In this document: positions 1-64,000 of the stretch, piece by piece
How positions within the stretch are numbered: position 1 is the first letter of the stretch
How the letters are laid out: each line of letters begins with the position of its first letter
Virus record (IMG/VR): IMGVR_UViG_3300013121_000019
Span: 68,375-132,374 of that record
DNA length: 64,000 nucleotides
Source: a virus
Lineage: Duplodnaviria; Caudoviricetes
Direction: 5' to 3' (one strand)
Program-made: the position numbers and the translations under genes
Notes under the pieces: generated by a model
Seen by the model: only the letters and a program-made list of their open reading frames with translations
The model's database searches: none
Told to the model about the DNA's origin: nothing

Positions 1-41
1 TCTGCTCGCTGACCATGCTGCGCATGTTACTGCAAGCACGC

Positions 42-59
42 GGTATAAGGACACTGAAG
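42..59 (+). promoter_or_regulatory. phage promoter motif GGTATAAG-N6-GAAG
   Basis: Copy of a motif recurring upstream of non-structural genes; followed by AAGGGAG RBS and ATG at 69. Confidence 0.7.
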
Positions 60-68
60 GGAGTCTAC

Positions 69-530
69 ATGACCAGTCGATCTAGCAGCATCGTGGAGTA
101 CGTGTCGTCGGAGCAGTTCATCTCCGATGGCATCCTTCGCAGGTCAGAAGCGGTGCTCGAGGTAGCGGTCGAGCAGTACAACCACGGCAACCGAGGCAGC
201 TTCGCGCTGCTGTGGCCAGGACGGGAGATCAAGTCCGACGACGGAGGATCGATCAACGACGTGCTGATCTTCCCGCGCCCCGGCGGTGTCGATCCTGTGA
301 GGTGGATCAAGGATCACCTGCGGGCTGCCATCAAGAGAACGGCAGCCTACGCATTTCTCGATGTACACCGTGGCGGAGATGGGATGACGGCCTTCTTCGA
401 GTCGCCGCACATCCGGCGCACGTGGGTCTACCGTGCGCGACGTGAGGGCGACGTGATGCTGCTCGGCAGCCCCGAAGTGGAGAACGGTTGTATGTACCAT
501 CTAATCAAGTTGCGAGGTCAGAATGGCTAG
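69..530 (+). CDS. hypothetical protein
   Basis: Within ORF 15..530; start moved to ATG 69 after AAGGGAG RBS. Confidence 0.7.
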   Translation: MTSRSSSIVEYVSSEQFISDGILRRSEAVLEVAVEQYNHGNRGSFALLWPGREIKSDDGGSINDVLIFPRPGGVDPVRWIKDHLRAAIKRTAAYAFLDVHRGGDGMTAFFESPHIRRTWVYRARREGDVMLLGSPEVENGCMYHLIKLRGQNG

Positions 531-1020
531 ACGCGGCGACGTGTTGATCCCTCTGCGTGGCTTCGACGCACTCGGCAGCGGGTGGTCCGTGGTGCACGTG
601 CAGGTCAAGACGATGCTGAACGACAAGCACATCCTCTGCGAGGCGATTCCTCGAGGGATGTACCCGCACCGTGAGCTGTGGCTGATGCACCACGAAGTGC
701 ACTACTTGGGCAACATGCTGATGCCACGCTACCCTATCTGGGAGCAGATGAAGCTGCCGACCATCGGATGGGATCCCGCACGAGCGCAGAAGCTAGAAGA
801 GTTGCCCGCCACGGTGTCCCGTCCGTACGGGGACGAGGAGGCGTTGTGCAGCTTCCTAGAGCAGTCGCCGATACCGTGGTGGGAGCCGATGCGCACGTCG
901 GACTTCGAGGCGATGCTGCGCCTCGTAGGGCTAGTGAAAACGAAGTTGACACGACCGCACCGACTACGATCTACTGACAATCGCCAAGCAGCGAGTCGGC
1001 GCGGCGACGGTGGGCAGTAG
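523..1020 (+). CDS. hypothetical protein
   Basis: 165-aa ORF with GAGG RBS, overlapping upstream stop, followed by terminator. Confidence 0.7.
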   Translation: MARRGDVLIPLRGFDALGSGWSVVHVQVKTMLNDKHILCEAIPRGMYPHRELWLMHHEVHYLGNMLMPRYPIWEQMKLPTIGWDPARAQKLEELPATVSRPYGDEEALCSFLEQSPIPWWEPMRTSDFEAMLRLVGLVKTKLTRPHRLRSTDNRQAASRRGDGGQ

Positions 1021-1028
1021 GTGGAGGG

Positions 1029-1062
1029 CAACGGCGGCAGGTAACTGCCGCCGTTGTTCTTT
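1029..1062 (+). terminator. intrinsic terminator between convergent genes
   Basis: 12-bp stem CAACGGCGGCAG / CTGCCGCCGTTG with GTAA loop, then TTCTTT. Confidence 0.8.
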
Positions 1063-1066
1063 CTAG

Positions 1067-2185
1067 CTACTGGATCGACCGCTGCACCAGCGCACCGGCC
1101 GCCCTCTCCAGATCGAGGCGTCGGTCATCGTCGTCGGTCTGTTTGGCGAACCAGCTCAGCAGGTTGCTTGCAGACCACGTCGAGTGCCCGTTGGGGATGA
1201 TCTCGGTCTGGTCATCTTGCGACGTCCAGATCTTCTCCGCCTGCTGCATCTCACTCTTCAGTAGCTGCTTGGCCAGACGCGGGCGCAGCTCCGTCCACGT
1301 GAGATTGTCCTCGCTGGCCTTCTTGACCATCTGGAGAAACGAGGTGATGCGCTTCTCCGAGAACAGGGCCCGCGTGACATCGACCAACGCAGACCTCGTG
1401 CCGGCCGTGTCGAGTGCGTAGGTCTTCTTAGAGAGCTCGATGTCATCCGGCAGCTTGGCGCCGAGATGGATCTTGCCGAGAGTCTCCTCGAGGGTCGCGA
1501 AGTTGGTGCACCAGAGCCGCTCGATGAACGGTCGAATGCCGGTCTTGCCGCGACCATACTCGGAGTCGTACAGCTCGATCCCGTAGATCAGCACCTCGTC
1601 GTCGGTGGGCCGCAGCACCTCCGGGTACGCCACCTTGATGACGTAGCGGACATCGGTGATGTTGACGGCGATCGGCTGAGCACCAAGGCGCTGTACGGCT
1701 TCCTCGATGAACGCCGTCAAGATCGCGCGGGTGTCGACCGGTCGGTACGTGTCGCTGAGGAAGCCGCGGACGCTTCCGTTGGTCACGCGCAGCAGCCGAC
1801 GCTGCTGCAGCTCGGCCATGTGCCAGTTGAGCTCACCGGCCGCGTGGTAGCCGAACGCCCCGCCCTTCTTCAGCAGGTTCTGGGCGTACTCGTTGAACCC
1901 GTTGATCCCGACGGTTGCGGCCATCTGGGCGAACGCGTTGCTGTGCACGCCATTGAGTCCGATCTTCGGAATCTCGACTTCTAGACCATCCTCTTTGCTG
2001 TACCTGAACTTGAGCTTCTCGGAGGACGTCAGGACATCGGTCGGCACCTCGTTCTGGATGCGGGTCAGGGCTGTCGAGATCAGCGACTTCCCCTTGTCGA
2101 TCTGCTGTTGGAACTTGTCCGCCGTACGCTGAACAGCATTCTTGGCGGCATCCTTGTAGTTCTGGTCGGAGTGGTGGATCAGCAT
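1067..2185 (-). CDS. DUF932-like phage/MGE protein
   Basis: VRGFLSDTYRPVD and GIELYDSEYGRG..PFIERLWCTN resemble DUF932 family motifs; start ATG 2185 after AGGAG. Confidence 0.65.
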   Translation of the reverse strand: MLIHHSDQNYKDAAKNAVQRTADKFQQQIDKGKSLISTALTRIQNEVPTDVLTSSEKLKFRYSKEDGLEVEIPKIGLNGVHSNAFAQMAATVGINGFNEYAQNLLKKGGAFGYHAAGELNWHMAELQQRRLLRVTNGSVRGFLSDTYRPVDTRAILTAFIEEAVQRLGAQPIAVNITDVRYVIKVAYPEVLRPTDDEVLIYGIELYDSEYGRGKTGIRPFIERLWCTNFATLEETLGKIHLGAKLPDDIELSKKTYALDTAGTRSALVDVTRALFSEKRITSFLQMVKKASEDNLTWTELRPRLAKQLLKSEMQQAEKIWTSQDDQTEIIPNGHSTWSASNLLSWFAKQTDDDDRRLDLERAAGALVQRSIQ

Positions 2186-2198
2186 GGTGGTGTCTCCT

Positions 2199-2236
2199 AA
2201 AAGAGAGAAGCCGGAGGCCACATGGCCCCCGGCTTC
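2199..2236 (-). terminator. hairpin with U-rich tail (terminator or processing site)
   Basis: GAAGCCGG..GGCCA-CA-TGGCC..CCGGCTTC stem followed on the minus strand by TCTCTTTT. Confidence 0.55.
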
Positions 2237-2263
2237 AGTTACGGCGAACGGCCAGCAGGACTG

Positions 2264-2881
2264 CTACTCGGCCTCGTCCTCTTCCGGCTCCTCGACCGGC
2301 GTCGGCGCCTTGCGGACACCGGACTGCAGACGACCGAGCGTCGTCTTGGCCTCCGGGACCGGCTTGGCCTCCTCGAAATCAGCGCACACAGCACGGTACG
2401 CATCGGCCATCTTGGACGACGCCTCCTCGAGCAGAGGCATCAGCACGTGGTCGATCACGCTGAGGTCGATGTCGGCGTGGCGGCTCTTCGCCTGGGTCAG
2501 CGTGTCGATGATGCCGGCCGCGCTCGTGGCGGCGTACGTGTGGAAGCTGTGGTCGAGGCTGTACCGCACGGCCGATGGGATCGCCTGCACCTGACCGCTG
2601 AACGGCAGCGGAAGCTGCTGGCTGACCTTGCTCGTCTTCTCTGCGGTCGGCTTGTCCGCGGCCGCCTTGGCGGTCGGCTTGTCCGCGGGCTTAGCCGGCT
2701 TCGGGTCCACGGCAGCGTCACCGGCCTCCTCACCGGGGCCCTCGAAGTGCTTGACGATCATCGCGTCGTACTTCGCCTTGGTCTTGTCGTCGAGACCAAG
2801 GCGACCGAGCGACTTGCGCGCGCCGCCGACGCCGTTGAACCCGTTGCCCTTGAGCTTCTTCTCGAACTCTTTCGCGTCCAT
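2264..2881 (-). CDS. hypothetical protein with Lys/Ala/Pro linker
   Basis: 205-aa ORF in operon orientation with GAGG upstream. Confidence 0.7.
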   Translation of the reverse strand: MDAKEFEKKLKGNGFNGVGGARKSLGRLGLDDKTKAKYDAMIVKHFEGPGEEAGDAAVDPKPAKPADKPTAKAAADKPTAEKTSKVSQQLPLPFSGQVQAIPSAVRYSLDHSFHTYAATSAAGIIDTLTQAKSRHADIDLSVIDHVLMPLLEEASSKMADAYRAVCADFEEAKPVPEAKTTLGRLQSGVRKAPTPVEEPEEDEAE

Positions 2882-2896
2882 TCTTTTTCTTCCTCT

Positions 2897-3862
2897 CTAG
2901 GCGATGCCTAGCTCCTTCACGAGCTTCTTCTCGGAGATCTCTCCGACGATGTACTTGAGAACCAGGTAGGTGGTCTGAACCCTGATGTTCTTGCGGGTGC
3001 GGGCGTCGAACCCCTCACCCTCGGGATCGAACAGCTTGTAGAGCCGCTTGACGTCTCGGATGCCGGGACGCACCACCTTGCCGGTTGCGCGGGCAGCCTC
3101 CTTCTTGGTGGTCTTCTTGGGCTTCGGCCCCTTCGACTTGGCCTCCGCTTCGGCCTCCTGACGTGTGATGCCGGGGCTGACGGCCTCGAGCTCCGCCATC
3201 GACTTGACCTCGGCGATGACGGGCTCGCTCAGCATCTTCTCCAGCGCCGGGAGCTGCTTGGACGGTGCCTCGTGGCAGATCCCCCACGCGATGCTGAACG
3301 ACACTCGGTTCAGCTCGACGGCGGCACGAAGCTCCGGAACGGCAATTCGGCCAACCATCGCGTGTTGGTTGACCCAGTCGACGGGCTTGCCGGTCTTCTC
3401 GGCGATCTGCTGCGCGGTGAACCCCTTGTCCTGTAGGCGCACGATCGTGTCACACACGTCGAGCACCGGCAGCTGATGACGCAGGTCCAGGTTGCCGACG
3501 AAGTTGTCGAACTGCAGCGACGGCACGTCCTTGAGGTCGCGCACCACGCAGTTGAGCATGAACGAGGGGCTGATCGACATCGCGGCCGCGCGACGACGGA
3601 ATCCCTCGATGATGTAGTAGCGGGTCCAGCGAGCTTCGCCGTTCAGGCCCTTGAGGGGCTGCGCCCCGCCGGGCAGCTTCTTCGAGACCACGATCAGCGG
3701 CTCGACCTGACCGGACTTGAGCGACTTGGCCAGCTCTTCGATGCCCTTGAGCTGGCTTCGGCTGTTCTTGAACTCGTCGGACGGTAGGTCCTCGAGCCAG
3801 CCGGCCGGCAGCTGCTGCACGGTGGCACGAGAAACCTTGACGGTATCGATGTTGGTGGACAT
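2897..3862 (-). CDS. ParB/Srx-family protein with HTH
   Basis: GIEELAKSL..QVEPLIV..YIIEGFRRRAAA ParB N-terminal motif; FTAQQIAEKTGKPVDWV HTH; AAGGAG RBS. Confidence 0.8.
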   Translation of the reverse strand: MSTNIDTVKVSRATVQQLPAGWLEDLPSDEFKNSRSQLKGIEELAKSLKSGQVEPLIVVSKKLPGGAQPLKGLNGEARWTRYYIIEGFRRRAAAMSISPSFMLNCVVRDLKDVPSLQFDNFVGNLDLRHQLPVLDVCDTIVRLQDKGFTAQQIAEKTGKPVDWVNQHAMVGRIAVPELRAAVELNRVSFSIAWGICHEAPSKQLPALEKMLSEPVIAEVKSMAELEAVSPGITRQEAEAEAKSKGPKPKKTTKKEAARATGKVVRPGIRDVKRLYKLFDPEGEGFDARTRKNIRVQTTYLVLKYIVGEISEKKLVKELGIA

Positions 3863-3956
3863 GGGGTGGTTCTCCTTGATCCGGTGGAGGATCTAGTTGT
3901 TCATGCCGCAAATCTTCTAAAGATGGAAGAGAAGATCGACAGCATGACGATGTTTG

Positions 3957-4496
3957 TCAGGTCGGCATGCCGGTCTCGGGGTACTTGACCCAGTCGCGCT
4001 TACCGACCTCGTTCCAGGTGTCCTGCGCGATCTCCTGTAGCGACCAGCCACGAGACGCACAGAAGTCTGCCAGTGCCTCGAACATGTGGACCAAGTGGCA
4101 GCGAACTGTTATGGGGTCGGCACCGTTTGCTACAGCGTCTAGCGCCGTCGCGGCGAATAGCGCGATCTTTGACAACGGTGTTGTGTATACACTTTGGCGC
4201 GAACTCTGTAGATCGTAGAAGGAGCTACAACGAAGCGCGAAACCTAGCTCGATGTCCAGTAGCGAGGCGGTACCGAGCCCGTAGATCACGAGGTCACCGA
4301 TGGCGTCCTTGGCCTTCGCATCGTGCTGTTCCGGTGTGCCTCGGATGCCCTGTTCCTTCTTGAGCATGGCATGGCACAGCTCACCGGATTCCTCCACGAG
4401 CCCCATCAGATGATGCCGCAAGCCGTTGGGCTTGTTGCCGAAGTTGTACGTGCACCAGCTGTTGTGCTGGCTCTGCAAATCGGTAATGCTGATCAT
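3957..4496 (-). CDS. MazG-like (all-alpha) NTP pyrophosphohydrolase
   Basis: LMGLVEESGEL..KDAIGDLVIY ExxE..D motif; adjacent to dCMP deaminase. Confidence 0.75.
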   Translation of the reverse strand: MISITDLQSQHNSWCTYNFGNKPNGLRHHLMGLVEESGELCHAMLKKEQGIRGTPEQHDAKAKDAIGDLVIYGLGTASLLDIELGFALRCSSFYDLQSSRQSVYTTPLSKIALFAATALDAVANGADPITVRCHLVHMFEALADFCASRGWSLQEIAQDTWNEVGKRDWVKYPETGMPT

Positions 4497-4498
4497 CG

Positions 4499-5056
4499 CT
4501 ACCTCAGTTCGCTGGGGCCAACACCATGCCCGGCCGGCGCCGGATCATCGTGCAGCACTTGAGTTTGGTCAATTGCACGAGAGCCGAGGATGCGATCTGC
4601 GTCCTCCTCGGTGTAGACGATCACGGGACCAGAAGATGTTTGCGCGATCAGCTGAACGCGCGCATCGTGGGCCGCCTGGATGATGCGAGTGTCGCGGTAG
4701 AACTCCTCGAACACAACCGTCGTGATGCCGGCGTTGACGATGAGTTTGAAGCACGGCCAACACGGGCTGGCTGTACAGTAGATCGTACTGTTCCGCGTTG
4801 CATGGCCATTGCGGGCAGCTTGCGCGATCGCGTTGACCTCCGCATGGACGGTGCGGACGCAGTGTCCGTTCTCCATCATGCAGCCAACCCCTTGGTCGTC
4901 ACAGTGCGCTGTTCCGGGAAGGCTACCGTTGTAACCGGTCGAAATGATGGTTCTGTCGATGACGATCACGGCTCCGACCTTCTTGCGAAGGCAGGTAGCG
5001 CGTGTCGACACCGTGGAAGCCATCGACAAGAAGTAATCGTGCCAGCTAGCTCTCAT
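4499..5056 (-). CDS. dCMP deaminase (ComEB/DCTD family)
   Basis: WHDYFL..RATC..VGAVIV..STGYNG, HAEVNAI and PCWPC zinc motifs. Confidence 0.92.
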   Translation of the reverse strand: MRASWHDYFLSMASTVSTRATCLRKKVGAVIVIDRTIISTGYNGSLPGTAHCDDQGVGCMMENGHCVRTVHAEVNAIAQAARNGHATRNSTIYCTASPCWPCFKLIVNAGITTVVFEEFYRDTRIIQAAHDARVQLIAQTSSGPVIVYTEEDADRILGSRAIDQTQVLHDDPAPAGHGVGPSELR

Positions 5057-6105
5057 GCTGCTCCTGGACGTGTCAACGCCTGCAGGCGCTGAACGGTGTG
5101 ATGGTCGAACAGGCCGTTGATGGTCATGCGCTGCTGAGACTGGAACGTCATGATCGCGTCGGTGGTCTTACGGCCAACAACGCCGTCTGCACCCGCTGGC
5201 CCGAGGTCGAAGCCCAGCACCAACAGCATCTCCTGAAGCCGCACGATGGATGGCGTGTGCGCGGGGACGCGTAGCTCTGCGGCGAAGTCAGGAAGGTCCA
5301 CGCCGTAGCAGCGTTCCAACACCGGACGGATCTTGTTGTAGCGATCCGGGTAGATGGCGATTCCCGAATGGAATGTGAGCCTACGTAGCACGTCCACAAG
5401 GAAGCCGGGCTCAGTGGGCTGATAGCCGGTGGCCATCAGCGAGCGTTGCGCGATCGTCGGATTGTTGGCTGCGAAGCTGACGTAGGCGGCACGTGCCGCC
5501 TGCAGCTCCGGCGTCTCGCTGAGCTCATCGCTGAACAGCATCTTCTTGGCTGCTGGCATCACGAAGCCCATCAGATGATCGACGGTGAACAGCTTCTGCG
5601 CCGCAAGTGCCCGCGGATGTTGCAGATCGGTAGCGATGGCGGCGGCCCACTGTCTGGCGGTCTGCCGCTGCACGCTGTCCCAGGCGTCCGTGCGACCGGA
5701 AGAGCCCCCAAGGAATAGCTGCTGCTGCTCCTTGATGGTATCGACGACGAGTTCACCCAGACGAAATCTCCACTTGTCGCTGTCGACCAGCTCGAAGGTG
5801 CACCCATTGCGCCGGCACTCCGCCTTGAACCTGTCCATGGGTGCCCCGGCTTTGCGACACGCTCCGAGCAGCTGGCTGGCCATGAACTGCCCTGCCTCGG
5901 CGAACTGGATCAGTCCGATCGACAGGATCATGCGATCGTACATGTTGATCGCGTCGTACCGTCCGCCCTCGGTTGCCGTGACGACCGCCAGGATCTTCTC
6001 ATCCTCGGTCGGATCATCCGGTAGCTCGAACGAAATGGTGCCGGAGTACCACGGCCCGGAGAACTCACGGTAGCTACCCCACCTGATGTTGACTGAGTCG
6101 GTCAT
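5053..6105 (-). CDS. lysozyme-like peptidoglycan hydrolase with C-terminal PG-binding domain
   Basis: TEGGRYDAINMYD..SIGLIQF lysozyme-like segment; LQEML..GADGVVGRKTTDAIMTFQ PG_binding_1 signature; ATGA overlap gives start 6105. Confidence 0.7.
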   Translation of the reverse strand: MTDSVNIRWGSYREFSGPWYSGTISFELPDDPTEDEKILAVVTATEGGRYDAINMYDRMILSIGLIQFAEAGQFMASQLLGACRKAGAPMDRFKAECRRNGCTFELVDSDKWRFRLGELVVDTIKEQQQLFLGGSSGRTDAWDSVQRQTARQWAAAIATDLQHPRALAAQKLFTVDHLMGFVMPAAKKMLFSDELSETPELQAARAAYVSFAANNPTIAQRSLMATGYQPTEPGFLVDVLRRLTFHSGIAIYPDRYNKIRPVLERCYGVDLPDFAAELRVPAHTPSIVRLQEMLLVLGFDLGPAGADGVVGRKTTDAIMTFQSQQRMTINGLFDHHTVQRLQALTRPGAA

Positions 6106-6602
6106 CGGTTGCCTGCCCTCTGTGAACGCGCTCGAAGCCGTTCGATGTCCTCTTTCGATAGTTCCTTGTACCGGTTCCACGATGAAGTCGACGCCGGATC
6201 CGTGATGCTCTTGTTTGCGAGCAGCGTCTTACGAAGCTCGCGGTACCAAGCCTCCCCGACGTTGCTCGGTACCTCCCTGGTCTCCATCGCCCAACGGGCC
6301 ATCGGACCATCAGGCCACAAGCCGATCGTGACCGCATTGAAGTAGAGCTCAGCCTGCTCGCCAACGTTGTGGCAGAAGTTGACCTCACGGCGACTGAGGG
6401 TCGCACAGCCTACCACTGCGTTGTCGATGACGAACCACAGCTTGTCGCCGGGCTTGGCTCCCTCGTACTCATCTTCGCTGGCTGGTACGAACAGATCCGT
6501 TTCCGTCGTCTCTACACCTAGCTTGTAGCAGTACAGCCAACGACCCGCCGGACCGTCCGGCGAACGCCCGTCACTGCGAAGTGAGTACGCCCAGTGCTTC
6601 AT
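6102..6602 (-). CDS. hypothetical protein
   Basis: ATGA-coupled start 6602 with GGAGG RBS. Confidence 0.7.
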   Translation of the reverse strand: MKHWAYSLRSDGRSPDGPAGRWLYCYKLGVETTETDLFVPASEDEYEGAKPGDKLWFVIDNAVVGCATLSRREVNFCHNVGEQAELYFNAVTIGLWPDGPMARWAMETREVPSNVGEAWYRELRKTLLANKSITDPASTSSWNRYKELSKEDIERLRARSQRAGNR

Positions 6603-7120
6603 GCGTCCTCCGTAGGGCCCGCTTGGCAACAGCCCTGACTTTGCGTTGTCGTCGATTCTTCGTCTTTGACCACGCGTGCCTCTGAGACCTGGACATCAGC
6701 ATGGTGTCCTTCCAGTGCTGGCAGCGCATGCCGTGCCTGGTCTTTTCTGAACGACTCATCGGGGCTCTCGAGTGCAAGGGTTGTAGCTCTGTCGAGCAAC
6801 CGCTTCAGTAGCGGTTGCAGTTCATTCTGGCTCCGCGCCGACATGACTTCGTTGATCTCGTCGACGGGCCATCTCTCTGGAAACGTGACCTGCACCAGGT
6901 GCATGGTTGGTGCGCCTTGTGCACGCCACTGTGCACGGCGTTCCCTCATCGTCTCGTCTACGACTTCTTTGACACCGTGCGCAACCATGCTGAAGGTGCC
7001 GCTGTCAAAGACAATAGAGACCTGGGTGCCCGTGCCCAGTACGTGGGCATGGGCGCCTGTGAGGCCCCAGAGCACGTAAAGTCCTCCTTGTTGCAGCTCG
7101 TACTTGCAGCTGACGATCAT
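6599..7120 (-). CDS. hypothetical protein
   Basis: ATGA-coupled start at 7120. Confidence 0.6.
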   Translation of the reverse strand: MIVSCKYELQQGGLYVLWGLTGAHAHVLGTGTQVSIVFDSGTFSMVAHGVKEVVDETMRERRAQWRAQGAPTMHLVQVTFPERWPVDEINEVMSARSQNELQPLLKRLLDRATTLALESPDESFRKDQARHALPALEGHHADVQVSEARVVKDEESTTTQSQGCCQAGPTEDA

Positions 7121-7287
7121 GGTACCCGCACATGCCCGTTGCATCGACGAAGATGCCGCTCCGTTCGCCATACGCGAAAACGAAGCACCGTGCGTCGAAG
7201 CGCGTGCAGTACCGCCACCAGCGCATCGTACCCGTGCGCGACGACAACCTGCATGGCCTGTAGCTCATCTGCGCAGAAGTGGATCAT
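7117..7287 (-). CDS. small hypothetical protein (56 aa)
   Basis: ATGA overlaps at both ends; GGAG upstream. Confidence 0.5.
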   Translation of the reverse strand: MIHFCADELQAMQVVVAHGYDALVAVLHALRRTVLRFRVWRTERHLRRCNGHVRVP

Positions 7288-7745
7288 CGAAAGAACTCCA
7301 TGTAGAGGTTGACAGGATGAACCTGCAGCCCGAGAAGGTTTCCCTGGTAGTACGAGAACGTCACAGTGGCGGGCGTGCCTGGAGCCATGCCGAAGCCGTT
7401 GCACCAGGCCCTGTACGGGTCGTGGTTCAGCTCGGGATCGAACTTCGGCCTCCACATGACGGTGAACTCACACGTCAAGACATCCTTACCACGAGTCAGG
7501 TGCAGTACGAAGGCTTGACGATGCGAGTGGCGCTGCACGGACAGTTTTGTGTCCGAAGCCCCTGACCAGTTACCAAGCAGCGTCTCGGTCGATGTTGTTG
7601 CCGGTACCGCGGAGCTGCCGATCATCGGCACACGGCAGGTCGGCGCAGGCGGTGCCGACGTCACTGAGCTAGGTCGCCGCAACTGGTAGAAGACGGCGCA
7701 ACCCGCAATGAACGCAGAGATCCAGATACTACTGCGTACTTTCAC
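7284..7745 (-). CDS. secreted or membrane-anchored hypothetical protein
   Basis: GTG start after AGGAGG; N-terminal hydrophobic segment followed by Pro/Ser/Thr linker. Confidence 0.7.
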   Translation of the reverse strand: MKVRSSIWISAFIAGCAVFYQLRRPSSVTSAPPAPTCRVPMIGSSAVPATTSTETLLGNWSGASDTKLSVQRHSHRQAFVLHLTRGKDVLTCEFTVMWRPKFDPELNHDPYRAWCNGFGMAPGTPATVTFSYYQGNLLGLQVHPVNLYMEFFR

Positions 7746-7778
7746 GTTCCCTCCTATGCTGAGAGTTCAGCTGGTTGT

Positions 7779-7796
7779 CTTCGGACTGCTTATACC
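7779..7796 (-). promoter_or_regulatory. phage promoter motif GGTATAAG-N6-GAAG
   Basis: Exact motif copy upstream of ORF 7745. Confidence 0.7.
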
Positions 7797-7809
7797 GTGA
7801 TTAGTAGCT

Positions 7810-8227
7810 AAATGGCATCCGCCCCCTTTCGGGGGCGGGTACCTATCACGTTGAACGTGCAGATAAGCGTAAGCTACCAGTGAAGGTTGGAAGCAGGACC
7901 TCGAGACCTGTGACCAAGTAAACTGCCCTCGGCCGGGTGGAGACTGCGGTGTGGAGCACACTGCTCCGCATCGTAGTGGGCATCCGGTAACCCTTCGCGT
8001 AACGACTCCTGGGATGGGAGTCGTAACTGTTGCGTACGTTCGGCGGGCACTTAACCGACGCGATCAACAGCTTAGTTGAAGCAACGAACCACAGACAGAA
8101 ACCGAAACTACCTCCTTTGCTGGCGCATCGACGTCATTGTCATGCGCACGCTACACGCCCTACCGCAGGTTCCCTTGCGCTACTGTGGGCGGAGTAGAAG
8201 ACGAGGATGGTCGGCAACACCCTCTTC
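7810..8227 (-). ncRNA. candidate large structured non-coding RNA (~420 nt)
   Basis: No convincing CDS; begins at the promoter motif; near-continuous stems; ends in CCGCCCCC-GAAA-GGGGGCGG hairpin. Confidence 0.6.
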
Positions 8228-8241
8228 TTGATTCTTATACC
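8224..8241 (-). promoter_or_regulatory. phage promoter motif GGTATAAG-N6-GAAG
   Basis: Exact motif copy upstream of the structured non-coding region. Confidence 0.7.
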
Positions 8242-8252
8242 TTGATTGTCCG

Positions 8253-8705
8253 CTACTTGGACAATTCAAGGTTCGTCATGTACTCGGCGATCGGGACCTT
8301 CTGATCTGGCACCGTGATGATGGCCTCTTGACTGAAGTAGTCGAACTCGTACGAGGCATCGTCACCAGCCTTCTCCACTTCTCTGCGGATCCGCCTCGAG
8401 CCGGCGTCGGTTACGTTGATCGTGAGACCGTGGCCAACGCGCACAGCTACACGAAACCGCTTCACCTCGCGGCGTGTAACGACAACGATCTCCTCAGGAT
8501 TAGTGATGGTCCGATGGGGCTTGTCGGCGGCACGCCACGTCGGCTTGGTCGCGGGCTCTCCATCCTCGCGTTTGGCTGGTGTGGACCACGAGAGCTCTGG
8601 ATGTGACAGATCGATGGACTTCCAGACCGCTACGCCGCCACGGTAGCCGAGCCAGTCCCACATACGCTCTGCATCTTCTGGACGGCACTCGTGTAGCTCA
8701 ACCAC
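8253..8705 (-). CDS. hypothetical protein
   Basis: 150-aa ORF coupled to upstream gene. Confidence 0.7.
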   Translation of the reverse strand: MVELHECRPEDAERMWDWLGYRGGVAVWKSIDLSHPELSWSTPAKREDGEPATKPTWRAADKPHRTITNPEEIVVVTRREVKRFRVAVRVGHGLTINVTDAGSRRIRREVEKAGDDASYEFDYFSQEAIITVPDQKVPIAEYMTNLELSK

Positions 8706-9450
8706 CTTCTTTGTCCTTCTTCGGCACCGTGATCGGATAGCTGGCGTGTGCTTCGAGTACCTTATGCAACGGTGGATCCTGCCTGGGCTTCTGCAGGAAG
8801 TCCCACAGTTGGTGCGGCCTCTCTTCGGGTACCTTCAGTGAGTGCACCTTGACGGAGTCCCGCAGTGACGGCTCCACTGCAAGAGCCTGTTGAGCCGTCT
8901 CTGAAAACTGCAATTGGTTTAGCCGATCTACGGATGCAACCATGGCCTCCTGCGACTTCAACGCAGCGGGCATCGCAGCGTTACGGCTCTTGATGACGGT
9001 AACCGTCTTGCTGACCCAGTCACACGTAGTGAACCAATCGGCAGAAGTAGCCGTCACCACCACGGCCCCACCACCGAAAGCGTCGAGCAGCGGCGTGCTG
9101 CACGTGGTGGCCCACTCGACCGCGAAGATACCATCGGGCTTGAACTTGCGAAAGAAGCCCTGGACGATCGTCACCAGATTGTTGAGATCGGCCTGGTCTT
9201 CGCAGTACACCCATAGGTGCTGACGATCGTCCTCGATCAACCATTCGAAGCCAGGCCATCCAAACTCCGTGACGAAGTCGTCTTCGAGCTGCAGGCCGAG
9301 CTCGCGCATCAGGTGGACGAAGACCGTCGGGTCCTCATCCTCGTCGCGGTCAGCCAGCACCTGCGCGAGCCAATCGGCCTGACGGCTGAACTCGTCGGGG
9401 TCTTCCGCCATCGGCAGCGCGGCCGACCAGTGGTCGTACGAATCACTCAT
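8698..9450 (-). CDS. hypothetical protein (MGE-type)
   Basis: 250-aa ORF with GGAG RBS; EWATTCSTPLLDAFGGGA motif reminiscent of uncharacterised plasmid/ICE proteins. Confidence 0.7.
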   Translation of the reverse strand: MSDSYDHWSAALPMAEDPDEFSRQADWLAQVLADRDEDEDPTVFVHLMRELGLQLEDDFVTEFGWPGFEWLIEDDRQHLWVYCEDQADLNNLVTIVQGFFRKFKPDGIFAVEWATTCSTPLLDAFGGGAVVVTATSADWFTTCDWVSKTVTVIKSRNAAMPAALKSQEAMVASVDRLNQLQFSETAQQALAVEPSLRDSVKVHSLKVPEERPHQLWDFLQKPRQDPPLHKVLEAHASYPITVPKKDKEGG

Positions 9451-9661
9451 CTTCGTTCTCCTCCAGCCCGTCGCGCAGCTCGATCACCGGAAGATCCGGC
9501 TTGCTGTTGAACAGAACGGCGCAGCTATCGCCAATGAGCGAAGTCAGATGTGCCAGGTCGTCGACCTCGACCGTCCACCCCTGTAGCTCCTTGTCGAACA
9601 CGGCCGCAGGGTGTGGCTGCTCCATGAAGTTGAAGAATCGGTGGTAGATCTGGAACTTCAC
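9443..9661 (-). CDS. hypothetical protein
   Basis: 72-aa ORF with GTGA overlap. Confidence 0.65.
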   Translation of the reverse strand: MKFQIYHRFFNFMEQPHPAAVFDKELQGWTVEVDDLAHLTSLIGDSCAVLFNSKPDLPVIELRDGLEENEDE

Positions 9662-10134
9662 AGGGACTTCCTTAGAGTGGCCAGCTCATCGGCCATCTTG
9701 CGAAGTTGCTGCTCCAGCGCGTCGAGCCTGGCGATCTGCTCCTTGGTCGTCAGCCGGTCGGCGGCAGGCTTCTTCAGCGAAAGCTCCAGCTGTGCCGTCG
9801 GGAGCTTGATACGTCGGATCTCCGGGCACCGGTCGATCGCCTCGGCGCGGGCCGCGTCCCTTGCCTTCTTCTGGCCGCTCGGCAGCATCTCCCTGTAGAC
9901 CTGCACGATATTTTCTGCGGATTGCTTGCTGACGAGCTTGTTGCGCTTCAGCAGCACGTAGTCCGCCTTGACGCTACGTCCCTTCTTGTCGCCCTCTTCG
10001 TAGAAGAGGTTGTGCAGGATCACGTCGCCGTTGAGTCTAGTCGACTTCACCACACCAATGATGAGGTCACCATTCTTGTTGCCATCGACCTTGACGGCCC
10101 AGTACTGTCCTTTGCGAATCGGGGATACCGGCAT
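9658..10134 (-). CDS. hypothetical protein with C-terminal coiled coil
   Basis: 158-aa basic ORF in operon. Confidence 0.7.
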   Translation of the reverse strand: MPVSPIRKGQYWAVKVDGNKNGDLIIGVVKSTRLNGDVILHNLFYEEGDKKGRSVKADYVLLKRNKLVSKQSAENIVQVYREMLPSGQKKARDAARAEAIDRCPEIRRIKLPTAQLELSLKKPAADRLTTKEQIARLDALEQQLRKMADELATLRKSL

Positions 10135-10137
10135 AGC

Positions 10138-10551
10138 TCACACCCTCTTCTTCGGAACCGTGAAGTCCCACTTGTCACCGTTGGGAGCGCGCACCACCAT
10201 GATGCCGTTCTCCTCGCCGTCGTCGACGATCGCGAAGTCGTACTTCAGAAGCGCGATCCGCACGATTGCGCCAACATCGTGCGGTGTGCTCATGACCTTG
10301 TCGATCGTGGCGTTGACGGCACGAACCTGCTGGGTGTACCAGAGCATGCACAGACCGTGCGCTTTCTCGAAGTCCGGCCACTCCACTCCAGAGGCGAACG
10401 ACTTGACGTCTTCGGACGCCGCGTGCTGAAGAAGCGACAGCGCGTTGACGAGGTTGGCCATGATGTCGTCGCGTTCCGCGTACTCGTCGGATGCCGCACT
10501 CAGTAGCGCCACGATCTTGGGAATGAGAGTTCCTCGGTCATCTTCGCTCAT
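10138..10551 (-). CDS. hypothetical protein
   Basis: Start MSEDDRG at 10551 after AGGAG. Confidence 0.65.
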   Translation of the reverse strand: MSEDDRGTLIPKIVALLSAASDEYAERDDIMANLVNALSLLQHAASEDVKSFASGVEWPDFEKAHGLCMLWYTQQVRAVNATIDKVMSTPHDVGAIVRIALLKYDFAIVDDGEENGIMVVRAPNGDKWDFTVPKKRV

Positions 10552-10933
10552 CGATGTACTCCTGCGCCAGTTTGAGAATCTCTTTGATGTCGTGCTCGTA
10601 GACCGATCCAGTTGGTGCGTGGGGCTTCCACGAAACAACCTCGCGATACCGGCCTGGTCGCTGCTCGAGGATCTGGACTGGATCGAATCCGAACTGCTCG
10701 CCCGTAACATCGAGCACCCAACCATCGAGCTCAACCCAGCAGTGCCAGTCGCGGCTATCTAGCATGCCGGCCAGCAACTCTGACTTGTGCCCATGCCGCT
10801 CCAGCAAGGTGTGCAGCGCCTCGGATGCGACCCCACAGGCTCCGCAAAGGTTGGGCTGCACGTAGGGAAAGAACAGGTTCTGATCATTGAGCGCCCGCAC
10901 CGAACGGTACAGGCACTCAACGATCAGACGCAC
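10538..10933 (-). CDS. transglutaminase/papain-fold Cys-His-Asp protein
   Basis: GACGVASEAL, WHCWVE and VLDVTGEQF give a C-H-D triad; likely GTG start at 10933. Confidence 0.6.
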   Translation of the reverse strand: MRLIVECLYRSVRALNDQNLFFPYVQPNLCGACGVASEALHTLLERHGHKSELLAGMLDSRDWHCWVELDGWVLDVTGEQFGFDPVQILEQRPGRYREVVSWKPHAPTGSVYEHDIKEILKLAQEYIDERR

Positions 10934-10937
10934 ATCC

Positions 10938-11648
10938 TCAGGTAGAGGGCTCACCCTGGATGACCTCGACTTCAGCCTCGCAGGTGATGGTCGACGTGCC
11001 GGTACGATCGAACAGCACAGTCGGCAAGTCGCGCGGATCGACGTGTATGATGGTCCCCGTGTCGCCGGACTTGGCGTGGATGTAGCGCTTGTCCGGAAAC
11101 ACGGCAGCCTCGTCGGGCCTGTAGTCGAACCCGCCCTCGGTGATGGTGCACTTTGCGCGCACACGGGCACCGACCACCAGACCCGCTGCCAGCAGCGACT
11201 CGCTGACGTGGGGGTACCGCTTGACCATCTCCTTGTAGCAGGGCGAGCCCGCCGCACGCAGCGCACGAAGCATCGTCTTGAGGTCCGACAGGATGACGGC
11301 CTCGATGTCCTCGCCGGTGGCGATCATCCCGTCGTAGGCCAGAGCCCAACATCCGTCGGACCCACCGCCGTAGAACACCAGGTAGCTGCCGGGCTCCACC
11401 GACTCGGCGATCGCGGACATAACGTTGTCGATGTCGGCGGAGTAGTTGCTGGCACTGAGGCTGATGTCGATGACGTTGCCGTTTTTGTCCACCGTGCACT
11501 CGAGTCCGAAGTTCGACAGCGCCTGACCGAACTCGTCATCCTCGTGTACGAAGCTGCTGATCTCGGCGATCGCCTTGACGGCCTTCGGAATGTTCTCCTT
11601 CTTGAGTAGGAACATTCCGTGATTGGTGTTGTAGGTCCAGTCGCTCAT
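10938..11648 (-). CDS. hypothetical protein (two-domain)
   Basis: AAGGAG RBS; 236 aa. Confidence 0.7.
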   Translation of the reverse strand: MSDWTYNTNHGMFLLKKENIPKAVKAIAEISSFVHEDDEFGQALSNFGLECTVDKNGNVIDISLSASNYSADIDNVMSAIAESVEPGSYLVFYGGGSDGCWALAYDGMIATGEDIEAVILSDLKTMLRALRAAGSPCYKEMVKRYPHVSESLLAAGLVVGARVRAKCTITEGGFDYRPDEAAVFPDKRYIHAKSGDTGTIIHVDPRDLPTVLFDRTGTSTITCEAEVEVIQGEPST

Positions 11649-11650
11649 CA

Positions 11651-12427
11651 CTACTCCTTATCGAGGCCCGCCATGTAGTCGAACCATCGGTTGTACAGCT
11701 TCTGTAGCTGCTTGCTAGCCCGGGCGATGGGATCCTTGAGTGCCTCCTCATCGGCAGCTGACTGAAACTCGATGGTGAACCCGGATGCGTCCATCCACAG
11801 GGTCAGCACGCGCTGATCGAGCGTCATCAGCTGCTGGTACGTCGTTTGAAAGCAGTCCTGGCTGTACGCGCCATGATTACACACATGAAGGTCCAGGAAT
11901 TTGTCCTTCTGAATAAGCTTGACGTACAGCTCACTGAAAAGACAATCGAACACTTCGCTGAATACGTCGCGCACGAACCCGTTGAGATCCACGACGTACC
12001 AACGCCAGTACGGGCTACCGAGCCAATCCGGTAGCTTGACGATCGTCAGACCGGCATCGGCTACCTCTTTGAGCACCGACTCGTTGTCGATCTCGCGCTC
12101 GGTGCGGGAGTCGTCAACCATCTCGACGTCACAGGCGCACCCATCATCATACAGCAGATGGATCTGCTGGAATGCGGCCACATCGCGAACTACGTCATCG
12201 CATGTATCGCCATGTACGGCGAAGACCTCCCAGTCACGAATGAACTTGCCGTCGGCGAGAGCAGACGGAAGAGCCTCGGGATTGACCCGCGCCTTGGGCC
12301 TGCGGATCTCGAACGGTGGCAACTGTTCACGTAGACGCGCAGAGAGAGGTGTGTGGCCGACTTCGTCTACGGTCAGTGCATGCAGCAAGATGCCGATTTC
12401 GTCTGCACCCAGGTCAACCAGCATCAT
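11651..12427 (-). CDS. hypothetical protein
   Basis: 258-aa ORF in operon. Confidence 0.7.
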   Translation of the reverse strand: MMLVDLGADEIGILLHALTVDEVGHTPLSARLREQLPPFEIRRPKARVNPEALPSALADGKFIRDWEVFAVHGDTCDDVVRDVAAFQQIHLLYDDGCACDVEMVDDSRTEREIDNESVLKEVADAGLTIVKLPDWLGSPYWRWYVVDLNGFVRDVFSEVFDCLFSELYVKLIQKDKFLDLHVCNHGAYSQDCFQTTYQQLMTLDQRVLTLWMDASGFTIEFQSAADEEALKDPIARASKQLQKLYNRWFDYMAGLDKE

Positions 12428-13052
12428 TCCCCTCTTCCGCGGGCTGGCGCTCGAGCCAGTCTTCGCAGATGCGGGCCAGCAGGTAGCCGGTGGTCTTGGG
12501 GTCGTCGCTGCGCCGACCGGCCAGCCGGTCGATGGCTGACTTGATCACGAGGTAGTCGGACTTGGTGCAGCGGGAAGAGAAGCTGCGGTAGCCCTCATGC
12601 GGAAGACCATGCACAGCGCGGTCGACCGCATCGGTCAGGTCGCAGCACGACAGCGTACGGCCACGATTCAACCATGCCGTGACGGTGCGCTGATTGGAGC
12701 CGGGCCCGAGAACACGGATCAGCTGGATCATCTTGGTGATCGGTAGCAGCTGATCCATAGTCCACATGCCGTTCAGTTGAACCCCGAACAGGCGGTAGAC
12801 CTTGATGTAGCTGCGTGACGTCGTGATGTGCAGCCCGAGCTCGTGCTCCGCCCACTGGGCCGCGCTGGTGTAGCCCCAGGACTCGACCACCAAGGTATCG
12901 ACGTCTTCGCCGTCGACCTGCAGGACGACGAAGTCCGTATCGGCGTGGTACAGGCAGCGCGCCAGCTCGAACTGATGGGCAGCGGTCTTACGGGACAACG
13001 ACACGGCTTCAGCGCGGAGCTTCGCGGATGCAGCGGTAGTGATGGTGGGCAT
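12414..13052 (-). CDS. hypothetical protein, possible HTH
   Basis: GGAGG RBS; first gene after promoter motif; WAEHELGLHITTSRSYIKVY is HTH-like. Confidence 0.7.
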   Translation of the reverse strand: MPTITTAASAKLRAEAVSLSRKTAAHQFELARCLYHADTDFVVLQVDGEDVDTLVVESWGYTSAAQWAEHELGLHITTSRSYIKVYRLFGVQLNGMWTMDQLLPITKMIQLIRVLGPGSNQRTVTAWLNRGRTLSCCDLTDAVDRAVHGLPHEGYRSFSSRCTKSDYLVIKSAIDRLAGRRSDDPKTTGYLLARICEDWLERQPAEEGNDAG

Positions 13053-13100
13053 TGTGCCTCCAAAGATGTGGATGTCGGCAGGACGCAGAAGAGGCGTCCC

Positions 13101-13118
13101 TTACGCTGTTGTTATGCC
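13101..13118 (-). promoter_or_regulatory. phage promoter motif variant GGCATAAC-N6-GTAA
   Basis: Heads the leftward operon; followed by a GGACGC..GCGTCC 5' hairpin. Confidence 0.6.
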
Positions 13119-13150
13119 GCGTTTTTGCTACCATCTGCGCAGGAGGATTC

Positions 13151-13432
13151 ATGAACAAGTTGGTACTGCTGCTAGCTCTCACGACGTGCGGACCGACACC
13201 GCCGCCGAATGTGCCGCCGGATCCCGCAGACCCTGCTGCACGCCAGGCCAACTGCGCGGCCGCGCAGAAACGGCTCAACGAGCTTGGGTGCCGTGAGCGG
13301 GCAACACCCGCTGGCAAGCCCTACGAGCGCTTCTGCATCGAGCAGATCAACAAGGGCAACACGATGAACGCTGCCTGCGTGGCAACGATCAAAGACTGCG
13401 ACGAGATCAACACCTGTACGGGGTCGCGATGA
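13151..13432 (+). CDS. small Cys-rich lipoprotein-like protein
   Basis: AGGAGG RBS; MNKLVLLLALTTC signal/lipobox-like, Pro linker, six further Cys. Confidence 0.7.
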   Translation: MNKLVLLLALTTCGPTPPPNVPPDPADPAARQANCAAAQKRLNELGCRERATPAGKPYERFCIEQINKGNTMNAACVATIKDCDEINTCTGSR

Positions 13433-14238
13433 TGCACGAAGTCAATATGGGGTACAGGCTCGATGGACTTCTGGTATCCCCGGAGCATCCGTCGGACACC
13501 ACCTTCCAGAAGTACGCAGCCGCGTTCAGCGTCGTGTCGGCGTACGAGCCTGGCATGACGAACGAGGTGCGGCTGCTGGAGTACACCCCGATCTCCGTCC
13601 AGGGCAACCTACCGTTCTGTGTAGCCAACGCTGGCTGCGACGCGATCGAGACGGTGCTGGGCCACAACGACTACCAGGTCGTGCAGCTAAGCCGGAACTT
13701 CAGCCACTACAACGCGCGCCTCGAAGACGGCACTGCTGACCAACTTGTCGGTACCTACATTCGAAGCTTCTTCAAGGGCGTGGAGAAGTTCGGCGTGTGC
13801 CCGGAAGACACGTGGCCCTACGAGGAACGCACAGCTCTACTGCACCCGTCGGTGGAGGCGTACCAGCAGGCGGACTGCAACCTCGACGTCAGGGCATACC
13901 GGATCGAGGACGGCATCAGCAGCGACAGCATCGAGCACAAGACGCTGGTGGCACTTCACTCAGGTCTACCGATGATCATCGGGATCGACGTCGGACAGGC
14001 GTTCCTCGAGTACGGATCGAGTCAAGAGTTCACGTTCGATCCGCCGGAGGTCTCGAGAGGGCGACATGCGGTGGTGGTGACCGGCTACGACCCGAAGCGA
14101 CAGCGAGCCCTCTTGCGCAACTCCTGGGGCCGTCTATGGGGGTTCGGAGGCTACTGCTGGATCTCCTTGGCGTACCTGACGGCGGCGAAGGATCGATGGG
14201 TCGTCACTTCTTCTGGACGGGTGGTCGGCCGTGAGTGA
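13429..14238 (+). CDS. papain-family (C1) cysteine protease
   Basis: QGNLPFCVANA (Q/C), HAVVVTGYD (H), RNSWG..WG..GY (N). Confidence 0.9.
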   Translation: MMHEVNMGYRLDGLLVSPEHPSDTTFQKYAAAFSVVSAYEPGMTNEVRLLEYTPISVQGNLPFCVANAGCDAIETVLGHNDYQVVQLSRNFSHYNARLEDGTADQLVGTYIRSFFKGVEKFGVCPEDTWPYEERTALLHPSVEAYQQADCNLDVRAYRIEDGISSDSIEHKTLVALHSGLPMIIGIDVGQAFLEYGSSQEFTFDPPEVSRGRHAVVVTGYDPKRQRALLRNSWGRLWGFGGYCWISLAYLTAAKDRWVVTSSGRVVGRE

Positions 14239-14839
14239 CCGCGACATCGACATGCTGCTGGAGATCGCGCACCAGCAGGTGGGTCATTCCGCGGACCCGG
14301 CGGACCCGTCCTCGAGGGACCACTTCCTCAACCTGATCGGGTACGGAGAGCCGAAGTACAAGCAGGACGCCATGGCGAGCTCCATGTCGACCTGTGGTCT
14401 TGTGGCTGCCGGCATCCTGTGGATGTGGGGCATCCGAAGTCGCAGGATCTCACCCCCGTACCGGTCGACCACGGCGATCAGCCGGATGTACGCCCTGGGC
14501 GCCGACAGCAACGCTCTTCGATGGCCGAAGGTTCTGAACGGGGAGATCGTCGAGTGGCCCGAGGGCGGAGACATCCTGCTGATCGGGGACAACGGTCTCG
14601 GGGGCAGTGAGCACATGTACATGTCGATGGAGGTGAAGCCAGAACAGGGCGAGATCATCTCTGTCGACGGTGGGCAGAAGAACGTACGGGGTCACCAGGC
14701 GGTCCACCGACGGCATCGTCGGTGGAGCGTCCGGGATGGCCGGGTGATCGACCAGGTGTTCCGTAACGACACCACCGGAAGCACCACCCTTGGTTCGCCA
14801 CGCGTCGTGCAGTGGTGGATCAAACCCCTTCTTCTGTAG
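14231..14839 (+). CDS. putative CHAP/NlpC-P60-like Cys-His hydrolase
   Basis: STCGLVAAG, GGDILLIG, SEHMYM and SVDGG follow the CHAP-like layout. Confidence 0.45.
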   Translation: MSDRDIDMLLEIAHQQVGHSADPADPSSRDHFLNLIGYGEPKYKQDAMASSMSTCGLVAAGILWMWGIRSRRISPPYRSTTAISRMYALGADSNALRWPKVLNGEIVEWPEGGDILLIGDNGLGGSEHMYMSMEVKPEQGEIISVDGGQKNVRGHQAVHRRHRRWSVRDGRVIDQVFRNDTTGSTTLGSPRVVQWWIKPLLL

Positions 14840-14878
14840 GGATTGGTGTTGGTTTTGTAGTTTCAGAGAAGTTCATAC

Positions 14879-14962
14879 GTAGTCGTCGAGGAGGTAGAGA
14901 AAAAAAGTATGAGAGAGCGAGAGAGCCTGCCGTAGTTTTTTCCGACCCTCCTCGACGACTAC
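14879..14962. repeat. perfect 16-bp inverted repeat around an A-tract/T-tract spacer
   Basis: GTAGTCGTCGAGGAGG (14879-14894) / CCTCCTCGACGACTAC (14947-14962). Confidence 0.85.
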
Positions 14963-14968
14963 AAACCC

Positions 14969-15526
14969 ATGCTGATCGATCTACGACTCGACCCCGATCT
15001 ACGCGATGAGATCAAGCGAATCCGATATGCGGTACGCCGATCTTGTCGAATGAGACAGCTACCCCCTCCGTCGACATCGACCATCGTCAAGGCGATCATC
15101 AAGTCCTACCTTCGCTCGATCGGAGACCTCCACAGTGCACCGAAGAACCCCAGACCCGTCCGACACGACCGTTGGGTCCGTGCTGTCGTCGCTCTTTCAG
15201 GAGTGGCAGGAGGCAAAGAGTACCTCCAGCAGCTTGGGCTCGGTGACCTTCCCGAGCTTCATCGAGTTGCTGAATACCGAGAGCATCACGCCGAGCGAGA
15301 CCAGGTCAGGCAACTTCGCCGAGCTCTTGGGCGAGGATCCTGCTGTCCTGTGGATGGACTTCTCCGAACATCCGGAATGCTACGACCAGGTCGCCGAGGC
15401 GCTGTTGCGAAGGCTCATGGAAGGAGCAACGTCCGTTGCACAGCTGACCGAGGAGGAACGCCGTGTACTCGACCGTGCCACGATCGAGCTGGCGATCCGT
15501 CGCAACAACCCACCGCCGACCCCTAG
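14969..15526 (+). CDS. possible small DNA-binding protein (only N-terminal ~65 aa look real)
   Basis: STSTIVKAIIKSYL is RHH-like; remainder overlaps 15135..15635. Confidence 0.35.
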   Translation: MLIDLRLDPDLRDEIKRIRYAVRRSCRMRQLPPPSTSTIVKAIIKSYLRSIGDLHSAPKNPRPVRHDRWVRAVVALSGVAGGKEYLQQLGLGDLPELHRVAEYREHHAERDQVRQLRRALGRGSCCPVDGLLRTSGMLRPGRRGAVAKAHGRSNVRCTADRGGTPCTRPCHDRAGDPSQQPTADP

Positions 15527-15635
15527 GGTGGTGCGACGACCGGTCCCTATGGGAACTGCCCCCAAGGTGTCGTCGGTACCGAAACCGACAAGACCGCCGG
15601 CTTCCGTGCCGGCTGATCGTTGGTGGGAGCAGTAG
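15135..15635 (+). CDS. hypothetical protein with Pro-rich tail
   Basis: GTG start after GGAG; helical core. Confidence 0.6.
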   Translation: MHRRTPDPSDTTVGSVLSSLFQEWQEAKSTSSSLGSVTFPSFIELLNTESITPSETRSGNFAELLGEDPAVLWMDFSEHPECYDQVAEALLRRLMEGATSVAQLTEEERRVLDRATIELAIRRNNPPPTPRVVRRPVPMGTAPKVSSVPKPTRPPASVPADRWWEQ

Positions 15636-15637
15636 GC

Positions 15638-16504
15638 TCAGCATTCAGGCAGCGGTCTCGGCACCCCGCGCTTTCGCATGTACTCACTGCATGCGCCGCA
15701 TTGGCCTCTCCTCAGGACCTTGCGGGGTCTTCCACAGTGTGCGCAAGGAATTGGCGGCTTAGGTGCCCATCCAGCAGCCTTGCGCGCCTCCCATCTGACT
15801 GACGCAGCTTTGGCTTGCTTGGATTTTGTCGCCGCGGTGCGCGTGTACGACTGTTGACCTCTTTTGGCGGCAGATATCTTAGCACGCACCTCTGGGCCGA
15901 ATATTCGGCCTTTGTTCACACTTGGCCGCCCCTTTCGGCTCTTGCTCATCGCTGCTCGGTGTGCTGCGGATTTGGCTTTGCCGGTCAGTGCTTTCGATAT
16001 CTTGGCCTTTGTCTCAGCTGTTGCTTTACGACCAGTGTTTGCGACAGAGATTTTTTGTGAGGTCTCTTTGCTGATACGCCGACCAAGCGCCGCGGCAGAC
16101 TGCCTAGTCTTTGTCTCTTCGGAGTGTCTGAACCCCTTCTTGCCGGGTCGTCCCTTACGCGCAACTGACACACGTTTTCGTTGATCAGCTGTCCAACGAA
16201 AACCTGCGTTACTAGCCGATACAACTCTGAGGTTGTAAACACCCTCGTTAGCACGCGCAGCTACGACATACCCATTTTCACACTCAGCGAGCTCCTGGTT
16301 GCTTGCCTCCAAAGAGGCCAGAACCTCAAACACAAAGAAGTCAGACCCGTACTTGTCCCATGCGCGTTGTAGATGGCTGTTGTCGTGGTTGCCCGCACGT
16401 AAGTGCCGCCAGTGCGTCTTGCGCCGCGCGTCGACGTTTCGCGTGCTTCCGATGTACACGCGACCAGATTCAACGTTCCTTATCCTGTAGACGTGACCGA
16501 GCAT
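15638..16504 (-). CDS. GIY-YIG homing endonuclease with NUMOD3-like repeats
   Basis: VYRIRN..VYIGST..R..H motif, E..YN; repeated HSEETK/ETKAKIS modules. Confidence 0.9.
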   Translation of the reverse strand: MLGHVYRIRNVESGRVYIGSTRNVDARRKTHWRHLRAGNHDNSHLQRAWDKYGSDFFVFEVLASLEASNQELAECENGYVVAARANEGVYNLRVVSASNAGFRWTADQRKRVSVARKGRPGKKGFRHSEETKTRQSAAALGRRISKETSQKISVANTGRKATAETKAKISKALTGKAKSAAHRAAMSKSRKGRPSVNKGRIFGPEVRAKISAAKRGQQSYTRTAATKSKQAKAASVRWEARKAAGWAPKPPIPCAHCGRPRKVLRRGQCGACSEYMRKRGVPRPLPEC

Positions 16505-17024
16505 GCTTTCGCCTTCGAGCCTCCGCGCTCGTTTTAGCGCGATGGCATGGAAGGCACAGCGTTTGAAAGTTCGAAAGCGGCGCTAGCCCGCCGCCCTCGC
16601 AGACCGGCTGGATGTGGTCGGCCTCCCAGAGCGAGAGCCTGGCCATGTCGCTCTGTCGGAACCCGTGGTCCTCGAGGAGCTCCAATCGTGCCTGAAGGTC
16701 ACCACCGCGGAGCCGACTGGCGACCTTCTGGAGCTCCAGGCAGTCGAGCCCGCAGAGCCGGCAGACCCCTTGGTCACGGACCCGTACGTGGCGCCTGGCG
16801 TACTCCGGTCGGGACCGCAAGAGGAACTCGTGGACGCAGCCGGTCCCGGGCACCACGATGGCCCCCCGGCGGAACACGGCCGCCTTGCCCGAGCAGAACG
16901 TCTGGCGGCCCCTGGGGACCTCCTTGGAGCACCAACGGCAGAGGCGGCGCCCATTGGCCCCACGGTCGACCTTCTGTGGTCCCTGGGCCCGCGCCGCCTC
17001 GCCGATGGTCCTGAACCGGCTCAC
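16470..17024 (-). CDS. HNH endonuclease
   Basis: RDQGVCRLCG..WEADHIQPVCEGGG..NFQTLCLPCH. Confidence 0.85.
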   Translation of the reverse strand: MSRFRTIGEAARAQGPQKVDRGANGRRLCRWCSKEVPRGRQTFCSGKAAVFRRGAIVVPGTGCVHEFLLRSRPEYARRHVRVRDQGVCRLCGLDCLELQKVASRLRGGDLQARLELLEDHGFRQSDMARLSLWEADHIQPVCEGGGLAPLSNFQTLCLPCHRAKTSAEARRRKHARSRLQDKER

Positions 17025-17038
17025 CCGGTTGTTCTACC

Positions 17039-18640
17039 TCAGTAGGGAACGGCCGCCATCCCGGAACCGTAGAACGCCGGCCCACCGTGGCCGCCACCGA
17101 AGCCGGCCGCGGCGCCGCCGATGATCCGGCCGGTCATCTCCATGCCCTTGCCGGTCACGTAGCCTCCGGCCAGCAGAACGAGCAGTGCGGCGGCAGCGCC
17201 CGGCGACAGCCCCAAGGTATCCTGCAGAAGACTCGTCTTCTGTTCCGGAGTCTTGGTCTGGTCATTGGCGATGTTCTTCACAGCCTCCTGATGCTGTGCA
17301 GGGATGTTCTTCAGGGCCTGTGCCTGCCCCATCGCCTTTGCGTTGGCCTGTTGCTCCGCGCTGGCCACCGGGATGTTCCCGAGAGCTGCAGCTTGCTGAA
17401 CAGCCGGATTCAGCTGACCGGCCGACGGTTGTGCTGTCGAAGCCGGGGCCAGGACGCCGGACGGCGGACCACTGACTGTCGTGGCAGGACCGGACGAAGG
17501 CGGCGCCCCGACCTGGCCCACAGGACCAGCAGCGCCGGCCGCCGGCGTCACCTGACCCGGCTTGCTGGCCGGTGCCGCTTGACCGACACGCCCGGTTTGA
17601 TTCTGCTGCGGTTGACCAGGAACGTACGGCTTGTTCCCAGGATCTAGAGGACCGGCTGCCATCGGCTTGGGTTGCGCACCGCCCATGAAGCGCTGAACAG
17701 TGGCGTCATCCACTGGGCGAACTTGACCGACAGGCACAGCAGTGGGAGCCAGCTGGCCAGGGTCGTTGATCGTCGGTGCTACCGGCTTCGGCGACTGAGC
17801 AGGGTACTCATCGCGTGCCGGAGCGAGATGGCCTGCCGCAGGGCGAAGGTCTGGCTGTTGGCCCATGATGGGCGCGCGCTGCAGTGCAGGATCGCCGACA
17901 GTCGACGGAACCGCGGACGTCGGAGCACGGCTCACCGGATCCCTGACCGACCTGGGATCCCACGACGGAGCCGGAGCACCATACGAGCTGGCCGGTGCAG
18001 GGCTTCGACTCGAGGCTGCTGTGGAAGGCGCACTAGCCGGCGCATTCACCACTTTGCCGATAACGCTGGCCTCACCGGACATCGGCGGCTTCGAGGAGTT
18101 GGCGCGCTGTACCTCGCCCAACGAGATGTACTTCTCGACATCGATGCCGTTGTTGCGCGCATGCTGAAACGCACGGGCACGGTCACGTGCCGCCGGCATC
18201 GCCATCGAGTCGGGGTTCATGTACGGGCTCTGCCGTGCCAGCGTCGGGGCCCCGGAACCAGAGCTCGGCTCGCGCACCGAGACCGACGGCGCCGCACGCT
18301 GAACCGCGCCAGGAGATGCCGGGGACTGAATGGTCTTCGGGCCCGCTACCGACCCAGCTGGCTTCGACGGAATCAGCTCGCTCGAGTTGACCGGCGCGTA
18401 GGAGTCGGGGCGCGCCGTTGCGTGTGCGTCCGACGCGACCGTCAGTCCACCGCGGTTGGTCACAGGACGAACCGATGCCGAGACCGGACCAGAACCAGGC
18501 TGCACACCGCGGAAGGTGTTGATCGCCAGAGGCTGGGCAGCGCTGACCATCGTGGTGGCCCTGGCGATCTTCATCAGGGCACCGCGCATCATCTCGCGCT
18601 CGTTACCGTACTCGGTCATCAACTGCTGGCTGGTCTGCAT
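17039..18640 (-). CDS. Pro/Ala/Gln-rich putative virion cargo protein
   Basis: N-terminal ALMKIA, long low-complexity body, C-terminal hydrophobic Gly-rich segment. Confidence 0.7.
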   Translation of the reverse strand: MQTSQQLMTEYGNEREMMRGALMKIARATTMVSAAQPLAINTFRGVQPGSGPVSASVRPVTNRGGLTVASDAHATARPDSYAPVNSSELIPSKPAGSVAGPKTIQSPASPGAVQRAAPSVSVREPSSGSGAPTLARQSPYMNPDSMAMPAARDRARAFQHARNNGIDVEKYISLGEVQRANSSKPPMSGEASVIGKVVNAPASAPSTAASSRSPAPASSYGAPAPSWDPRSVRDPVSRAPTSAVPSTVGDPALQRAPIMGQQPDLRPAAGHLAPARDEYPAQSPKPVAPTINDPGQLAPTAVPVGQVRPVDDATVQRFMGGAQPKPMAAGPLDPGNKPYVPGQPQQNQTGRVGQAAPASKPGQVTPAAGAAGPVGQVGAPPSSGPATTVSGPPSGVLAPASTAQPSAGQLNPAVQQAAALGNIPVASAEQQANAKAMGQAQALKNIPAQHQEAVKNIANDQTKTPEQKTSLLQDTLGLSPGAAAALLVLLAGGYVTGKGMEMTGRIIGGAAAGFGGGHGGPAFYGSGMAAVPY

Positions 18641-18676
18641 TTCGACATCCTACCGATCTGTCGGTTCCGGGGGAAG

Positions 18677-19219
18677 CTAGGGGGTCTTGATGATCGGCTT
18701 CTTGGCCTTCAGCTTCGTGGGGCAGTTGTCCTGGGTGCACCCCTCCACTTCGCCGACGAACTTGTCCAAGGTGGTTTCGATGTTCTCCACCTTGGTCTTC
18801 GTGACCGTGAGGCTCTTGTCGATGCTCGAGTGAGAGTCGTGGACGGCCCCGATGATGCGGGCCGCGATCGCATCGGTGGACCGGCGAAGCTCCAACAGCA
18901 CCTCGCCATGCCGCTGCGAGTTGTCCGTCTTGAGCTCCCCATGGCGGGTTGCTGCCGCGACCTCGTTGGCACTCAACGTGTCGTTCAACTTGCCGAGTAC
19001 CTCGGCCAGCTTGTCGTTGGATGTCGACATGGCGTTGGCCAGCTTGTCGTTGGACAGCGCCCAACGGCTGATCGCCTTCCATGCAAGGACTGCCGCAGCG
19101 ACCAGTGTCAAGCATACGACGACGGATAGTAGTCCGAGCGCGCCTTTGGTTTCGATCAACGAGATCGACTTGTCGATCGTAGCGTCCGCGTCAGGACCAA
19201 TGAGTGCCAGCAGTGTCAT
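18677..19219 (-). CDS. single-TM membrane protein with coiled coil (holin/chaperone-like)
   Basis: GALGLLSVVVCLTLVAAAVLAW TM helix then heptad repeats. Confidence 0.6.
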   Translation of the reverse strand: MTLLALIGPDADATIDKSISLIETKGALGLLSVVVCLTLVAAAVLAWKAISRWALSNDKLANAMSTSNDKLAEVLGKLNDTLSANEVAAATRHGELKTDNSQRHGEVLLELRRSTDAIAARIIGAVHDSHSSIDKSLTVTKTKVENIETTLDKFVGEVEGCTQDNCPTKLKAKKPIIKTP

Positions 19220-19722
19220 GTTCGCTCCGCATAGTCAGCCGTGAGAGGTTGTCCAAGCGTCGGTGCGGCTACCCCGACGAGAGTGACGGTGTCGTAGCCC
19301 TGATCGGCGATCGACTCAGACAGCAGATACTGCGAAGCACTGTCGAGACGGATGCCGTTCAGGTAGATGGCGATCGTTACGCCACCCTCGTTGATGAACT
19401 TCTGCGGCGTCGTGAACGTCATGTTGACGCCGTTCTTGGTACCAAGCAGCGCTACACCGATGCGCTGCTTGGAGGCCCCTGTCGCGTCTAGGTACTGCTT
19501 GAGGTTCAGGTAGATCTCGCTGCCTACCGCGATGGCGATCGTCTTGGCGATCGTCTCATCGATCTCCGGCTTCTTCGAGGTGCCGCCGATCAGCACCTGA
19601 CCGTCCGACTCCTTGATGGTCTCGACCATCAGGACCGATGGGGCGTTGTCGTCGAAAGCCTTCCGCAGTCCTTGCAGAAGGCTCTCTTGGATTGCTGATT
19701 CGGACAGTGCAGGTGTAGTCAT
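19216..19722 (-). CDS. putative structural protein
   Basis: C-terminal GTKNGVNMTFTT..IYLNGIRL..DY beta-sandwich typical of tail-associated proteins. Confidence 0.55.
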   Translation of the reverse strand: MTTPALSESAIQESLLQGLRKAFDDNAPSVLMVETIKESDGQVLIGGTSKKPEIDETIAKTIAIAVGSEIYLNLKQYLDATGASKQRIGVALLGTKNGVNMTFTTPQKFINEGGVTIAIYLNGIRLDSASQYLLSESIADQGYDTVTLVGVAAPTLGQPLTADYAERT

Positions 19723-19724
19723 CT

Positions 19725-22700
19725 TTACTTGATCACGTGCTGCTTGGTCTTGACCTCTTCCACGGTTTTGCCACGGAGCAGATCGCGTAGTTGCTCGTCC
19801 GTGAAGTTCGAACGAGTCCGGGCGCCAGATCTCTGAACCTCATACCTCGGGTCCACATGGTGTGCCCGGTACAGCTTGCCGGATCCAACGGCTACCAGGG
19901 CGGCTGCCGGCAAACCGCTTAGTGCAGCTGCGGGTGACCTCGTTGCGATGGCCGGTAGCGCGGTCATGAGGCCACCGCCAATTAGACCGCTCATTGCGAT
20001 GCGTGCCTTGCTGAAGCGCTTGGCGCCGTCTGTGTTGGCTTCTGGTCGCTTGGCTCGCTCGTAGAATGCACGAAGCCCATCGACGAACTTCTTCTCATCC
20101 ACAGGATCGAGAGCAGCATCGGTGCCATCGCGCTCTAGCTCTCCGCCGAAGCGCTCCCAGTACTTGTTGAACAGGTCCTTCTCGCGGATGTTCTGCTGGT
20201 CGCCGACAATACTGCGGAGCTCGTCAGGTACCTTGCTGACCGGTGCGAACGCTACGTCCATCAGACCCTGTCCGGCGTGGGGCCCAAACACAGCTCCGAG
20301 CACCGGTGTGTACAGGGCTCCGATGTTCGGAATGCCGTGCGTGATGCCGCTGGTGACCGCGCCAAGACCAGCACCACCCGCGGCACCTCCGAGGATTGAC
20401 CCAATTCGTCGGCGAATCCCATACCCGGGATCTTCCTCACGCTGACGCTTGCTCTTGGGTTGCTCGATCGGCAACAGCGCACCGTACAGTGCACCGATGG
20501 CGGCTCCGCCCATTGCCCTTTGAACGCTACCGGTCTTGACGGTGCTGTGCAGGGCCTTGTTCAGTTGTTCCTTGCTGTGCGCCACCCCGTAGACCCACTG
20601 ATCGGGGCTCTTGTCCTTGTGGAACGGGTTGTAGAACACCGGCGCCGACGGATCCTGTAGCCGGTGCAGGATCGCGCTGGGGCTGATGTTGTCCCAGATA
20701 CCAGCGGCGATCTCGCTGAGCCGCTCCTTGCTGGTCGACGGCAGCACCGACACGTAGCGGCGCACCACCACGTTGCGGTCCTCCGGCGCACGATGGCTGA
20801 GACCGCCAGCACGGATGCCCCGTGCTTCCGCCTGGTTGATCCGCTCCGGATTGAAGTGGCCGTCGAGCATTGCCATCATCGTGGTGTTCGGCAGGTCAAG
20901 ACCCTCAGACCCAGCTGCCGAGATCACGATCACCTTCTTCTTGCCGGCTCGGAAGTCCTGCACACCTTGTTGACGGGCGCCCTCGGTGACGCCCTCATTG
21001 CCCTTGCCGATGAACACCGCGTGGTCGATTCCACGTTGTTTCAGACCGGCCTGCAATACGTCAACACCTCCGTGGATGAGGTTCGTGTGGATCACGACCT
21101 GCCCGTCAGACGTCTCACCAAGGTGCTCCTCTACGTCATCGAGAAGTCGCTTGATCTTGGGAGTCTCGATGGCGGAGCGCTCGACCGACACGTTCTTGTC
21201 GATCGTATGGACGGAGTTCGACAGTTGCCGCATCCGGATGATCTTGCTGAACAGGTCGTTGACCTCAGCTCCGTTGAGCGAGCTCGAGTTCAGCCGGTAC
21301 TTCAGTGCGGTGATCGGATCGAGCTTCTTGACGATGAACTTGTAGAGCGCCGCCTGATGCGGAGACATCTCAACCGATACGGTCTCGACGACCTTCTTCG
21401 GCTGGTTCTTCTGCACGTCCTCTGGCGCCACGTAGTGGATGTACGGGGCGATCAGACTGCGTAGTACCTGCGGGTTGTGCAGAACCTTGTTGCCCTGATC
21501 GTCCATCTTGACGAAGCGGCTCTCGAATGCCGACTTCGAGCCCAGCACGTGTTTGCCGTCGGTCATCGCATCGACCAGCGGTACGAGGTCCGCAGGGGTG
21601 TTGCTGACGATCGAGCCGGTCATGCCGATGAAGTTGCGGTGATGAGGTCGTGCCTGCTTGATGGCTTCTGTCGTCAGCACGCCCTCATTCTTCGCCTTGT
21701 GGAGCTCGTCGTAGATGACGGTGTCGGCTCCGGCAGCCCGTACGTACTGGATTGGGTCCTTGCGGAACATGTCGTACGAGACGACGTGGTACCGGGCATG
21801 CGGATCCGGCCGCTCGAGAGATACATGCGTTCCAGCCGCAACCTCTTGGCTGTTGCCGAACACGGCGCCCTTGGCGGCCGTGAACTTCTGAATCCCGTTC
21901 TCCAGGTAGTTCGCACGTAGGCTCGCCGGGGTAACGACGAGGGCCCGGTCTGCCAGACCGAGCCCACGTAGACGCTCAAACCCAGCGATGCTGGTGATGG
22001 TGTTGTGCAGCAGTAGACCGCCTACGCCGGCGACATAGTTCTTCTCGTCGTACTCGTCGCTGTCCACTTCAAGGTCGTAAACGAAACCGCCACGAGCTGA
22101 CTCGTCGACTAGCGTCACCAGCTCGTACCGTACCGCCGGATCCAGCAGGGCCTGTAGCTTGCGTACGCACTCAGTCAGCAGGGCCCGCGACTCCTTGAGG
22201 CATTGCAACGTTCTGGCGCTGTAGCTGCCGGCTGTACCACGTAGCTTGGCCGCTGCCTGCTCGTAGCGCTGTACACCGTCTGGCGACGACAAGAACTTCA
22301 AACGATTGATCAGCTGCCAGCAGCTGTCGGTCGACAACGTCTGCAGATCGCTCTTTCGCGTTAGCTGTAGTGTCTCCCAGGTGAAACCAGCGTCGGTCAG
22401 CTGGTCCAAGATATGCCGAACCGGAATACCGAAGTTTGGGTTACGGGTGCGGCTTGCCACAAGCGCCAACGCACGCTGCTTGTAGTCGGTAGCGAAACCA
22501 ACCTGCAGAAACGCTTCCGCATCCTCGCCACTGAATGACAGACGCCAGTAAGTGCGTCGGATGCGCGTGCCATTCGTGGCCATGCCGGTCTTAGAGTGTA
22601 GCGACGCTCGAACACCGAAGCGTAGCAACGCGTACTGGATCTGGATGGCCAACTCAGGCGATTTGGTGGTCAACTCGACCGATCCCTCGCCGACCGATCC

Positions 22701-23600
22701 CTCGGCATCGAACACGATCCGCAGCGCATCGCGCAGCTGTCGGTTAGACAACTGAAGGAACCAAGCGGGGAATGCCTTGGCGGACGATAGCCTGCCCCAT
22801 GTGTATCCAAGGCTCTCCAGTAGCCGACGATACTCAACAGAAGAGAAGCGCAAGTACGGCGTCTTCATCACGCCTTTGCGGCTCATCTTTGCAGGGCACA
22901 CACTGCCGGTCGTACCGCGCGGCACAACGCGATGAAGACGTTCTTTCAGATCATGAAGCAACGGCAGATTATCCTGCGTGATGCAGCAGCTACCATTGTT
23001 TGGTTGCTCATGCCCCTCGGTGATCTGCCACGACATCAGTGCCAGAATGTCGTCGTCTACCTCGTACGGGTCGATCGGCTCTTCGATTGATCGTGGGACT
23101 ACGGCGAAGTCGCCTTCTTGCACGTAGCCAGCCGCAACCCACACAGCAGCGCCGCCGCGTACGATAGGCAGCGGGTGCTGACGCGTAATGTCGACCATTC
23201 CACCGCGCAGCGTCCCGATGCCGATGGTGGTCTCGGAAGACCGTAGACGCTGTCGGTATAGAGTGCGTACCGGTGTCCACCGGAACGCGCCATCTCGGTA
23301 GGACAGCACCTGCAGACCGTCAGCTGGTAGCGTCAGCTCGTCCTCCGGCCCTTCACGGCGCGTACCGAACAGCGTTTCGATCGCCAGCAGACCTCGGTTA
23401 GTCAGCACCGGCGTGCCACCGCGGACGCATTTCCCAGACCCAACAGGATGCGCAAGCAGCAACTGCCCGCCCTGACGGACGAGCTTGTTGATGGCCTCCT
23501 CCTGATGCTGGTGGAGTTGGACCGACGGCTTCAGACCCGATTGCTCGTTGGCGATCTTGTCGAGCTCGTCGACGAAGCTGGCCAATGTTACGGAGTTCAT
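19725..23600 (-). CDS. SNF2-family helicase/ATPase with intein
   Basis: HPVGSGK|T, IYDELH, GMTGS, AGSEGLDL, QAEARGIR; start MNSVTL at 23600 after GAGGTGAGG. Confidence 0.88.
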   Translation of the reverse strand: MNSVTLASFVDELDKIANEQSGLKPSVQLHQHQEEAINKLVRQGGQLLLAHPVGSGKCVRGGTPVLTNRGLLAIETLFGTRREGPEDELTLPADGLQVLSYRDGAFRWTPVRTLYRQRLRSSETTIGIGTLRGGMVDITRQHPLPIVRGGAAVWVAAGYVQEGDFAVVPRSIEEPIDPYEVDDDILALMSWQITEGHEQPNNGSCCITQDNLPLLHDLKERLHRVVPRGTTGSVCPAKMSRKGVMKTPYLRFSSVEYRRLLESLGYTWGRLSSAKAFPAWFLQLSNRQLRDALRIVFDAEGSVGEGSVELTTKSPELAIQIQYALLRFGVRASLHSKTGMATNGTRIRRTYWRLSFSGEDAEAFLQVGFATDYKQRALALVASRTRNPNFGIPVRHILDQLTDAGFTWETLQLTRKSDLQTLSTDSCWQLINRLKFLSSPDGVQRYEQAAAKLRGTAGSYSARTLQCLKESRALLTECVRKLQALLDPAVRYELVTLVDESARGGFVYDLEVDSDEYDEKNYVAGVGGLLLHNTITSIAGFERLRGLGLADRALVVTPASLRANYLENGIQKFTAAKGAVFGNSQEVAAGTHVSLERPDPHARYHVVSYDMFRKDPIQYVRAAGADTVIYDELHKAKNEGVLTTEAIKQARPHHRNFIGMTGSIVSNTPADLVPLVDAMTDGKHVLGSKSAFESRFVKMDDQGNKVLHNPQVLRSLIAPYIHYVAPEDVQKNQPKKVVETVSVEMSPHQAALYKFIVKKLDPITALKYRLNSSSLNGAEVNDLFSKIIRMRQLSNSVHTIDKNVSVERSAIETPKIKRLLDDVEEHLGETSDGQVVIHTNLIHGGVDVLQAGLKQRGIDHAVFIGKGNEGVTEGARQQGVQDFRAGKKKVIVISAAGSEGLDLPNTTMMAMLDGHFNPERINQAEARGIRAGGLSHRAPEDRNVVVRRYVSVLPSTSKERLSEIAAGIWDNISPSAILHRLQDPSAPVFYNPFHKDKSPDQWVYGVAHSKEQLNKALHSTVKTGSVQRAMGGAAIGALYGALLPIEQPKSKRQREEDPGYGIRRRIGSILGGAAGGAGLGAVTSGITHGIPNIGALYTPVLGAVFGPHAGQGLMDVAFAPVSKVPDELRSIVGDQQNIREKDLFNKYWERFGGELERDGTDAALDPVDEKKFVDGLRAFYERAKRPEANTDGAKRFSKARIAMSGLIGGGLMTALPAIATRSPAAALSGLPAAALVAVGSGKLYRAHHVDPRYEVQRSGARTRSNFTDEQLRDLLRGKTVEEVKTKQHVIK
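22002..23429 (-). mobile_element. intein (476 aa) with LAGLIDADG endonuclease in SNF2 Walker A
   Basis: GSGK|CVRGGT ... FVYDLEV..NYVAG..LLHN|T; WQITEGH and VFDAEGSV blocks. Confidence 0.92.
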
Positions 23601-23620
23601 CCTCACCTCACTGGCCTGCT

Positions 23621-23652
23621 GGGGCCGCCACCACTTTACCAATGGCGGCCCC
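23621..23652. promoter_or_regulatory. GC hairpin between tail tube and SNF2 genes
   Basis: GGGGCCGCCA-N12-TGGCGGCCCC. Confidence 0.5.
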
Positions 23653-23670
23653 TCGTGTCACTTCAGCGTG

Positions 23671-24414
23671 TCACTTCGGAGACGGCGCGTTGGTGCCTCC
23701 AGCATTGCCGGCCGCCTTCGAGATCACCGTCAGTGCCGACACGTTGACCGGCACGGCACGCTCGAACTGCAGCGCAACCGACTCCTGGACCAGCACCCCC
23801 TGCGCGTCCGTCGCCCACGTGTGGTTCGGCACGTAGCACGCCTCGAGAACCAGCGCACCCAGCGTGTCGAGGTTGTTGTCGCGCATGTAGACCAGAAGGC
23901 CCACGGGCTGACTGAAGAGATCGCTCGCGAGGTTCAGGTAGATGTTCTCGTACCCCGGCGGGACGATGACGTCGTGCGGGTTGGCCATCGTGGCGCTGCC
24001 CTGGTTGGGGAACAGCGCCGGCACCATCGTCGGCGGCACCAGGTCCTGGTAGTACGCGTACATCATCCGGAGCATCGACGGCCCGTGGTAGTAGATGCGG
24101 CTCATGCCGACCTGACCGACCGTGCGGCCCGCGATGAAGTAGCTTCGATCGGACCCGATCTCGAAGATCCGACTGAACTGCCGATTCTGGCTCAGGCTGA
24201 AGTTCTGCACGATGCCGAGCGGCATCCACATCTGGTTCGCCTGCTGCCCGTTCTTGATGGCGCCCTCGACCGCCGCAATGCCACCGATCTGGGCGACACG
24301 CGGCGGACCTGCGGCGATCATCGTGAAGCCGGCGTTCGCGAATGCGCCGTCGACCATCCCGCCCTGTACGTAGTTCTGGTACGGGGCCCAATCACTGAAC
24401 TGTCCACCAGCCAT
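23671..24414 (-). CDS. tail tube protein
   Basis: Downstream of sheath; GIVQNFSLSQNRQFSRIFEIGS..GQVGMSR..ESVALQFE tube-like beta pattern. Confidence 0.75.
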   Translation of the reverse strand: MAGGQFSDWAPYQNYVQGGMVDGAFANAGFTMIAAGPPRVAQIGGIAAVEGAIKNGQQANQMWMPLGIVQNFSLSQNRQFSRIFEIGSDRSYFIAGRTVGQVGMSRIYYHGPSMLRMMYAYYQDLVPPTMVPALFPNQGSATMANPHDVIVPPGYENIYLNLASDLFSQPVGLLVYMRDNNLDTLGALVLEACYVPNHTWATDAQGVLVQESVALQFERAVPVNVSALTVISKAAGNAGGTNAPSPK

Positions 24415-24429
24415 CGGCTTCTCCTGTCT

Positions 24430-25203
24430 TCAGAGACGTTGAACTAGACGACCGTACGCTTCAGGGTCGTTGTGACGAAGAGCCGCTAGCGCCTCCATGA
24501 CGGTCTCCTCGGTGTGCTCGTGAGCTGGCGGATGGTCCCGCTGCGTCAAGAGAGTCAAATTCGAAGGGTCGTTGTTTCGTCGGTTGCCGTCAATGTGATG
24601 AACGACCTCGTGCGGCTGTAGGGGTCGACCGAGCTTCTGCGCCACCACAAGCCGGTGCTCGAGCACACGCCCCTGACGAGTCGGACCCGTGTAGTCGGCC
24701 GGCGGTCTCACGAGCACGTAGCCGGCGCCATCGTAGATCGGCCCATCCTTAGGGGTACGCCCGCGGTTGATCAACGGGCGCAGCTGTCGACCGTTCTCGT
24801 CGATGATTCCGGCCTCTCGCTGCTGCGCATGTTTGGAGCACATGAACCGCGAGACAGGACGACCAGTGCAGCCCTTGACGATGCAGGGTTCGCACTGGTA
24901 CTTCGATACGCGCTCAATCTTGGCCTCGAGAGCTCCTGATTTTCGTGCTCGTTGGTAGTGGTACATGCACAGGCCCCTAGCCTTGGGCCGCCGTGTGCAC
25001 CCTTTGAGTCCACACTGCGCGTCATCGCCGTAGGAAACAACGCGCAGCGGGTCTCGCAGCTCAGTGCCGTCATCGGCGCGAATGCCTGCGCAAAGCTGGG
25101 CATAGTGCGTGTTGCACATCCCCTTTGCGACAGTCACCGTTGCGCATCCGACCACTTTGCAGATCTCCTTCGTAGCCTTCTTGGGCCTACCAGTCCTGGG
25201 CAT
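24430..25203 (-). CDS. HNH homing endonuclease with three N-terminal Cys/His fingers
   Basis: VLEHRLV..LGRPL..EVVHHIDGNRRNNDPSNL; free-standing between sheath and tube. Confidence 0.88.
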   Translation of the reverse strand: MPRTGRPKKATKEICKVVGCATVTVAKGMCNTHYAQLCAGIRADDGTELRDPLRVVSYGDDAQCGLKGCTRRPKARGLCMYHYQRARKSGALEAKIERVSKYQCEPCIVKGCTGRPVSRFMCSKHAQQREAGIIDENGRQLRPLINRGRTPKDGPIYDGAGYVLVRPPADYTGPTRQGRVLEHRLVVAQKLGRPLQPHEVVHHIDGNRRNNDPSNLTLLTQRDHPPAHEHTEETVMEALAALRHNDPEAYGRLVQRL

Positions 25204-25223
25204 GAGTCACCTCCGGTGAGGGA

Positions 25224-25231
25224 CTTATACC
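25224..25231 (-). promoter_or_regulatory. GGTATAAG promoter core upstream of HNH gene
   Basis: Core motif copy, followed by GGAGG and ATG 25203. Confidence 0.55.
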
Positions 25232-25242
25232 ACAAGCTAGTT

Positions 25243-28200
25243 TCAAATGACCAAAGTGTGTCGGACGTAATTGCAGGGGAACGGAACATCGAGGGTGCTG
25301 TCGAGCAGCACCGCATCGGGCTCCGCTTCATCCTGCACGATGTTGTTGAGGCTCGCGCCGATCAGCACGCCAGCGTCCGTGAGGAACGTGAACAGGCCCT
25401 GGGTGACCTGACCGAGCGTGTCGAGGAAGCCCTGGTTGATGTTGTAGCGACCGATGAAGTTCTTGAGGCCACGCCGAACGAACTTCGCCGTGAAGTCGAC
25501 CACCTTGGTGATCGAGTCCGTGCGGGCCTCGACCGACGTCATGTTGGTCGTCAGCGCCATGCGGGTCGTGATGGCCGCGCCAGGCGAGTCCTGGACGAGG
25601 ATCCACACACCGCCGGCCGCGATGATGTTGAGCTGCTTCTCCGTGAAGTAGCCGTTCGAACCGATGACCCGGGTGTAGCCGGTCAGCGGGAAGTTCGTGA
25701 ACGACAGCTGCGGAGGCTGCTGCGAGATCGCGCCCACGAGGCCGGCGTTCATGTAGAAGCCCTCGATGACCTGCTCGACGCCATCGATGATCGCTGCCGT
25801 CTTGTCCGGCATCGTCATCCACACACGGCGGTTGCCGTAGGACTGGCCGATCTGCTGGTACGTCACGGCCATGTTGAGCTTGTCGGGATCGCCGTTCGTC
25901 AGCGTCAGGGCGGCGCCACGAATGCGGATCGCGAAGGTCTCATCGATCAGTGGATCCGTGAGTGTGTCGGTCGTGAAGAACTCGTCGTCGTTCTCACCCG
26001 TGGTGAACGTGTTGCGCAGCGTGATGATCGGGCCATCGATGGACTCGATCGAGTACGCGTTGTCGTCGCTCGCCAGGTCGAGGAACAGCTGGTCCTCGAC
26101 CGGGATCGTCGTCGTCGGATCGAGGCCAGCCGCCAGCACGAGCGCAGCGAGGTTCTGGATGCCGGTGTCGAACTCCAGCAGGCTCGGGTTGTTCGTCAGG
26201 TTGCCCTGCGCACCAGAGGCCACCAGCGTGTCGACGCGACGCACCGGCTGCTTCTGGTTCACCAGCACGATGCGCTCGAGCTTGTTGGTCGGCTCCGAGA
26301 GCGTCGTGACGTGCGTCCCGAAGACCTGGTGGACCACCGGGTTGTGCGTCAGCGGAGCGATGCCGTAGACGTCGAACTGCTCGAGGAACTCCGCAGCACG
26401 CGTGAAGCCCGCGACGGTGCCGAACGGCTCATCCGCAGAGATCTCATCGACGCCGATCGCGTTGATCGAAACGCCGGGAGCGTTCTGAAGTGCGAAGAAC
26501 ACGCCCAGCGGCATCGGGTTCTGCGTGTTGATGGGCGCGCAGATGTTGCCGAGCTGCGTCGTGTCGTCGAAGCTCAGCAGGGCAGCGTTCTTCGCACGCG
26601 CCGTCAGGTCGAGGCGAACCGCGTGGTACGCCAGGTAGATGCTGGCCTTGTTGGATGCCGGGGGGTTGCCGGTCGTGTCGCGAAGCAGGTCGTGCTTGAT
26701 CGTCACGGTGCCGGTGGCGCTCACCCGGAGGTTCGGGAGCGGACGACCAGCCGCCGGGGGATCCTTGAGGTTCCGGGCGATGATGTAGAAGCGGCTGCCG
26801 GTGAACGTCAGCGGTAGCTGGCGGCTCAGCCGCACGTAGTTCGTGACGCCACCGGGCGCGACCTTGTTGATCAGGCCGTACGAGACACCATCGATGAACA
26901 GCTCATCACCCGCCTGTACCGGGTGCGGGCTACCGACGGTCGTCCCAACCGTCAGCCCCAGCAACGTCAGGGCTGTGCCGCCGAGGATCTTGATCTTGCC
27001 GTCGTAGCCTTCGGCCTGCGACGTCAGCCGCAGGTAGTTGGTGTTGACGAGATCCGCCACGATACCGTCACCGTCGTCCATCACGGCGTTGATGGCATCC
27101 ACGACCGCATCACCATCCGCGACCGCGGGGAACACGATCGTCTGCGGCTGACGACCGTCGCTGATGATCAGGGTCGTGTCCTCGAGGTCCGTGAGCGTCT
27201 GGCTGACCGACAGATCACCAGAACCTTCGACGACCGCAGCCGTAGCCGCTGCCGTCAGGTTCTCGTTCGAGAGCAGCACCACCGGCGTCACGGCGTCGCC
27301 GTTGCCATCATCGACGGCCTGCACCGAGTAGGTGCCGGAAGCCGACAGGTTGCCGCCCGTGAAGCCCAGCGTGGCGGCCTTGGTACCGCCCGTGAGCGTC
27401 ACGATGGCCGTCGGGCCGGTGTTGTCCGCGAGCGTCGAGATCGCGAGCTTGCCGCCGCTCAAGCTGGCGAGAGCCTTGGCCGCGAAACCAGTGAACGCCT
27501 GCACCTGGCTGACGACCTCATTGGCCGTCGTCGGGTAGCTGAACACCCCGTTGATGGTCGTGTTGACCCCACCCTTGGTGATGCGGATCGTCAGCGTGCC
27601 GTTCGAGAGATCACCGTTGACACCGCGCGTGGTGCCGGTCGTGATGCCGAGGTCCGTCACCGTCAGGGTGCCGTTGGCGATCGTGATGTACGGCGTGTTG
27701 CCCGGCTGCGGATTCGTCAGCACCAGGTAGCCGTTGTCGTCGATCGACGCGAACGGCTGGTCGAACCCGGAGAGACCAGCCGTGTTGTTGATGTCCTCAA
27801 TCAACTCCGTCTCATCAGCGATGTTGGCCCGGAACGTGACGGTCCGGACGGTCGTGCTGTTGAGCTGGACCGTGAACGTCAGGCCGGAGATGTCGTTGGC
27901 CTCGCCATCGAACAGACCGGCGCCACCGCCGGCACGGATGTCGACGTTGCCCGTCACGGTTCCGTAGGTCGCGTACACCAGCCCGCTCAAGAGCGAGCTC
28001 TTGAGGGTTGCGATGGCCGGAGAACCGCCACCACGCAGGTACGTCTCGGTGCGCTTGACCTCCTGCACCGAAGCACCGCTGCCCAGGTAGAGGAACGCGC
28101 GGATCGTGTCGAGCTCGACCGCGAGCTCCGCGATGTTGGCGCGCGGATCGGGGAAGTTCTTCTCCGAGATGGCCGTTCGGTACTGCTGGTAGGTCGACTG

Positions 28201-28710
28201 ACCGGTTACGTGCTTGCCGGCGTTCAGACCGAGCAGACCGAAGATCGTCGGGCTGCTGGACGACTTGACCTCGAGCGACTGGAAGTCGCCAGTACCTCGC
28301 GTACGGATGCGGGCGCGAGGCGTCTCCTCGTCGACCACTTCCGCGATCGCATCGTGATTGCCGTCGCTGACGAGCTGACGGTTGATCTGGCTGACGAGCT
28401 GTGCAGCCGTCAGACCCGTTCCAACGAACGTCACGATGGTGTCGGGGGCGTTGTTGACCGAGAAGTCCAGATGCAGACCATCGACGTTGTAGGTCTCGGG
28501 GTCGAGGAGTAGAACGGCCGGCAGAGACACCAGCGCGTCGGTGTTGAGCGTGTTGCTGCCGCTGGCCGACGGGACCAGGACATCGACGATCTGCTTGGCG
28601 ACGCCAACGACGCAACCCTTGAGGGTCGGCGTGACGATCGTCGGCGAGACCGACCGGAACACCTGGATGACTTCTACTCCAGGACGCGGAAGCTCTGCGG
28701 GGCTGCTCAT
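25243..28710 (-). CDS. contractile tail sheath protein with inserted repeat domains
   Basis: N-terminal PRPGVEVIQ; C-terminal ..SITKVVDFTAK..FIGRYNI..PFPCNYV; 1155 aa, upstream of tube. Confidence 0.85.
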   Translation of the reverse strand: MSSPAELPRPGVEVIQVFRSVSPTIVTPTLKGCVVGVAKQIVDVLVPSASGSNTLNTDALVSLPAVLLLDPETYNVDGLHLDFSVNNAPDTIVTFVGTGLTAAQLVSQINRQLVSDGNHDAIAEVVDEETPRARIRTRGTGDFQSLEVKSSSSPTIFGLLGLNAGKHVTGQSTYQQYRTAISEKNFPDPRANIAELAVELDTIRAFLYLGSGASVQEVKRTETYLRGGGSPAIATLKSSLLSGLVYATYGTVTGNVDIRAGGGAGLFDGEANDISGLTFTVQLNSTTVRTVTFRANIADETELIEDINNTAGLSGFDQPFASIDDNGYLVLTNPQPGNTPYITIANGTLTVTDLGITTGTTRGVNGDLSNGTLTIRITKGGVNTTINGVFSYPTTANEVVSQVQAFTGFAAKALASLSGGKLAISTLADNTGPTAIVTLTGGTKAATLGFTGGNLSASGTYSVQAVDDGNGDAVTPVVLLSNENLTAAATAAVVEGSGDLSVSQTLTDLEDTTLIISDGRQPQTIVFPAVADGDAVVDAINAVMDDGDGIVADLVNTNYLRLTSQAEGYDGKIKILGGTALTLLGLTVGTTVGSPHPVQAGDELFIDGVSYGLINKVAPGGVTNYVRLSRQLPLTFTGSRFYIIARNLKDPPAAGRPLPNLRVSATGTVTIKHDLLRDTTGNPPASNKASIYLAYHAVRLDLTARAKNAALLSFDDTTQLGNICAPINTQNPMPLGVFFALQNAPGVSINAIGVDEISADEPFGTVAGFTRAAEFLEQFDVYGIAPLTHNPVVHQVFGTHVTTLSEPTNKLERIVLVNQKQPVRRVDTLVASGAQGNLTNNPSLLEFDTGIQNLAALVLAAGLDPTTTIPVEDQLFLDLASDDNAYSIESIDGPIITLRNTFTTGENDDEFFTTDTLTDPLIDETFAIRIRGAALTLTNGDPDKLNMAVTYQQIGQSYGNRRVWMTMPDKTAAIIDGVEQVIEGFYMNAGLVGAISQQPPQLSFTNFPLTGYTRVIGSNGYFTEKQLNIIAAGGVWILVQDSPGAAITTRMALTTNMTSVEARTDSITKVVDFTAKFVRRGLKNFIGRYNINQGFLDTLGQVTQGLFTFLTDAGVLIGASLNNIVQDEAEPDAVLLDSTLDVPFPCNYVRHTLVI

Positions 28711-28732
28711 TCTCGATCTCCTTCAGGTTTCT

Positions 28733-29641
28733 TCAGATCTTCACAGTCGCGCCTGGGACGCTGTTTCCCGAGGATTCTCCCACGCACGTTGTTGCTGTGG
28801 GAAGGACACGTCCGTTGAGAGAAGGCGGTCGAATACCCGGTCTATTGGACGATCCAGCACGAATCACCACTTGCTGCGTGGGGTCTAGTGGATGCGGAAC
28901 TGCCGCACTACAGCTGCCAGTCATCAACGAATCGCCCACATGGCTGCTGATGTGCACAGCCGGATCCGCACCCTGCTGGTATGGGAATCCAGGAGTACGT
29001 CGACGGTTGGTCAGTCCGTTGACCGACATCCCCATCCCGCTGACAACCTTCGACGCCAGCGGCGAGATCTTGTCGGTACGCTGGAACTGAAATGGAGATG
29101 TCACGGTGCAGCAGTACCACTCACGGGCATTATCGTTCGCCACGAGTGAGCCAGCCTGGGTCACGGGGCTGATCCCCATGTTGCGGCCGATCTCGAAGAA
29201 GCCTTGACGGATCAACACGTCGCGCAGGGCCCACAGGTGCTCGAACACGACCCATGCGACGTACTCGGCCTCGAGATCAACCGTGGAGCAACAGTTGATC
29301 GCCATGATGCCTGGCAGCAGGATCGACTTCTTCTTGGCTCCGGTCTCGAAGTTGAAGCTCTGCATGTCGTCGTAGCCAAGATGGCTAGACTGCACGTGGC
29401 TCCTGTTGAACGAGATGGCGGGGCGCTTGCCTACCACCACGGAGTCGATCGGGTTGTCGTCGGAGATGAATATCTCGCCGGTGTTGCCGGGCTCCCAATG
29501 GAGCATCCCGGGCTCCGAGTACCAGAACAGTAGCTGGACGAAGCGAACGTAGACCGACCGCAGATGCTGCAGCGGGTTGTACTTCCAGGAGCTATCGGGA
29601 AAGCCGTCCTGGGGTTCGGTTGTTCTTGAGTTCGTAGGCAC
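28733..29641 (-). CDS. putative tail terminator/completion protein
   Basis: Position just upstream of sheath; RPAISFNR..INCCS..EAEYVAWVV pattern. Confidence 0.55.
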   Translation of the reverse strand: MPTNSRTTEPQDGFPDSSWKYNPLQHLRSVYVRFVQLLFWYSEPGMLHWEPGNTGEIFISDDNPIDSVVVGKRPAISFNRSHVQSSHLGYDDMQSFNFETGAKKKSILLPGIMAINCCSTVDLEAEYVAWVVFEHLWALRDVLIRQGFFEIGRNMGISPVTQAGSLVANDNAREWYCCTVTSPFQFQRTDKISPLASKVVSGMGMSVNGLTNRRRTPGFPYQQGADPAVHISSHVGDSLMTGSCSAAVPHPLDPTQQVVIRAGSSNRPGIRPPSLNGRVLPTATTCVGESSGNSVPGATVKI

Positions 29642-29990
29642 GGCGCATCTCCTCGTCAGACACCTCTTGGCGCTTGCCAGCCAGGTAGCCTGCTCCCCAC
29701 GCTAGCGCGGGACCAACGAACATCGGAAGCTGGCCCAGCGGCATGTGCGGATCGACAGCCAGTGCGGCAGCCCTGCCTCCCATGTAGCCGAGCCCGATGC
29801 CGAGCCCGCTGATCGCGGCCATCTGGATGGCCCGACGGTACGGGTGAGGGGCCTCGGCTTTGGGCGGTTGCGTGTTCACCACAGCGGCCATCTTCTGCAG
29901 ATTACCGCGCAGAAGATTGCGACTGTGCGCGGCCTTCACCAGTGCATCCGCGTGCTCAGGCAGGTACTCGTAGATCGACGGCAGCGTCAT
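29592..29990 (-). CDS. small K-x-A motif protein with Gly-rich TM segments
   Basis: LVKAA, LQKMAA; ISGLGIGLGYMGG and VGPALAWGAGYLAG. Confidence 0.7.
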   Translation of the reverse strand: MTLPSIYEYLPEHADALVKAAHSRNLLRGNLQKMAAVVNTQPPKAEAPHPYRRAIQMAAISGLGIGLGYMGGRAAALAVDPHMPLGQLPMFVGPALAWGAGYLAGKRQEVSDEEMRRAYELKNNRTPGRLSR

Positions 29991-30874
29991 CGAGGATTCC
30001 TGTAGTTGGCGAAGATGTTCTGCAGGTGCAGCTTCTCGAACGACTCGAGGTTCGTGGAGTGCGCGTAGTTGCCAGCCGGGCTTGCCCAGAGATTCCGCAG
30101 TGACTCGTCCATGTTGAGCGGAATCGAGTACTCGACATCTGACTTCGGGATCTCGTGAAGCTCGAGCTCCTGGTGCAGGATGGCCCTACCCTTCTCGGTG
30201 GCCGACACCTTGACCACTCGCCACCGACGGTTCTCGAACTCCACCAGCACGTCGTCCGGCTTGAGGGAGGGGAAGTACCCGCAGCGGGCCGTCGTGTTGG
30301 CCTGGCTGGTGACGGCCAGCGACGATGTCTGCTTGGTCTTCGCAGAAGGATCGATCTGCACCCAGACTTCGATCGGACGCCAGTACCCCCGGATGAACCC
30401 GGTCTGATAGCAGAGCCTGCAGCCAGACCGGGTGATCTTGTTGAGCGTCGTCGACCAACAGCTGCAACGAGGGCCGAACGTCCGGATCGGCAGCACCCAG
30501 CACCGACGGCCCACGAACTCCGCCATCAACAGTTGAATGTGACGGCGGATTTCGAGGGCCATGATGTCAGGATCGGCCTCGTGGGCGACGGGGCCGAAAA
30601 GCGTCTGCTCGTTCGAACGTTTGTCGGTGAGGCGCAGCTGGTAGTAGAGCTGACGCCACTGGTATCCAGCCGGCAGACGGTTGTCGACGAAGAGGTACTG
30701 ATCCTCGAAAGGAGGGGCGAGCGGTTCGAAAGGACCCAGTGGTGACTCGCTCCGCATCATCTGGAACGTGTAGTCGAGGACGTCGCCATGGCCTTCGACG
30801 CGCCAAGAGATCTCGTTGAAGTCGATATCGAGCGACCTCACCCGCAGATCTAGGATGTCGATCGAGCGTGCCAT
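29987..30874 (-). CDS. putative neck/head-closure protein
   Basis: Ig-like N-terminus; RCSCW..GCRLCYQTGFIRGY Zn motif; PSLKPDDVLVE..RWRV. Confidence 0.55.
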   Translation of the reverse strand: MARSIDILDLRVRSLDIDFNEISWRVEGHGDVLDYTFQMMRSESPLGPFEPLAPPFEDQYLFVDNRLPAGYQWRQLYYQLRLTDKRSNEQTLFGPVAHEADPDIMALEIRRHIQLLMAEFVGRRCWVLPIRTFGPRCSCWSTTLNKITRSGCRLCYQTGFIRGYWRPIEVWVQIDPSAKTKQTSSLAVTSQANTTARCGYFPSLKPDDVLVEFENRRWRVVKVSATEKGRAILHQELELHEIPKSDVEYSIPLNMDESLRNLWASPAGNYAHSTNLESFEKLHLQNIFANYRNPR

Positions 30875-32991
30875 CACGACGCTGCACTGGCTGCCTCGGC
30901 GGCCGGCTTCTCCTTGGACTCGAGCAGCTTCTTGATGCTGCTCCAGCCGTGCTCTGCGTCGCCCGAGAGCGACTCCATCGGGCTGTGGTGGGCCATCGCC
31001 TTGGCGGCCGCAGATGCACCGAGACCGAGTGCGCCACCGGCGGTAGCTCCGCGACCGACGGCCTCGATGATGCCCTCTTCTTGGCCGGTCATCGGATCAC
31101 GTTCACGGTTCATGGCCCGCCAGAGACCACCAGCCGCGGCACCAGCCGCACCGGCCGCCGCGTGCGGATGATGCTTGGCGAACTCACGAACCATGTTCAT
31201 GTCGAGCGCCAGCTTCTGAGGCGGCGTTGTGGCGATCTGGTTGGCCGACGGAACAGCCGGCGTAGCGGGTGTTGCTGCAGGTTGCTGGGCGCCCTGGCCC
31301 ATGTTGCCGACAGCGGTTGTGGCCGCTCCAGCGGCGAACGCCTTCACCCGCTCACCCTTGGGGGCCTGGAACGCGTTGATCGCCCCACCCAATGCGGCCT
31401 GCTGAACCTTCGGGTTCCTCATCAGACCCGATGCTGCCGCCAGCAGGTTTGCCTGCTTGGGCATCTTGGTCATGATGCGGCCCGCGGCAGCAGCCATTTT
31501 GTCGAGCATCTGCCGTTCTGTGGACATGCGGAAGTCGTTGCGAGCCAGCTCCCTGCCCATCTGGTCGGCGAAGTCATCGATGGAGGCGGTCTTCGTGTAG
31601 CTGCGCACGAAGTTTTGCGGGTACTGAGTAAACCTGCTGTTGGACATCTCTGCTGCCGGACCAGCGCCAAGTCGAAACTTGTTGTCCATGTTGGCGTTGA
31701 TCGCCAATGCCGTGGAGTCCTGTGAATCGACCGGTCGCGGACCGCCGATAGCTTGCGCCGACCTGCCGAAGAGCTTGTTGTCCACACCCGCCGCAAACGA
31801 CGGGACAGTGCCCCGGCCGCGTGTCGCCGGCACAGACGCATCTCGCATCGTCGATCGAACCCTACGCAGCACCTCATTGGAGCCCGCACTGGTGCTGGCG
31901 ATCCCAGAGATGGCCGAACGGTCCGCCGGACGCAGCCTGCTGACCACGTCCCTCGAAGTGATGTTGCCGGCGGCGATCTGGCGCTGCCACGCGGTGCTGG
32001 CCATCTTGTCGAGCATCTGCCGTTCTGTGGACATGCGGAAGTCGTTGCGAGCCAGCTCCCTGCCCATCTGGTCGGCGAAGTCATCGATGGATGCAACCTT
32101 CCGCGGCGGTCCCTGCGTGAACCTGACGTTGGGGCGGTCCGCATCCTGGACTGGCGGAACGTAGCCACCATAACCGGCCAGTCTCCGGTCCATGTTCTGA
32201 TTGATCCGTAGGGCAGTAGCGTCTTGCGGATCCCTGGGCGCCACGGACGATGGTTGTCTTGCCACGTTCGCCCACCTACCACCAGCCACGGCACCGCTAG
32301 TGGGCTGGGTGAACGCAGCGAACGACTTACGCGAGATGGGGTTCCCCACTGTAGAACCCCACACCGGTACACGCGTAGAGGCCATGCTGCCGCGCACAGC
32401 ACGTGTTACTTCCGGCGCACTTCTTGACTTGAAGTTTATCCAGTCGGTAAGGCCACCATGCCCAGATACGCGGTCAACCACCTCTTTGGACGTGATGTTG
32501 CCGGCGGCGATCTGGCGCTGCCACGCGGTGCTGGCCATCTTGCCGGCGCCCACCGCCCCCATCTCCGGCTGATCCGCGGCCGGCTGGGTGGTGGCGGCCT
32601 GACCTGCGGCCGCAGCCTCCGGGGTCGCGGCTTCACCACCGGCTTCCTGCTGGACCCGCTGGAGATCCAGCATCTTCTTCTTCAAGCGGATCTGCTCGAT
32701 GCGCTGCCAGTAATCCGCCATCGGAGGCGGCTGCTGCATGTCGTGCTGGTTCTTCTCCATCTCGAGCGCGATCTCTTCGTTCTCGAGCGCGATGGCCGAC
32801 TGCAGCAGCGGGGTACCGGTGAACCGCTCGAGCCAGCTCTCACCACGGTCCTCCGCGACCTTCATCAGATCGCCGGACGCTAGCTTCCGCAGTGCCTCCG
32901 CCGGGAGCCCTCGCATCTGCTCGGCGAGCTTCTGTTGACGCTCCTGAGCAGCGTGCTTCTCGACTTCCATCTGTAGGAATAGATCGATCAT
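30874..32991 (-). CDS. K-x-A-rich putative internal head protein with tandem duplication
   Basis: 705 aa; about ten K-x-A sites; duplicated module; C-terminal Gly zippers. Confidence 0.75.
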   Translation of the reverse strand: MIDLFLQMEVEKHAAQERQQKLAEQMRGLPAEALRKLASGDLMKVAEDRGESWLERFTGTPLLQSAIALENEEIALEMEKNQHDMQQPPPMADYWQRIEQIRLKKKMLDLQRVQQEAGGEAATPEAAAAGQAATTQPAADQPEMGAVGAGKMASTAWQRQIAAGNITSKEVVDRVSGHGGLTDWINFKSRSAPEVTRAVRGSMASTRVPVWGSTVGNPISRKSFAAFTQPTSGAVAGGRWANVARQPSSVAPRDPQDATALRINQNMDRRLAGYGGYVPPVQDADRPNVRFTQGPPRKVASIDDFADQMGRELARNDFRMSTERQMLDKMASTAWQRQIAAGNITSRDVVSRLRPADRSAISGIASTSAGSNEVLRRVRSTMRDASVPATRGRGTVPSFAAGVDNKLFGRSAQAIGGPRPVDSQDSTALAINANMDNKFRLGAGPAAEMSNSRFTQYPQNFVRSYTKTASIDDFADQMGRELARNDFRMSTERQMLDKMAAAAGRIMTKMPKQANLLAAASGLMRNPKVQQAALGGAINAFQAPKGERVKAFAAGAATTAVGNMGQGAQQPAATPATPAVPSANQIATTPPQKLALDMNMVREFAKHHPHAAAGAAGAAAGGLWRAMNRERDPMTGQEEGIIEAVGRGATAGGALGLGASAAAKAMAHHSPMESLSGDAEHGWSSIKKLLESKEKPAAEAASAAS
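31493..32542. repeat. intragenic direct repeats (92 bp x2 and 51 bp x2)
   Basis: 31493-31584 vs 32000-32091 (1 mismatch); 31958-32008 vs 32492-32542 (identical). Confidence 0.9.
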
Positions 32992-32992
32992 C

Positions 32993-35050
32993 TCAGTGAC
33001 TCCCGCCGTGGATGTTGCGAAGGTTCTGATACAGCTCGGTCGACTGCTCGCCGATGCGCTTGACTCGATCGTGGATCTCCGGACCCACCATCATGCCGGT
33101 CGTGAACCCACCGATTGCGCCCGAGATGGCGGAGCCGGTCGGATGATCAACAGCTACCTGACGGAACGCCATGCGGGCCTTCGCCTGTGCGAGCTCCATG
33201 GCGGTTCCGAACGTGCCCTCGGTGTCGTGGTGTTGCTGCGCCTCGGCGAGCCGCTGCTTGGCAGGCTCGACGCCGCCGATCGAACTGGCCATCGACGCAC
33301 CAGCGCCGAGGGCAGCACCGGCGGCACCGTACGGTAGCCGGGCCATCAGCTTCTGGCCGACCTGCTCCCAGTACGGGTTGGCCTGCTTGATCCGGTGGGC
33401 CGCCTGCTTGATCGTCACGGTCGTGCCGCCCTGTCCGTGCGGCTTCTTGTCGCCCTGGCCAGGGGCCGGCTGAGGACCGGGGGGCTGTTGCCCAGCCGGC
33501 CCCTGGGGGGCGTCTTGCGCGGCCGGCTGACCCTGGGGGGCCTGCTGCGGTTGCTGACCTTGCTGCGGGTCGCCCTGGGCCGGCTGGAGCTGGCCCGGGG
33601 CCTGGGCACCCATCGCCCCGGGAGCCGCCTGCCCGAGGGCAGCCTGGCCGGGCGGGGGCGCGTTGGCGTTGGCCGCCTGAAGCTGCTGCTCGATGCCGGC
33701 GGCCGGGTCCTGGGCCGCCAGGTCCATCAGGGCCTGCCGGTGCTGCTGGAGGGCGATCCGCATGTTGGCCGCCAGCTGCGTCGACTGCAGGGCCTGCTGC
33801 TGGGCGTTCATGCTGGCCATCGTGGCTTGGCTGGCCGCCTGGTTTGCCATCTGGGCGGTCAGCTGCATCTGCTGGATCTGCTGATCCGACATCTGCTGCT
33901 GCTGCTGGGCCTGCTCGAGCTGCTGTTGCTGCATCTGCGCCTGCTGCGTGAGCTGCTCGGACTTCTGGCGGAAGAACTGCGTCTCGTTCTGCAGCTGCTG
34001 AACAGTGCCCTGCTGCTCCTGCTGGAACAGCGCCCCCATGTCGGGGTTCTCGGGATCGATCGGCGCCTCCGGGGCAGCACCGGTGGCCATGATGTCGTCG
34101 GCGCGCTTGCGGATCAGCATCGACGCCGTCTTGACCGACACGTGCATCTGCTCGCGTGTCTGCACCGGACCGTTCAGCAGCTGTGCCAGCTTCTTCGGGT
34201 CGTTGGAGCGGTGGTTCGTGACGATCCGGTCTCCCTGCCCGTAGTGCTCGAACGACATCGCGGTCTTCTGCTGACCAGGAGCCGACGGAGAAGGCTGCCC
34301 GTTCGGCAGCATCTTGGGCTTCGGCGTCTGCAGAGTCTGGAACACGGCGCGCGAGCGCTGGCTCATCGGCCCGTTGGCAGGATCGTGCGAGACGCCGGGC
34401 GTCGTGATGAAGCTGGGGTGCATCGCGCGCTTCATCGCCGACAGCTTCTGCTGGACCGTGATGGTCGACGGCTGCGTGGCCTGGACAGACGGCATCATCT
34501 GGATGAGCTCGTCCAGGTGATGCTGCTCGTCCTGCATGTACTGCTCGACCGTGAAGCGGGTCGGGTCACTCTCCTCGAGCATCCCGTGGAGCTGGCGCCA
34601 GTCGTCGATCCCTTCCTTCTCGATGTTGATCATCGTCTGAATGATCTCGTGCGGATCACTCGACGGAGGCGGTGCCGGGATGTCGGGCAGGTTCAGCGGA
34701 CCACCGAGCACCGACATGCGGCGCATGATGAACTCCGCGTGGTCGGTCTCCTGGTCCGCGTGGTCGTCGAACTGCTCGGAGATCGCGAAGTGGCTCAGGT
34801 CCTTGAGGGCCTCCGCGTAGGCCCGGTAGGCGTAGATCGAGCGGAACTCGCCCTGAACGATCTTGGCCATCAGGTTCAGCACGTCCTGAGGTACCTGCCC
34901 GCCGGGTGCCGCCGGGTCCTGCAGCATCGCCGGGGTCTGCTGGGCGGCAGGCGCACCGGGGACCGGCACAGCCTCGGCGTGCTTCAGACGGTAGAAGAAG
35001 CTTGCGGCCTCCTCGAGCGGAATCTCCACAGCCAGAAGTCGTTCGAACAT
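32993..35050 (-). CDS. bacterioferritin-like domain fused to Gln-rich K-x-A protein
   Basis: GEFRSIYAY..QETDHAEFIMRRMSVLGGP..IEKEGI..DEQHHLDEL di-iron four-helix pattern. Confidence 0.8.
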   Translation of the reverse strand: MFERLLAVEIPLEEAASFFYRLKHAEAVPVPGAPAAQQTPAMLQDPAAPGGQVPQDVLNLMAKIVQGEFRSIYAYRAYAEALKDLSHFAISEQFDDHADQETDHAEFIMRRMSVLGGPLNLPDIPAPPPSSDPHEIIQTMINIEKEGIDDWRQLHGMLEESDPTRFTVEQYMQDEQHHLDELIQMMPSVQATQPSTITVQQKLSAMKRAMHPSFITTPGVSHDPANGPMSQRSRAVFQTLQTPKPKMLPNGQPSPSAPGQQKTAMSFEHYGQGDRIVTNHRSNDPKKLAQLLNGPVQTREQMHVSVKTASMLIRKRADDIMATGAAPEAPIDPENPDMGALFQQEQQGTVQQLQNETQFFRQKSEQLTQQAQMQQQQLEQAQQQQQMSDQQIQQMQLTAQMANQAASQATMASMNAQQQALQSTQLAANMRIALQQHRQALMDLAAQDPAAGIEQQLQAANANAPPPGQAALGQAAPGAMGAQAPGQLQPAQGDPQQGQQPQQAPQGQPAAQDAPQGPAGQQPPGPQPAPGQGDKKPHGQGGTTVTIKQAAHRIKQANPYWEQVGQKLMARLPYGAAGAALGAGASMASSIGGVEPAKQRLAEAQQHHDTEGTFGTAMELAQAKARMAFRQVAVDHPTGSAISGAIGGFTTGMMVGPEIHDRVKRIGEQSTELYQNLRNIHGGSH

Positions 35051-35059
35051 GCTCGTCTC

Positions 35060-35839
35060 CTACTCGTCGATGACCAGGACCACGGTGTTGTCGATCGTGC
35101 TCGACATGAACTCCAGCGTAGGGCTAGAGCCCCCCGACTTGGAAATGACGGTACCGGAAGCTGCACCGCTGAAACCAAGCAGTGCGTTGGCCTCGTTGGT
35201 TGCAGCGCCCGTCGTTGTCCCTGTCGCCAGACCCAGCAGAGCGGCAGCGTTGCCGCCAACGACCTGCACGGTCTTCGAGTCGCCGACATCAGTGGTCGCG
35301 ATCGACAGGTAGGTGGATCCATAGAGGCTCGCCACGCCCGTGGGGTCGATCACGGCGTTGATCTGGTCCAGCACGTCCTGACGGTTGGTCGGTGCGGCGA
35401 ACGTGACGCCCTTGGCCACGCCGTTGATCTTCAGGTTCAGTACCTTGCCGTCCAGCGTGCCGCCGGCGCCGAACACGAGCTCGTTGACGTCGACGGTTCC
35501 GATCCGCACGGCTGCTCCGCCAGCGCTGGGAGCCAACATCTTCGTGGCGCTTGTCGGAGTCCGCTTGATGAAGCCGATACGCCCACCGAACGACGTCACC
35601 TTCAGGGTGGGCTCAGCAGCCTCGATCTGGCTCTTGATGTCGGTGTACAGCAGGTAGCTGCCGTCCCGGGTCGTCGTCGCGACCGCTACGAACGTGTGGC
35701 TGAACGGCGGCTCTTCGAACGACACCGTCTTTCCGACCAGCGGCAGGCCCACATTGCCCTTGATCGGGCTGCCGAGGATGCCACCGCGCAGAAAGTGAGT
35801 AGCCTCCTCGAGACCAGTGATCTTGATCGTCTTCAGCAT
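35060..35839 (-). CDS. virion structural protein sharing the sheath insertion repeat
   Basis: LNLKING..VTFAAP..VLDQINAVI..YLSIAT..AALLGLATG matches the sheath repeats. Confidence 0.7.
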   Translation of the reverse strand: MLKTIKITGLEEATHFLRGGILGSPIKGNVGLPLVGKTVSFEEPPFSHTFVAVATTTRDGSYLLYTDIKSQIEAAEPTLKVTSFGGRIGFIKRTPTSATKMLAPSAGGAAVRIGTVDVNELVFGAGGTLDGKVLNLKINGVAKGVTFAAPTNRQDVLDQINAVIDPTGVASLYGSTYLSIATTDVGDSKTVQVVGGNAAALLGLATGTTTGAATNEANALLGFSGAASGTVISKSGGSSPTLEFMSSTIDNTVVLVIDE

Positions 35840-35868
35840 GTCGTTGTCCTACGGGTAGAAGAAGCCGC

Positions 35869-36369
35869 TCAGAGGCCGATGTAGGTCGCGTTGGTTGCCC
35901 AGTATTCCGAGTGAACGCCAGTGTCGGAGCCGCCGATCATTGCGGAGATGTTGAGAGCGATCTTGACCCGCTGCTTCATCTGCTCTGTCTTGTTGGCGAA
36001 CAGCTTGATGAAGTTCATCAGCAACGGTGTCTTGTCGTTGGTACCGAGGTTGAGCCCGCCGTCCGAGTAGTTGACGTGGTTGCGCGTCTGCAGCATCGCC
36101 ACCGACTCGATGAGGTTGACCACCGCCATCCGTCGCAGGAGCGCAGCCTGGTGCAGCGACAGAAGGTCTTCTACGGAGTAGCTGGTGATTGGCGGTGTGC
36201 CGTTGAAGTCCTCCACCGCGTCCAGGATGGCCCAGGCGATCTGCCGGTCACTCGACTCTTCTCCACGCAGTAGCCTGTTGAGCTCTGCGAAGTCGCGCGT
36301 GTAGTAGCGGATCTCCTGAACCAGCATTCGAAACGGCTGGCTGGTGCCCGGCAATCCATCGAGGCTCAT
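35869..36369 (-). CDS. putative head-tail connector/neck protein
   Basis: AGGAGG RBS; helical protein with YSDGGLNL motif; downstream of capsid. Confidence 0.55.
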   Translation of the reverse strand: MSLDGLPGTSQPFRMLVQEIRYYTRDFAELNRLLRGEESSDRQIAWAILDAVEDFNGTPPITSYSVEDLLSLHQAALLRRMAVVNLIESVAMLQTRNHVNYSDGGLNLGTNDKTPLLMNFIKLFANKTEQMKQRVKIALNISAMIGGSDTGVHSEYWATNATYIGL

Positions 36370-36641
36370 CGCGTCCTCCTTCTTGTTGGAAGTGGCTGCT
36401 CGTTCTCCAGCGCAACCCTCTGCACGCTTGCCCGCTTGGCCACGACGTACGCATGGGGTGGGCGTTCCACCGCGAGAGCACCGCACTGCACCAGCGGCGC
36501 CATCGCGGCCACGTTCGGGCTGGCTACGTCCATCGATGCGCCGGGCTCGAGCACCACGCCGCCGATGGAGAACGTGTGGTTCACGAGGTGACGTTCCTCG
36601 AGAGCCGCCGTAGCAACATCCGTGAGATTCCAGATGATCAT
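36366..36641 (-). CDS. hypothetical structural protein
   Basis: ATGA coupled on both sides. Confidence 0.65.
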   Translation of the reverse strand: MIIWNLTDVATAALEERHLVNHTFSIGGVVLEPGASMDVASPNVAAMAPLVQCGALAVERPPHAYVVAKRASVQRVALENEQPLPTRRRTR

Positions 36642-37183
36642 CGACGGTTCTTCTTGGACTTCTTGCCGAAGTTGATCGGATCGTGGGGGAAGCGCTGCAC
36701 TAGCGCGTCGGGGATGTCGGTACCGATCGGGGCGGACGGGCCGTCAGGAAGCGCAGGTGCCGGCGGCACATCGTCCAGGGCTGCCTGCGCCGCCTCATCC
36801 GACAGCTCCAGCGGGATGCCCTCGACGAACTGCGGCATCGGGATGCCGATGGGTGTGTCGTTGGCCAGTGTATCGATCCGCTCCTTCGGCGGGGGCTGAT
36901 GCGGCAACGTCGGTGTCGCCGTGAAGGTCGTCAAGTCGACGAGACCGCCATCCATCGTGCGGATCTCGAGGGATCCGTTGGCCACGAGAGCCCTGTACTG
37001 CTCGATGTGCTGCTCGAGCTGGTGCCGGTAGACGACACGCGGGCGCGCGCGCAGAACACGGTCGCCAGTAGGGGTACGCGTTCGTGTGTTGTGTCGCGGA
37101 TTCAGTCGACGCTGCCCGCGGTTGTGCCTGCCGTGCGTGGTGTTGTGGATGAGGTACTTGGTGCTTTCGGTGGCCGAGTTCAT
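36638..37183 (-). CDS. hypothetical protein
   Basis: AGGAG RBS before ATG 37183. Confidence 0.65.
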   Translation of the reverse strand: MNSATESTKYLIHNTTHGRHNRGQRRLNPRHNTRTRTPTGDRVLRARPRVVYRHQLEQHIEQYRALVANGSLEIRTMDGGLVDLTTFTATPTLPHQPPPKERIDTLANDTPIGIPMPQFVEGIPLELSDEAAQAALDDVPPAPALPDGPSAPIGTDIPDALVQRFPHDPINFGKKSKKNRR

Positions 37184-37262
37184 GATCGTCTCCTGAAACG
37201 CATGGGGCGCCGGCGCCGTATGGCACCAGCGCCCCAATGCTGCCACCGCTAGAGGCTGGGCT

Positions 37263-38390
37263 CTAGTAGGTGCTGACGTCCGGGAACTTGAGACCCGAAT
37301 CGACGCGGTTGTTGACCGCACCGAGCTGATCCTCCGGCTTCGGAATCACCTGGTCGATGAGGCCGTCGGCGTCGAGCGAGGAAGCGTCACCCGAGTAGAG
37401 CTCGAGCTTGCGGGCTGCTGCGACGTTGACGATCGCCAGCCCGACGTCCTTCCACGCCTGGAACATGATCAGATTGGCGATCTTGTCGATGTAGAACTTC
37501 ACATCGTTCAAGATGTAGGACTTGGCGAAGAACTGCGGCGCCGTGAACGCGTACACGTTGCCAGGGCGCAGGATGTCGGTCTTGATCGTCCGGATGAACG
37601 GACGACCAAGCAGCGTCTGGTACTTGTAGCCCTCGACGGTTGTCTCCGACTGGATCTTCGAGCCGAAGTCCTCGACGGTCCAGCTGAGGATGTCGTCGAA
37701 GTCCGACTCCGTGAAGAGCAGGCGCTCGCACCGCAGGCGGTTGCCGTCGAGCAGCTTGAAAAGCTGCGTGAGGTCCGGACGCTGCATCGGGAACGGGTTG
37801 GCCGACGGAGCGCCCAGCGAGGCACGCGCCATCTCACCCTTGATGACCGAGAACTCGATCGGGCCGCCCGCCTGGAGCGACGTGTTGTTGAGGGCTGTGG
37901 CCGCGCCGTTGGCCTCCTCCTGGAGCGCCTGAACCGCAGCCTCGACGTGCAGAAGGGCCTCACGGTCCTTGATCTCCTGCATGTCCTTCACCGAGTTGTC
38001 CTCGATGATCTTCGTGATCGGCATGTCGCCGTACGCCTGGAGCTCCTGCTCGTGCTTCTCGAACTTCTGGCTCGAGATCGTGAAGAAGCCGACCGGCATG
38101 CGGGGCGCCCGGATCATGTTGACTTCCGGCTGCCCACGGAAGTCGAGGGTCATCGCGCGGCTCTGCGGCTCGAGCGACACGATCTTGACGAGCGTGTCGG
38201 TCTCGGTCGAGACCTGGCAGTCGTTGCGCGTCACGCGCTCCGGCGGGACGAGCTTGTCGAAGAAGCTGACCTCACGAAGACGATCGCGGATCCAGCTTCC
38301 ACCGTACTCGTTCAGCTTGTCACGCCCCTCCTGGGTCGCGACCTTTTGCTGAAACATCTCGTTCATCAGCTGTGCCTGGGACATGTCCAT
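37263..38390 (-). CDS. major capsid protein (HK97 fold, probable)
   Basis: 375 aa, strong codon bias, AGGAG RBS, downstream of protease/scaffold/decoration genes; IRDRLRE..LVPP..IEDNSVKDMQEIKD pattern. Confidence 0.75.
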   Translation of the reverse strand: MDMSQAQLMNEMFQQKVATQEGRDKLNEYGGSWIRDRLREVSFFDKLVPPERVTRNDCQVSTETDTLVKIVSLEPQSRAMTLDFRGQPEVNMIRAPRMPVGFFTISSQKFEKHEQELQAYGDMPITKIIEDNSVKDMQEIKDREALLHVEAAVQALQEEANGAATALNNTSLQAGGPIEFSVIKGEMARASLGAPSANPFPMQRPDLTQLFKLLDGNRLRCERLLFTESDFDDILSWTVEDFGSKIQSETTVEGYKYQTLLGRPFIRTIKTDILRPGNVYAFTAPQFFAKSYILNDVKFYIDKIANLIMFQAWKDVGLAIVNVAAARKLELYSGDASSLDADGLIDQVIPKPEDQLGAVNNRVDSGLKFPDVSTY

Positions 38391-38417
38391 GACGTTCTCC
38401 TTGCTCCTTGTCGCCGA

Positions 38418-38924
38418 CTACTTCGTCCAGGCGTACTTGAAGCGCAGCTTCTGGCCGTTCTTCGAGGGCTTCTTGGTGACGATGCCGACGACGGGCTCCG
38501 TCGACGCGGTCTTGACGAGACCGGAGAACTTCCGACCGCCGAACGAGATGACCGCGACCGAGAGCGTGTCACCGTAGTTGAAGCCACCCGCGCCGTTGAG
38601 ATCCGAGTCGAAGATCCGGGTGTTGGCCTCGTACTCGCCCATGTAGAAGACCGCAGCCTTCTTGATCGACTGGACGTCGTAGCGGCCGCGCTCGACGTGC
38701 AGGGGGTAGCTGCGGATCGTTGCGGCAGTGCCTGCCGCCTGGCTGATGTCCACAGCGCGGAGCATCTTGCCGTCGTCGTTGATCACGACCCACTCGCCAT
38801 CGACGTACACGGCCGCGTTCAGCGGCTCGAGCAGCGTCTTGTCGACCGGTGTGAACGAACGCCGCTGCACGAGCTCGACCGGCGAGATCGGCTCGAAGTT
38901 GACCTTGAACAGCGTCGAAGCCAT
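38418..38924 (-). CDS. putative capsid decoration/cement protein
   Basis: Small beta-rich gene directly upstream of MCP; VVGIVTK C-terminal motif. Confidence 0.55.
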   Translation of the reverse strand: MASTLFKVNFEPISPVELVQRRSFTPVDKTLLEPLNAAVYVDGEWVVINDDGKMLRAVDISQAAGTAATIRSYPLHVERGRYDVQSIKKAAVFYMGEYEANTRIFDSDLNGAGGFNYGDTLSVAVISFGGRKFSGLVKTASTEPVVGIVTKKPSKNGQKLRFKYAWTK

Positions 38925-38966
38925 TGCTTTCTCTCCTTGTGACGAAGCCGTTGTTCGACGGCTGAA

Positions 38967-39323
38967 CTAGATCCGACCCAGTAGGAGCTGCTCGAATGCC
39001 GAACCACCGGCACCCTCACTGCTCGTTTTGTCTTCGAGGGAACCGAGCTTCTGGAACATGCCCGGGAAGTTGTGGAAGGCGTCTTCCACGCGTTGAAGTT
39101 GCCCCTCTTCGGCAACCTTCTGTAGTTCGTCCTGCAGGACATCGAGCGACTTGTCGGTCATGCCGCGCTCGTGGATCTGGCTGGCGAGCTTCATGACCTT
39201 CTCACGCTGCTGGTACTGCGCGACCTTCTGCTCGAGCTCTTCGATCTGACCGAGCTGTCGTAGGAGAGCTGCGGACGCCTCCTTCAGTACCTGCGCGGCC
39301 TTCTCCTGGCTGATCTTGTGCAT
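38967..39323 (-). CDS. putative scaffold-like coiled-coil protein
   Basis: 118 aa, helical, several K-x-A sites. Confidence 0.6.
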   Translation of the reverse strand: MHKISQEKAAQVLKEASAALLRQLGQIEELEQKVAQYQQREKVMKLASQIHERGMTDKSLDVLQDELQKVAEEGQLQRVEDAFHNFPGMFQKLGSLEDKTSSEGAGGSAFEQLLLGRI

Positions 39324-39332
39324 GCCCTCTCC

Positions 39333-40232
39333 TCACGCCCTGACCGGCCGCATCTGTGCGGTCGGGGGCATCTGACGGTTGATCGCGGCGATCAGACTGG
39401 CGCGCTTCTCACGCATCTCCGGAGACGCATCGCTGCGAGCGCCATCCTCGGCGATCTTCATCAGCAGCGCACGACCCGCCGCGACCTTGACGTCGCTGGC
39501 GAGCTTCGCGCCGGCTGCGATCGTGCTGTCGAACGCGTGGCTGAGCGTCGAGTCGTGCACGCCAGACATCGCGGGCTCCGTGAGGTAGCGCGCGAGCTCC
39601 GCCTTCTGGGGTGCCAGAGCCTGGTCCTTCTTGTAGTTGATCGCCGCCTCATTGGACCCGATGAGTCCGCTGTTGCCGCCGAAGCCACCGATCGACTGCG
39701 CCGAGTCCATGCCGGTCGGTGCGCCGAGGTTGGGCCGGCTGGAGAGGTTGCCATCTTCGCCGTGGGCAGCCGCGTCATCACCGGCCGTCTTCAGACCGAG
39801 CCGCGCCATGTTGCGCTGCGCGAGCTTCATCGGGCTGACGCTCTGCTCCATGTTGTCCGCCAGAAGCGTGGGGCTCGCCGAGCCCGTGGCGCTCTGCAGG
39901 CCAGGGTTCTGCGGCTGGTGCACCGCCCGACCCATCGAGGTCGGGTAGGGCGCGACGTTCTGCGTGGGCTCCACCTCGAGTGCACCAGGGCCCGTACCGG
40001 GAGCAGGCATCTCCGCCACCTTGTCGAGGTTGTCGGAGAGGAACAGCAGTGCGTCACTGAGGCCGCCGATGTACTTCGCCTCGGCTGTCTTGTCGGAGCA
40101 GTCGCCCTTGCACGACTCCTTGCCGCACTTGCTGCACTTCTTCTTGTCGTCCTTGCTGGCCTCTTCGGCGAGCTTGGCCTGGCTGACACCCGCCAGCGCA
40201 GTCTTCACGAGATCCTGCAGTGTCGTCCTCAT
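39333..40232 (-). CDS. K-x-A-rich head/core protein
   Basis: About ten K-x-A sites; CxxC-x3-C-x3-C cluster. Confidence 0.7.
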   Translation of the reverse strand: MRTTLQDLVKTALAGVSQAKLAEEASKDDKKKCSKCGKESCKGDCSDKTAEAKYIGGLSDALLFLSDNLDKVAEMPAPGTGPGALEVEPTQNVAPYPTSMGRAVHQPQNPGLQSATGSASPTLLADNMEQSVSPMKLAQRNMARLGLKTAGDDAAAHGEDGNLSSRPNLGAPTGMDSAQSIGGFGGNSGLIGSNEAAINYKKDQALAPQKAELARYLTEPAMSGVHDSTLSHAFDSTIAAGAKLASDVKVAAGRALLMKIAEDGARSDASPEMREKRASLIAAINRQMPPTAQMRPVRA

Positions 40233-40241
40233 CTTCAGCTC

Positions 40242-40517
40242 CTAGACGGTGTTCCCGAGCGGCATCGCCGACGGGTTTCCGAACGGGTTGGTGGCCGGGG
40301 CCGGCGTTCCAGTGTTGACCTTCGTGGGCCCCACCGAGGCCGGCGGCATCGGCCCTTTCGCCGTGCCCTTCATCGCCGCCGGTGCCGTCTGCGTGACGAT
40401 CGAGGTCGGAACAGGTGCAGACGATGCTGTCTCGGCGACACCCGAACCGACCGCATCTGCCGCGATCTTGTTGAGCTCGTCGTAGAACGCTCCGAACATC
40501 GTCTGCACCCGGTCCAT
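40242..40517 (-). CDS. small protein with FYDELNKIA leader
   Basis: 91 aa; leader shared with the SNF2 N-terminus. Confidence 0.65.
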   Translation of the reverse strand: MDRVQTMFGAFYDELNKIAADAVGSGVAETASSAPVPTSIVTQTAPAAMKGTAKGPMPPASVGPTKVNTGTPAPATNPFGNPSAMPLGNTV

Positions 40518-40519
40518 CG

Positions 40520-41545
40520 TCAGAAGTTCCAGGTCACCGGGTAGCCAGCGCCCTCGAGGAGCTCGAGCGAGCGGATCTCGACGGCCGTCTGAACGTCACT
40601 GGCAGCGGCCATCTTGGTGTTGCTTGTGTCGTACTCGGTGAGAAGCGTGAAGAGGCGCTGACCGGCCTCATCGAGATCGTAGCCAGCCTCCGCCACCTTG
40701 CTGAGAGCCGACTCGATGGCGAACTGATCGATCGCCGATGCCTCCTTGGTCGCCTGATGCCGGTGGTGCGCGTACGCAGCACCGCCACCCGCGGCTAGGA
40801 GACCGGCGACACCTGCGCCAGTACGGTACGGATGACGGCCCATCGCGGCACCTGCGGCGCGTCCGTGCTCCGCGATGGAGTGCACGACCTTAGCCGCGGT
40901 GTCCTTGATGTCCTTGCCTGCGTCACGAACCTTGACGCCCGCGGTACCGACACGATCGCCGAGTCGCTTGTACGAGTCGTGCTTCTTGCCGATCTGCGTG
41001 GGATCGAGGTGCGTGTGCGTACCACCGTCGTGCAGCGACTGCACGTGCGCTCGGTTCTCCTGCTCGCCCCTCTGACGGAGGCGCTCGAGACGTTCCTGCC
41101 GCATGCGCTGCTGCTCTGCGGGGCCCGGAACCACGGGCTCCTCTGCCTGGAACGGCTTCGGATGCTTGCGCGCGTACGGTGCGCGAGCGGCCGCCTTGAT
41201 GCTGTAGAACTCCTCCGAAGCCTGCTTGGCCAGGCTGTCCTGGGCGCTGTTCTGCTCCGTGATCAGACGAAGCTCCTGAGCGTACGCGTGGGCCATCTTG
41301 CGGCCGCAGTAGTCCGCGTGCTCCTCGGCGCGCTTCTCGGCCTCGGTGGGGCCCTGGGGCTGGGCCGCCTGGCCGCCACCGCCCATCACGTCGTTGTAGA
41401 GCTCGTCGATCTGCTCGTCCGAGAACTGGGTCAGGTCGACACCGGCCTCGGCGGCGAGCTTTGCGAAGAACTCCTGGTTGGCAGCCTTCTCGAGATCCTC
41501 CTGCGAGACGTTCGTACCGTACTGCTGCGCGAGATACTCGTTCAT
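40520..41545 (-). CDS. K-x-A-rich head/core protein with Gly-rich TM segment
   Basis: 341 aa; GAGG RBS. Confidence 0.7.
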   Translation of the reverse strand: MNEYLAQQYGTNVSQEDLEKAANQEFFAKLAAEAGVDLTQFSDEQIDELYNDVMGGGGQAAQPQGPTEAEKRAEEHADYCGRKMAHAYAQELRLITEQNSAQDSLAKQASEEFYSIKAAARAPYARKHPKPFQAEEPVVPGPAEQQRMRQERLERLRQRGEQENRAHVQSLHDGGTHTHLDPTQIGKKHDSYKRLGDRVGTAGVKVRDAGKDIKDTAAKVVHSIAEHGRAAGAAMGRHPYRTGAGVAGLLAAGGGAAYAHHRHQATKEASAIDQFAIESALSKVAEAGYDLDEAGQRLFTLLTEYDTSNTKMAAASDVQTAVEIRSLELLEGAGYPVTWNF

Positions 41546-41620
41546 GGTGATGATCCTCGATGTCTTCTGGTGGTCTCGTGGTCCCTGAGGGGAGTCCCCT
41601 CTCCACGTCGGGCGTTGGCC

Positions 41621-43201
41621 CTAGTTGATGTGGTCCCAGTAGGACTCGATCAGGTAACTGACCGAGAGAGGGGTGAAGATGTCGACGTCGCTGGCGAGCT
41701 TGAGCAAGTCCCCATTGAGGTTTGTCTCTGCTGCTTGGGCGACGAGGTTCATCAATCCTTCCCGGTATCCGTTGTACGCAGCGCTCATCTTACGCAGTTC
41801 GTTGGAACCAAGGGAAGAGGAGGTGCTGTTTCGGCGGGACGGGTTGAGGACGATGATGGTGATGCGCTTCTCGATGTGGGGCCCGAAAGCGGAACGCTCC
41901 TCGATCATCGGAGATAGAAGTTGCGCCAGTAGCGGGCTGAAATGCCCGAGCGACATCGGCATCGGAATTGACTCCGATGTGCGCCCAAACACCTCACGCC
42001 GATGGTCTAGCCGATCTGCCAGATCGCGTCGACCAGTTCCGATCAGCATCAGCCGCTGGAACTCGCGGGGCTTCAGCACCATCCCGAGGCCGGCGGTGGT
42101 CGACAACGCCTTCTCAGGACCGCTGTGGGCCAGACGGTCGATCAGCTCATCCGGGATGTCCCGTTCGGACCCGGTGAGCCGCTGAACCGCCTGTGGTGCC
42201 CACTGGGGCGGCGTGTGCTTCTTGATCTCACCGGCTTTGATCTTGGCCTGCTTGACCGGCGCGGCGGTCTTCACCTGGTCTTCCTCCACGTACCCCATCT
42301 GTTCAGCGCGTTCAGCAGAACCGAACGTGTAGAGGCGCGTCCCCTCGTAGGCGATCTTCAGCATCGTCTTGGCTGTGCGATCGGCCCCGATGAACACGAA
42401 CGAGATATCGAAGAACGCCGGGTAGGTGTTGACGACGCCGATCTTCCGGCCATCTGGCAACACATGGTTCATCCGCCGAAGAGTGTCTTCGCAGTACTCT
42501 CGGCGGGTAATCGCCAAACCAGGGATCCCGGTGCCGTTGCGCTTCTTCAGCTCCTTGTGGAACTCGAGAACCGCCTCACCGGGATACTTGTGGCGGCGAC
42601 TGTCGAAGGTGTTGACGGCCTTCCAGTAGAGAGGCCAATCGGTGTGGATCGAGCACAGATCGAATGGCACCTTTGCGCCCATCGACGTATCTGGAAATTC
42701 ACCATTGTGAATCTTGTCCCAGACGCTCACTCCGCCGAACTCGACGCACTTCTGTCGATCGATGCGGACGACGAGCTCCACTCGGTGCATCCGCGGGTTC
42801 CACGCGGCTAGCTCGACCTCACCGAAGGCTCTCGACGGATCCTTGTTGACGTGGTGCGCGTACGGGTGCGCTCGGTAGAACGTCGGGTACCCGTACGGCC
42901 AACTCTCTGCGCGGGTACGGTCGTAGACCGGTACGCCGCGCCAGTCCGCCGGTACATGCAGCAGAGCATCTTCGGGCCAGATGTCTCCGTTGACGTTCTG
43001 GCCCCAGTACTCGCTCGACCCCATGGCGGAGACCAGCACGTACTGACTGCCCTCGCGCGGTCGCAACTGGTCGATGTAGCGGGTCACCTCATCCAGCAGG
43101 TGCGGAGCCGCGGTCTTCTCGAACACCGCGTCGGAACGGGTGAACAGCGGGAAGACCGTCGGCTGCTCCGGCAGGTTCGGCAGTAGTGCGACCTTCAGCA
43201 T
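41621..43201 (-). CDS. prohead maturation protease (clan SH, HK97/herpes-like)
   Basis: NVNGDIW, YAHHVNKD (His), DTSMGAKV (Ser), FFDISFVFIGAD. Confidence 0.75.
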   Translation of the reverse strand: MLKVALLPNLPEQPTVFPLFTRSDAVFEKTAAPHLLDEVTRYIDQLRPREGSQYVLVSAMGSSEYWGQNVNGDIWPEDALLHVPADWRGVPVYDRTRAESWPYGYPTFYRAHPYAHHVNKDPSRAFGEVELAAWNPRMHRVELVVRIDRQKCVEFGGVSVWDKIHNGEFPDTSMGAKVPFDLCSIHTDWPLYWKAVNTFDSRRHKYPGEAVLEFHKELKKRNGTGIPGLAITRREYCEDTLRRMNHVLPDGRKIGVVNTYPAFFDISFVFIGADRTAKTMLKIAYEGTRLYTFGSAERAEQMGYVEEDQVKTAAPVKQAKIKAGEIKKHTPPQWAPQAVQRLTGSERDIPDELIDRLAHSGPEKALSTTAGLGMVLKPREFQRLMLIGTGRRDLADRLDHRREVFGRTSESIPMPMSLGHFSPLLAQLLSPMIEERSAFGPHIEKRITIIVLNPSRRNSTSSSLGSNELRKMSAAYNGYREGLMNLVAQAAETNLNGDLLKLASDVDIFTPLSVSYLIESYWDHIN

Positions 43202-43204
43202 GAC

Positions 43205-44125
43205 TTACGGATTCGGCTCGTTGCGCAGGTAGTGCTTGAGGTATTCGAGAGCCTCCATGTCGCGGCGTTTGATGCCCTGAAGGTGCTCGCCTTGCAGCCT
43301 GTTGGCGACGCCTTCGCCGCGCGCAAAGTCGTGCTGAGCTGACATTTGGCGCATGTCGAGCTTATGCTTGATGCCCATGGCACGATCGCGCATCTTTTGA
43401 ACTGCCTGATCGTACGGCAACTTGCCGGCGCCCTGCGCGACTGCCTTGTCGTGGGTATGCAGAAGATCAGTCCACCGCACGTCGTCCGCCTGCTGTCCAC
43501 GTGCTTGTTCTGCCGACAGAGCGCGCGCATGCGTGAGGTTGCCAAGTCCCTGACCCTCAGCGCGCGCTCTCGCTACTGCGAACTCGTGATTTGTGGCGCC
43601 ATCCCGCTCCACATCACGCCTCATTGTCATGATGGCGTGTTGATGAGCGAGATCCTTCTGCATGAGCTTCTGCGGATCCTTGAACTGCAGACCCGTCACG
43701 GCAGAGCGGTTGAACGTCTCTCCGATTGCGTTCGGCAGGTTCCCGCTGGCGCTCAGAGCTGCGCCCACGGTGTTGGCGGCACCCTGGGGATTCGTGATGA
43801 GCGTCTTGACGTATGAGCTCGCCACCATCGGGTCGCTGGAGAACGGCTTGTTGAACGTCCGAAGAGTCGTGAACGCCTGGTTGACCAACTTCGGATTCTC
43901 CTTGGCCTGCTGCGCCAGATCTTGATCGAACGCCAGCATGCGACGGAAGTCGCGAGTCTTGGTGGCCGCATCGTAGATCTTATGAGCGGCCACGCCGATA
44001 CCGGCCACAGCCGCACCAGCGGCCCCCAGCATGGCCGATCCGGCGAGCTGCTCCGGTAGCGCCTGCCAGGCCGCCCCGGTGGCCTTGTGCATGTTCTGGA
44101 AGAAGGACGGCGTCTCGGTGGTCAT
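43205..44125 (-). CDS. putative head protein with Gly-rich hydrophobic helix
   Basis: AMLGAAGAAVAGIGVAA; located in head operon. Confidence 0.7.
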   Translation of the reverse strand: MTTETPSFFQNMHKATGAAWQALPEQLAGSAMLGAAGAAVAGIGVAAHKIYDAATKTRDFRRMLAFDQDLAQQAKENPKLVNQAFTTLRTFNKPFSSDPMVASSYVKTLITNPQGAANTVGAALSASGNLPNAIGETFNRSAVTGLQFKDPQKLMQKDLAHQHAIMTMRRDVERDGATNHEFAVARARAEGQGLGNLTHARALSAEQARGQQADDVRWTDLLHTHDKAVAQGAGKLPYDQAVQKMRDRAMGIKHKLDMRQMSAQHDFARGEGVANRLQGEHLQGIKRRDMEALEYLKHYLRNEPNP

Positions 44126-44481
44126 CAGACTGCCCCCTGCTCTACCGCCTGGCGGTACTGGTCGTAGTCACCGACTTGCTTGGCCGCGACGAGCTCACGC
44201 ATCTGACGTCGAGCTTGGCTGAACGGCACGTAGGTTGCGGCGCTTCGTAGCTTGCCCTTGTTGCGGTCGTACGCCTCTTGGATCTTGTCCTTTGCGTACA
44301 GCGCCGCTGCCACTCCCAGGACTCCCTTGACGAGCGGCTTACGATGCTTGACCGCTGTCATGAACGCATTGTCGGCGTGCTCCGCTGCTCGTTGCGCCTT
44401 CTCGGCCAGCTCAGCCGTCTTCATCATTGCGGCTGCAGCGCGTAGCACCATCAGCTGTTCCGCATGTCGAGCGAAGTCCAT
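44125..44481 (-). CDS. small K-x-A protein
   Basis: MMKTAE; GVLGVAAALY. Confidence 0.7.
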   Translation of the reverse strand: MDFARHAEQLMVLRAAAAMMKTAELAEKAQRAAEHADNAFMTAVKHRKPLVKGVLGVAAALYAKDKIQEAYDRNKGKLRSAATYVPFSQARRQMRELVAAKQVGDYDQYRQAVEQGAV

Positions 44482-45368
44482 CAGACGTTCTCCTGCAGGA
44501 ACCTACGAAGCTGGGACTCCTGCTGTGTAGTGACTTGAAGGGCCGCGCGAAGCTCTGCCAGTTTGTTCAGCGTGGACTCGTACGCGGCGAACGACTGCAC
44601 CAACGGGTGCTGCATGTTGACGAGGCCAACCGATGCCGTCTTCTGAAGCGAGTCCTCGATGTCCTCTACCGACTGGAACACGCCCTCACGTTGTAGTCTC
44701 TGCGCCGTGTACGCGAACGCGGTCTTGACCGAGGCGTCATGCGGGTTGAGTTGCGAGATGGCGGCCACCACCTGCCCGAGGGTGGTGCCGTCCATAGCGG
44801 CCTGTTTGACCTCGCTGTAGAACTCGCTGAGTCGACTGTCCCGTAGCAGCTCTACGTGCCCAGCCTGTGCCGACAGGCTATCGGCGGCCCCACTGATGTT
44901 CGTCAGGAGGTGCATCGCGTCTGCAGTGGCTTCTTTGACGGACTTCTTCTCCTCCGATGTCGGAAACAACATCCTGGCGAACGCCTCGGATGTGACCGAC
45001 GCAGTCTTGGTGCCCGGCGGCATTGCGTAGTCGTTGAGACCCGCCTCCACGGTTCTACGACCGTTCTGCTTGGCGATTTTCTTCATCACCGTGTGGGGGT
45101 CGGCGGGGCCACCTGGAAACTCGATGACCTTGTGCGCCGATCCCTCCTTGCGGAAGGCCGCATGGTAGGCCGCGAGGTTTGTCTGCTCGACGACCCGTAG
45201 GATCTGCTCTCTCGAGAGATTCGCTTCCTTGATGACGGCCAGCACCGCGGTCGTGAGATCACGGTGCTGTCCGTGCTCCCAGTTGGCCGCGGCTTGCTTG
45301 CCCATCAGCTCGAGTTGCTCGCCCGAAATGGCACCGGTACTGCCCTGGAGGCCGCGAAGAATGTCCAC
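44481..45368 (-). CDS. K-x-A-rich head protein
   Basis: GTG start after AGGAG; about nine K-x-A sites. Confidence 0.7.
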   Translation of the reverse strand: MDILRGLQGSTGAISGEQLELMGKQAAANWEHGQHRDLTTAVLAVIKEANLSREQILRVVEQTNLAAYHAAFRKEGSAHKVIEFPGGPADPHTVMKKIAKQNGRRTVEAGLNDYAMPPGTKTASVTSEAFARMLFPTSEEKKSVKEATADAMHLLTNISGAADSLSAQAGHVELLRDSRLSEFYSEVKQAAMDGTTLGQVVAAISQLNPHDASVKTAFAYTAQRLQREGVFQSVEDIEDSLQKTASVGLVNMQHPLVQSFAAYESTLNKLAELRAALQVTTQQESQLRRFLQENV

Positions 45369-45415
45369 GGATCTACGTTCTCCTCGCATCAAGAGGTACC
45401 ATGGTGTCGATAAGA

Positions 45416-46123
45416 ATGGGAAGGTCAAGTTCCAACGATTACGAGACGCTACAGGCCGCTTCCGCGCTAACCGGTGCGTCGACGCAAACGATCAAGTACT
45501 GGGTGAAAAGTGGCCTGGTGCGCAAACGCAAGGGCGGCGTTGACCGACGGCACCTGTACTCGGTCGAAGATCTCCTCGCGTTGATGGCCCAAAAGCACAA
45601 ACGACGCGTCGACCCGGTGACCGCAGCCGCCACGGCAGAGCGCGCGCTGTTGGTAGCTGAACGTGCCGATCGGCATCTTCGTGAGCTGTTGTCCGTGCTT
45701 GGGCTTGACGGCGCGGTGTTGGACGTATCCGAAGACGCAATTCGCGAATTGTACAGTCAGGCGGACCGCCTAGCCGAGAGTGACATTCGCTACGTGACGT
45801 CCATCGAGATGCTCGAGTGGGCCAAACGACTACTGAAGATGAACTCGCAGTACCTGAGGCTGGTTGAGCAGGCAACCGGTGACCCAAAACCGTGGAAACC
45901 TTTTCTTCGCCTCGTGGAGCGCCTGCTGGTGGAGTCGGAGGGCAACCTTATGCGCGAGTTTGACGCGCCAATGACGGCTGCGTTGGGCTACCTGGACTTT
46001 GCTCGTCGGGTACTGCTCGGGTCGATTGCAGAGATCCGTGGTGGCGCTGCCGAGCAGCCCGTAGGTCAGCGAACTAGAGATCATGCTGTGGATGAGCTGA
46101 TCTCGCTGATCTACCTGGTGTAG
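45416..46123 (+). CDS. MerR-type HTH DNA-binding protein
   Basis: TLQAASALTGASTQTIKYWVKSGLV..RRHLYSVEDL. Confidence 0.75.
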   Translation: MGRSSSNDYETLQAASALTGASTQTIKYWVKSGLVRKRKGGVDRRHLYSVEDLLALMAQKHKRRVDPVTAAATAERALLVAERADRHLRELLSVLGLDGAVLDVSEDAIRELYSQADRLAESDIRYVTSIEMLEWAKRLLKMNSQYLRLVEQATGDPKPWKPFLRLVERLLVESEGNLMREFDAPMTAALGYLDFARRVLLGSIAEIRGGAAEQPVGQRTRDHAVDELISLIYLV

Positions 46124-46165
46124 CCACCTGGGTGTCCCAAAAGTGCCAAATTGGCCACTCACCCT

Positions 46166-46183
46166 GGCATAAGAATAGTGAAG
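46166..46183 (+). promoter_or_regulatory. phage promoter motif GGCATAAG-N6-GAAG
   Basis: Exact motif followed by a GAAGAACG..CGTTCTTC 5' hairpin. Confidence 0.7.
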
Positions 46184-46248
46184 GGAAGAACGACCCACCG
46201 ACGTCGGGGCCGTTCTTCTCCCCACCACCCTTTCACCAGGAGATCACC

Positions 46249-46827
46249 ATGGCAACGCACGAGCTCGACATCAACAACACCCTCGCCAAGCGCCTCAACC
46301 TCGCCGGCAAGACCAAGGAGGAGCAGGAGAAGCTCATCATCGAGGCGCTCGAGGCGCAGGCCAGCCGCGCCGCGGCCGCGCCCGCCGCCACGACGCCGGA
46401 CCCCCAGATCGCCACGGTCCTCGCGGCGATGGCACAGCAGCAGGCCGCGGCCGACCGCCGCGCCGAGCAGGCGCAGGAGCGGTTCGAGGCCGCGATGACG
46501 GCGATGACCGCCGGCCGCACGCAGCCGCAGGGGCCCGGCATCGTCGCGTCGGTCGGCAACTTCACCCGCGACGTCGCGATGGAGGCGGCCCACGAGAACT
46601 GGCGGAGCACGCCCTACGACACCCCGGTCGGCGACTGGGCCCGCCCAGTGACGATCCACGCGGTCGCGTCGGGAGCACAGATCGCTCTCGCCACGGCCGT
46701 CGCGGTCGGCACCGTCGTCGCCGTGAACGCCGCGACCCGCGCCTACACCGGCAAGGGGCTCCTCGGCCACATGGGGATCGGGTCCGAGGCCGGCAGCATG
46801 ACGGTCGCCGCGACCGTCACCGAGTAG
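46249..46827 (+). CDS. Ala-rich membrane-associated hypothetical protein
   Basis: AGGAG RBS; very high GC; C-terminal hydrophobic helix. Confidence 0.75.
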   Translation: MATHELDINNTLAKRLNLAGKTKEEQEKLIIEALEAQASRAAAAPAATTPDPQIATVLAAMAQQQAAADRRAEQAQERFEAAMTAMTAGRTQPQGPGIVASVGNFTRDVAMEAAHENWRSTPYDTPVGDWARPVTIHAVASGAQIALATAVAVGTVVAVNAATRAYTGKGLLGHMGIGSEAGSMTVAATVTE

Positions 46828-46877
46828 GCCCAGCACGGGCCGCTCGGGAGTCGGCCCCTGTGGCGGCCCGGGTGACG

Positions 46878-46913
46878 GAGAACTGCAGCGCGAAAGCGTA
46901 GCGGTTCTCTTTC
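46878..46913 (+). terminator. intrinsic terminator
   Basis: GAGAACTGC..CGC-GAAA-GCG..GCGGTTCTC then TTTC. Confidence 0.6.
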
Positions 46914-46924
46914 ACTAGCTACTG

Positions 46925-49864
46925 CTACCCCTGACTGACGTCTGTCCAAGACTGCGCCCATCGCGGTCCGATCCCGGCTAGCTCTTTCTTTGGCACCAGG
47001 ATGTCGGGCCTGGGGATCTCCAGCTGACTCGCCAGGAAGCAGTACAACACAGAGTGAAACGTATCGTCGGTCTTTCCCGGTGTGGTGTCGTACTGCATCA
47101 TCCGGAGAGTAGTGTTGTACTCAGCGTGGTTGTTGCACATGTCCTGCGCATACGGATCGTTCCATTCCTCGAAGCGTGGAAACTCGAACTGATGCCGCTT
47201 GATCGCATTGAACACGTCTGACATCACCTCGGTGCGGTGTACCTTGAAGCGCCCGAGCTTCGAGTCCCACTCGAGCTTCTTCTTGGTACGGCCCATATAC
47301 TGGTACTTGCGAACGCGAGTTGGACCGAACTTTCGGATCAGCACATCATTGCGGTCGTAGCCGCCGCCGTAGTCTGTGCCGATGAAGTGTACGTTGTACT
47401 GCTTGATCATCTGCATCAGCAGCTGCAGCTGAACTTTCGGCTCGAGCTCCTGGCCGGTGAAGCGATGCGCGTAGAAGATACGAAAACGGTTTCGTACGTA
47501 GGTGCCGAGCGTAACGACCGTGTAGGTATTCTCGCCCGTGTTGCCCTGGTAGGCGATGCGGCCGTTGCGCTCCGTCACGATGTAGCCGCTGGGCACTGCG
47601 CAGCAGTACACCTTGCCGCTGTACGGGACGTGCTCGACGTTCTTGTTGGGCGCGTTGAAGCAATGATCCCGACCTTCGGACCAGCTCGCTCGCCAGCGTG
47701 TCTTACGGTTGCCAGCAGCCTCCGCATGCAGCGACACAATGCACCGCATGCCCAAACGGATGCACAACTCTTGAAAGTCCTCACACAGAGCGCGTGACGT
47801 CGAGAAGTACGATCCGCCGGTGCAGCCCTCGCGTGGATCTCGCGATCCGTCACCGTCCACTAGCGCTTCGAACAGGATGCGGAGCTGTCGTTTGCTTAGC
47901 GCCAGAAACTCACGAGGAATCCGCTTAGCGTCACCGTGCATCCCGATGTTGTCGGCATACCAGCGCCAGTACTGCTTGCCGCAGATGGTCCAGTTGAGAT
48001 CGCTGGTCTCTTCATTCGGGAACTCGCTGAATGGGATGCCGAGTCGGCCCATGCATGCCTTCATCGCCAAAGCCTTCTCGTGGTTGGCGCTAGCGCGCTG
48101 CGACATCTTGATACAGTACGGTTTCTGGTCGTCTCCGCGCAGGCATACTCCGCCCTCGGAAATGAAGTACCCAAGAAGCTCCAGCCAGTCATCCATGCGC
48201 AGTTCTCGTGCGGCCGACCCAGCGTAGCCAGCGCTGCGCGCCACGCCTGGCAACATGAACGTCTCTCGTTCTTCGCCATCCCAACCCACATAGCCCACAA
48301 ACTTTGCAGCGCCTCCGCGCGCGGCGGTCTTGCCGGCTGACTCAGTCAGCCAAGCGCTGCTTTGACGGGTACCGGTACGCATTCGGTGGGTGTCGGTCAC
48401 CATCAGGTCGTACCCGTCGGTCTTGAAGTGCAGCAGCGGCTTGTCCCAGTCGCGTACAGTTAGGACTTTTGGCTCCACGAACGTCATCTTGCGCGTGTCA
48501 GGATCCCACTGGGCCACACGCTCCTTGCCGGTCAACTCGCGGAAATAGCGAAAGCCGTCCTCGGTGAGGATCCGCGTCTCCTCATCGTGGCAGCCCCAAT
48601 CCACGCCCATGAAGATTGGGTGGCTGTAGCTGAGCTTGCGATACTTATCGAGCTCGCTCGGATGCATCGACACCCGCGGGTTGCACTCGTTCTTGACCTG
48701 CCCGATGTTGAGCGGACGAGTTCCAGAGTCGTACGACAGCCCGAGAATCTCGTTGTAGAACTGAGCTCGCGGGTAGCTGCGGTAGTTGTAGAGAATCTCG
48801 CTCCACGGCTTCCACGGAACCATCAACTGAGGAATCCGGTACCCCTTGAACTGCGTTGCAGCCGGATCCCATTTGGTCTGGAACGCCCACTGGGCGTCCT
48901 TGTGCATCGGATCGATGAGGTTGCCGCAGCGCTCGCACGATAGGCCCTTCAGACCGATGTTCTTCTCGCCGAGAATGTTCCAGAAGCGGCCTGTGCCTGA
49001 TTTGCTACCGCAGCGGTCGCACGGCACCACCCACTCGCCCTGCGTGGAGTGCTGAGACCACCATGTCTCGATGGTGTTGTCCGTGGACTTCGGAGTACCG
49101 GCGTAGACGAAGCTGCGCCAGCGATCAGGAGCGTGGCCCGTGCACTGCTCGATGACCGGAATATTGCGCTCTAGGATGTCCTGGATCTCATCGATCAGTA
49201 GCTTGTACGCCGGGATGCCGCGGGTACGGTCTGCGTTCAGGTATGCGTTGCGGAGTTCGATCGAGGAGCCGTTGATGAAGCTTTTACGGAATACGTTCTG
49301 GCTGAGATCGTAGTTCGTGAAGCTTTTGAGAACCGACGATGTCTCGATCGGATCCTTGAGACGATCGTTGGAGAAAGTCTTGGTCTGTGTGGATGATGGG
49401 CTGACGTAGAGGGTCTTATGCCCGGCCACCAAGCACGAGTAGCTGAGCGCGATGTTGCCCAGCATGGTGGACTTCTCCACCTGACGAGCCGTCTTCAGAA
49501 GGATCTTCTTCGACGTCTCCGACGGGGAGTCATCGTAGATGTCCTTGATGTGTCGACGTCCCTCGAACGAGAACGGGACCAGGCCCATCTCGCCCATGAT
49601 CCGGAACGAGAACGTCACGAAGTCCGATAGGCTGACCTCGAGGGGCCCGCCGTCATCCACCGTGTCGTTGGTCGTGACAGAATCCGACCAAGAGTCGTTG
49701 GCCGGCAGCCAGATGTCGTCTACCGAGCGTCTGAACTTCGAGCGGTCATCCCCAGCTGTGGCCGCCCGAAGCTCCTCATCGGTCATCTCGAGCGGAAACA
49801 GGTCTTCCTCAGTGAGCTCTACCGGTCTCTCGTCTCGATAACAGTACGGAATCGGGCACGCCAT
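46925..49864 (-). CDS. terL: terminase large subunit (lambda GpA-like) with intein
   Basis: LKTARQVEKST Walker A, LLIDEIQD Walker B, AGTPK, CxxC pairs, FMGVDWG nuclease motif, TDDTFHS. Confidence 0.88.
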   Translation of the reverse strand: MACPIPYCYRDERPVELTEEDLFPLEMTDEELRAATAGDDRSKFRRSVDDIWLPANDSWSDSVTTNDTVDDGGPLEVSLSDFVTFSFRIMGEMGLVPFSFEGRRHIKDIYDDSPSETSKKILLKTARQVEKSTMLGNIALSYSCLVAGHKTLYVSPSSTQTKTFSNDRLKDPIETSSVLKSFTNYDLSQNVFRKSFINGSSIELRNAYLNADRTRGIPAYKLLIDEIQDILERNIPVIEQCTGHAPDRWRSFVYAGTPKSTDNTIETWWSQHSTQGEWVVPCDRCGSKSGTGRFWNILGEKNIGLKGLSCERCGNLIDPMHKDAQWAFQTKWDPAATQFKGYRIPQLMVPWKPWSEILYNYRSYPRAQFYNEILGLSYDSGTRPLNIGQVKNECNPRVSMHPSELDKYRKLSYSHPIFMGVDWGCHDEETRILTEDGFRYFRELTGKERVAQWDPDTRKMTFVEPKVLTVRDWDKPLLHFKTDGYDLMVTDTHRMRTGTRQSSAWLTESAGKTAARGGAAKFVGYVGWDGEERETFMLPGVARSAGYAGSAARELRMDDWLELLGYFISEGGVCLRGDDQKPYCIKMSQRASANHEKALAMKACMGRLGIPFSEFPNEETSDLNWTICGKQYWRWYADNIGMHGDAKRIPREFLALSKRQLRILFEALVDGDGSRDPREGCTGGSYFSTSRALCEDFQELCIRLGMRCIVSLHAEAAGNRKTRWRASWSEGRDHCFNAPNKNVEHVPYSGKVYCCAVPSGYIVTERNGRIAYQGNTGENTYTVVTLGTYVRNRFRIFYAHRFTGQELEPKVQLQLLMQMIKQYNVHFIGTDYGGGYDRNDVLIRKFGPTRVRKYQYMGRTKKKLEWDSKLGRFKVHRTEVMSDVFNAIKRHQFEFPRFEEWNDPYAQDMCNNHAEYNTTLRMMQYDTTPGKTDDTFHSVLYCFLASQLEIPRPDILVPKKELAGIGPRWAQSWTDVSQG
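47540..48592 (-). mobile_element. intein (351 aa) with LAGLIDADG endonuclease in TerL nuclease domain
   Basis: GVDWG|CHDEETRILT ... YSGKVYCCAVP..RNGRIAYQGN|T; LLGYFISEG and EALVDGDGS blocks. Confidence 0.92.
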
Positions 49865-49882
49865 GGTAGCGTAACGGTACTG

Positions 49883-50149
49883 ATGTCAGACCAGCACGGC
49901 AACCTACACGAGAACATCGAGCGGCTGTGGCGCTTGCTACGTGAAGCCGGTGCGGGGCTCACGGAGGACGCGATGCACGTGCAGACCGAGGATGGGGACC
50001 GCTTCGTGCTGCGTACTGTGGACCGCAGATCAACGGACGACCGCCTTGTGCTGGCGGTCATCCGCGACTACTGCCGAGAGGTGGGGCTGGAGGTGTCGGA
50101 GCTAAAGAGAAGGAACGACTACTACACGTTCGTCGTACGCAGTGCTTGA
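49883..50149 (+). CDS. small hypothetical protein
   Basis: 88-aa ORF filling the gap, divergent from terL. Confidence 0.5.
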   Translation: MSDQHGNLHENIERLWRLLREAGAGLTEDAMHVQTEDGDRFVLRTVDRRSTDDRLVLAVIRDYCREVGLEVSELKRRNDYYTFVVRSA

Positions 50150-50673
50150 TCCGCGGGCGTCAGTAGCTTGTCGAGCTCGCGAAACAGACGGTCCAGCATG
50201 GCCAGCGGGTCCACGGAATGTACGTACCCGCGCGCGTTGAAGAAGTAGCTGAGGCAGGGCTTCGTCGGGCTTCCCCAGGAAGGCACGACCCCGACCACCA
50301 TCTCGGCCGACATTCGACGCGTGTCGCGAAACACCTTCTCGCCAGCTGCCTTCAGCGCAGCTGGAAACTGCTCTAGCCAGTACACCTCGAGCTTATGGCG
50401 TAGTGCCCGGCCTTCGTCGGTCTCCATGTTGACGTCGACCGTGTGGATGTACTGAAACTCGTCAGGCAGGAAGAAGTGCGCCACCAGGTCGTTTTCCGTA
50501 TTGCGGAACTCGGCCTCGAAGGTCGTGTACAGATCGCAGCGCTCGAACTCGACCGGGTCAGCGGCGTGATCGCCGTCAATCTGACTCGTCGCCTCCCTCC
50601 ACTTCCCCCTCTCCTGCTCCGACGGGATCGTCTCCAAGATCTTCATCGTCTTCTTCGGCGTCGTCGATTGCAT
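50122..50673 (-). CDS. hypothetical protein
   Basis: AGGAGG RBS before ATG 50673. Confidence 0.6.
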   Translation of the reverse strand: MQSTTPKKTMKILETIPSEQERGKWREATSQIDGDHAADPVEFERCDLYTTFEAEFRNTENDLVAHFFLPDEFQYIHTVDVNMETDEGRALRHKLEVYWLEQFPAALKAAGEKVFRDTRRMSAEMVVGVVPSWGSPTKPCLSYFFNARGYVHSVDPLAMLDRLFRELDKLLTPADQALRTTNV

Positions 50674-51595
50674 CGTCAGCGTCCTCCTGGTTGGCCGACA
50701 TGAGTTCAGCCGTGTGGTTGCCCTCGCTGACCATGTCGATGGTTGGAATTGCGCGCCCGGTACCACGTAGAACAACCTGACCTAGCTGTCGACGTAGATC
50801 CTGCGTCGGCATCGCCATGGAGGACAGCAAGTCCTGCAGGTTCTTTGCTGTGGTGGAGTACTCCACCGCCTGCTTGGAGCTCATCATCCCACCAAGTGCG
50901 GCTGCCTCCCATGCGCGCATCGAGCTCAGCGTTGCAGCCGACTGTAGGATCTTGACGTGATCAAGCCTCGATGGCATGTGGCCCATCTTCATGCGCGTGA
51001 TGATCGCCGAGATAGGTGAGCTCGGCAGCGACGCGGCGATGCGCCGTGGGTCTTGGTATCCGGCTTTCTTTCGAATGTTGGCTTCGAACCGTGGCGCTAG
51101 GTCGTCTTCCATCAGCCCGGCTTCGTCGCGCATCTGTAGCAGCACCCGTACGTCGGTGGAATCGAGTAGCGCAAGATTCCAGAAGAAGTGCCTGTACACC
51201 TCAACGACGTTTGCGGTTGCCTCTACTCCGTACTGCCGGCGCAGGTCCATCGCAATCGCCGAGTCTGGAGCTCCAACGATCAGCAACGTCTCGATCGTCT
51301 CCTTGATCCGAGGACGACCTAGCACCTCCCAGGCCACCTTCATCGGTTCGTCGGGAAAGTAGAGCCGTGCGATGCGCGCTTGCTGCAGGAACTTCTGAGA
51401 CGGCTGATGCCGCCGGTCCTTCGGGTAGAAGGGAACCGGCGGCATCATCGCAGCCCGCAGCTTGTCGACGTAGGCATCCCGTAGGTAGTCGAGACCTCGG
51501 TCTTCCAGTACCTCGCGAACGTTCTCGTTGGTGAACCCGTCGGGGTGGCTGACGAGGAACTTGATGTAGTACTCGGCGGGAGACCTTCTGATCAT
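50576..51595 (-). CDS. hypothetical protein with acidic tail (possible terminase small subunit/HTH)
   Basis: 339 aa, helical, two genes upstream of terL. Confidence 0.6.
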   Translation of the reverse strand: MIRRSPAEYYIKFLVSHPDGFTNENVREVLEDRGLDYLRDAYVDKLRAAMMPPVPFYPKDRRHQPSQKFLQQARIARLYFPDEPMKVAWEVLGRPRIKETIETLLIVGAPDSAIAMDLRRQYGVEATANVVEVYRHFFWNLALLDSTDVRVLLQMRDEAGLMEDDLAPRFEANIRKKAGYQDPRRIAASLPSSPISAIITRMKMGHMPSRLDHVKILQSAATLSSMRAWEAAALGGMMSSKQAVEYSTTAKNLQDLLSSMAMPTQDLRRQLGQVVLRGTGRAIPTIDMVSEGNHTAELMSANQEDADDAIDDAEEDDEDLGDDPVGAGEGEVEGGDESD

Positions 51596-51605
51596 CGCCG
51601 GCGCA

Positions 51606-53645
51606 TCATAGCGCGACAGCGAACGGGTTGTCGGTCTTCTTGACCGATGCGGTCTTCTGCAGCATCAGTACCTTCAGGCCCTCGAGTACCGTCTCGGTGG
51701 ACCGCACGGCCTTCTCCAGCGCCTGAACCGGGATGTCGCGCATCCCAAGACGTGCTGCCATCAGGAGCTCGCACATACGCTTCTGGGCGAACTCGATCGA
51801 CGGCATGTACGAGGTGAACGCCAGCGTGTTCTCCGGGTTGATGAAGCTGAGGCTCAGCACGGTGTCGACAGCCGTCGGGTCCGGGATGACCGACGCCTCC
51901 TTGACGAGATCCTGCCGTAGGTTCGGGACGCCATGGAGCTCCTGTGCCGCCTTACGCAGCGACGCCAGCTTGGCACCCTCGAGGGTCTCGATCGTCCTCA
52001 GGCCCGACAGCGCCACCGGACGGATGCCCTTGGCGGCCTCTGCGAGCTTCTGGCGGGCGTAGCCGGGGTCCGCACCAGCTCCGACCAGTAGGAACATCGC
52101 CTGACGGGCGTTGCAGTCTCGGTCACTGTGGCTGAGCTTCTCGACGACGGGACCGCTGATCTGGAAGCCGTCAGGGCCGCTGCTACGAATGATGGCCGAC
52201 GACAGCATCCGTTGAGCCGAAGCCTGCTTGGTGTAGTCCTCCGGTGTGCTGGCCAGCACGACGTTCTTGGTGTTGTCGAGCGGCATCCAGAAGAAACGCG
52301 CCGGCACCAGCAGCGAGCGCCCACTGAGGACCGGCTTGTCCGTCGTCGGCGTCACGACCACCTGAACCGGACGACCGTCGAACGTTGTGGCCTGTAGGTG
52401 ACCGCCCTCCCCGGTAGAGACAGCGACCTCGATCTTCATCGGCAGCAGTGCCTGCACACGCCCGTTCGGAAGTCGCTCCCAGAAGCACCCGTAGCCACGA
52501 GGACGCCCAGAACGGTTCATGCCGGGGGTGTCGCTGACCTTGACACCGACGATCTCACCCTGAAGTGCCGTCTGGCTACCGTTGGTGAACAGCGTGATCG
52601 GCAGCGAGTGCCCATCGAGATCGATGAGGTTCGGGAAGCAGTGCCCGACGAGCAGCTCTCCCTCGGTGGTCTTGACCTCGTACATGCCGAAGTCCTTGAT
52701 GAACTCCGGGCGGTCTGCCTCCGGGTCATCCGACGCCACTGCGGTTGTAGTGCCGACCGTTGCGGATCCGTTGATGTCGGCCTCGAGGGCCAGCTTGACA
52801 CCCACCAAGCGCACGAGCTCGCCACGATCGACCGTCGTGACCTCCGGGGCCCATGCCAGGTGGCTCGCTGTCTTGACGGTGTAGCCCGCGCCGGGCTGGT
52901 GTTCGACCTGAACCACCGACGGGACCACCATGTCGAGTGCCGCCGCAGCTAGCTTCGACACATCCTGAGGCTCGTAGGATGCCAGACGAGCCAGCGACTC
53001 GTGCGTCGACGCGTTGAGCGAGTACTGCACGTGCAGATTGCGATCGCTGGCGACCTTGTCCGTGAACTGCTCCCAGTCGGACCGGTTGATCGTCGGAAGG
53101 ATCATCGGAAGGATGCTGGCGTACTTGCCCATCGCGCTGGCATCCATGACCATCGCGTTCAGGTTGCCGGACATACCAGCCATCTGACGGTTAGGCGGCC
53201 ACATCTGCCCGAAGATTGCCTGATCGTTGTTCTGCGGCACCGCCAGAGCATCGAACGTGTTGGGCCTGAACAGCGCGCGGCGCAGTCGCTCCTCGGTGAG
53301 CGGCTGGAAGTCGCCCTTCGGGCCGAGCATCAGGTCCAGTGGAAGAAGCTTCCTGTTCTTCACCACGAACGGGACGCGCACCATGTTGACGCCCATGGCG
53401 GTCAGCTGCGGCTGGTCATCCGCCGGCACACTGGTCTGGTTCGAGACCTCGAAGTGCCCGATTGCGTAGCCCTGTTCTGCCTGAACACGGTCCATCACGC
53501 AGTGCGGATCGAAATCCGCTACGTACGGGATCTGCTTGAACAGCTCCTGAGTGATCTCCTGCGGCCAGTTGTTGGGGTCCTCCGAGAGGGGCGTCTCGGC
53601 GGCGACCTTCTCGAACGTCAGGCTCGGTGTTTCGAACAGGTTCAT
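51606..53645 (-). CDS. large K-x-A-rich virion head protein
   Basis: 679 aa; about twelve K-x-A sites. Confidence 0.7.
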   Translation of the reverse strand: MNLFETPSLTFEKVAAETPLSEDPNNWPQEITQELFKQIPYVADFDPHCVMDRVQAEQGYAIGHFEVSNQTSVPADDQPQLTAMGVNMVRVPFVVKNRKLLPLDLMLGPKGDFQPLTEERLRRALFRPNTFDALAVPQNNDQAIFGQMWPPNRQMAGMSGNLNAMVMDASAMGKYASILPMILPTINRSDWEQFTDKVASDRNLHVQYSLNASTHESLARLASYEPQDVSKLAAAALDMVVPSVVQVEHQPGAGYTVKTASHLAWAPEVTTVDRGELVRLVGVKLALEADINGSATVGTTTAVASDDPEADRPEFIKDFGMYEVKTTEGELLVGHCFPNLIDLDGHSLPITLFTNGSQTALQGEIVGVKVSDTPGMNRSGRPRGYGCFWERLPNGRVQALLPMKIEVAVSTGEGGHLQATTFDGRPVQVVVTPTTDKPVLSGRSLLVPARFFWMPLDNTKNVVLASTPEDYTKQASAQRMLSSAIIRSSGPDGFQISGPVVEKLSHSDRDCNARQAMFLLVGAGADPGYARQKLAEAAKGIRPVALSGLRTIETLEGAKLASLRKAAQELHGVPNLRQDLVKEASVIPDPTAVDTVLSLSFINPENTLAFTSYMPSIEFAQKRMCELLMAARLGMRDIPVQALEKAVRSTETVLEGLKVLMLQKTASVKKTDNPFAVAL

Positions 53646-53689
53646 GATGGCGAGGCTACCACAGTGGGTTTGAGGTCAGAATGGCTGGG

Positions 53690-55000
53690 CTACTTCGAGA
53701 TCTTGACGGTTGTCGACAGGATGCCGGCTAGCGCGCCAGCCTGCACAGGGGGAGAGGACATGACGTGCGTGTGGGTTGCCAGCCAGGCTAGGAGCTGGAT
53801 GCCCATCGGTAGCGGCTCTACCGGCACCCCATCGGTCTTCTGCATCGTGATTCCACCAAGCGCGCGCATGTCGATGGATCCCAGCAGCGTCGTCAAGGCA
53901 ATGTTGCCAATCAACGTCTTGATGTCGATGTCGCCTTTCAGCGCGCGTACGACGATGTCACGAATGAGCGTTTCGATCGTAATGCCGCCAGCGGGTCCGA
54001 TAGATCGGAGAATGAGCGACTTAGTTGGTGAGATCAACACCTCACCGGAGAAGTCGATCTTCATATCGCCAGCGCCCTTCATCAGCGCATTGCCAGCGTC
54101 ATCGAATGTCTGACGAAACTGGATCGGTTGCTTGTTGTAGTCGCCGGTGTTGGCGTCGAAGCCACCTGGAGCGATCACGAAGTCGTACACGATGTTGCCA
54201 CTGATGGACCCTTCGGCGGCTGGTTCTTTGCCGAAAGCGTTGCCGTGGGTCACGCGGATATCAGCGTACTTGTCGTCAGCCCACACACGGTACACTTCCA
54301 TGTGTCTCGTGGGCGACTTCGCCGCGTCGTCCGGGGTGATGTCCTGCAGCCCCCATTGGATGGTGCCGCCGGTGTTGCGGTGCGCGTAGTTGCCGGAGAT
54401 GTCTTCGATGAAGTTTCCGATGGGCAGGAAGATCCGCTGGGCGATCTCCGATGCACCGATCTGTACGACCCCGCCCCTGTGCAGGATGAGGAAGTTGTCG
54501 TCGCGCGTACGCATCACGATGTCGCCCATGAGCGCGTCCGGTCGGCCGCCATAGAATGACGCATCGGTGGACCTGCCGGTGCTCGAGCGCGACACAGTGC
54601 CGGTCGGAGCATCACCGCCAACGATCGCGCTAGGGTCAGCCTTCTTGACCCCATCGGGGCCCGTCACCACTACGTCGTCGACGGAGCCCTGCACGCCGCC
54701 ATCCGATGCCACCACTTCCATCGGCATGACGAAGCACATGACGAATGGCGCCGTGGTGTCGCTCGGGATCATCACTTTGCACACAGCGCCAACGTCGGGC
54801 ATGCAGTACACGCCCTCGCCGTTGTTGAAGTGCACGTAGGGAGACCCAACCTGGATGTCGTTCAGCGTCTTCTGGTCGAAGGAGCTGGCTACGTCCACGG
54901 TCCAGTTCTTCATGTTGACGTCGACAACCCGGCCCTCGAGGCAGAGGGCCGGGTCCGTGCCGGCGTCACTGGTCATCGTGTTGCGGAAAGACTTCGGCAT
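53690..55000 (-). CDS. baseplate central spike (GpV/gp138-like)
   Basis: N-terminal OB-fold (EGRVVDVN..GVYCMPDVGAVC), beta-helix repeats, C-terminal ATHTH metal-binding tip. Confidence 0.75.
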   Translation of the reverse strand: MPKSFRNTMTSDAGTDPALCLEGRVVDVNMKNWTVDVASSFDQKTLNDIQVGSPYVHFNNGEGVYCMPDVGAVCKVMIPSDTTAPFVMCFVMPMEVVASDGGVQGSVDDVVVTGPDGVKKADPSAIVGGDAPTGTVSRSSTGRSTDASFYGGRPDALMGDIVMRTRDDNFLILHRGGVVQIGASEIAQRIFLPIGNFIEDISGNYAHRNTGGTIQWGLQDITPDDAAKSPTRHMEVYRVWADDKYADIRVTHGNAFGKEPAAEGSISGNIVYDFVIAPGGFDANTGDYNKQPIQFRQTFDDAGNALMKGAGDMKIDFSGEVLISPTKSLILRSIGPAGGITIETLIRDIVVRALKGDIDIKTLIGNIALTTLLGSIDMRALGGITMQKTDGVPVEPLPMGIQLLAWLATHTHVMSSPPVQAGALAGILSTTVKISK

Positions 55001-55001
55001 G

Positions 55002-58000
55002 TCAGTAGTGGTGCGTCGGAACGTCCTTGAGGTGGCTGTACTGCGGCTTCTTGGAGTCGGTCGACGTGAGGCCAAACTCTACCGCGTAGGCGGAGCCCGG
55101 CACAGGGTGTGTGCCGTGGATGCTCGAAGAGCCGTGAGTTGCGGCCGCGTCGAGGATGGTCGCCGAGATGTGGTTGTGCTGCAGCTTCGCCATCCAGTCT
55201 TCTTGCACCGACAGCGGGAGCATGCTGACGCCCTGAAGCGTCGGCTCGTGCTGGATGGGGCGCTTGCCCTTCAGCTGTGTGGCGTTGATGTGGTTGACGA
55301 CGCTGGTCGGGTGGAACTCCCCACGTAGGATCGTCGGGTGGTCACCCGGGTTGGTGACCTTCGTGAGGTTGCCCATCGCCTTCACGACGATCTCCGATTG
55401 CAGACGGCGCACCCCCTCGTCCTTGAACAGCTGATGGAGCTCGTTCGCCAGGTGCCCCTGGACGACGTCCATGCGGCCCGTTGCCTCCAGCAGCGCGTGC
55501 GGGTTCATGACGGTGCGACTAGGGTCACCCAGCGGCTGCCCCGCCGTGACTTTCATGCCGACCTTCGGCGGTTCCCACCCTTCAACTGGGGCACCGGGCA
55601 GCGGGTGGTGCAGCAGGTTACCTGCGTGGTCACGCCCAACGTGGTGTGGCTTCCCGTCGACGTGGATGGTGGCGCCTGTGCGGTCAACAGAGATGTTGTC
55701 GATCGTGCCACTACGCATGGCCAGTGGTGTTGCGTCCGGCAACGTCTTCGGCAGGTTGGTGAGCTGCTCGAGCTTCGTCAGACCGCCGACCAGCGTGCCG
55801 CCTCCACCAGCTGCACCACCCGTGTGGAACACGCGCATCGACAGCTGCACCGCTCGCTCCCCTAGCGTCTGCGCGGCCACCACACCGGCGTTGGTACCGA
55901 TCGGGGTCAGGCCACCGGAGGTGGTCAGGCCAAGGCACTTCTGGCAGAAGCCATGTGAGTGCTCGCACTTCAACGGACTGCGCACGACCAACGTGGCGTC
56001 CTTCTTGGCTGCGCGAATGCGGTCTACCAGCGATGGAGTCAGAACCGTTCCGGCAGGGATCTCCAGACCGTTCGCCTTGAAGGGCTGTGCCAGGAAGCGG
56101 TCATGAACGTCCGTCGTGTTGCGCCCGTGCTTGTCCACGACCGGCAGCGCGATGCCCTTGTCGGTGCCGCAGTCGGGCTCCGCCACGACCATGTGCATCG
56201 ACGAGTTCATCATGAGTTTCGTCAGGTAGCCGGGACGCTGCACCTCCTGCACCTTCATCACCGTTCCACGGCGCGCTCCGTACATCTGCGTCCAGTACCC
56301 GCCAAGATCTAGGCCCTCCGAGTAGTTCTTTGTGACCGGGATCGGGATGTCGCGACCCAGCGAATCCTGGAACGTCATCGGCGCCAAGACCAGCTGCTTG
56401 TACTGTGTCCACCCGGGCTTGTCGCCGGAGGTGGCCATCAGCGTGAGGTTCGACGGGTTCGAGTCCATGTGGCTCTTGTGCAGCTTCTTCATCTCAGCGT
56501 CGGCTGCCTTCCAGACCTCCACGGCGCGTCGCTCTTTTTCTGGCTCGCGCAGCGACGACTTGTTGATGGCATCGACCTTAGCCTGCGCCGCCATGACGAC
56601 GGTCGCGCGGGTCTTGTTGTCGGGAGTGAAGTCAGAAAGGCTCAGCGTGTGCGCCCCAATAGGCACGTCTTTTCCGATGAGTGTCTGCGGAATCACCCCG
56701 AATGCCGCGCCGTTCCCCAGATCCTTCAGCTTGTTTGCCACCGTGCCGAAGTCAGGCGCGTGATCTCGCGCCAACGTCGTCATGACGTGCGACAACTTGT
56801 CGGACGTCAGTACGTTGTCCATCGAGCCAAGCAGGTACGGGCGCATCGCGGTCGGAAGCGTGTTGGCCACCAGGACTCTGCCGGGCGTCGTTTCCGTTCC
56901 ACCAACCTTCACGACGTCGGAGTACTTCAGTTGCCCGTTCTTGAACGCCTCCGTCACAGCGTCGTGGGAAGAGAACGTATGGGAGGTCTTCTGCCCAGGG
57001 ATCGTCAGCCGGTAGACGCCCAGCAACGACTCCTTGGTCGGTTGGTACATGACTTTGCCCGTCGCCTCATTGAAGAGGTTTGCCGACGGCATCATCTTCT
57101 TGGCCTCCTGCACCGCATCGTGCGCGATCGGCACGTAGAGGCTCACCATGTCTCCGTCAAAGTCTGCGTTGTAGGACCCGCAGATCAACGGATGCACCTG
57201 GATCGCGGTGCCGTTCACGATGCGCGGCTTGAACCCCTGGACGTTGTACTTGTGCAGCGCTGGGTCGCGCTTCATCAGCACGGGGCGCTCTGCGATCACT
57301 TCGTTCAACGCGTGATTCACGAGCTCGCCGTTCTTGGCCAAGTGCTCCTGCGCCACGATCGGCGCCATGCCGGTGTTGACCAGCTTGTTGACGATGAACG
57401 GCCTGAAGAGCTTGACCGCGACGTCACGCGGGATACCCACTTCATCGAGACCTAGTGCCGGCTCAGGAACGATGACGGAGCGTGCCGTCAGGTCCTGTCG
57501 ACGGCTCATCAGGGTCTTCTGGAAGAAGCCCTTCTTCGGTTGGATGCCCTGGATCGTGTGCAACAGTCCCTTCTGATCTGCGCGATCGTACGGAATGCCA
57601 ACCCCCATCAGGGCCTTGACGCCGTCGTACAACGACTTCCGAAGATCGACACGAAACTGCGGCGGTGCCTTCAGCTTCAGGCCGGGTTTCGCTAGCTGCT
57701 CGTTCAGCATCGCGAACTGCACGTAGAGCCCGTTGATGTCGTCGTAGCGGATGTCGCCAGACGGCAACACCGTGACAGGGCGCATGGCGGGCGGTAGTAC
57801 CGGTAGATGGTGCAGCACGTACGCGTCTGCTGCTCCGATCTTCAGCTGGTCTAGCGCGCGCAGGTACTTTGCTCGCTTCAGGAAGTCGTTGATCTTGGCA
57901 GACTTGTTGGACGAGGCAGACAGAAGGGCCAACGTCTTCTTGAGCTCAGCCTGAACATCGATCTTCTTCAGGGCCGCCTCGATGGCCGTGCCGCCGGTCA

Positions 58001-61000
58001 GGCCCTGGTGTGGCTCGACCACGTGCCCGGCTGCCGACAGCCCCTTGGTGCCGGCCACGATAGCGTCGAACTCGTTGCCCTTGAGGTGCAGCAACGAGCA
58101 GATCGGCTCCTCGAACGTCGGGTTAGGTAGCGGCTCCGCCAGCGCGATGTGGCTCCATTTGGTTCCACCGAACCCGCCGGTCAGCTTCTCATCGAACAGA
58201 CCGCCCTTGAGCTCCTTGACGTCCTTCGCACGTACCACCTTGATCGGGTCGGGAATGGCGCCGGCCGACAAGCGCAGGATCTGTTGATCCGTAAGAGGGG
58301 ACAGAACGAAGTTGTGCCCCTTCTTCTCCATGTTGATGCCGGCACCGCGCAAGTACGACTCGAACTTCTTGAAGGCGAACGTCGGCTGCGGTGTCGGTAG
58401 CGGCGTACCTCGCTGGATGGCGCCCCATACCTCGGCGTGCTGGGACACGTGCCCGCCCTTGACGTTCACGTCCTCCGTTGGCGTACCCTCGGACTTCCAC
58501 GTGTTCATCTCGCGGATGTTGGCCTTGGCGCCATGTGCGAGGAGCGCGTAGTAGCCGAGGCTGCCGATCGACTGCCCGCCCTGGTGCCCGCCACCAACAG
58601 GCTGCATGTTCGAATCGTAGTGTTCCTTGGCTGGCTGACCCGGCAGCCCCATTCCGGACCGCACCGATACCTTCTTCTCGACCTGATGCACGAGCTTGTG
58701 GAGGTACTGGTGCCCAACAAGTACCTCCCCAAGAGGCAGCTTCGTCAGCGGATCGATCAGCTTCTCCGTGTCCTTGATGCCGTGTGCGGCCAGATCCGAC
58801 TTGATCTTGTCGAGGTAGTTCACCCCAGGATCGAAGTTGCGAACCGCGTACGGCTTGCCCATCTTCAAGGCGATCTTCGAGGCGGCGGTCTCGAACAGCT
58901 GCGCAGGGTTCATACGTCCCGGCACGCCAAACGGGTTCAGCAACACGTCGACAGGCTTACCGTGCTCGTCGTGTGGCATCTCGTGGTCTGGAATGATGCG
59001 CGTGACGACGCCCTTGTTGGCGGAGCGACCAGCGATCTTGTCGCCGACCTGCATGGACTCCGCAGTGCGCACGTGCACGACGATGTCCTTGCCCTTACGG
59101 TGCGTAGCGATCACCTCGCCGGGATGCTCGGAGTCCCACGCTACGGAGGCGTTGGAGTGATGGGCGGCGAGGCTCTTGTGGATATGCGCCAGCGATGTCT
59201 TGTCTTGCACAGCCAGAGGGCGCAGTGCCACAACCAGAGGGTCTCCAGGCTTCACGATTGTCCCAACGTGGACAACACCGTCGTCACCGATCGTGCTGAG
59301 CTGCTCCTTCGTGTAGACGCCGGGGTGATGAATGTTGAACTTTCGCTTGTCCAAGATCACCGTGTCGTCTGTGCGAAGGCTGGGCTTGTACAGGTGGTTC
59401 GACGTGAACTTCTTTGCAGCCGACTCGCTGATGACAACACCGTCCTCGAAGTTCAGTCCCTTGTAGGGGATGTACGCGACGCGCATGTTGGTGCCGAGCG
59501 CCATGACGCCGTTCTTGGAGAAGTTGGTGTCGGCGATGGTCTGCTTGCTCTTGACGGTGTCTCCAGCCTTTACCAGCGGGATAGACGTGATCATCGCCCG
59601 GGGGTCATTCAGCGGGTAGTGGTCGTACAGTGGCACGTCATGCGCCGTGCCGTCCTTGTCCTTGATGATGATGCTGTCCCGGCGTACCTGGTGAACCGTA
59701 CCGTCGACAGGAGACTGGTGCGACGCTACGTTCCCAAGTACTTCCTCGAACGTGGTGTTGCCGACGCCGGTCTTCACCTGCACAAGCGGCGGCTCGCGGT
59801 GGACCAGCGAGATGGCCTGCTCCATGTGCCTGCCGGCCATCGACGCGCGAGGGCCAGACACCGAAGGCAGCATCGGGATCAAGTTCGACCCGATGTCCCA
59901 CAGCTGTGTGGCCTGCGGAAGCACGTAGTCGGCCTCGCTGATCGGCTTCTTCGAGATATGGTTGCCGACACCCATCGTGCTGACCGACGGGTACAGCGCC
60001 TTCGGTGTCCCGTCGGGTTTCCAAGAGACCTGATCAGGAAGAACCACGTTCGACTGCAAGAACGTTGCCGGGTTGATCCACTCGAGCTTCTTGGTCTTGG
60101 TGTTGTACGCTCGAAGCTGAGCCTCGGATCCGTTCTTGCGCACGCCGAGCGGTAGCCGCAGCGTGATGCCGGTCTTCTCGCCCTCCGGCGTGTGCAGCGG
60201 GTCGATGAATCCGAAGTGGCTCTGGTTGATGAGCTTGGAGCTCTCCATCACCTTGTGCGCCGACTGGATGCCACCGGGCCCCATGACGGTCGTCTGCATG
60301 GAGCTGGCTACCATCTCAAGCGGGTTGATCTGGTCAGGCACCCGGGCGAGAGACGAGCGGAACATCGCGCGTACGGGCTCGTTGAAGAACTCCGTCTTGA
60401 ACGCCTCACGCACGTTGGTGGCGCTATCGATGGTTCGCTGCACCTTAGTGCGGATGCGCGGAATTGCCTGACGAATGTGATCTGCAGCGAACTCACCAGC
60501 CGACCGCAGCGACTTGAAGATCAGGCTGTCGCGGTCATCTTCCGGTTGCCCGTCATGTACGGACAGCAGCCGCTTGGTGGCGGCCGTCATCGCTTCGCCA
60601 GAAGCAAACTCAAACGGGCGCCCGAGCGTCAGCTTGGTCATATCTGGACGAAGCTTCGAGTTGAACAGCAGCGTCCGTAGGTGCTCGACCGCGGCCTCGT
60701 GCGACGGCGGTGCCTCTCCGACTTCCGACTTGTAGAACTTCATCAGCACGCCGGCGGCCCCGCGTACATCCTTGTTGGCTTCCAGGATGTCCTTGCCCCA
60801 CGCGCGCTCGAGTTCCGGATCCGTCATCCCCGCGGCGTGCAGGATCGGGTAAAGCGGCAGATTGCTCTTACCCCAGTTGAACACGAACTGCTTCTTGTCC
60901 GGGTGAAACACGATGTCGAAAGAGCCACGACCAGCCAGGTTGAATCGGCTTTCGAGCTCACCGTTCTGACGTCGACGCGTGTACACGCCCGGGTTCAGCT

Positions 61001-61346
61001 GCCACTGGTTCTCCAGCTGGTACTCCTGCCCACCAACGATGTAGCTGTACCTTCCGCGCGTCATCTTCGGAAGATCCACAAGCTTGACCTTGCGACGGTC
61101 CAACACCTTTCCGGTGGCGTTGTCTCGCAGCGTCACACGGCCGAAGACAGGAACTCCCCAGGTATCCCCGGAGATCTTGGCCTGGTGCTGCGCTTTGATG
61201 TCGTCGGCCTTCGGAACGTGGCCGAACTCCACATCCTCGAGGTGCAGCGACTGCTTGGCACCAGTCAGAGGGAAGTGCTTCTTGATCTCGTCAACGGTCT
61301 GATCGCGCAGAACGTTGAAGCCTTCTTCGGGATTGACGTATGTCAT
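55002..61346 (-). CDS. rpoBC: DNA-directed RNA polymerase, fused beta-beta' single polypeptide
   Basis: Beta motifs GFIDPLHTPEG, GLNFEDG, GDKIAGRSANKGV, LNPFGVPGRMN, GGQSIG; beta' motifs RSVIVP, KRDPALH, YNADFDGD, GARRG, GYLTK, DCGT, VRSPLKC, AAQTLGERAVQLSMRVFHTGG. Confidence 0.95.
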   Translation of the reverse strand: MTYVNPEEGFNVLRDQTVDEIKKHFPLTGAKQSLHLEDVEFGHVPKADDIKAQHQAKISGDTWGVPVFGRVTLRDNATGKVLDRRKVKLVDLPKMTRGRYSYIVGGQEYQLENQWQLNPGVYTRRRQNGELESRFNLAGRGSFDIVFHPDKKQFVFNWGKSNLPLYPILHAAGMTDPELERAWGKDILEANKDVRGAAGVLMKFYKSEVGEAPPSHEAAVEHLRTLLFNSKLRPDMTKLTLGRPFEFASGEAMTAATKRLLSVHDGQPEDDRDSLIFKSLRSAGEFAADHIRQAIPRIRTKVQRTIDSATNVREAFKTEFFNEPVRAMFRSSLARVPDQINPLEMVASSMQTTVMGPGGIQSAHKVMESSKLINQSHFGFIDPLHTPEGEKTGITLRLPLGVRKNGSEAQLRAYNTKTKKLEWINPATFLQSNVVLPDQVSWKPDGTPKALYPSVSTMGVGNHISKKPISEADYVLPQATQLWDIGSNLIPMLPSVSGPRASMAGRHMEQAISLVHREPPLVQVKTGVGNTTFEEVLGNVASHQSPVDGTVHQVRRDSIIIKDKDGTAHDVPLYDHYPLNDPRAMITSIPLVKAGDTVKSKQTIADTNFSKNGVMALGTNMRVAYIPYKGLNFEDGVVISESAAKKFTSNHLYKPSLRTDDTVILDKRKFNIHHPGVYTKEQLSTIGDDGVVHVGTIVKPGDPLVVALRPLAVQDKTSLAHIHKSLAAHHSNASVAWDSEHPGEVIATHRKGKDIVVHVRTAESMQVGDKIAGRSANKGVVTRIIPDHEMPHDEHGKPVDVLLNPFGVPGRMNPAQLFETAASKIALKMGKPYAVRNFDPGVNYLDKIKSDLAAHGIKDTEKLIDPLTKLPLGEVLVGHQYLHKLVHQVEKKVSVRSGMGLPGQPAKEHYDSNMQPVGGGHQGGQSIGSLGYYALLAHGAKANIREMNTWKSEGTPTEDVNVKGGHVSQHAEVWGAIQRGTPLPTPQPTFAFKKFESYLRGAGINMEKKGHNFVLSPLTDQQILRLSAGAIPDPIKVVRAKDVKELKGGLFDEKLTGGFGGTKWSHIALAEPLPNPTFEEPICSLLHLKGNEFDAIVAGTKGLSAAGHVVEPHQGLTGGTAIEAALKKIDVQAELKKTLALLSASSNKSAKINDFLKRAKYLRALDQLKIGAADAYVLHHLPVLPPAMRPVTVLPSGDIRYDDINGLYVQFAMLNEQLAKPGLKLKAPPQFRVDLRKSLYDGVKALMGVGIPYDRADQKGLLHTIQGIQPKKGFFQKTLMSRRQDLTARSVIVPEPALGLDEVGIPRDVAVKLFRPFIVNKLVNTGMAPIVAQEHLAKNGELVNHALNEVIAERPVLMKRDPALHKYNVQGFKPRIVNGTAIQVHPLICGSYNADFDGDMVSLYVPIAHDAVQEAKKMMPSANLFNEATGKVMYQPTKESLLGVYRLTIPGQKTSHTFSSHDAVTEAFKNGQLKYSDVVKVGGTETTPGRVLVANTLPTAMRPYLLGSMDNVLTSDKLSHVMTTLARDHAPDFGTVANKLKDLGNGAAFGVIPQTLIGKDVPIGAHTLSLSDFTPDNKTRATVVMAAQAKVDAINKSSLREPEKERRAVEVWKAADAEMKKLHKSHMDSNPSNLTLMATSGDKPGWTQYKQLVLAPMTFQDSLGRDIPIPVTKNYSEGLDLGGYWTQMYGARRGTVMKVQEVQRPGYLTKLMMNSSMHMVVAEPDCGTDKGIALPVVDKHGRNTTDVHDRFLAQPFKANGLEIPAGTVLTPSLVDRIRAAKKDATLVVRSPLKCEHSHGFCQKCLGLTTSGGLTPIGTNAGVVAAQTLGERAVQLSMRVFHTGGAAGGGGTLVGGLTKLEQLTNLPKTLPDATPLAMRSGTIDNISVDRTGATIHVDGKPHHVGRDHAGNLLHHPLPGAPVEGWEPPKVGMKVTAGQPLGDPSRTVMNPHALLEATGRMDVVQGHLANELHQLFKDEGVRRLQSEIVVKAMGNLTKVTNPGDHPTILRGEFHPTSVVNHINATQLKGKRPIQHEPTLQGVSMLPLSVQEDWMAKLQHNHISATILDAAATHGSSSIHGTHPVPGSAYAVEFGLTSTDSKKPQYSHLKDVPTHHY

Positions 61347-61444
61347 GTTCTCCGGTCCTTGAGGCGGGCCGCCTCTCCGGCGCGCGATGCGCGCAATGAG
61401 CGTAAACCGTCGGCATACGGTGACGCAAGGATCGCGCTAGCGGC

Positions 61445-61462
61445 GGCATAACAGCATTGAGA
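61445..61462 (+). promoter_or_regulatory. phage promoter motif variant GGCATAAC-N6-GAGA
   Basis: Heads the rightward operon, divergent from RNAP. Confidence 0.6.
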
Positions 61463-61497
61463 GCAACCGATCAACACGGTTGCGGGAGAACGAGTGC

Positions 61498-61662
61498 ATG
61501 TCGATGACTGAGCCTGGGGAAAGTGTATTCGAGAGTCTTCTCTCTGGGCTGGTCGAGGGTATCCCTGATCCAGTGGACGCAGTGCCGTTCGACGAGCTCG
61601 ACGACGGCGCTGGCTGGGCGGACGACTCCGCCAGCTACGACAGCAGTACCGACAGCGAGTAG
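61498..61662 (+). CDS. small very acidic protein
   Basis: GGAG RBS; Asp/Glu/Ser-rich, no Lys or Arg. Confidence 0.5.
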   Translation: MSMTEPGESVFESLLSGLVEGIPDPVDAVPFDELDDGAGWADDSASYDSSTDSE

Positions 61663-61744
61663 CCGCCGATGTGGTGGCTGTTTCTATTGGCCCTCGCTGA
61701 GGGCTTCCTCTACGGATGCCGCGATACGGTAGTGAGGCGACAGC

Positions 61745-62341
61745 GTGATCATCAATCCTTACCGCGAGCCCCTCCAGACGTACCCAGACAGTAACCTGCT
61801 GGTAGACGACTTCGGGCTGACCAACGTTGAGATAGACGATACCGTCGACACCTCACGAGTGTGGACAGTCCAAGGTGTCTACCGGCCCCATCCGGGCCGT
61901 GTGCTGGGCGGACTACGCATTCGGCTCACGGACCCGGATGGGTTCGTTTCATTCGTCAATCAACGGGACCTCGAGGTGCTGCTTGGCCTCGCTGAACCCG
62001 GCACGCTCTGCAGGTGGTCTGGTCGCGAGTACCCAAGGCCAGGCACGCCCAACTGGTACGGTGTCTGCTGCGACGAGTACGACCTACAGGACGACCTGTA
62101 CATGCGCGAGTTGGAGCTCAGATTCGACTTCAAGGATCAGCGTTTCTGCTTGCCGCAAGGTGTGGAGTGCTCTCGGCGAGTGCATCTGGAGCACGGCAAA
62201 GATGTGTTCGAGCGCTTTTGGCTGCTGGGCGACGTTGGACCGGACGGAGTATCGCCGGACATGCACCGTAGCCGCGTTTCTCTTCGGTGGGTTCGCCTAG
62301 AGCGCACAACACTGGAAAAGGTTGGTGGCCAATGGCTGTAG
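61745..62341 (+). CDS. hypothetical protein
   Basis: GTG start after GAGG. Confidence 0.7.
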   Translation: MIINPYREPLQTYPDSNLLVDDFGLTNVEIDDTVDTSRVWTVQGVYRPHPGRVLGGLRIRLTDPDGFVSFVNQRDLEVLLGLAEPGTLCRWSGREYPRPGTPNWYGVCCDEYDLQDDLYMRELELRFDFKDQRFCLPQGVECSRRVHLEHGKDVFERFWLLGDVGPDGVSPDMHRSRVSLRWVRLERTTLEKVGGQWL

Positions 62342-62979
62342 TGCGGTATCCGGGGTTCGGTAGACGTGCGCCGCCGGAAGTGCGGCTTTCGGGGGAGCAC
62401 TGCTACCAGTGCGGTGAAGAGTTCGTCTACGGTGAGTTCGTTACGCTCGTACAAGGCGTGTGGCTGGAGCACGACGCGGAAAGTAACGAACTGGCCATGC
62501 CGCCGATCATCAGTGAAGTTGGCGAGCCGCTTTATGAGCCGAGGCTATTCCACGAAGGGTGCTTCGATTCCACGCTAGCGCACATGCGCGCAGCGGCCGC
62601 TGATGTCCTGCCGATCCGAACAACGGACTCGTGGAGGGACTGCACCTGCTGCACCAATTCGGTACTGCTGGGGGAGAAGTGCGCTCTGGTCGAGATCGGT
62701 CGACTAGAGGCACGTGGCGGTAATCTGCACGCATTCGAGGGTAAGCGAGACGCTGGCATCATCTGCATGATCTGTGTGAACCGGCTAGCCGACGATTTCG
62801 AAGCCAGCGATGCCGGTACTGAGATCTGGGATGAGATGGCGCAAGACCAAGAATGCAGCAGCTGCACCGACGACATGTGCTGGCGTGACCCTGGCTGTGA
62901 CTGCCCTTGTCATGATGAAGACGAGGAAGACGACAACGAAGAAGAGGATGAGGAGGATACGGATGCCGCTTATCGATGA
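62332..62979 (+). CDS. Cys-rich zinc-finger-like protein with acidic tail
   Basis: CxxC, HxxC, CxxC, CxxC pairs and a C-terminal Cys cluster. Confidence 0.7.
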   Translation: MAVVRYPGFGRRAPPEVRLSGEHCYQCGEEFVYGEFVTLVQGVWLEHDAESNELAMPPIISEVGEPLYEPRLFHEGCFDSTLAHMRAAAADVLPIRTTDSWRDCTCCTNSVLLGEKCALVEIGRLEARGGNLHAFEGKRDAGIICMICVNRLADDFEASDAGTEIWDEMAQDQECSSCTDDMCWRDPGCDCPCHDEDEEDDNEEEDEEDTDAAYR

Positions 62980-63145
62980 GCTCAAACTGAGTAAGACCAA
63001 CAGGCTGATCCTCGAGGAGTGGGTTCGTACGAACGACTGGGGTGTCGTGAAGAAGAACCTGAACGTGACCGACGCGGAGATCAACAGCGCCAAGCGCGTC
63101 GCAGTCGCGAAGGCCGCGCGGGCACAGTCGGAGAGGGCACGATGA
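62963..63145 (+). CDS. small hypothetical protein
   Basis: AGGAGG RBS; ATGA overlap with next gene. Confidence 0.6.
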   Translation: MPLIDELKLSKTNRLILEEWVRTNDWGVVKKNLNVTDAEINSAKRVAVAKAARAQSERAR

Positions 63146-63558
63146 CCACGTACGATGAGTGGATGGCGTCCAAGTGGAGTAAAGTCGTCTGGGTGACGAG
63201 CTGCTCCGTTAGCCTAAACGACCTGCGGAGGCACGTCAGCATGAACAACCTGGTGCTGGACCACTACACGGAGCTACGCGGAGATGTGCCGTCCGGCATC
63301 CAAGCCGAGCTCGCAGACTCGATCGTCGACAGGATGGTCAACGTGATGAGCCACACGGTGGTGGTGACGCTCATGGAGCTCCCGCTGCTGCGGCTACTGC
63401 GACAGGTGCGGGAGGGACACATCGGCGGCCGGCAGGTCGACGTCATCGTGCTGTCCAAGGATCTGACACCGCACACCCTGCGGGTCGACAACACCGGAGA
63501 GTTCGTGGACGTGTGGCCCGAGGGCTTCTTCGAGGAACGCGCCAAGGAGCTGTTCTGA
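63142..63558 (+). CDS. stand-alone DUF3696-like/ABC-ATPase C-terminal fragment
   Basis: IQAELAD..LLRLLRQVREG..LRVDNTGEFVDVWPEGFFEERAKELF. Confidence 0.7.
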   Translation: MTTYDEWMASKWSKVVWVTSCSVSLNDLRRHVSMNNLVLDHYTELRGDVPSGIQAELADSIVDRMVNVMSHTVVVTLMELPLLRLLRQVREGHIGGRQVDVIVLSKDLTPHTLRVDNTGEFVDVWPEGFFEERAKELF

Positions 63559-64000
63559 TGTGGTCCTGGTCGCATACCGCGGAGGCGTACGAGAACCTTC
63601 AGCTGCGGATTGCAGACCAGGATAGGAAGTGGCTCGAGGTGGTTTGGGGCGAATGGAAAGCCTCCACCTCGGGTCATTTTCTACCTACTGCGCCTAGCCA
63701 TGACTTCGATGAGCGTCGATACCTGCGGGCCAACGCGGCTGCCAAGCAGCTGTCGACCGAAGAACTGGTCTCCCGCATCTACGCGCTGGCCGAGCGTCAG
63801 TCTCTGTGCACCAACGGCGGGTGGGAGGCTATGTGCTGCCCGTACCACTGCGGTGTCCACACGTTGGCGTTCTCTGCGCCGCGATACGTGGTCGTGTGGG
63901 ACAACGGACACGCATCCGGTCGACTGCCCGACGTACACCACGCACACGCCGACGCTGTCGACTATGGTGAAAGTTGGTTGATCGACATGATCGCGGCAGA
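63558..64000 (+). CDS. hypothetical protein, runs off window end (not in ORF track)
   Basis: ATG overlaps upstream TGA; open frame MWSWSHTAEAYENL... to end of window. Confidence 0.65.
   Translation, partial: MWSWSHTAEAYENLQLRIADQDRKWLEVVWGEWKASTSGHFLPTAPSHDFDERRYLRANAAAKQLSTEELVSRIYALAERQSLCTNGGWEAMCCPYHCGVHTLAFSAPRYVVVWDNGHASGRLPDVHHAHADAVDYGESWLIDMIAA

Follow-up and report, generated by a model that had tools for sequence, protein, structure and literature searches.

Large, ornate noncoding RNAs such as GOLLD (RF01998) and ROOL (RF03087) are often found in phages and prophages (PMC12286853; PMC2864571). Phages with a deeply branching multisubunit RNA polymerase are represented in metagenomes only, and the paper describing this lineage mentions neither their promoters nor noncoding RNA (PMC7481178). 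The DNA analyzed here belongs to an uncultured phage from sludge that encodes its own RNA polymerase (multisubunit, with fused β-β′, encoded at 55002 to 61346), and the window is the whole stretch examined, 64,000 nt of a 132-kb viral contig. A gap of ~500 bases (7746 to 8252) had been described as the largest noncoding gap in the window; this is correct, and it is also the largest ORF-poor stretch of the whole contig.

The gap most likely (probability, ~0.55) holds a stand-alone, lineage-specific, structured noncoding RNA gene of ~410 nt on the minus strand. Support comes from a noncoding pattern of substitutions, compensatory changes in stems that had been predicted beforehand, retained promoter-like boxes, a hairpin with a GNRA loop, and a G-U bias toward the minus strand. 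The sequence-only reading, which proposed a stand-alone, promoter-driven structured RNA, is the best-supported interpretation, although three of its stems fail and the functions it proposed have no direct support. Comparison relied on one close relative, present as two short contigs (L100 and L115) from one sludge sequencing run, which keeps the whole unit.

The gap, its neighbors, and the promoter-like boxes

The two boxes and the two flanking genes all lie on the minus strand, as does the proposed RNA:

8253 to 8705, minus strand: upstream gene, hypothetical protein of 150 aa, from a family conserved in related phages
8234 to 8241, minus strand: promoter-like box 1, GGTATAAG, 6 nt ahead of GAAG at the 5′ end of the gap
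7814 to 8227, minus strand: proposed RNA, ~410 nt, with a putative start at GAAG (8227 to 8224) and a putative end at the terminal hairpin
7789 to 7796, minus strand: promoter-like box 2, GGTATAAG-N6-GAAG, serving the downstream gene
7284 to 7745, minus strand: downstream gene, 153 aa, with an N-terminal membrane anchor; an orphan present in the same two genomes only

The longest ORF in the gap encodes 73 aa from a TTG start and lacks an RBS, and codon usage scores across the gap are negative in all six frames, compared with +5 to +25 for the flanking genes. A protein search with this frame, which served both as a coding test and as a means of catching ORFs miscalled on other copies, found no homologue among 5.8 billion clusters, and the frame is disrupted in L100 by a 1-nt indel (alignment A3, column 226).

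The absence of a tRNA, tmRNA, RNase P, or intron match was also borne out. ARAGORN found no tRNA or tmRNA genes in the window or the remainder of the contig, and Rfam 15, whose families include GOLLD, ROOL, OLE, raiA, HEARO, riboswitches, ribozymes, group I and II introns, RNase P, SRP, 6S, and pRNA, gave no match at gathering score anywhere in the 132 kb. In the Infernal search relaxed to an E value of ≤10, no family was matched, and the region was touched only by two chance matches of 15.6 and 12.1 bits (gathering scores, 35.6 and 75.9).

The window contains four copies of GGTATAAG (expected number, 0.14), and the minus-strand copies at 8241 to 8234 and 7796 to 7789 are both followed by N6-GAAG. 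The wider family GG[T/C/A]ATAAG is represented 12 times in the 132 kb. No fewer than 9 of these sites stand shortly 5′ of a gene start or of the gap studied here, and the usual distance to a GAAGG-type RBS is 6 nt; the motif is also present in the two closest complete relatives, and a reversed control gave zero matches. No sigma-70 promoter (TTGACA, 16 to 18 nt, TATAAT) was found in 7200 to 8800, and every copy of the box carries a final G at the position expected as T(−7) of a sigma-70 −10 hexamer; the box therefore resembles a promoter class specific to the phage. We infer promoter action and regard GG[T/C/A]ATAAG-N6-GAAGG as a candidate for such a class. The motif reported at the 5′ end of the RNA and the separate copy reported for the next gene are both present and conserved: box 1 and the adjoining 5′ end of the RNA form a 57-nt block that is identical in L100, and box 2 lies in a 41-nt block that is identical in L115. 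Two promoter sites 1.1 kb apart in another relative (G005) were considered as an analogous RNA locus and rejected because ORFs fill the interval.

The upstream gene has 21 homologues with 43 to 85% identity. Pfam and PHROGs are blank for both neighboring genes. Foldseek with the AF2 model of the upstream protein (pLDDT, 94) found no PDB structure at an E value of ≤0.001, and a profile search against PDB sequences gave nothing below an E value of 0.018. A “ribosomal protein S6” label on one homologue of the upstream gene was not borne out. The downstream gene has the RBS AGGAGG 5 nt ahead of a GTG start, and its L115 version is called as 153 aa from an ATG. This orphan and the RNA occur together in both genomes and were found nowhere else.

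Conservation and predicted fold

The gap is 77% identical to L100, and the upstream gene is 78% identical at the nucleotide level. Differences in the gene are concentrated at codon position 3 (65 of 98; 18/15/65 by codon phase), whereas those in the gap are spread over the three phases without periodicity (24/28/35). Stretches free of any change, of 37, 34, 34, and 30 nt, stand in the gap beside blocks with 37 to 53% identity; in the gene, no such stretch exceeds 23 nt. The parts of the proposed RNA, from 5′ to 3′, are as follows:

8198 to 8229, minus strand: P1 hairpin, RBS-like AAGAAGAGGGUGU (5′ arm) paired with anti-SD-like CAUCCUCGUCUU; invariant in L100
8151 to 8197, minus strand: P2/P2a three-tier hairpin (CUAC-CGCCC-...-GGGCG-GUAG), with one compensatory pair, C:G to U:A
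8123 to 8147, minus strand: P3 hairpin (GCGCAUGAC/GUCGAUGCGC), nine pairs, of which three are compensatory and one changes from G-C to G-U
8110 to 8117, minus strand: perfect Shine-Dalgarno (SD) 8-mer AAGGAGGU, conserved in L100, with no start codon 4 to 12 nt 3′ of it
8091 to 8107, minus strand: U-rich tract UUUCGGUUUCUGUCUGU, invariant
8026 to 8071, minus strand: P4/P4a hairpin (CUGUUG...CGUCGG/CCGAACG...CAACAG), stems invariant
8002 to 8024, minus strand: P5 hairpin (ACGACUCC/GGAGUCGU), whose 7-bp stem is kept in L100 despite a 1-nt deletion and a U-to-C change
7909 to 7996, minus strand: ultraconserved core, with 6 of 88 columns substituted between the two genomes
7846 to 7983, minus strand: candidate small ORF (sORF), 45 aa (MPTTMRS...), with GAAGGG 7 nt before the AUG
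7844 to 7908, minus strand: variable 3′ region, 37 to 43% identical to L100
7814 to 7843, minus strand: terminal GC-rich hairpin (GGUA-C-CCGCCCCC-GAAA-GGGGGCGG-A-UGCC), then AUUUAGC

Every stem listed in the sequence-only reading is literally present, and the relative separates those that hold from those that do not. GAAGA-GGGUG/CAUCC-UCUUC (P1), CUGUUG/CAACAG, UGCCC/GGGCA, and UGCGG/CCGCA are identical in L100, and CGCCC/GGGCG, GCGCAU/AUGCGC, P5, GGAGC/GCUCC, and the terminal hairpin are retained; double changes occur in CGCCC/GGGCG (one pair) and in the GCGCAU hairpin (three pairs, plus one G-U). The CAGG/CCUG hairpin keeps its inner pairs, but its outer pairs are broken. The AGCAA/UUGCU stem acquires an A·C through a G-to-A change, the 3′ arm of the long-range GAAGG/CCUUC pairing is missing from L100, and CACGU/ACGUG is contradicted by it.

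The 5′ domain and P4/P5 adopt the same minimum-free-energy (MFE) fold in separate folding of the two sequences, with a difference of one or two pairs at most; for P2/P2a the fold is the same, with one additional pair in L100. In P4/P4a, the three substitutions are confined to loops or internal loops, the G·U at the base of the hairpin becomes A-U, and this subdomain has z scores of −4.5 (window) and −2.9 (L100). Substitutions affect 28 of 232 paired columns versus 68 of 190 unpaired ones, and the alifold energy lies 7 standard deviations under that of column shuffles. The alignment contains eight double-changed pairs and no broken one, against 5.1 ± 1.9 double changes in column-shuffled alignments (P, ~0.09), a comparison without statistical power because there are only two sequences, ~77% identical.

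Folding energy gave a divided answer. The MFE of the minus strand is −165.2 kcal/mol, which is better than that of dinucleotide shuffles (z = −3.25) but unremarkable against same-genome windows (10th percentile; 418 nt, GC regressed), and the stronger fold is that of the plus strand (z = −4.86; 1.5th percentile). The base pairs themselves distinguish the strands, as helix positions include ~11 G-U against 3 A·C, the latter all within a single helix for which another fold is available. This excess favors a minus-strand RNA, since G-U is tolerated by that RNA only. The predicted MFE and consensus folds are both multibranched, with five or more separate hairpins.

Several elements are conserved as sequence. 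The first 13 nt of the RNA, which belong to P1, are identical to the RBS of the gene at 9658 to 10134, and in the RNA they are not followed by a start codon. Exposure of the AAGGAGGU 8-mer is uncertain because it is predicted to be paired in the ensemble of the window. Of the six substituted columns of the core, the loop of the GGAGC/GCUCC hairpin contains four and the loop after it a fifth; the sixth is close to the 3′ edge. The core has no thermodynamic signal (z = −0.85 and −0.44), which points to constraint on sequence or tertiary contacts. Local hairpins of the variable region are not conserved, except for a small one at 7896 to 7908.

The terminal hairpin has a perfect GC stem of 8 bp, extendable to 12 bp, and its GAAA loop becomes GCAA in L100, so that the loop is GNRA in both; a GNRA loop is formed on the minus strand only. 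The hairpin at 7814 to 7843 is as GC rich as that of an intrinsic terminator, but no U tract follows it (tail, AUGCCAUUUAGC), and a terminator scan calls no minus-strand terminator; read-through into the next gene is therefore possible. Two further motifs, GGUUCG as a tRNA-like T-loop and ACUAAG as an 11-nt GNRA receptor, were rejected, neither being conserved in L100.

Searches for further members found none. The region had no blastn match in 50,697 phage records and only chance matches of 15 to 20 nt, within coding DNA, in 24 related records of phages with a multisubunit RNA polymerase. Covariance models of the core (R1) and 5′ domain (R2) gave nothing significant in 40 related records, the contig itself, and the loci of relatives (best match, 19.3 bits; E = 0.015 per genome; partly within a gene). 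Exact 20-mers of three conserved blocks had no match in viral_contigs; the matches in metagenome_contigs (three) and genome_contigs (four) were dismissed as chance, lying in unrelated coding DNA with dissimilar flanks. At about nine other loci (L002, L095 to L099, and L105 to L108), the homologue of the upstream gene is directly followed by unrelated ORFs. The RNA is, as far as these comparisons indicate, a lineage-specific insertion that is not present at the locus in the relatives checked.

Contigs 100% identical to 7877 to 8178 and 7977 to 8160 occur in metatranscriptome libraries of two studies and are a weak hint of expression. Their depth is ~2, and one of these runs also holds a piece of a neighboring gene, so that contaminating DNA is possible. 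Contigs from two RNA and two DNA runs, compared over 6700 to 9300, are patchy (depth, ~2 to 5) and carry no information on ends, strand, or level; the RNA sequence is present at 100% identity in all four. Among the matches listed, 20 runs from 12 studies contain part or more of the stretch, and four sludge metatranscriptome runs are included.

Alternative explanations

The promoter could instead drive a small-protein mRNA, for the 45-aa sORF (7983 to 7846) or a 25-aa frame at the 5′ end, with the hairpins as its leader or the transcript in a dual function. Small unannotated genes are frequent in phages, and the most conserved block coincides with this plausibly initiated sORF: the type and spacing of the RBS, GAAGGG 7 nt ahead of the AUG at 7983, are those of the phage's real genes, codons 1 to 24 are retained in L100, and the frame has the least negative codon score within the gap. 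Yet 22 of the 24 codons are nucleotide identical, with no synonymous change, whereas ~43% of codons in the neighboring gene differ at position 3 (probability by chance, ~4 × 10−6); the constraint therefore acts on nucleotides. Past codon 24 the tails are unrelated (45 versus 36 aa), GC3 of the sORF is only ~61%, and its codon score is still below zero. The compensatory changes fall outside the sORF, the longest open frame of the gap has no homologue, as stated above, and the 25-aa frame has no usable start spacing. A small-protein mRNA is accordingly an unlikely explanation of the gap, and the sORF is an unlikely cause of the conservation of the core.

A role in cis is a little harder to sustain. 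The gap could be a structured 3′ untranslated region (UTR) of the upstream operon, or a leader or attenuator controlling read-through into the membrane-protein gene. There is no terminator between the gene at 8253 to 8705 and the RNA, so the RNA could also ride as a 3′ UTR, and the terminal hairpin, which has no U tract, makes read-through plausible at the other end. The two genomes that carry the RNA are also the only ones with the orphan downstream gene, and sequestration of the RBS-like 5′ end in P1 recalls translational and attenuation switches. Against this, a complete and perfectly conserved box opens the gap on its 5′ side, and a second one separates the hairpin from the downstream gene, so that neither neighbor needs the gap for its expression. 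A length of 410 nt with at least five hairpin domains and an invariant core far exceeds what known attenuators require, and no riboswitch, T-box, or leader family matches the gap.

An element acting as DNA or through an R-loop is improbable. It could be a replication origin or primer transcript, as in T4 oriF/oriG, T7, or ColE1 RNA II, or an inverted-repeat site for recombination or packaging. A promoter followed by noncoding DNA fits the layout of transcription-primed origins, the gap has the lowest GC content (55%) among the ORF-poor gaps, both strands fold well, with the plus strand better (see above), and Watson-Crick compensation would preserve DNA hairpins equally. However, the ~11-to-3 ratio of G-U to A·C is tolerated by a minus-strand RNA only, and conservation of the GNRA loop is likewise strand specific. 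The gap contains no iterons or direct repeats (TRF found no tandem array, and the only repeat matches seen were two-copy ones of 8 to 16 nt) and no clear AT-rich unwinding element, and it lies at neither a GC-skew turning point nor a strand switch. The stretch is also absent from relatives, which must replicate as well.

Least probable is that the gap has no function of its own, being a decaying gene start and spacer with incidental GC-rich hairpins and with blocks kept identical by recent recombination between close phages: a real phage RBS without a following start codon, an MFE that is ordinary for the genome, and carriage by only two close genomes would fit, but decay or recombination does not yield identical blocks of 30 to 57 nt alternating with variable loops, pairing is restored by double substitutions in at least two hairpins, and the sequence recurs at 100% identity in all four runs compared and in part in the 20 runs (12 studies) among the matches listed.

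Possible mode of action and comparison with known systems

If the gap encodes a stand-alone RNA, transcription would start ~7 nt past box GGTATAAG (8241 to 8234), at the GAAG beginning at 8227. The 5′ part would fold into three hairpins (P1 to P3), followed by a linker bearing the SD 8-mer and the invariant U-rich tract, and the 3′ part would consist of P4, P5, the almost invariant 88-nt core, the variable region, and the GNRA-capped hairpin (7843 to 7814). Placed immediately ahead of the next gene's promoter, this hairpin would terminate most transcripts or shield the 3′ end. With its order of promoter, product, and hairpin, the unit would resemble a phage “moron,” and it shares its variable accessory region with the orphan membrane-protein gene.

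Secondary structure does not account for the best-conserved parts of the RNA (the core, the SD 8-mer, and the U-rich tract), which are kept as sequence; for this reason we tentatively suggest a trans-acting binding platform, with the RNA serving as decoy, sponge, or scaffold toward a protein or the 30S subunit. More speculatively, it could be the founder of a new phage RNA family whose members act in trans on the translation or transcription machinery. In a version directed at translation, the SD 8-mer, U-rich tract, and RBS-mimicking hairpin would capture 30S or a factor that binds mRNA leaders, to the advantage of the phage's own class of leaders; in a version directed at transcription, the invariant core would dock on the fused β-β′ RNA polymerase of the phage. 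An RNA that regulates polymerase is conceivable because the phage has both its own multisubunit enzyme and a distinct promoter motif. Fold and function cannot yet be established by comparison, as there are only two close copies. When antisense targets in the contig were sought by short-word blast, the best complementarity of the RNA was to endolysin mRNA, over 14 nt and 13 nt (E = 0.17 and 0.68).

Of the roles named in the sequence-only reading, an antitoxin mimic is unlikely because tandem repeats (ToxI-like, ~34 to 36 nt) are absent. A 6S-like regulator of RNA polymerase is also unlikely, given that 6S RNA (RF00013) is a rod of ~180 nt with a central bubble resembling an open promoter and that the fold here is multibranched, with no RF00013 or other Rfam match. 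Bacterial RNase P RNA was rejected as well: RF00010, RF00011, and RF00373 gave no match at an E value of ≤10, and the P4 motifs (GGAAAGUCC... / ACAGAA..CGGCUUA) are absent. The decamer CUCCACCCGG is a possible likeness to E. coli M1 RNA, but no covariance model matches.

The locus offers a candidate promoter class, GG[T/C/A]ATAAG-N6-GAAGG, that is testable with the phage polymerase, and a compact promoter-to-hairpin unit of ~410 nt with an apparent structured RNA outside the catalogued families, of a size that suits SHAPE, pull-downs, and cryo-EM. Like phi29 pRNA (RF00044) and the stable RNAs of T4 (species 1/2), the RNA is phage encoded and noncoding, with its own promoter, and a scaffold role is conceivable; unlike them, it is two to three times longer, has no RF00044 match, and is linked to neither packaging genes nor a tRNA cluster. 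Morons of lambda-like phages are independent units of promoter, gene, and terminator between conserved phage genes. The present unit differs from these in a product that is apparently RNA, a phage-specific promoter motif in place of a host sigma-70 site, and a hairpin without a U tract, and it shares with them its own promoter box and terminal hairpin, an intergenic position in a variable region, and absence from the locus in relatives. GOLLD and ROOL are larger, and the RNA described here matches neither covariance model at an E value of ≤10, has no tRNA genes nearby, and counts two members only. Nevertheless, it resembles both as a promoter-driven, multihairpin phage RNA of >400 nt in which conserved cores alternate with variable peripheral hairpins, and if it proves discrete and abundant, it would join the growing set of large phage RNAs to which GOLLD, ROOL, and others belong.

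The gap and its promoter-like boxes

Three elements follow one another on the minus strand, the second of which is best read as holding a stand-alone structured RNA of ~410 nt (7814 to 8227), at somewhat better than even odds (roughly 0.55):

8253-8705, minus strand, upstream gene (150 aa)
7746-8252, minus strand, 507-nt gap without a convincing ORF
7284-7745, minus strand, downstream gene (153 aa)

In every one of its six frames, the gap scores below zero for codon-usage log-odds (model trained on long ORFs of the contig), compared with +5 to +25 for the flanking genes. A protein search found no homologue of the gap's longest open frame. By size, 7746-8252 ranks fifth among the stretches that a crude gene call of the contig leaves uncovered, but all larger stretches, and most others, are spanned by long open frames (the exceptions being this gap and one outside the window), so the description of it as the largest noncoding gap holds. 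Its GC content (55%) is the lowest among the uncovered stretches checked. Only one other gap of >400 nt in the contig has no long open frame (its largest spans 86 codons); it lies at contig positions 53077-53541, ~15 kb before the window start, and a GGCATAAG box is found at contig position 52426. The failure of the sequence-only reading to match the RNA to tRNA, tmRNA, or another known RNA class was confirmed: ARAGORN called neither tRNA nor tmRNA genes anywhere in the contig, Rfam 15 gave no matches at gathering score, and at E≤10 only two matches, both due to chance, touched the gap region, with the same result for the related contig L100 described below.

The window contains four copies of the motif GGTATAAG, versus 0.14 expected, and the rest of the contig none. 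Allowing one mismatch gives the family GG[T/C/A]ATAAG, represented by 12 sites across the 132 kb. At least nine of these are co-oriented with, and shortly upstream of, a gene start or this gap; most precede a GAAGG-type ribosome-binding site by 6 nt and a start codon by 20 to 35 nt. Those in the window are as follows:

42-49, plus strand, GG[T/C/A]ATAAG site
7789-7796, minus strand, GG[T/C/A]ATAAG site preceding the downstream gene 7284-7745
8234-8241, minus strand, GG[T/C/A]ATAAG site immediately following the 8253-8705 stop codon, with a 6-nt spacer to the GAAG at 8227
25224-25231, minus strand, GG[T/C/A]ATAAG site
46166-46173, plus strand, GG[T/C/A]ATAAG site

Both the exact motif proposed ahead of the RNA (8241-8234) and the separate copy proposed for the next gene (7796-7789) are thus present. 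All copies have G where the sigma-70 -10 hexamer requires T(-7), and a sigma-70 promoter scan around the gap found no sites, which suggests that the family probably represents a promoter class specific to the phage. Of the two closest complete relatives, one has a single copy of the motif with GAAG and the other has three; the reversed control gave zero matches. At 46166-46252, a small plus-strand island within the minus-strand structural arm, a GGCATAAG box is followed by a ~75-nt leader with a strong hairpin (GGGAAGAACG...CGTTCTTCTCC) and an ATG at 46250.

The candidate reader of GG[T/C/A]ATAAG-N6-GAAGG would be the phage's own polymerase or a phage-directed host polymerase. The window covers the right-hand 64 kb of its IMG/VR viral contig (length, 132 kb; estimated completeness, ~72%; GC content, ~61%) and encodes the following large proteins:

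55002-61346, minus strand, fused beta-beta' multisubunit RNA polymerase, 2114 aa in a single ORF (Rpb2_6, Rpb1_2, and Rpb1_5 domains)
19725-23642, minus strand, SNF2-family helicase split by an intein whose homing-endonuclease domain is of the LAGLIDADG type (Pfam matches)

An endolysin with a peptidoglycan-binding domain, a dCMP deaminase, and a MazG-like enzyme are also encoded on the contig. The same polymerase is found in ~75 IMG/VR contigs (32 to 54% identity), many of them 170 to 190 kb long. The contig probably belongs to the Caudovirales lineage that PMC7481178 describes as having a deeply branching RNA polymerase, an assignment that these relatives fit but do not prove; the words “promoter,” “noncoding,” and “non-coding” do not occur in the text of that paper.

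Comparison with a related phage

The upstream protein has 21 homologues, one of which (85% identity) is encoded on the 1279-nt Logan contig L100; the final 440 nt of L100 carry no gene call and can be aligned with the gap. A second contig from the same run, L115, overlaps the L100 end by 20 nt. The relative retains the layout of the window, as L115 runs on from L100 through an identical second promoter into a homologue of the downstream gene.

The upstream gene and the RNA region are similarly diverged from L100 (78 and 77% nucleotide identity). Of the 98 differences in the gene, 65 fall at codon position 3 (18/15/65 over the three positions), and its longest identical runs are 23, 20, and 20 nt. 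Differences in the RNA region (24/28/35 by column phase) lack periodicity; identical runs reach 37, 34, 34, and 30 nt, and other blocks are just 37 to 53% identical. The 37-nt run and 20 identical promoter bases form a 57-nt block. Indels are of 1, 2, and 3 nt, and the 1-nt indel disrupts the longest open frame.

Folding energy alone does not make the region special. The minus strand (418 nt; minimum free energy [MFE], -165.2 kcal/mol) folds better than dinucleotide shuffles (z = -3.25), as do the plus strand (418 nt; -176.1 kcal/mol; z = -4.86) and the L100 copy (416 nt; -161.8 kcal/mol; z = -2.36). However, when 440 same-length windows across the contig were folded and MFE was regressed on GC, the minus strand was only at the 10th percentile (plus strand, 1.5th), so the case depends on the comparison with the relative.

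This comparison is a fair test of the stems because they were predicted from the window before L100 was seen. Several are maintained by double substitutions: CGCCC/GGGCG becomes CGUCC/GGACG, and GCGCAU/AUGCGC becomes GAACAU/AUGUUC, with A-U to G-C and G-C to G-U changes in its inner extension. ACGACUCC/GGAGUCGU retains seven pairs despite a nucleotide missing from the 3' arm and a U-to-C change in the 5' arm, and a small hairpin at 7896-7908 shows a G-C to A-U change. The GGAGC/GCUCC stem is intact with four loop bases altered, as is that of the terminal hairpin, whose loop changes from GAAA to GCAA (both GNRA). Three predicted stems are contradicted by L100: AGCAA/UUGCU acquires an A.C pair, the long-range GAAGG/CCUUC lacks its 3' arm, and CACGU/ACGUG is not maintained. 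UGCCC/GGGCA and UGCGG/CCGCA lie in an invariant core, so L100 does not discriminate their nesting.

Folded separately, the two sequences agree within one or two pairs in the 5' domain (hairpins P1 to P3, 8123-8229) and in hairpins P4 and P5 (8002-8071). Substitutions affect 28 of 232 paired columns versus 68 of 190 unpaired columns. The count of 8 compensatory pairs is not clearly above the 5.1 ± 1.9 that RNAalifold yields for column-shuffled alignments, given just two sequences, whose consensus structure was partly built from the same data. Approximately 11 G-U positions in minus-strand helices would become C.A mismatches if the plus strand or a DNA cruciform were the folded form; three A.C positions fall in one helix, and an alternative pairing in the sequence-only reading avoids them. 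The G-U positions, GNRA loops, both promoter boxes, and neighboring genes all favor the minus strand.

Few positions vary in the 88-nt core (7909-7996), yet it folds no better than shuffles (z = -0.85 in the window and -0.44 in L100), so the constraint must come from the sequence itself, from tertiary contacts, from a partner, or from coding rather than from secondary structure. Coding could take the form of a 45-aa small ORF (GAAGGG-N7-AUG at 7983), whose first 24 codons are common to the window and L100. A peptide is possible but does not explain the conservation, because 22 of the 24 codons are nucleotide identical, with zero synonymous changes (in the adjacent gene, third-position differences affect ~43% of codons), and the tails past codon 24 are unrelated.

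Two other elements of the proposed RNA resemble translation signals. A perfect Shine-Dalgarno 8-mer, AAGGAGGU, at 8117-8110 (minus strand; just three copies in 132 kb) is conserved in L100 and followed by an invariant U-rich 17-mer, with no start codon after it. At the RNA 5' end, the 13-mer AAGAAGAGGGTGT (8217-8229, minus strand) exactly matches the region that gene 9658-10134 uses for ribosome binding (10140-10152, minus strand), 5 nt before its ATG; in the RNA it has no start codon downstream and is predicted to pair with an anti-SD-like arm in P1.

Neighboring genes and distribution

At nine other loci with an upstream-gene homologue (43 to 64% identity), ORFs follow directly with no RNA gap, and their downstream genes are unrelated to that of the window, which is an orphan common only to the window and L115. 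Two covariance models (core and 5' domain) detected no RNA copies in 40 related phage records, and scanning three public collections for exact 20-mers turned up chance matches only. By this pattern, the RNA and its orphan neighbor make up an insertion specific to the lineage, located in a variable accessory region and arranged like a moron.

The upstream 150-aa family has invariant W, R-G-G, and K-R-F-R motifs. Its AF2 model is alpha/beta (pLDDT, 94), with no PDB match by Foldseek (E≤0.001) and no match in Pfam or PHROGs. The downstream protein begins at GTG 7745, which is preceded by a good ribosome-binding site (the source gene call took a later ATG, giving 113 aa). Its N terminus has a lipobox-like IAGC, but lipoprotein status is doubtful because the L115 orthologue (L115:88-549) has a plain hydrophobic anchor without Cys.

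At least a quarter of the stretch's sampled words are present in 16 sludge, wastewater, and groundwater metagenome runs, and a small share is present in 4 more; in total, these 20 runs span 12 studies, and 4 of them are metatranscriptomes. Two RNA libraries from different studies contain contigs 100% identical to 7877-8178 and 7977-8160, a weak hint of expression at a depth of ~2 with unreadable ends and strand; one of these runs also contains part of a neighboring gene.

A segment of the RNA, UGUUGAUCGCGUCGGU (8069-8054), is perfectly complementary to endolysin mRNA (gene 5053-6180, minus strand) over 14 nt at 5943-5956 (E = 0.17) and 13 nt at 5151-5163 (E = 0.68), which may reflect chance or a repeated codon word. 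One base of the segment differs in L100.

Relation to known RNAs

The original observation was largely right, and a stand-alone structured RNA accounts best for the gap. The functions suggested for it are conjectural, and two of them, an antitoxin mimic and a 6S-like RNA polymerase regulator, lack their defining features. With two close copies known, the RNA is a moderate lead rather than a discovery. It lies outside every described family and, without membership in theirs, is similar in kind to the large phage RNAs GOLLD and ROOL.

What the first reader, a model, noticed from the sequence alone, without database searches (positions are those of the whole stretch)
34493..34890. Bacterioferritin-like di-iron domain embedded in a putative head cargo polyprotein
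The E..ExxH..E..ExxH ligand set appears complete (GEFRS, ETDH, EKEG, EQHH) with RMSVLGGP after helix 2. The domain is bracketed by KHA and KLS/KTA sites and followed by a Gln-rich region and Gly zippers. Inference: an iron-binding ferroxidase packaged in the capsid or injected, protecting DNA from Fenton chemistry or manipulating host iron. It echoes ferritin-like cargo in HK97-fold encapsulins.
Basis: partly seen in the sequence, partly recalled or inferred. Interest (0 to 1): 0.7.

Follow-up and report, generated by a model that had tools for sequence, protein, structure and literature searches.

The report
Ferritin-type domain on phage structural-module protein
A large uncultured phage carries a genuine iron-binding ferritin-type domain as a removable front module of a long protein encoded between its capsid and presumed tail genes; the domain is probably cut out and carried inside the virus head, but no virion measurement exists to show it.

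Summary
Minus-strand ORF 32993-35050 (685 aa) has a real ferritin-like four-helix bundle at aa 55-187 (Pfam PF00210, E 7e-16). The AlphaFold2 model has pLDDT 81-97 there, and its best fold matches are bacterioferritins. All six di-iron ligands and Tyr75 are present.

It is not a true bacterioferritin: it has no haem Met and no Cys. By profile its closest solved relative is the Dps-like protein PA4880.

The gene has a fixed place in a conserved module of roughly 160-185 kb phages, downstream of a T4 gp21-like prohead protease and the major capsid protein.

K-x-A motifs flank the domain but avoid it. They also sit at conserved N-terminal positions of the capsid protein and the protease.

Two results here go beyond the earlier notes retrieved from this scan:
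- Syntenic orthologues in close relatives lack the ferritin domain but keep the leader and the body, so the domain is a passenger cassette.
- About a third of the family has lost two of the six ligands.

Packaging into the head is plausible but unproven. This scan had already noted the same family on other DNA (e1-5634750, e1-5878945, e1-5347416).

The parts
32993..35050 (-). Whole gene: 685-aa ferritin-headed structural-module protein (P0002). GGAG lies 6 nt before the ATG; the stop is followed after 1 nt by the ATG of the next gene.
   Evidence: homologues
34970..35050 (-). N-terminal leader, aa 1-27 (MFERLLAVEIPLEEAASFFYRLKHAEA). The family consensus is F-E-x-x-L..G-I-P-L-x-E-A-A-x-F-F-x-x-L-K-x-A. 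It ends in the first K-x-A motif (K23-H-A, 34976-34984).
   Evidence: Conserved in ferritin-bearing and ferritin-less orthologues. Helical in the model at moderate confidence. Unique to this ORF in the genome.
34490..34888 (-). Ferritin-like four-helix bundle, aa 55-187. Helices are at 55-83, 88-115, 133-157 and 164-185. Ligand codons: E68 34847-34849, E101 34748-34750, H104 34739-34741, E144 34619-34621, E175 34526-34528, H178 34517-34519. Tyr75 is at 34826-34828. Thr102 (34745-34747) stands where bacterioferritin has its haem Met.
   Evidence: Pfam; model pLDDT 81-97; Foldseek against PDB, Bfr TM 0.76-0.80; coordinates checked
34061..34489 (-). Disordered linker, aa 188-330, carrying K202-L-S, K207-R-A, K262-T-A, K287-L-A, K307-T-A and K315-R-A. 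These are candidate protease sites.
33713..34045 (-). Gln-rich long helix, aa 336-446, a probable coiled coil.
   Evidence: Single helix in the model. 31% Q. Its profile is found in 149 of 162 family members.
33416..33712 (-). Pro/Gln/Gly/Ala low-complexity spacer, aa 447-545.
32996..33415 (-). Conserved C-terminal helical domain, aa 546-685, with two Gly-zipper segments. It is preceded by K548-Q-A and K555-Q-A.
   Evidence: pLDDT 76-95. Its profile is found in 114 of 162 members and always lies at the C-terminus. Pfam Gly-zipper families PF13488 and PF13441 are precomputed on two ferritin-less orthologues.
41621..43201 (-). Context: probable prohead protease (526 aa). The N-domain has a T4 gp21/assemblin-like fold, followed by a C-terminal extension. 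The motif F-E-K-[T/V]-A-[A/S] is conserved near its N-terminus.
   Evidence: VIA-align gives Z 7.9, rmsd 3.1 A over 139 residues to 5jbl; Foldseek ranks 1-3 are 5jbl (E 0.065). Atlas gives a lead to Peptidase_S78. N-terminal motif. The model is weak (mean pLDDT 56).
37263..38390 (-). Context: major capsid protein (375 aa), the most conserved gene of the module. Motifs F-x-Q-K-L-[G/S] and K-I-A-E are conserved near its N-terminus (QKVAT and KLNE in this window).
   Evidence: The profile hits phage G gp27 capsid protein 6wkk at E 2.4e-5. It is 48-66% identical in 32 loci. N-terminal alignment.
30874..32991 (-). Context: translationally coupled downstream gene (705 aa). It is K-x-A-rich (12 against 5.2 expected), has internal repeats beginning K-M-A-S / K-V-A-S and a Gly/Ala-rich C-terminus, so it is built in the same style.

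Best explanation
Architecture (shown). ORF 32993-35050(-) encodes a conserved late, structural-module protein of a lineage of roughly 160-185 kb phages. It is a carrier made of four parts: an N-terminal leader, a coiled coil, a low-complexity spacer and a C-terminal Gly-zipper helical domain. In this phage the carrier bears a passenger module right after the leader. That module is a DpsL/bacterioferritin-type di-iron four-helix bundle with all six metal ligands and the catalytic-site Tyr intact.

Mechanism (inferred):
1. The precursor is built into the prohead.
2. The phage's T4 gp21-like prohead protease cuts at K-x-A motifs, plausibly after the Ala. This frees a folded ferritin-like protein of about 20 kDa (roughly aa 26-205) that is too large to leave the shell and so stays with the DNA.
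3. In ligand-complete members such as this one, the freed protein binds two Fe(II) and oxidises them with O2 or H2O2. That would limit Fenton damage to the packaged genome. If it is ejected with the DNA, it would act on iron or peroxide, or on DNA, in the newly infected cell.
4. The coiled-coil and Gly-zipper parts are the structural or ejection part of the carrier.

Shown: the fold, the ligand set, the domain architecture, the conserved gene position, the motif distribution and the cassette-like presence or absence.
Inferred: incorporation into the head, cleavage, metal chemistry and biological role.
For: Fold and active site:
- PF00210 at E 6.9e-16.
- AlphaFold2 bundle at pLDDT 81-97.
- Foldseek's top PDB hits are E. 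coli and P. aeruginosa bacterioferritins, TM 0.76-0.80 normalised to the target, 2.0 A over 133 residues for BfrB.
- The family profile best matches DpsL PA4880 (8w1d, E 9e-7), and the alignment includes the pre-domain tail.
- E68, Y75, E101, H104, E144, E175 and H178 are invariant in 21 relatives. 101 of 155 representatives at 50% identity or less keep all six ligands.

Family size and architecture:
- An exhaustive search with aa 1-190 gives 377 representatives at E <= 1e-3 and 216 at <= 1e-10. The domain is always N-terminal in proteins of 400-1150 aa.
- The same leader / ferritin / coiled coil / C-terminal domain order is found in most members.

Gene position:
- Position is fixed in 24 ferritin-bearing and 8 ferritin-less loci. 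The order is protease > ... > capsid protein > three small genes > this gene > 705-aa gene > ... > 1155-aa gene.
- The capsid protein is supported by 6wkk.
- The protease is supported by T4 gp21 5jbl, Z 7.9.

Motif:
- K-x-A occurs 8 times against 3.0 expected in this protein, with none inside the ferritin domain.
- Across 33 non-redundant relatives it is present before the domain in 29, inside it in 1 and within 80 aa after it in 32.
- In an unbiased scan of all a-x-b patterns in the unalignable post-domain linkers, it is the top non-trivial one (62 against 26.4, z 7.9).
- The same motif is conserved near the N-termini of the capsid protein and the protease. It is enriched in several other head-module proteins.

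Precedent:
- gp21-type proteases of giant phages cut many head and ejection proteins at one short motif, mostly removing N-terminal parts (PMC10052503).
- From my own knowledge, herpesvirus assemblins of the same fold cut at (V/L)-x-A|S.

Cassette:
- 45 of 56 homologues of the body lack the ferritin domain yet keep the leader and a K-x-A-S site.
- Eight syntenic loci whose capsid proteins are 62-66% identical to this one have no ferritin domain in any frame.

Other phages:
- Uncultured phages hold ferritin/Dps folds inside proteins named 'prohead protease' (BFVD hits).
Against: - There is no virion proteome, no cultured relative and no expression data. tblastn of this protein and of P0027 against 50,697 phage records found nothing.
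- Cleavage at K-x-A is an inference from motif statistics. The protease model is weak (mean pLDDT 56) and its match to gp21, though the best, is only Z 7.9.
- The 25-residue leader matches no other ORF of this genome. It is therefore not a shared capsid-targeting tag like the T4 one; only the terminal K-x-A is shared.
- The gene lies after the capsid gene, among probable neck genes, rather than next to the protease and scaffold.
- About 50 of 155 family representatives carry K-E-[A/G]-E-D-H instead of E-E-H-E-E-H. The syntenic relatives L021-L025 also have altered sites. Close relatives do without the domain altogether. Ferroxidase activity is therefore neither universal nor essential.
- The sheath and tube assignments of the downstream genes could not be verified.
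Confidence: 0.5

Rival explanations
1. External or neck/tail-associated structural protein. The protein is a collar, neck or tail-lumen component, a fibritin-like coiled-coil fibre or an ejection/tape-measure-like protein. It is not processed by the head protease. The ferritin-like domain is displayed outside the head or carried in the tail, for example binding iron at the particle surface.
For: - The gene lies downstream of the capsid gene, among conserved small genes that are probably connector genes, and upstream of the large 1155-aa gene.
- It has a helix of about 110 residues and Gly-zipper segments like those of membrane-active ejection proteins.
- Its leader is specific to this protein, as expected for a docking peptide with one structural partner.
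- In T4, the coiled-coil fibritin gene lies between the neck and sheath genes (my own knowledge).
Against: - K-x-A motifs are enriched, positionally conserved around the domain and shared with the N-termini of the capsid protein and the protease. An unprocessed external protein would not need them.
- More than 40% of the chain is predicted disordered or low-complexity, which is unusual for an exposed fibre.
- No fold or sequence match to any known neck, fibre or tail protein was found.
Confidence: 0.2
2. Non-virion late protein. The protein is made late but stays in the infected cell, possibly at the membrane through its Gly-zipper end. There it lowers free Fe(II) and peroxide during particle assembly, like the stand-alone Dps and ferritin genes already described in phages.
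For: - Stand-alone Dps, ferritin and Mn-catalase genes in phages are read this way (PMC8008677; bioRxiv 10.64898/2026.09.14.751636).
- The ligand set is complete here.
- Nothing shows the protein in particles.
Against: - The domain is always fused to the same long carrier at a fixed place inside the head-tail module and is translationally coupled to its neighbours.
- A metabolic helper would not need the leader, the flanking K-x-A motifs or a 500-aa tail.
- A third of the family has lost ligands yet keeps the fold and the position.
Confidence: 0.15
3. Structural use of the fold rather than catalytic use. Wherever the protein sits, the ferritin-like bundle serves mainly as a stable oligomerising hub (dimer or DpsL-type 12-mer) that bundles the carrier chains. 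Metal chemistry is incidental or vestigial, even in ligand-complete members.
For: - About 50 of 155 representatives have replaced E68 by Lys and H104 by Ala or Gly. From my own knowledge, L-chain ferritins show this kind of change. These members still keep the fold, the Pro-rich B-C loop and the helix-D motif.
- The B-C loop (LPDIPAPPPSxDP) is among the best-conserved stretches. In ferritins that loop forms the two-fold interface (my own knowledge).
Against: - All six ligands plus Tyr75 are kept in 101 representatives that are 50% identical or less to one another, which points to selection on the metal site in this clade.
- Ferritin-less orthologues show that the carrier does not need this hub.
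- The oligomeric state could not be tested here.
Confidence: 0.15

Closest known systems
Dps-like proteins (DpsL): P. aeruginosa PA4880 (PDB 8w1d/8w1e; PMC11150526) and Sulfolobus solfataricus DpsL (2clb)
   Same: - The four-helix bundle has a bacterioferritin-type di-iron site buried within one subunit.
- It is the best PDB match of the family profile (E 9e-7). The alignment extends into the tail that precedes helix A.
- There is no fifth helix of the ferritin/Bfr type with confident support.
- NCBIfam's only hits, both weak, are the archaeal 'DPS' (DpsL) models.
   Different: - Scores are far below the NCBIfam cut-offs (18.8 against 158 bits).
- No short helix is predicted in the Pro-rich B-C loop.
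- There are no cysteines at all.
- The domain is the front end of a 685-aa phage protein rather than a free subunit of about 180 aa.
- The 12-mer state and the DNA-nicking activity of PaDpsL are untested here.
Bacterioferritin (E. coli Bfr 1bcf/2vxi; P. aeruginosa BfrB)
   Same: - It is the best structural match (Foldseek TM 0.76-0.80; 2.0 A over 133 residues).
- The ligand pattern E/ExxH/E/ExxH, the Tyr seven residues after the first Glu and the R-x-x-x-L-G-G-P end of helix B are all shared.
   Different: - The haem-binding Met next to the second Glu is Thr102 here and Met in only 7 of 155 relatives.
- No bacterioferritin NCBIfam model matches.
- From my own knowledge, a 500-aa C-terminal extension is hard to fit in a 24-mer, whose C-termini point inward.
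T4 internal proteins with a capsid-targeting sequence, and the gp21-type processed head/ejection proteins of SPN3US and phiKZ (PMC10052503)
   Same: - The logic is shared: an N-terminal leader ends in the head protease's short motif, any passenger can follow it, and the same motif occurs in the capsid protein and the protease.
- A gp21-like protease fold is present in the module.
- Several sites lie in disordered parts of the chain.
   Different: - The motif is K-x-A rather than L/I-x-E or A-x-E.
- The leader is about 25 residues long and specific to this protein family.
- Cleavage and packaging have not been demonstrated.
Ferritin-like cargo of encapsulins (Flp / EncFtn in HK97-fold shells)
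   Different: - Encapsulin cargo uses a C-terminal loading peptide, and EncFtn is a two-helix half-ferritin.
- Here the domain is a full four-helix bundle at the N-terminus of a long carrier, inside a DNA-filled phage head if it is packaged at all.
- No sequence relation to EncFtn was seen.
Stand-alone phage Dps/ferritin genes (Lactobacillus phages, 'Gratiaviridae'; PMC8008677, PMC6669764), and Dps/ferritin domains inside 'prohead protease' proteins of uncultured phages (BFVD hits)
   Same: These are phage-encoded members of the ferritin superfamily. The BFVD fusions show other phages joining such domains to head-assembly proteins.
   Different: - Those are classical Dps with inter-subunit sites, or free ferritins.
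- Identity to this domain is 9-17%.
- None has this leader / coiled-coil / Gly-zipper carrier.

Membership tests
Ferritin-like superfamily, Pfam Ferritin PF00210 | Score above the curated gathering threshold across the four-helix bundle | tested here: met
   58.9 bits against a 24.5 cut-off, aa 61-182; 63.8 bits in the six-frame search
Ferritin-like superfamily | Four-helix-bundle fold superposable on solved ferritins | tested here: met
   pLDDT 81-97. Foldseek on PDB gives TM 0.64-0.80 normalised to the target; 372 of the 500 best matches counted have E <= 1e-3, and all 46 rows shown are ferritins or bacterioferritins.
Ferritin-like superfamily | Intrasubunit di-metal site E / ExxH / E / ExxH | tested here: met
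   E68, E101-x-x-H104, E144 and E175-x-x-H178 are present. They are invariant in 21 relatives and complete in 101 of 155 representatives. Metal binding itself was not tested.
Bacterioferritin (Bfr) | Haem-ligand Met adjacent to the second ligand Glu (Met52 in E. coli) | tested here: not met
   Thr102 here. In 155 relatives the position is L 64, T 22, Q 19, R 17, A 7, M 7.
Bacterioferritin (Bfr) | Match to NCBI's curated bacterioferritin model | tested here: not met
   The only NCBIfam hits are two DPS/DpsL models, at 18.8 and 13.9 bits.
Bacterioferritin / ferritin | 24-subunit cage with a fifth short helix at the four-fold axis | not testable with these tools
   Only a low-confidence helix at aa 199-208 follows the bundle.
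Dps-like protein (DpsL) | Bfr-type ferroxidase site inside a Dps-type subunit with an N-terminal tail | tested here: inconclusive
   The site is met, and the best profile hit is 8w1d, including tail residues 21-40. That tail motif (E-T-G-x-L-E-G-x-F) is degenerate in the window's own protein.
Dps-like protein (DpsL) | Short helix in the long B-C loop (Dps fold; PMC11150526) | tested here: not met
   The model shows no helix between aa 116 and 132, and the loop is Pro-rich. This is a prediction, not a structure.
Dps-like protein (DpsL) | Curated NCBIfam DPS/DpsL models (PRK13456, Arch_DPS) above the cut-off | tested here: not met
   18.8 against 158 bits, and 13.9 against 250 bits
Dps-like protein (DpsL) | Dodecamer; Fe(II) oxidation with O2/H2O2; DNA nicking | not testable with these tools
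   These are biochemical properties reported for PaDpsL.
Classical Dps | Ferroxidase site at the dimer interface, built from two subunits | tested here: not met
   All ligands lie within one bundle in Bfr register.
Encapsulated ferritin (EncFtn) / encapsulin cargo | Two-helix half-ferritin and a C-terminal cargo-loading peptide | tested here: not met
   The domain is a full four-helix bundle at the N-terminus. No EncFtn family appears among the Pfam or PDB hits.
Prohead-protease-processed head proteins (T4 CTS / SPN3US type) | A gp21/assemblin-fold protease encoded in the head module | tested here: inconclusive
   The best fold match of ORF 41621-43201 is T4 gp21 (Z 7.9, 139 aa, rmsd 3.1; Foldseek E 0.065). 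The model's mean pLDDT is 56. There is no Pfam hit.
Prohead-protease-processed head proteins (T4 CTS / SPN3US type) | One short motif shared by the capsid protein, the protease and internal proteins, at domain borders | tested here: met
   K-x-A enrichment and positional conservation
Prohead-protease-processed head proteins (T4 CTS / SPN3US type) | Demonstrated cleavage and presence in virions | not testable with these tools
   No cultured relative exists.

The most novel reading that the evidence does not exclude
This phage lineage runs a natural 'leader plus cut site plus passenger' loading system. A family-specific 25-residue leader ending in K-x-A delivers interchangeable N-terminal passengers into the prohead on a common carrier. 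The passenger is a DpsL-type di-iron enzyme in most members and another small module in others. The ferritin-like enzyme would then be excised, kept next to the packed DNA and ejected with it. It would act in the first minutes of infection as an iron/peroxide scavenger or, like PaDpsL, as a DNA-nicking agent against the host. That would make it a virus-side counterpart of ferritin-loaded encapsulins.
Probability: 0.3. Interest if true: 0.8.

Novelty: new variant of a known kind. Interest (0 to 1): 0.55.

Why it matters
Ferritin-superfamily genes in phages have so far been read as free-standing helpers against oxidative stress. Here the domain is welded to a structural-module protein in at least ~200 sequence clusters of large phages, framed by what look like head-protease sites.

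If the domain is really carried in the capsid, three things follow:
- It would be the first iron enzyme known as a phage head component.
- It would be a functional parallel to ferritin-loaded encapsulins, which share the HK97 shell fold.
- It would be a natural example of modular cargo loading that could be copied for packaging foreign proteins into phage heads.

The family also offers ready-made comparison groups for experiments, because it contains ligand-complete, ligand-reduced and ferritin-less orthologues in otherwise similar phages.

Tried and rejected
I used the search for related loci instead.
- PHROGs and Pfam on ten neighbours (28733-43201): no hit. Pfam on twelve protease orthologues at E <= 5: nothing relevant.
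- PDB sequence searches gave no usable hit for the protease (single sequence and profile), the 1155-aa protein, the 247-aa protein and the 296-aa protein profile.
- tblastn of P0002 and P0027 against 50,697 phage records: no match. The capsid protein finds only three Vibrio phages at 23% identity, annotated as hypothetical.
- First viral-contig scan with the single protein: no relative. The alignment-based scan worked.
- ESM Atlas on aa 190-685: no usable hit.
- Word-index search with the C-terminal domain alone: only the query itself.
- The leader profile against all frames of the genome finds only this ORF, so I rejected the idea that this leader is a general capsid-targeting tag.
- A second ferritin gene in relatives, as an H/L-type pair: none found in five records.
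- The myxophage 'MV-2 ferritin' is a 62-kb temperate phage and not this lineage.
- The portal-protein and Snf5 PDB hits of the family profile are Gln-rich low-complexity matches and were disregarded.
- A literature search for ferritin-like proteins in jumbo-phage virions found nothing relevant.
Full report
**1. What is there**

ORF window:32993-35050(-) encodes 685 residues. A GGAG lies six bases before the ATG. The stop is followed after one base by the start of the next gene, so the gene sits in a translationally coupled operon. The longer plus-strand ORF over the same DNA is a shadow frame of this 62-66% GC sequence.

The window is the last 64 kb of a 132,374-bp IMG/VR virus record, estimated 72% complete. 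The phage has a fused beta/beta' RNA polymerase and a large terminase. Complete relatives are 160-177 kb.

**2. The ferritin domain is real**

- Pfam Ferritin PF00210 matches aa 61-182 at E 6.9e-16, 58.9 bits against a cut-off of 24.5.
- With an alignment of 21 relatives, AlphaFold2 gives four helices (55-83, 88-115, 133-157, 164-185) at pLDDT 81-97.
- Foldseek's best PDB matches are E. coli and P. aeruginosa bacterioferritins, TM 0.76-0.80 normalised to the target and 2.0 A over 133 residues.
E68, Y75, E101, H104, E144, E175 and H178 are invariant in those 21 relatives.

**3. Which kind of ferritin**

It is not a bacterioferritin in the strict sense. The residue after the second Glu, the haem ligand Met52 in E. 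coli Bfr, is Thr102 here and Met in only 7 of 155 relatives. No NCBIfam bacterioferritin model matches. The only NCBIfam hits are the DpsL-type 'DPS' models, far below their cut-offs.

The family profile's best solved relative is the Dps-like protein PA4880 (8w1d, E 9e-7). That alignment runs into the tail before helix A. PA4880 is a 12-mer with a Bfr-type site. It oxidises Fe(II) with O2 or H2O2 and nicks DNA in vitro (PMC11150526).

Against DpsL membership, the model shows no short helix in the Pro-rich B-C loop and the protein has no cysteine. I file it as a separate branch of the Bfr/DpsL type of di-iron bundle.

**4. Architecture**

After the bundle come four parts:
- a disordered linker (aa 188-330);
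- a single long Gln-rich helix (aa 336-446, 31% Gln);
- a Pro/Gln/Gly/Ala spacer (aa 447-545);
- a confidently predicted helical C-terminal domain (aa 546-685, pLDDT 76-95) with two Gly-zipper segments. Their hydropathy is below that of classical membrane helices.

Before the bundle lies a 27-residue leader, conserved in the family as F-E-x-x-L..G-I-P-L-x-E-A-A-x-F-F-x-x-L-K-x-A.

**5. The family**

An exhaustive HMMER search of 1.84 billion representatives with aa 1-190 gives 377 proteins at E <= 1e-3, 216 at <= 1e-10 and 86 at <= 1e-30. In the best 150 the domain is always at the N-terminus, and the proteins are mostly 400-1150 residues long. Profiles of the four conserved parts show the same order of leader, ferritin, coiled coil and C-terminal domain in most members.

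No record among 50,697 deposited phage genomes holds a relative. I found no paper describing such a fusion. Phage Dps and ferritin genes are known only as free-standing genes.

This scan had noted the same family on other DNA (e1-5634750, e1-5878945, e1-5347416).

**6. Surroundings**

In 24 viral loci the gene order is conserved. In transcription order on the window's minus strand it runs 44481, 43205, 41621 (526 aa), 40520, 39333, 38967, 38418, 37263 (375 aa), 36638, 35869, 35060, this gene, 30874 (705 aa), 29987, 28733, 25243 (1155 aa), 23671.

- The 375-aa protein is the major capsid protein. It is the most conserved gene, and its profile hits the capsid protein gp27 of phage G (6wkk, E 2.4e-5).
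- The N-domain of the 526-aa protein matches the T4 prohead protease gp21 best with two independent aligners. VIA-align gives Z 7.9, 139 residues and 3.1 A, which is 2.2 Z above the next chain, with herpesvirus assemblins further down. Foldseek ranks 1-3 are also gp21, at E 0.065. The model is weak (mean pLDDT 56) and Pfam is silent, so I call it a probable protease.
- The 'sheath' and 'tube' labels of the downstream genes could not be verified.

**7. The K-x-A motif**

This protein has eight K-x-A against 3.0 expected (p = 0.005), plus K-L-S. None lies in the ferritin bundle or the coiled coil.

In 33 non-redundant relatives the motif is present before the domain in 29, inside it in one, and within 80 residues after it in 32. 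In the broader, more diverged set of 155 representatives it is present before the domain in 140, inside it in 43 and within 80 residues after it in 142, so the avoidance of the bundle is weaker there. In an unbiased count of all a-x-b patterns in the unalignable post-domain linkers, K-x-A is the top non-trivial pattern (62 against 26.4, z 7.9).

The same motif is conserved near the N-terminus of the capsid protein (F-x-Q-K-L-[G/S] and K-I-A-E) and of the protease (F-E-K-[T/V]-A-[A/S]). It is enriched in several other head-module proteins.

This is the pattern seen for the cutting motif of gp21-type proteases in SPN3US, phiKZ and T4. There one short motif marks the capsid protein, the protease and many internal or ejected proteins, often with several cuts in disordered parts (PMC10052503). 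From my own knowledge, herpesvirus assemblins, which share this protease fold, cut at (V/L)-x-A|S, so a cut after the Ala of K-x-A-[S/A] is chemically plausible. Cleavage itself is not shown.

**8. The domain is a passenger cassette**

A profile of the body without the ferritin part (alignment A4) finds 56 proteins. 45 of them lack the ferritin domain but keep the same leader and a K-x-A-S site directly after it.

Eight viral loci hold such ferritin-less genes at exactly the same place in the same module. Their capsid proteins are 62-66% identical to this one, as close as those of ferritin-bearing relatives. No ferritin domain is detectable in any frame of those loci.

On a capsid-protein tree the ferritin-less loci form two groups among ferritin-bearing ones. 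The well-supported branches force only one change, and the direction is not determined.

The conserved unit is therefore the carrier, and the ferritin bundle is an optional front module placed between the leader's K-x-A and the next K-x-A.

**9. The metal site is not universal**

Of 155 representatives, 101 have E-E-H-E-E-H, and the window's protein is among them. About 50 have K-E-[A/G]-E-D-H, which means they have lost the two terminal ligands of one iron position. E101, E144, H178 and Tyr75 stay almost invariant.

The syntenic relatives L021-L025 also carry altered sites and form one clade. Relatives hold only one such gene, so there is no catalytic/non-catalytic pair.

This resembles the change from H- to L-chain ferritin (my own knowledge). 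It means the family-wide role cannot depend on full ferroxidase activity, although the clade of this phage clearly conserves the site.

**10. Weighing**

For head incorporation and processing:
- the fixed place in the head-tail module;
- the motif shared with the capsid protein and the protease;
- the cassette logic of leader, site and passenger;
- the precedent of T4 and giant phages;
- other uncultured phages that join Dps/ferritin folds to proteins named 'prohead protease'.

Against:
- no particle data;
- a leader that is private to this protein;
- a position after the capsid gene, among likely neck genes;
- an unverified protease specificity.

I put the processed, head-carried reading at about one half. 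A neck, tail or external structural role gets about one fifth. A non-virion late helper gets about 0.15. Separately, I put the chance that the fold serves mainly as an oligomerising hub at about 0.15.

**11. Verdict**

This is a new architectural variant of a known kind of domain. It was found repeatedly by this scan but, as far as I could search, is not described in the literature.

Noticed in passing
window:24430-25203(-): A 257-aa ORF with an HNH endonuclease domain (PF13392, E 3e-12) sits between the 1155-aa gene and the 247-aa gene. Most relatives lack it at this place and have related copies elsewhere in the module, so it looks like a mobile homing-type insertion.
   Followed up: partly
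window:46925-49864(-): The large terminase is unusually long (979 aa). Besides terminase PHROGs, it gives short internal hits to ribonucleotide reductase and PhoH families (aa 422-499 and 749-782). That is the pattern expected from one or two inteins.
   Followed up: no
window:35060-35839(-) and window:25243-28710(-): The 259-aa protein just upstream of the ferritin gene shares a segment of about 100 residues (37-47% identity) with part of the 1155-aa protein's orthologues in L006, L008, L026 and L031. This indicates a duplicated domain within the module.
   Followed up: no
window:29987-30877(-): This 296-aa protein is strongly conserved (45-57% identity in 14 loci) and has five invariant cysteines (C126, C138, C140, C153, C156 in the window's protein) that may form a zinc-binding cluster. 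It has no PDB or Pfam match.
   Followed up: partly
window:30874-32991(-): The downstream 705-aa protein has 12 K-x-A against 5.2 expected. It contains two long internal repeats that begin K-M-A-S-T-A-W and K-[V/T]-A-S-I-D-D-F, and it ends in Gly/Ala-rich segments. NCBIfam gives a faint hit to the SseD translocon (E 0.019).
   Followed up: partly
window:41621-43201(-), aa 20-35: The probable protease carries a conserved F-E-K-[T/V]-A-[A/S] motif near its own N-terminus in 10 of 12 orthologues. This is consistent with self-processing.
   Followed up: partly
L021-L025 and P0099-P0163 (related phages): A coherent subclass of the ferritin domain has Lys for the first Glu, Ala or Gly for the first His, Asp for the fourth acidic ligand and Gln for Trp151. 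This looks like an L-ferritin-like loss of one iron position.
   Followed up: yes
window:51606-53645(-), 44481-45428(-), 40520-41545(-), 38967-39323(-): These head-region ORFs show the strongest K-x-A excess in the genome: 12 against 2.9, 9 against 1.9, 9 against 2.9 and 5 against 0.9. ORF 40520-41545, directly after the protease, is a scaffold candidate in which only the C-terminal ~75 residues are conserved.
   Followed up: partly

Follow-up and report, generated by a model that had tools for sequence, protein, structure and literature searches.

A phage-encoded RNA polymerase with beta and beta' in a single chain, and a candidate sigma70-family partner

Phage-encoded two-barrel RNA polymerases (RNAPs) have been described in several forms. 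The enzymes of phiKZ/AR9-type jumbo phages lack alpha, have a cellular ancestry, consist of 4-5 polypeptides, have no sigma70-family factor, and occur as two paralogous sets (vRNAP and nvRNAP), one of which is carried in virions (PMC7598289, PMC7824862). In the crAss-like phage phi14:2 (gp66) and in P23-45, whose RNAP is fused to the TMP, a single large, virion-borne polypeptide contains both barrels. HMMs detect no similarity between these enzymes and cellular beta/beta' (PMC7481178). The mReC lineage (Weinheimer and Aylward 2020; PMC7481178) consists of uncultured tailed phages with a T4-type capsid protein and terminase and with an alignable, deep-branching RNAP. In the mReC entries covered here, beta and beta' are separate, some being arranged as beta' then beta, and some genomes have two sets. 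The isolates nearest to the RNAP studied here are Salmonella phage Arash (OQ632216) and Vibrio phage D69, which have genomes of ~180-190 kb. In both, a 1525-aa protein joins beta to the catalytic N-terminal half of beta', and a separate one of ~606 aa carries the rest of beta'. The Arash paper labels the larger protein, Gp206, 'subunit beta', with no discussion of the fusion (PMC10585845).

The 64,000-nucleotide stretch of DNA analysed here (the window) comes from an uncultured wastewater phage. A first-pass annotation had described one of its genes, P0001, as one intact 2114-aa ORF in which beta is followed by beta', and this description held (Table 1). The gene starts with an ATG at 61346 that has a GGAG 6 nt to its 5' side, its N-terminus lines up with those of relatives in an alignment, and its Pfam domains are ordered beta first and beta' second. 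Rpb2_3 (aa 337-398, 33.2 bits), Rpb2_6 (aa 548-897, 189 bits), Rpb1_2 (aa 1345-1419, 105.9 bits) and Rpb1_5 (aa 1678-1865, 48.8 bits) all score above gathering, while a weak Rpb1_1 match (aa 1171-1253) falls below its cut-off (22.2 vs 39.7). With E values of 1e-55 to 1e-30 for Pfam RNAP domains and an alignment over nearly 2000 columns, P0001 differs from the crAss-like and P23-45 enzymes, and also from the phiKZ/AR9-type RNAPs, which are far more divergent and have PHROG matches to fragments only.

Table 1. Coordinates of the RNAP gene, its modules and motifs, and associated features. Positions are those of the window unless a record is named.
Feature	Position	Strand	Details
beta-beta' RNAP gene P0001	55002..61346	-	2114 aa, 0 internal stops
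beta module	58322..61346	-	aa 1-1008; MAFFT vs Salmonella and Staphylococcus beta; Pfam Rpb2_3, Rpb2_6
beta' module	55005..58321	-	aa 1009-2114; alignment; Pfam Rpb1_2, Rpb1_5
beta/beta' junction peptide	58278..58355	-	aa 998-1023
Active-site lysine motif GDKIAGRSANKG, beta double-psi barrel	59010..59045	-	aa 768-779; alignment
Catalytic Mg-binding NADFDGD	57150..57170	-	aa 1393-1399
beta' clamp helices	57621..57752	-	aa 1199-1242; alignment; predicted sigma-like docking site
Bridge helix	56190..56279	-	aa 1690-1719; aligns with E. coli beta' 778-805
Trigger loop N-terminal arm MRVFHTGGAAGGGG	55797..55838	-	without SI3 insert
Second beta' zinc site, Cys C1794, C1801, C1804	55935..55967	-	alignment
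Rifampicin-pocket cluster I equivalent	60270..60365	-	aa 328-359; alignment
Clean deletion of the four-Cys zinc-binding domain at the N-terminus of beta' (E. coli 64-99)	58164..58178	-	alignment
Probable central baseplate spike/hub (gpV/gp5/VgrG-like)	53690..55000	-	436 aa; weak but consistent matches
GGCATAAC core of phage promoter-like motif	61445..61452	+	intergenic, upstream of RNAP gene
Sigma70-family protein P0125	G000:14437-15189		250 aa; Pfam Sigma70_r3

The two modules join at ~aa 1008 with no linker between them: after ...GINME at the end of beta come KKG and then beta', which sets in at about its residue 17. The NADFDGD motif was found exactly where the annotation had placed it, the junction peptide that it had quoted at ~58320 spans 58278-58355, and the alignment agreed that the bridge helix and trigger loop are intact, the latter (~aa 1837-1850) aligning with E. 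coli beta' 932-945. The fourth Cys of the second zinc site, C1726, lies upstream in a DCGT. Across 27 relatives with 53-56% identity, the catalytic aspartates D1395, D1397 and D1399, the beta lysines K770 and K778, the Gly/Arg of the bridge helix and the cysteines of the second zinc site are invariant. P0001 shares with bacterial RpoB/RpoC the domain order and the catalytic architecture, with NADFDGD, the beta lysines, the bridge helix, the trigger loop, switch 2, the clamp helices and the second zinc site. It is almost certainly a real, active fused RNAP and a core gene of its family.

P0001 is also streamlined relative to bacterial RNAP, from which it differs in lacking the beta' zinc-binding domain, several lobe segments and the lineage inserts. 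The annotation had put it roughly 600 aa under E. coli size, in good agreement with the 635 aa by which it falls short of the enterobacterial pair (1342 + 1407 aa). About 467 of these 635 aa are accounted for by the lineage-specific inserts SI1, SI2, beta-i11 and SI3, which many bacteria lack too, and against Staphylococcus beta + beta' (2390 aa) the difference is only 276 aa. The beta module is without E. coli regions 4-31, SI1, SI2 and beta-i11, and the beta' module is without SI3 and the N-terminal zinc-binding domain. Where that domain is deleted P0001 reads GFGG, with zero Cys, and the deletion is common to all aligned relatives. A further difference from bacterial RNAP lies in the rifampicin pocket, in which the classical resistance positions are replaced (Q513R, H526S, R529Q and S531T in E. 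coli numbering).

The annotation had further suggested that the enzyme may work without alpha or sigma. The part concerning alpha stood: in the record holding the window (G000, 72% complete) and in the complete relatives G001, G002, G003 and G005, profile searches for alpha (PF01000, PF01193) and omega (PF01192) found no gene, with 14/14 positive controls recovered. This absence concerns phage genes only, and host alpha, omega or sigma might still serve P0001. The part concerning sigma was not supported: the same record encodes, 53 kb upstream of the window, the sigma70-family protein P0125, a predicted clamp-helix binder whose orthologues are present in 11/11 relatives of 90% completeness or more. 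P0125 exceeds the cut-off of Sigma70_r3 (PF04539; 28 bits vs 25.3), as do its orthologues (31.6-42.1) and the sigma-like Gp10 of Arash. Its Pfam matches to sigma regions 2 and 4 are below cut-off, an alignment shows r2-like and r4-like motifs, and its NCBIfam FliA/WhiG score is 27.9 vs a cut-off of 189.6. Alignment of P0125 with Arash Gp10 by hhalign gave a probability of 99.8% (E 4.6e-29), and when an AF2 model of P0125 (pLDDT 86) was compared to the PDB with Foldseek, the top 50 matches were all sigma factors (best E 2.5e-7).

Sigma bound to the clamp helices is the textbook complex. When RNAP aa 947-1345 and P0125 were modelled as a complex, the predicted interface joined RNAP 1199-1242 to sigma 39-46, 64-83 and 111-117, as in the canonical contact between the clamp helices and region 2. 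The model scored 0.82, and the best of 3 controls scored 0.00; this mark was attained by 58/80 solved complexes and 2/110 mismatched pairs, counts that apply only roughly here since the model was built on our own alignments. At least 71% of contacts agreed between runs, with a partner pLDDT of at least 76. Such a pass may mirror memory of solved holoenzymes, and so speaks to likeness rather than binding. Altogether, we consider it likely that the RNAP works with the phage sigma.

The window contains 5 copies of a candidate promoter motif, GGYATAAS-N6-GAAG, vs 0.47 expected, and a variant of it lies immediately upstream of the sigma gene. In the intergenic stretch on the 5' side of the RNAP gene, the GGCATAAC core faces the divergent gene at 61745-62341, away from the RNAP.

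The RNAPs of Arash, D69, D148 and D181 form one clade with P0001 (SH-aLRT 100; 31-34% identity). Arash-type phages resemble the window phage in having one RNAP set per genome, a related terminase, and a sigma70-family gene homologous to P0125 in a collinear arrangement (gp6-gp8-sigma-gp13). They differ from it in that their beta' is cut after about query aa 1482 (at 1482-1487 in Arash and D69), whereas P0001 is continuous; in Arash the two RNAP genes lie 4.7 kb apart, and a portal gene sits just upstream of the RNAP gene, which is not the arrangement in the window phage. Rooting the tree on the bacterial branch makes the Arash-type split look derived. The single ORF of P0001 recurs in more than 120 metagenomic database proteins, at 100% coverage, and in 69/69 IMG/VR loci (L009-L077), among them a clade at 32% identity; the design is common to hundreds of related phages. 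Contigs carrying it reach ~190-200 kb, and five relatives that are 99-100% complete have one RNAP copy each. The phage family that has P0001 among its core genes is very large, has genomes of ~185-195 kb and is almost entirely uncultured.

Could the single ORF be an artefact, in which misassembly or a frameshift joined two genes, or a decayed gene? All that speaks for this is the metagenomic origin of the contig. Against it, the ORF is uninterrupted on well over 100 independent contigs, its catalytic residues are invariant, no indels were seen in contigs from four public runs (three studies), and one contig of public run X1, which is perhaps the window's own sample, bridges the junction (57757-58514) with 0 differences. 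Because the single ORF is conserved in relatives, chance and misassembly are excluded, and we assign an artefact a negligible probability. Alternatively, P0001 could be a recent capture of a bacterial rpoB-rpoC, such as a Helicobacter/Wolbachia-type fusion, or an auxiliary gene with no role of its own. Bacterial beta-beta' fusions do exist naturally, with the same polarity (beta C-terminus to beta' N-terminus), and the fused models are the best NCBIfam matches of P0001. Its scores, however, are far under all equivalog cut-offs (474 vs 5372 bits for the fused PRK09603, 458.6 vs 963.5 for rpoC_TIGR and 281.9 vs 801 for rpoB), and its identity to 34 bacterial beta+beta' pairs from ~15 phyla is a flat 24-28%, where these pairs share at least 46.8% among themselves. 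Even in the most conserved 211 aa, the best bacterial matches in a sample of 600 genome hits reach 36-43%. In an LG+G4 tree (54 rows), 34/34 bacterial rows fell on one side of a branch (SH-aLRT 100), as did 18/18 in an LG+C20 PMSF tree (28 rows; support 99); both trees are unrooted, with long branches and compositional-bias warnings. The Helicobacter and Wolbachia fusions nest in their own phyla, apart from the phage clade. The phylogenetic check proposed by the first-pass annotation placed P0001 within no sampled bacterial clade. We consider a recent capture exceedingly improbable. Since the P0001 clade lies outside all sampled bacterial phyla, its fusion is independent of the bacterial ones. 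We rejected a cellular RpoB/RpoC/RpoBC identity on the basis of the NCBIfam scores and the placement outside Bacteria, and a phiKZ-type identity because P0001 is one chain, present in one copy per complete genome and accompanied by a sigma-like gene. Membership in mReC, which likewise comprises metagenomic tailed phages with alignable, deep-branching beta/beta', is very unlikely and was also rejected. In every mReC entry of Supplementary Data 2 covered here, beta and beta' are two ORFs, each 900-1520 aa long; the mReC hallmarks PF07068 (T4-type major capsid protein) and PF03237 (Terminase_6N) were found neither in G000 nor in G001 and G005 (99-100% complete), and the terminase here is of the gpA type (PF05876). 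Both hallmarks are present in G006, whose RNAP is encoded by separate beta' and beta genes, and G006-type enzymes form a different long branch in both trees.

Whether the RNAP enters the virion is a matter of genomic position and of analogy to Arash. The annotation had placed P0001 among virion genes, and it does sit among structural and packaging genes: it is the first gene of a block in which spike, structural and terminase genes share its direction, with the large terminase 5 kb downstream, and the order RNAP, spike-like gene, large terminase is kept in relatives. The annotation had also stated that the RNAP stop abuts a baseplate spike gene. The adjacency is correct, the ATG of the next ORF being two bases past the stop codon, and in at least 44 relatives a homologue of this ORF comes after the RNAP gene; the spike identity is weakly supported. 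That ORF has 0 matches in Pfam and PHROGs, its ESM Atlas neighbours are gpV/gp5/VgrG-like (score 0.95), its top Foldseek matches are phage and T6SS spikes at E 0.016-0.04 only, and VIA gave Z 5-6. In mass spectrometry of Arash particles, Gp206 topped the protein list with 3516 spectra, and 1210 came from Gp216 and 467 from the sigma-like Gp10 (PMC10585845). These particles came from a sucrose gradient and also contained ribonucleotide reductases and RNA ligases, and the Arash authors themselves concede possible carry-over of abundant late proteins (PMC10585845). A different reading is that host RNAP transcribes the early genes, including those for the RNAP and sigma, and that the phage enzyme acts later, unpackaged, in a middle and late takeover as in T7 or by the phiKZ nvRNAP. 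This reading is helped by the reliance of virion detection on Arash, with its evident non-structural enzymes in the particle list, and by the size of the product, a 235-kDa globular chain that would need to unfold for tail passage. It is opposed by the position of the RNAP gene at the head of a block typical of late virion genes, by the spectral counts of Gp206 together with detection of the sigma homologue, and by the precedent of large virion RNAPs in N4 and crAss-like phages. A consensus scan of 53-64 kb for sigma70-type promoter-like sites also found 0 vs 2.2 expected. We therefore view an unpackaged enzyme as rather unlikely, and lean slightly, by analogy, towards an RNAP that is packaged in the virion.

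With moderate confidence, we favour as the best overall explanation a fused core that works with a phage sigma, is packaged, and is independent of the host. The fusion, together with insert loss and the lack of alpha and omega genes in the phage, points to a chain that would fold into a crab-claw core for which the alpha-dimer scaffold is dispensable. Promoter recognition would most likely come from the phage sigma70-family factor, which has a FliA/sigma-28-like build; the model places its region 2 on the clamp helices of beta', and it may well read the -10-like motif GGYATAAS-N6-GAAG, a link between motif and enzyme that is pure inference. The gene block and the abundance of the Arash homologues in particles suggest that the RNAP is probably made late, packaged and injected, whereupon it would probably start early transcription. 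As it is the sole RNAP gene in complete relatives, it probably drives later transcription too, and with a single enzyme serving both, the phage would have no need of host RNAP. The altered rifampicin pocket suggests that the phage would be insensitive to rifampicin. The fullest form of this proposal is tentative, and we hold it to be doubtful as a whole: a packaged two-protein machine, made of a core without alpha/omega and a sigma-28-like factor reading a -10-only promoter, would give full independence of host RNAP, and its lineage would predate the radiation of the sampled phyla, with the fusion ancestral and the Arash split derived. With its own fused RNAP and its own sigma, the phage probably transcribes with two proteins only.

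The source record of the window (G000) is linear, 132,374 bp long and 72% complete by CheckV, and the window forms its final 64 kb. The single-chain beta-beta' RNAP encoded there (P0001) matches Pfam Rpb2 domains 3 and 6 in its first half and Rpb1 domains 1, 2 and 5 in its second. ORF calling and motif mapping returned the single 2114-aa ORF, the NADFDGD motif and the junction near 58320 exactly where the first-pass annotation had placed them, so that observation was correct to the base. The annotation had also described the chain as roughly 600 aa shorter than E. coli beta plus beta'; against an enterobacterial pair of 1342 and 1407 aa, the measured difference is 635 aa.

We aligned P0001 and seven relatives with beta and beta' of Salmonella (equal to E. 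coli numbering) and Staphylococcus. At the junction, beta ends with the segment that corresponds to E. coli 1321-1339; three residues later beta' begins at about its residue 17, without a linker. About 467 of the 635 missing aa correspond to SI1, SI2, beta-i11 and SI3, which are lineage-specific inserts, and the deficit relative to Staphylococcus beta plus beta' is 276 aa. True losses comprise beta 4-31, segments of the beta lobe, and beta' 127-151 and 555-571; the N-terminal four-Cys zinc-binding domain of beta' is wholly lost, with GFGG in its place. The second zinc site, switch 2, clamp helices, bridge helix and trigger loop are retained, and the catalytic residues are invariant across a 27-sequence alignment of RNAP relatives. 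Because the rifampicin-pocket positions Q513, H526, R529 and S531 are substituted (R, S, Q and T in P0001), we infer that the enzyme would be insensitive to rifampicin.

Among 5.8 billion proteins, 4384 matched P0001 significantly. The best 119 of these 4384 matches, excluding the query itself, share 51-55% identity with P0001 and sit on contigs of at most 200 kb; most are 2119-2163 aa long with 99-100% query coverage, while a minority reach about 2900 aa, most of these carrying a LAGLIDADG intein. In IMG/VR, 69 loci have the RNAP match inside one uninterrupted ORF, including a deep clade at 32% identity, and many of the contigs are 185-193 kb long, several with terminal repeats. Exactly one copy of the gene is present in each of five relatives that are 99-100% complete. 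RNAP inteins are common in relatives (G005, P0022, P0056, P0063, P0072 and others), giving ORFs of 2400-3259 aa; that of the complete relative G005 lies directly after NADFDGDM (query aa 1400), in the catalytic loop. The family of phages with this RNAP is very large, very abundant, has genomes of about 190 kb and is essentially uncultured except for the distant Salmonella phage Arash and Vibrio phages.

Two other explanations of the fused gene were weighed: that it is an artefact, and that it is a recent capture of bacterial rpoB-rpoC. Four public sequencing runs, belonging to three studies (wastewater, aquatic and one unlabelled), gave contigs that match at no less than 99% with no indels over the part of the gene that they cover, and one of them spans the junction. 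DNA of this phage is present in wastewater or activated sludge. The artefact reading is excluded, and the fused RNAP is real. As for capture, when one genome per prokaryotic species was scanned with the most conserved 211 aa of P0001 (a sample of 600 hits), the best bacterial rpoC matches reached 36-43% identity, with no phylum prominent. Over 1989 shared columns, P0001 is 24-28% identical to 34 bacterial beta plus beta' pairs from about 15 phyla, which are 46.8-85% identical among themselves. In IQ-TREE trees that are unrooted, compositionally heterogeneous and have long branches meeting, one branch separates off all bacteria (SH-aLRT support 100 with LG+G4, 54 rows, and 99 with LG+C20+F+G4 PMSF, 28 rows), and the fused phage RNAPs form one clade with those of Arash and the Vibrio phage D69 (support 100). 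The NCBIfam scores of P0001 are far under every cellular equivalog cut-off. Because the trees, the flat identities and these scores all set P0001 apart, it does not nest within any sampled bacterial clade, and a recent bacterial capture is excluded. The beta-beta' fusions of Helicobacter and Wolbachia are placed within their own phyla, so the fusion in the phages has a separate origin.

The first-pass annotation had proposed that the fused, phage-borne RNAP may work without alpha or sigma. Neither alpha (PF01000, PF01193) nor omega (PF01192) was found in G000 or in four complete relatives (controls positive in 14 of 14). The proposal that the enzyme works without sigma is contradicted by a phage-encoded sigma70-family protein, P0125, with orthologues in 11 of 11 relatives at least 90% complete. 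It was weak Sigma70_r2 matches in relatives that pointed to this conserved gene; in G000 itself the Sigma70_r2 profile alone finds no match, nor does tblastn with Arash Gp10 (sigma-like) or the Arash portal. The orthologues were collected genome by genome, as a word-based protein search with P0125 matched one relative only. Sigma70 region 3 scores above the Pfam gathering score in P0125, its orthologues and Arash Gp10; P0125 and Gp10 are homologous (hhalign 99.8%), and the gene order gp6-gp8-sigma-gp13 is common to both phages. In the AlphaFold2 model of P0125 (pLDDT 86), all 50 of the 50 best PDB matches are sigma factors aligned over the full length. When the 132-kb record was searched with a local HMM, no sigma-like gene other than that of P0125 came up. 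One complete relative of 191 kb (G003; loci L089/L093) encodes an extra ECF-type sigma of 195 aa besides the conserved FliA-like one, with Sigma70_r2 and r4 above cut-off.

We also modelled RNAP aa 947-1345 together with P0125. The complex scored 0.82 (best control 0.00). Of 80 solved complexes 58 attain this mark, as do 2 of 110 mismatched pairs; the counts are rough since custom alignments were used. Contact agreement between runs was at least 71% and the pLDDT of P0125 at least 76. The modelled interface joins the clamp helices (aa 1199-1242) to sigma residues 39-46, 64-83 and 111-117; within it, clamp-helix residues 1210-1238 and sigma residues 64-76 have predicted contacts. Because sigma on the clamp helices is the textbook complex, the model shows likeness to it, not binding.

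The window has five occurrences of the motif GGYATAAS-N6-GAAG, where chance alone would give 0.47, and the whole record has eight exact copies. A core copy at 61445 is intergenic, upstream of the RNAP gene and oriented away from it. Exact copies were found in only two of the other loci compared (L044 and L071), in a place that matches the core copy; most loci have about 3 kb of flank and say little on conservation. A consensus scan of 53-64 kb of the window found no sigma70-type promoter-like site. We infer that the motif is a candidate promoter of the phage RNAP, and the P0125 gene, which has a variant directly upstream, may share this class of promoter.

Coordinates of the RNAP, its candidate partners and associated features (window positions unless a record or locus is named)
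Feature	Position	Strand	Remarks
RNAP ORF (P0001)	55002-61346	-	2114 open codons
NADFDGD	57150-57170	-	aa 1393-1399 of P0001
beta/beta' junction peptide	58278-58355	-	aa 998-1023 of P0001
Large terminase (gpA-type ATPase, PF05876)	46925-49864	-	979 aa; 5 kb downstream of the RNAP gene
Helicase-like ORF (phrog_62, DNA helicase)	19725-23606	-	1293 aa
Region divergent from, and upstream of, the RNAP gene	61745-63998	+	matches relatives' 194- and 183-aa genes
P0125 sigma-like gene	G000:14437-15189	-	250 aa; 53 kb before the window
Motif variant GGCATAAC-N6-GACA, then GGAG	G000:C1:15190-15225 (L098:2191-2226)	-	directly upstream of the P0125 gene
Exact motif copy	L044:2905-2922	-	about 80-100 nt upstream of RNAP gene, pointing away
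Exact motif copy	L071:2899-2916	-	about 80-100 nt upstream of RNAP gene, pointing away
Extra ECF-type sigma of G003	G003:C1:157921-158433		195 aa
RNAP with intein of G005 (L067)	G005:76432-84339

The RNAP stop had been described as abutting a baseplate spike gene. A single base separates it from the ATG of a 436-aa ORF; the spike identity is to be read as probable. ESM Atlas neighbours of the 436-aa protein are gpV/gp5/VgrG clusters (0.95). In Foldseek its model is closest, at E 0.016-0.04, to the spikes of phi92 and of T6SS, with no match at E of 0.001 or below; VIA Z is 5-6 against the P2 gpV and phi92 spikes, all values being at most 6.4 and intermixed with generic beta-rich folds. Judged by these comparisons, the gene probably encodes a central spike or hub. 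The only neighbouring ORF with a Pfam or PHROGs match is the large terminase; those of 436, 679, 339, 214, 302, 306, 526, 341 and 299 aa have none, the large ORFs upstream mostly have none, and the ESM Atlas was uninformative on the 679-aa ORF. The terminase is 979 aa long because of an inserted LAGLIDADG intein (about aa 425-775), those of relatives being 592-601 aa. The order RNAP, 436-aa gene homologue, about 650-720 aa, about 315-340 aa and gpA-type large terminase is conserved in relatives, where a MoxR/DUF2201 pair lies divergently upstream of the RNAP gene. G000 ends short of the MoxR AAA+/DUF2201 pair, its divergent upstream region matching the two genes that precede the pair in relatives.

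In Arash particles, the RNAP proteins Gp206 and Gp216 had spectral counts of 3516 (the highest of all proteins) and 1210, and the sigma Gp10 had 467. The particles were a fraction from a sucrose gradient in which reductases and ligases were present too, and the authors allow for carry-over (PMC10585845). By analogy, packaging of the RNAP in the virion seems slightly favoured. The Arash "DNA helicase" Gp217, encoded directly after the beta' C-terminal gene, is likewise abundant in particles, and a Swi2/Snf2 helicase co-occurs with jumbo-phage RNAPs (PMC7824862); by the same comparison, the 1293-aa helicase-like protein of the window may be a polymerase partner resembling RapA.

In INPHARED, the isolates closest to this RNAP are Salmonella phage Arash and three Vibrio phages, D69, D148 and D181; identity is 31-34%. 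Whereas P0001 is the whole chain, these four join beta only to the N-terminal half of beta', which is the catalytic one (1525-1527 aa), and encode the remainder on its own as a protein of about 606 aa. The break (end of Gp206 in L001 and of D69 gene 0261 in L002; query aa about 1482) falls just where the cyanobacterial gamma (rpoC1) profile ends. The stretch spanned by the RNAP match contains a homing endonuclease gene in D148 and D181. In the mixture-model tree, the first group to branch is a fused clade, and the main fused clade has Arash plus D69 as its sister group (support 94); with a root on the bacterial branch, the split of beta' would be derived.

Phage multisubunit-type RNAPs are already known. 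The rows examined of the supplementary table for the mReC lineage (Weinheimer and Aylward 2020, PMC7481178) all list beta and beta' as separate ORFs, unlike the single ORF here. The mReC hallmarks, a T4-type capsid protein and Terminase_6N, were not found in G000 or two complete relatives; both occur in G006, a phage with separate beta' and beta genes whose RNAP type forms a separate long branch. As far as those rows go, the fused-RNAP phages and published mReC are different groups. The phiKZ-type RNAPs are multi-piece, duplicated and sigma-less, whereas here one chain is accompanied by a phage sigma; crAss-type single-chain RNAPs cannot be aligned with cellular subunits, whereas P0001 aligns along nearly its whole length. 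A jumbo-phage comparison describes RNAP-bearing phages without sigma and sigma-bearing phages without RNAP (PMC7824862). We found no published description of a fully fused phage RNAP in the literature searched, most subscription journals lying outside it. A single alignable chain with a sigma70-family factor and without alpha or omega is an unusual combination.

Most likely, a two-protein bacterial-type holoenzyme, consisting of a single-chain core and a phage sigma, is a core feature of this large uncultured phage family. Should the two proteins suffice on their own, they would form the smallest natural bacterial-type holoenzyme and offer a tractable model of why RNAPs need alpha, omega and the zinc domain of beta'. 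The pair would then also be a candidate orthogonal transcription module, probably rifampicin-insensitive, and an information-rich marker with which to trace the deep history of this family of roughly 190-kb phages.
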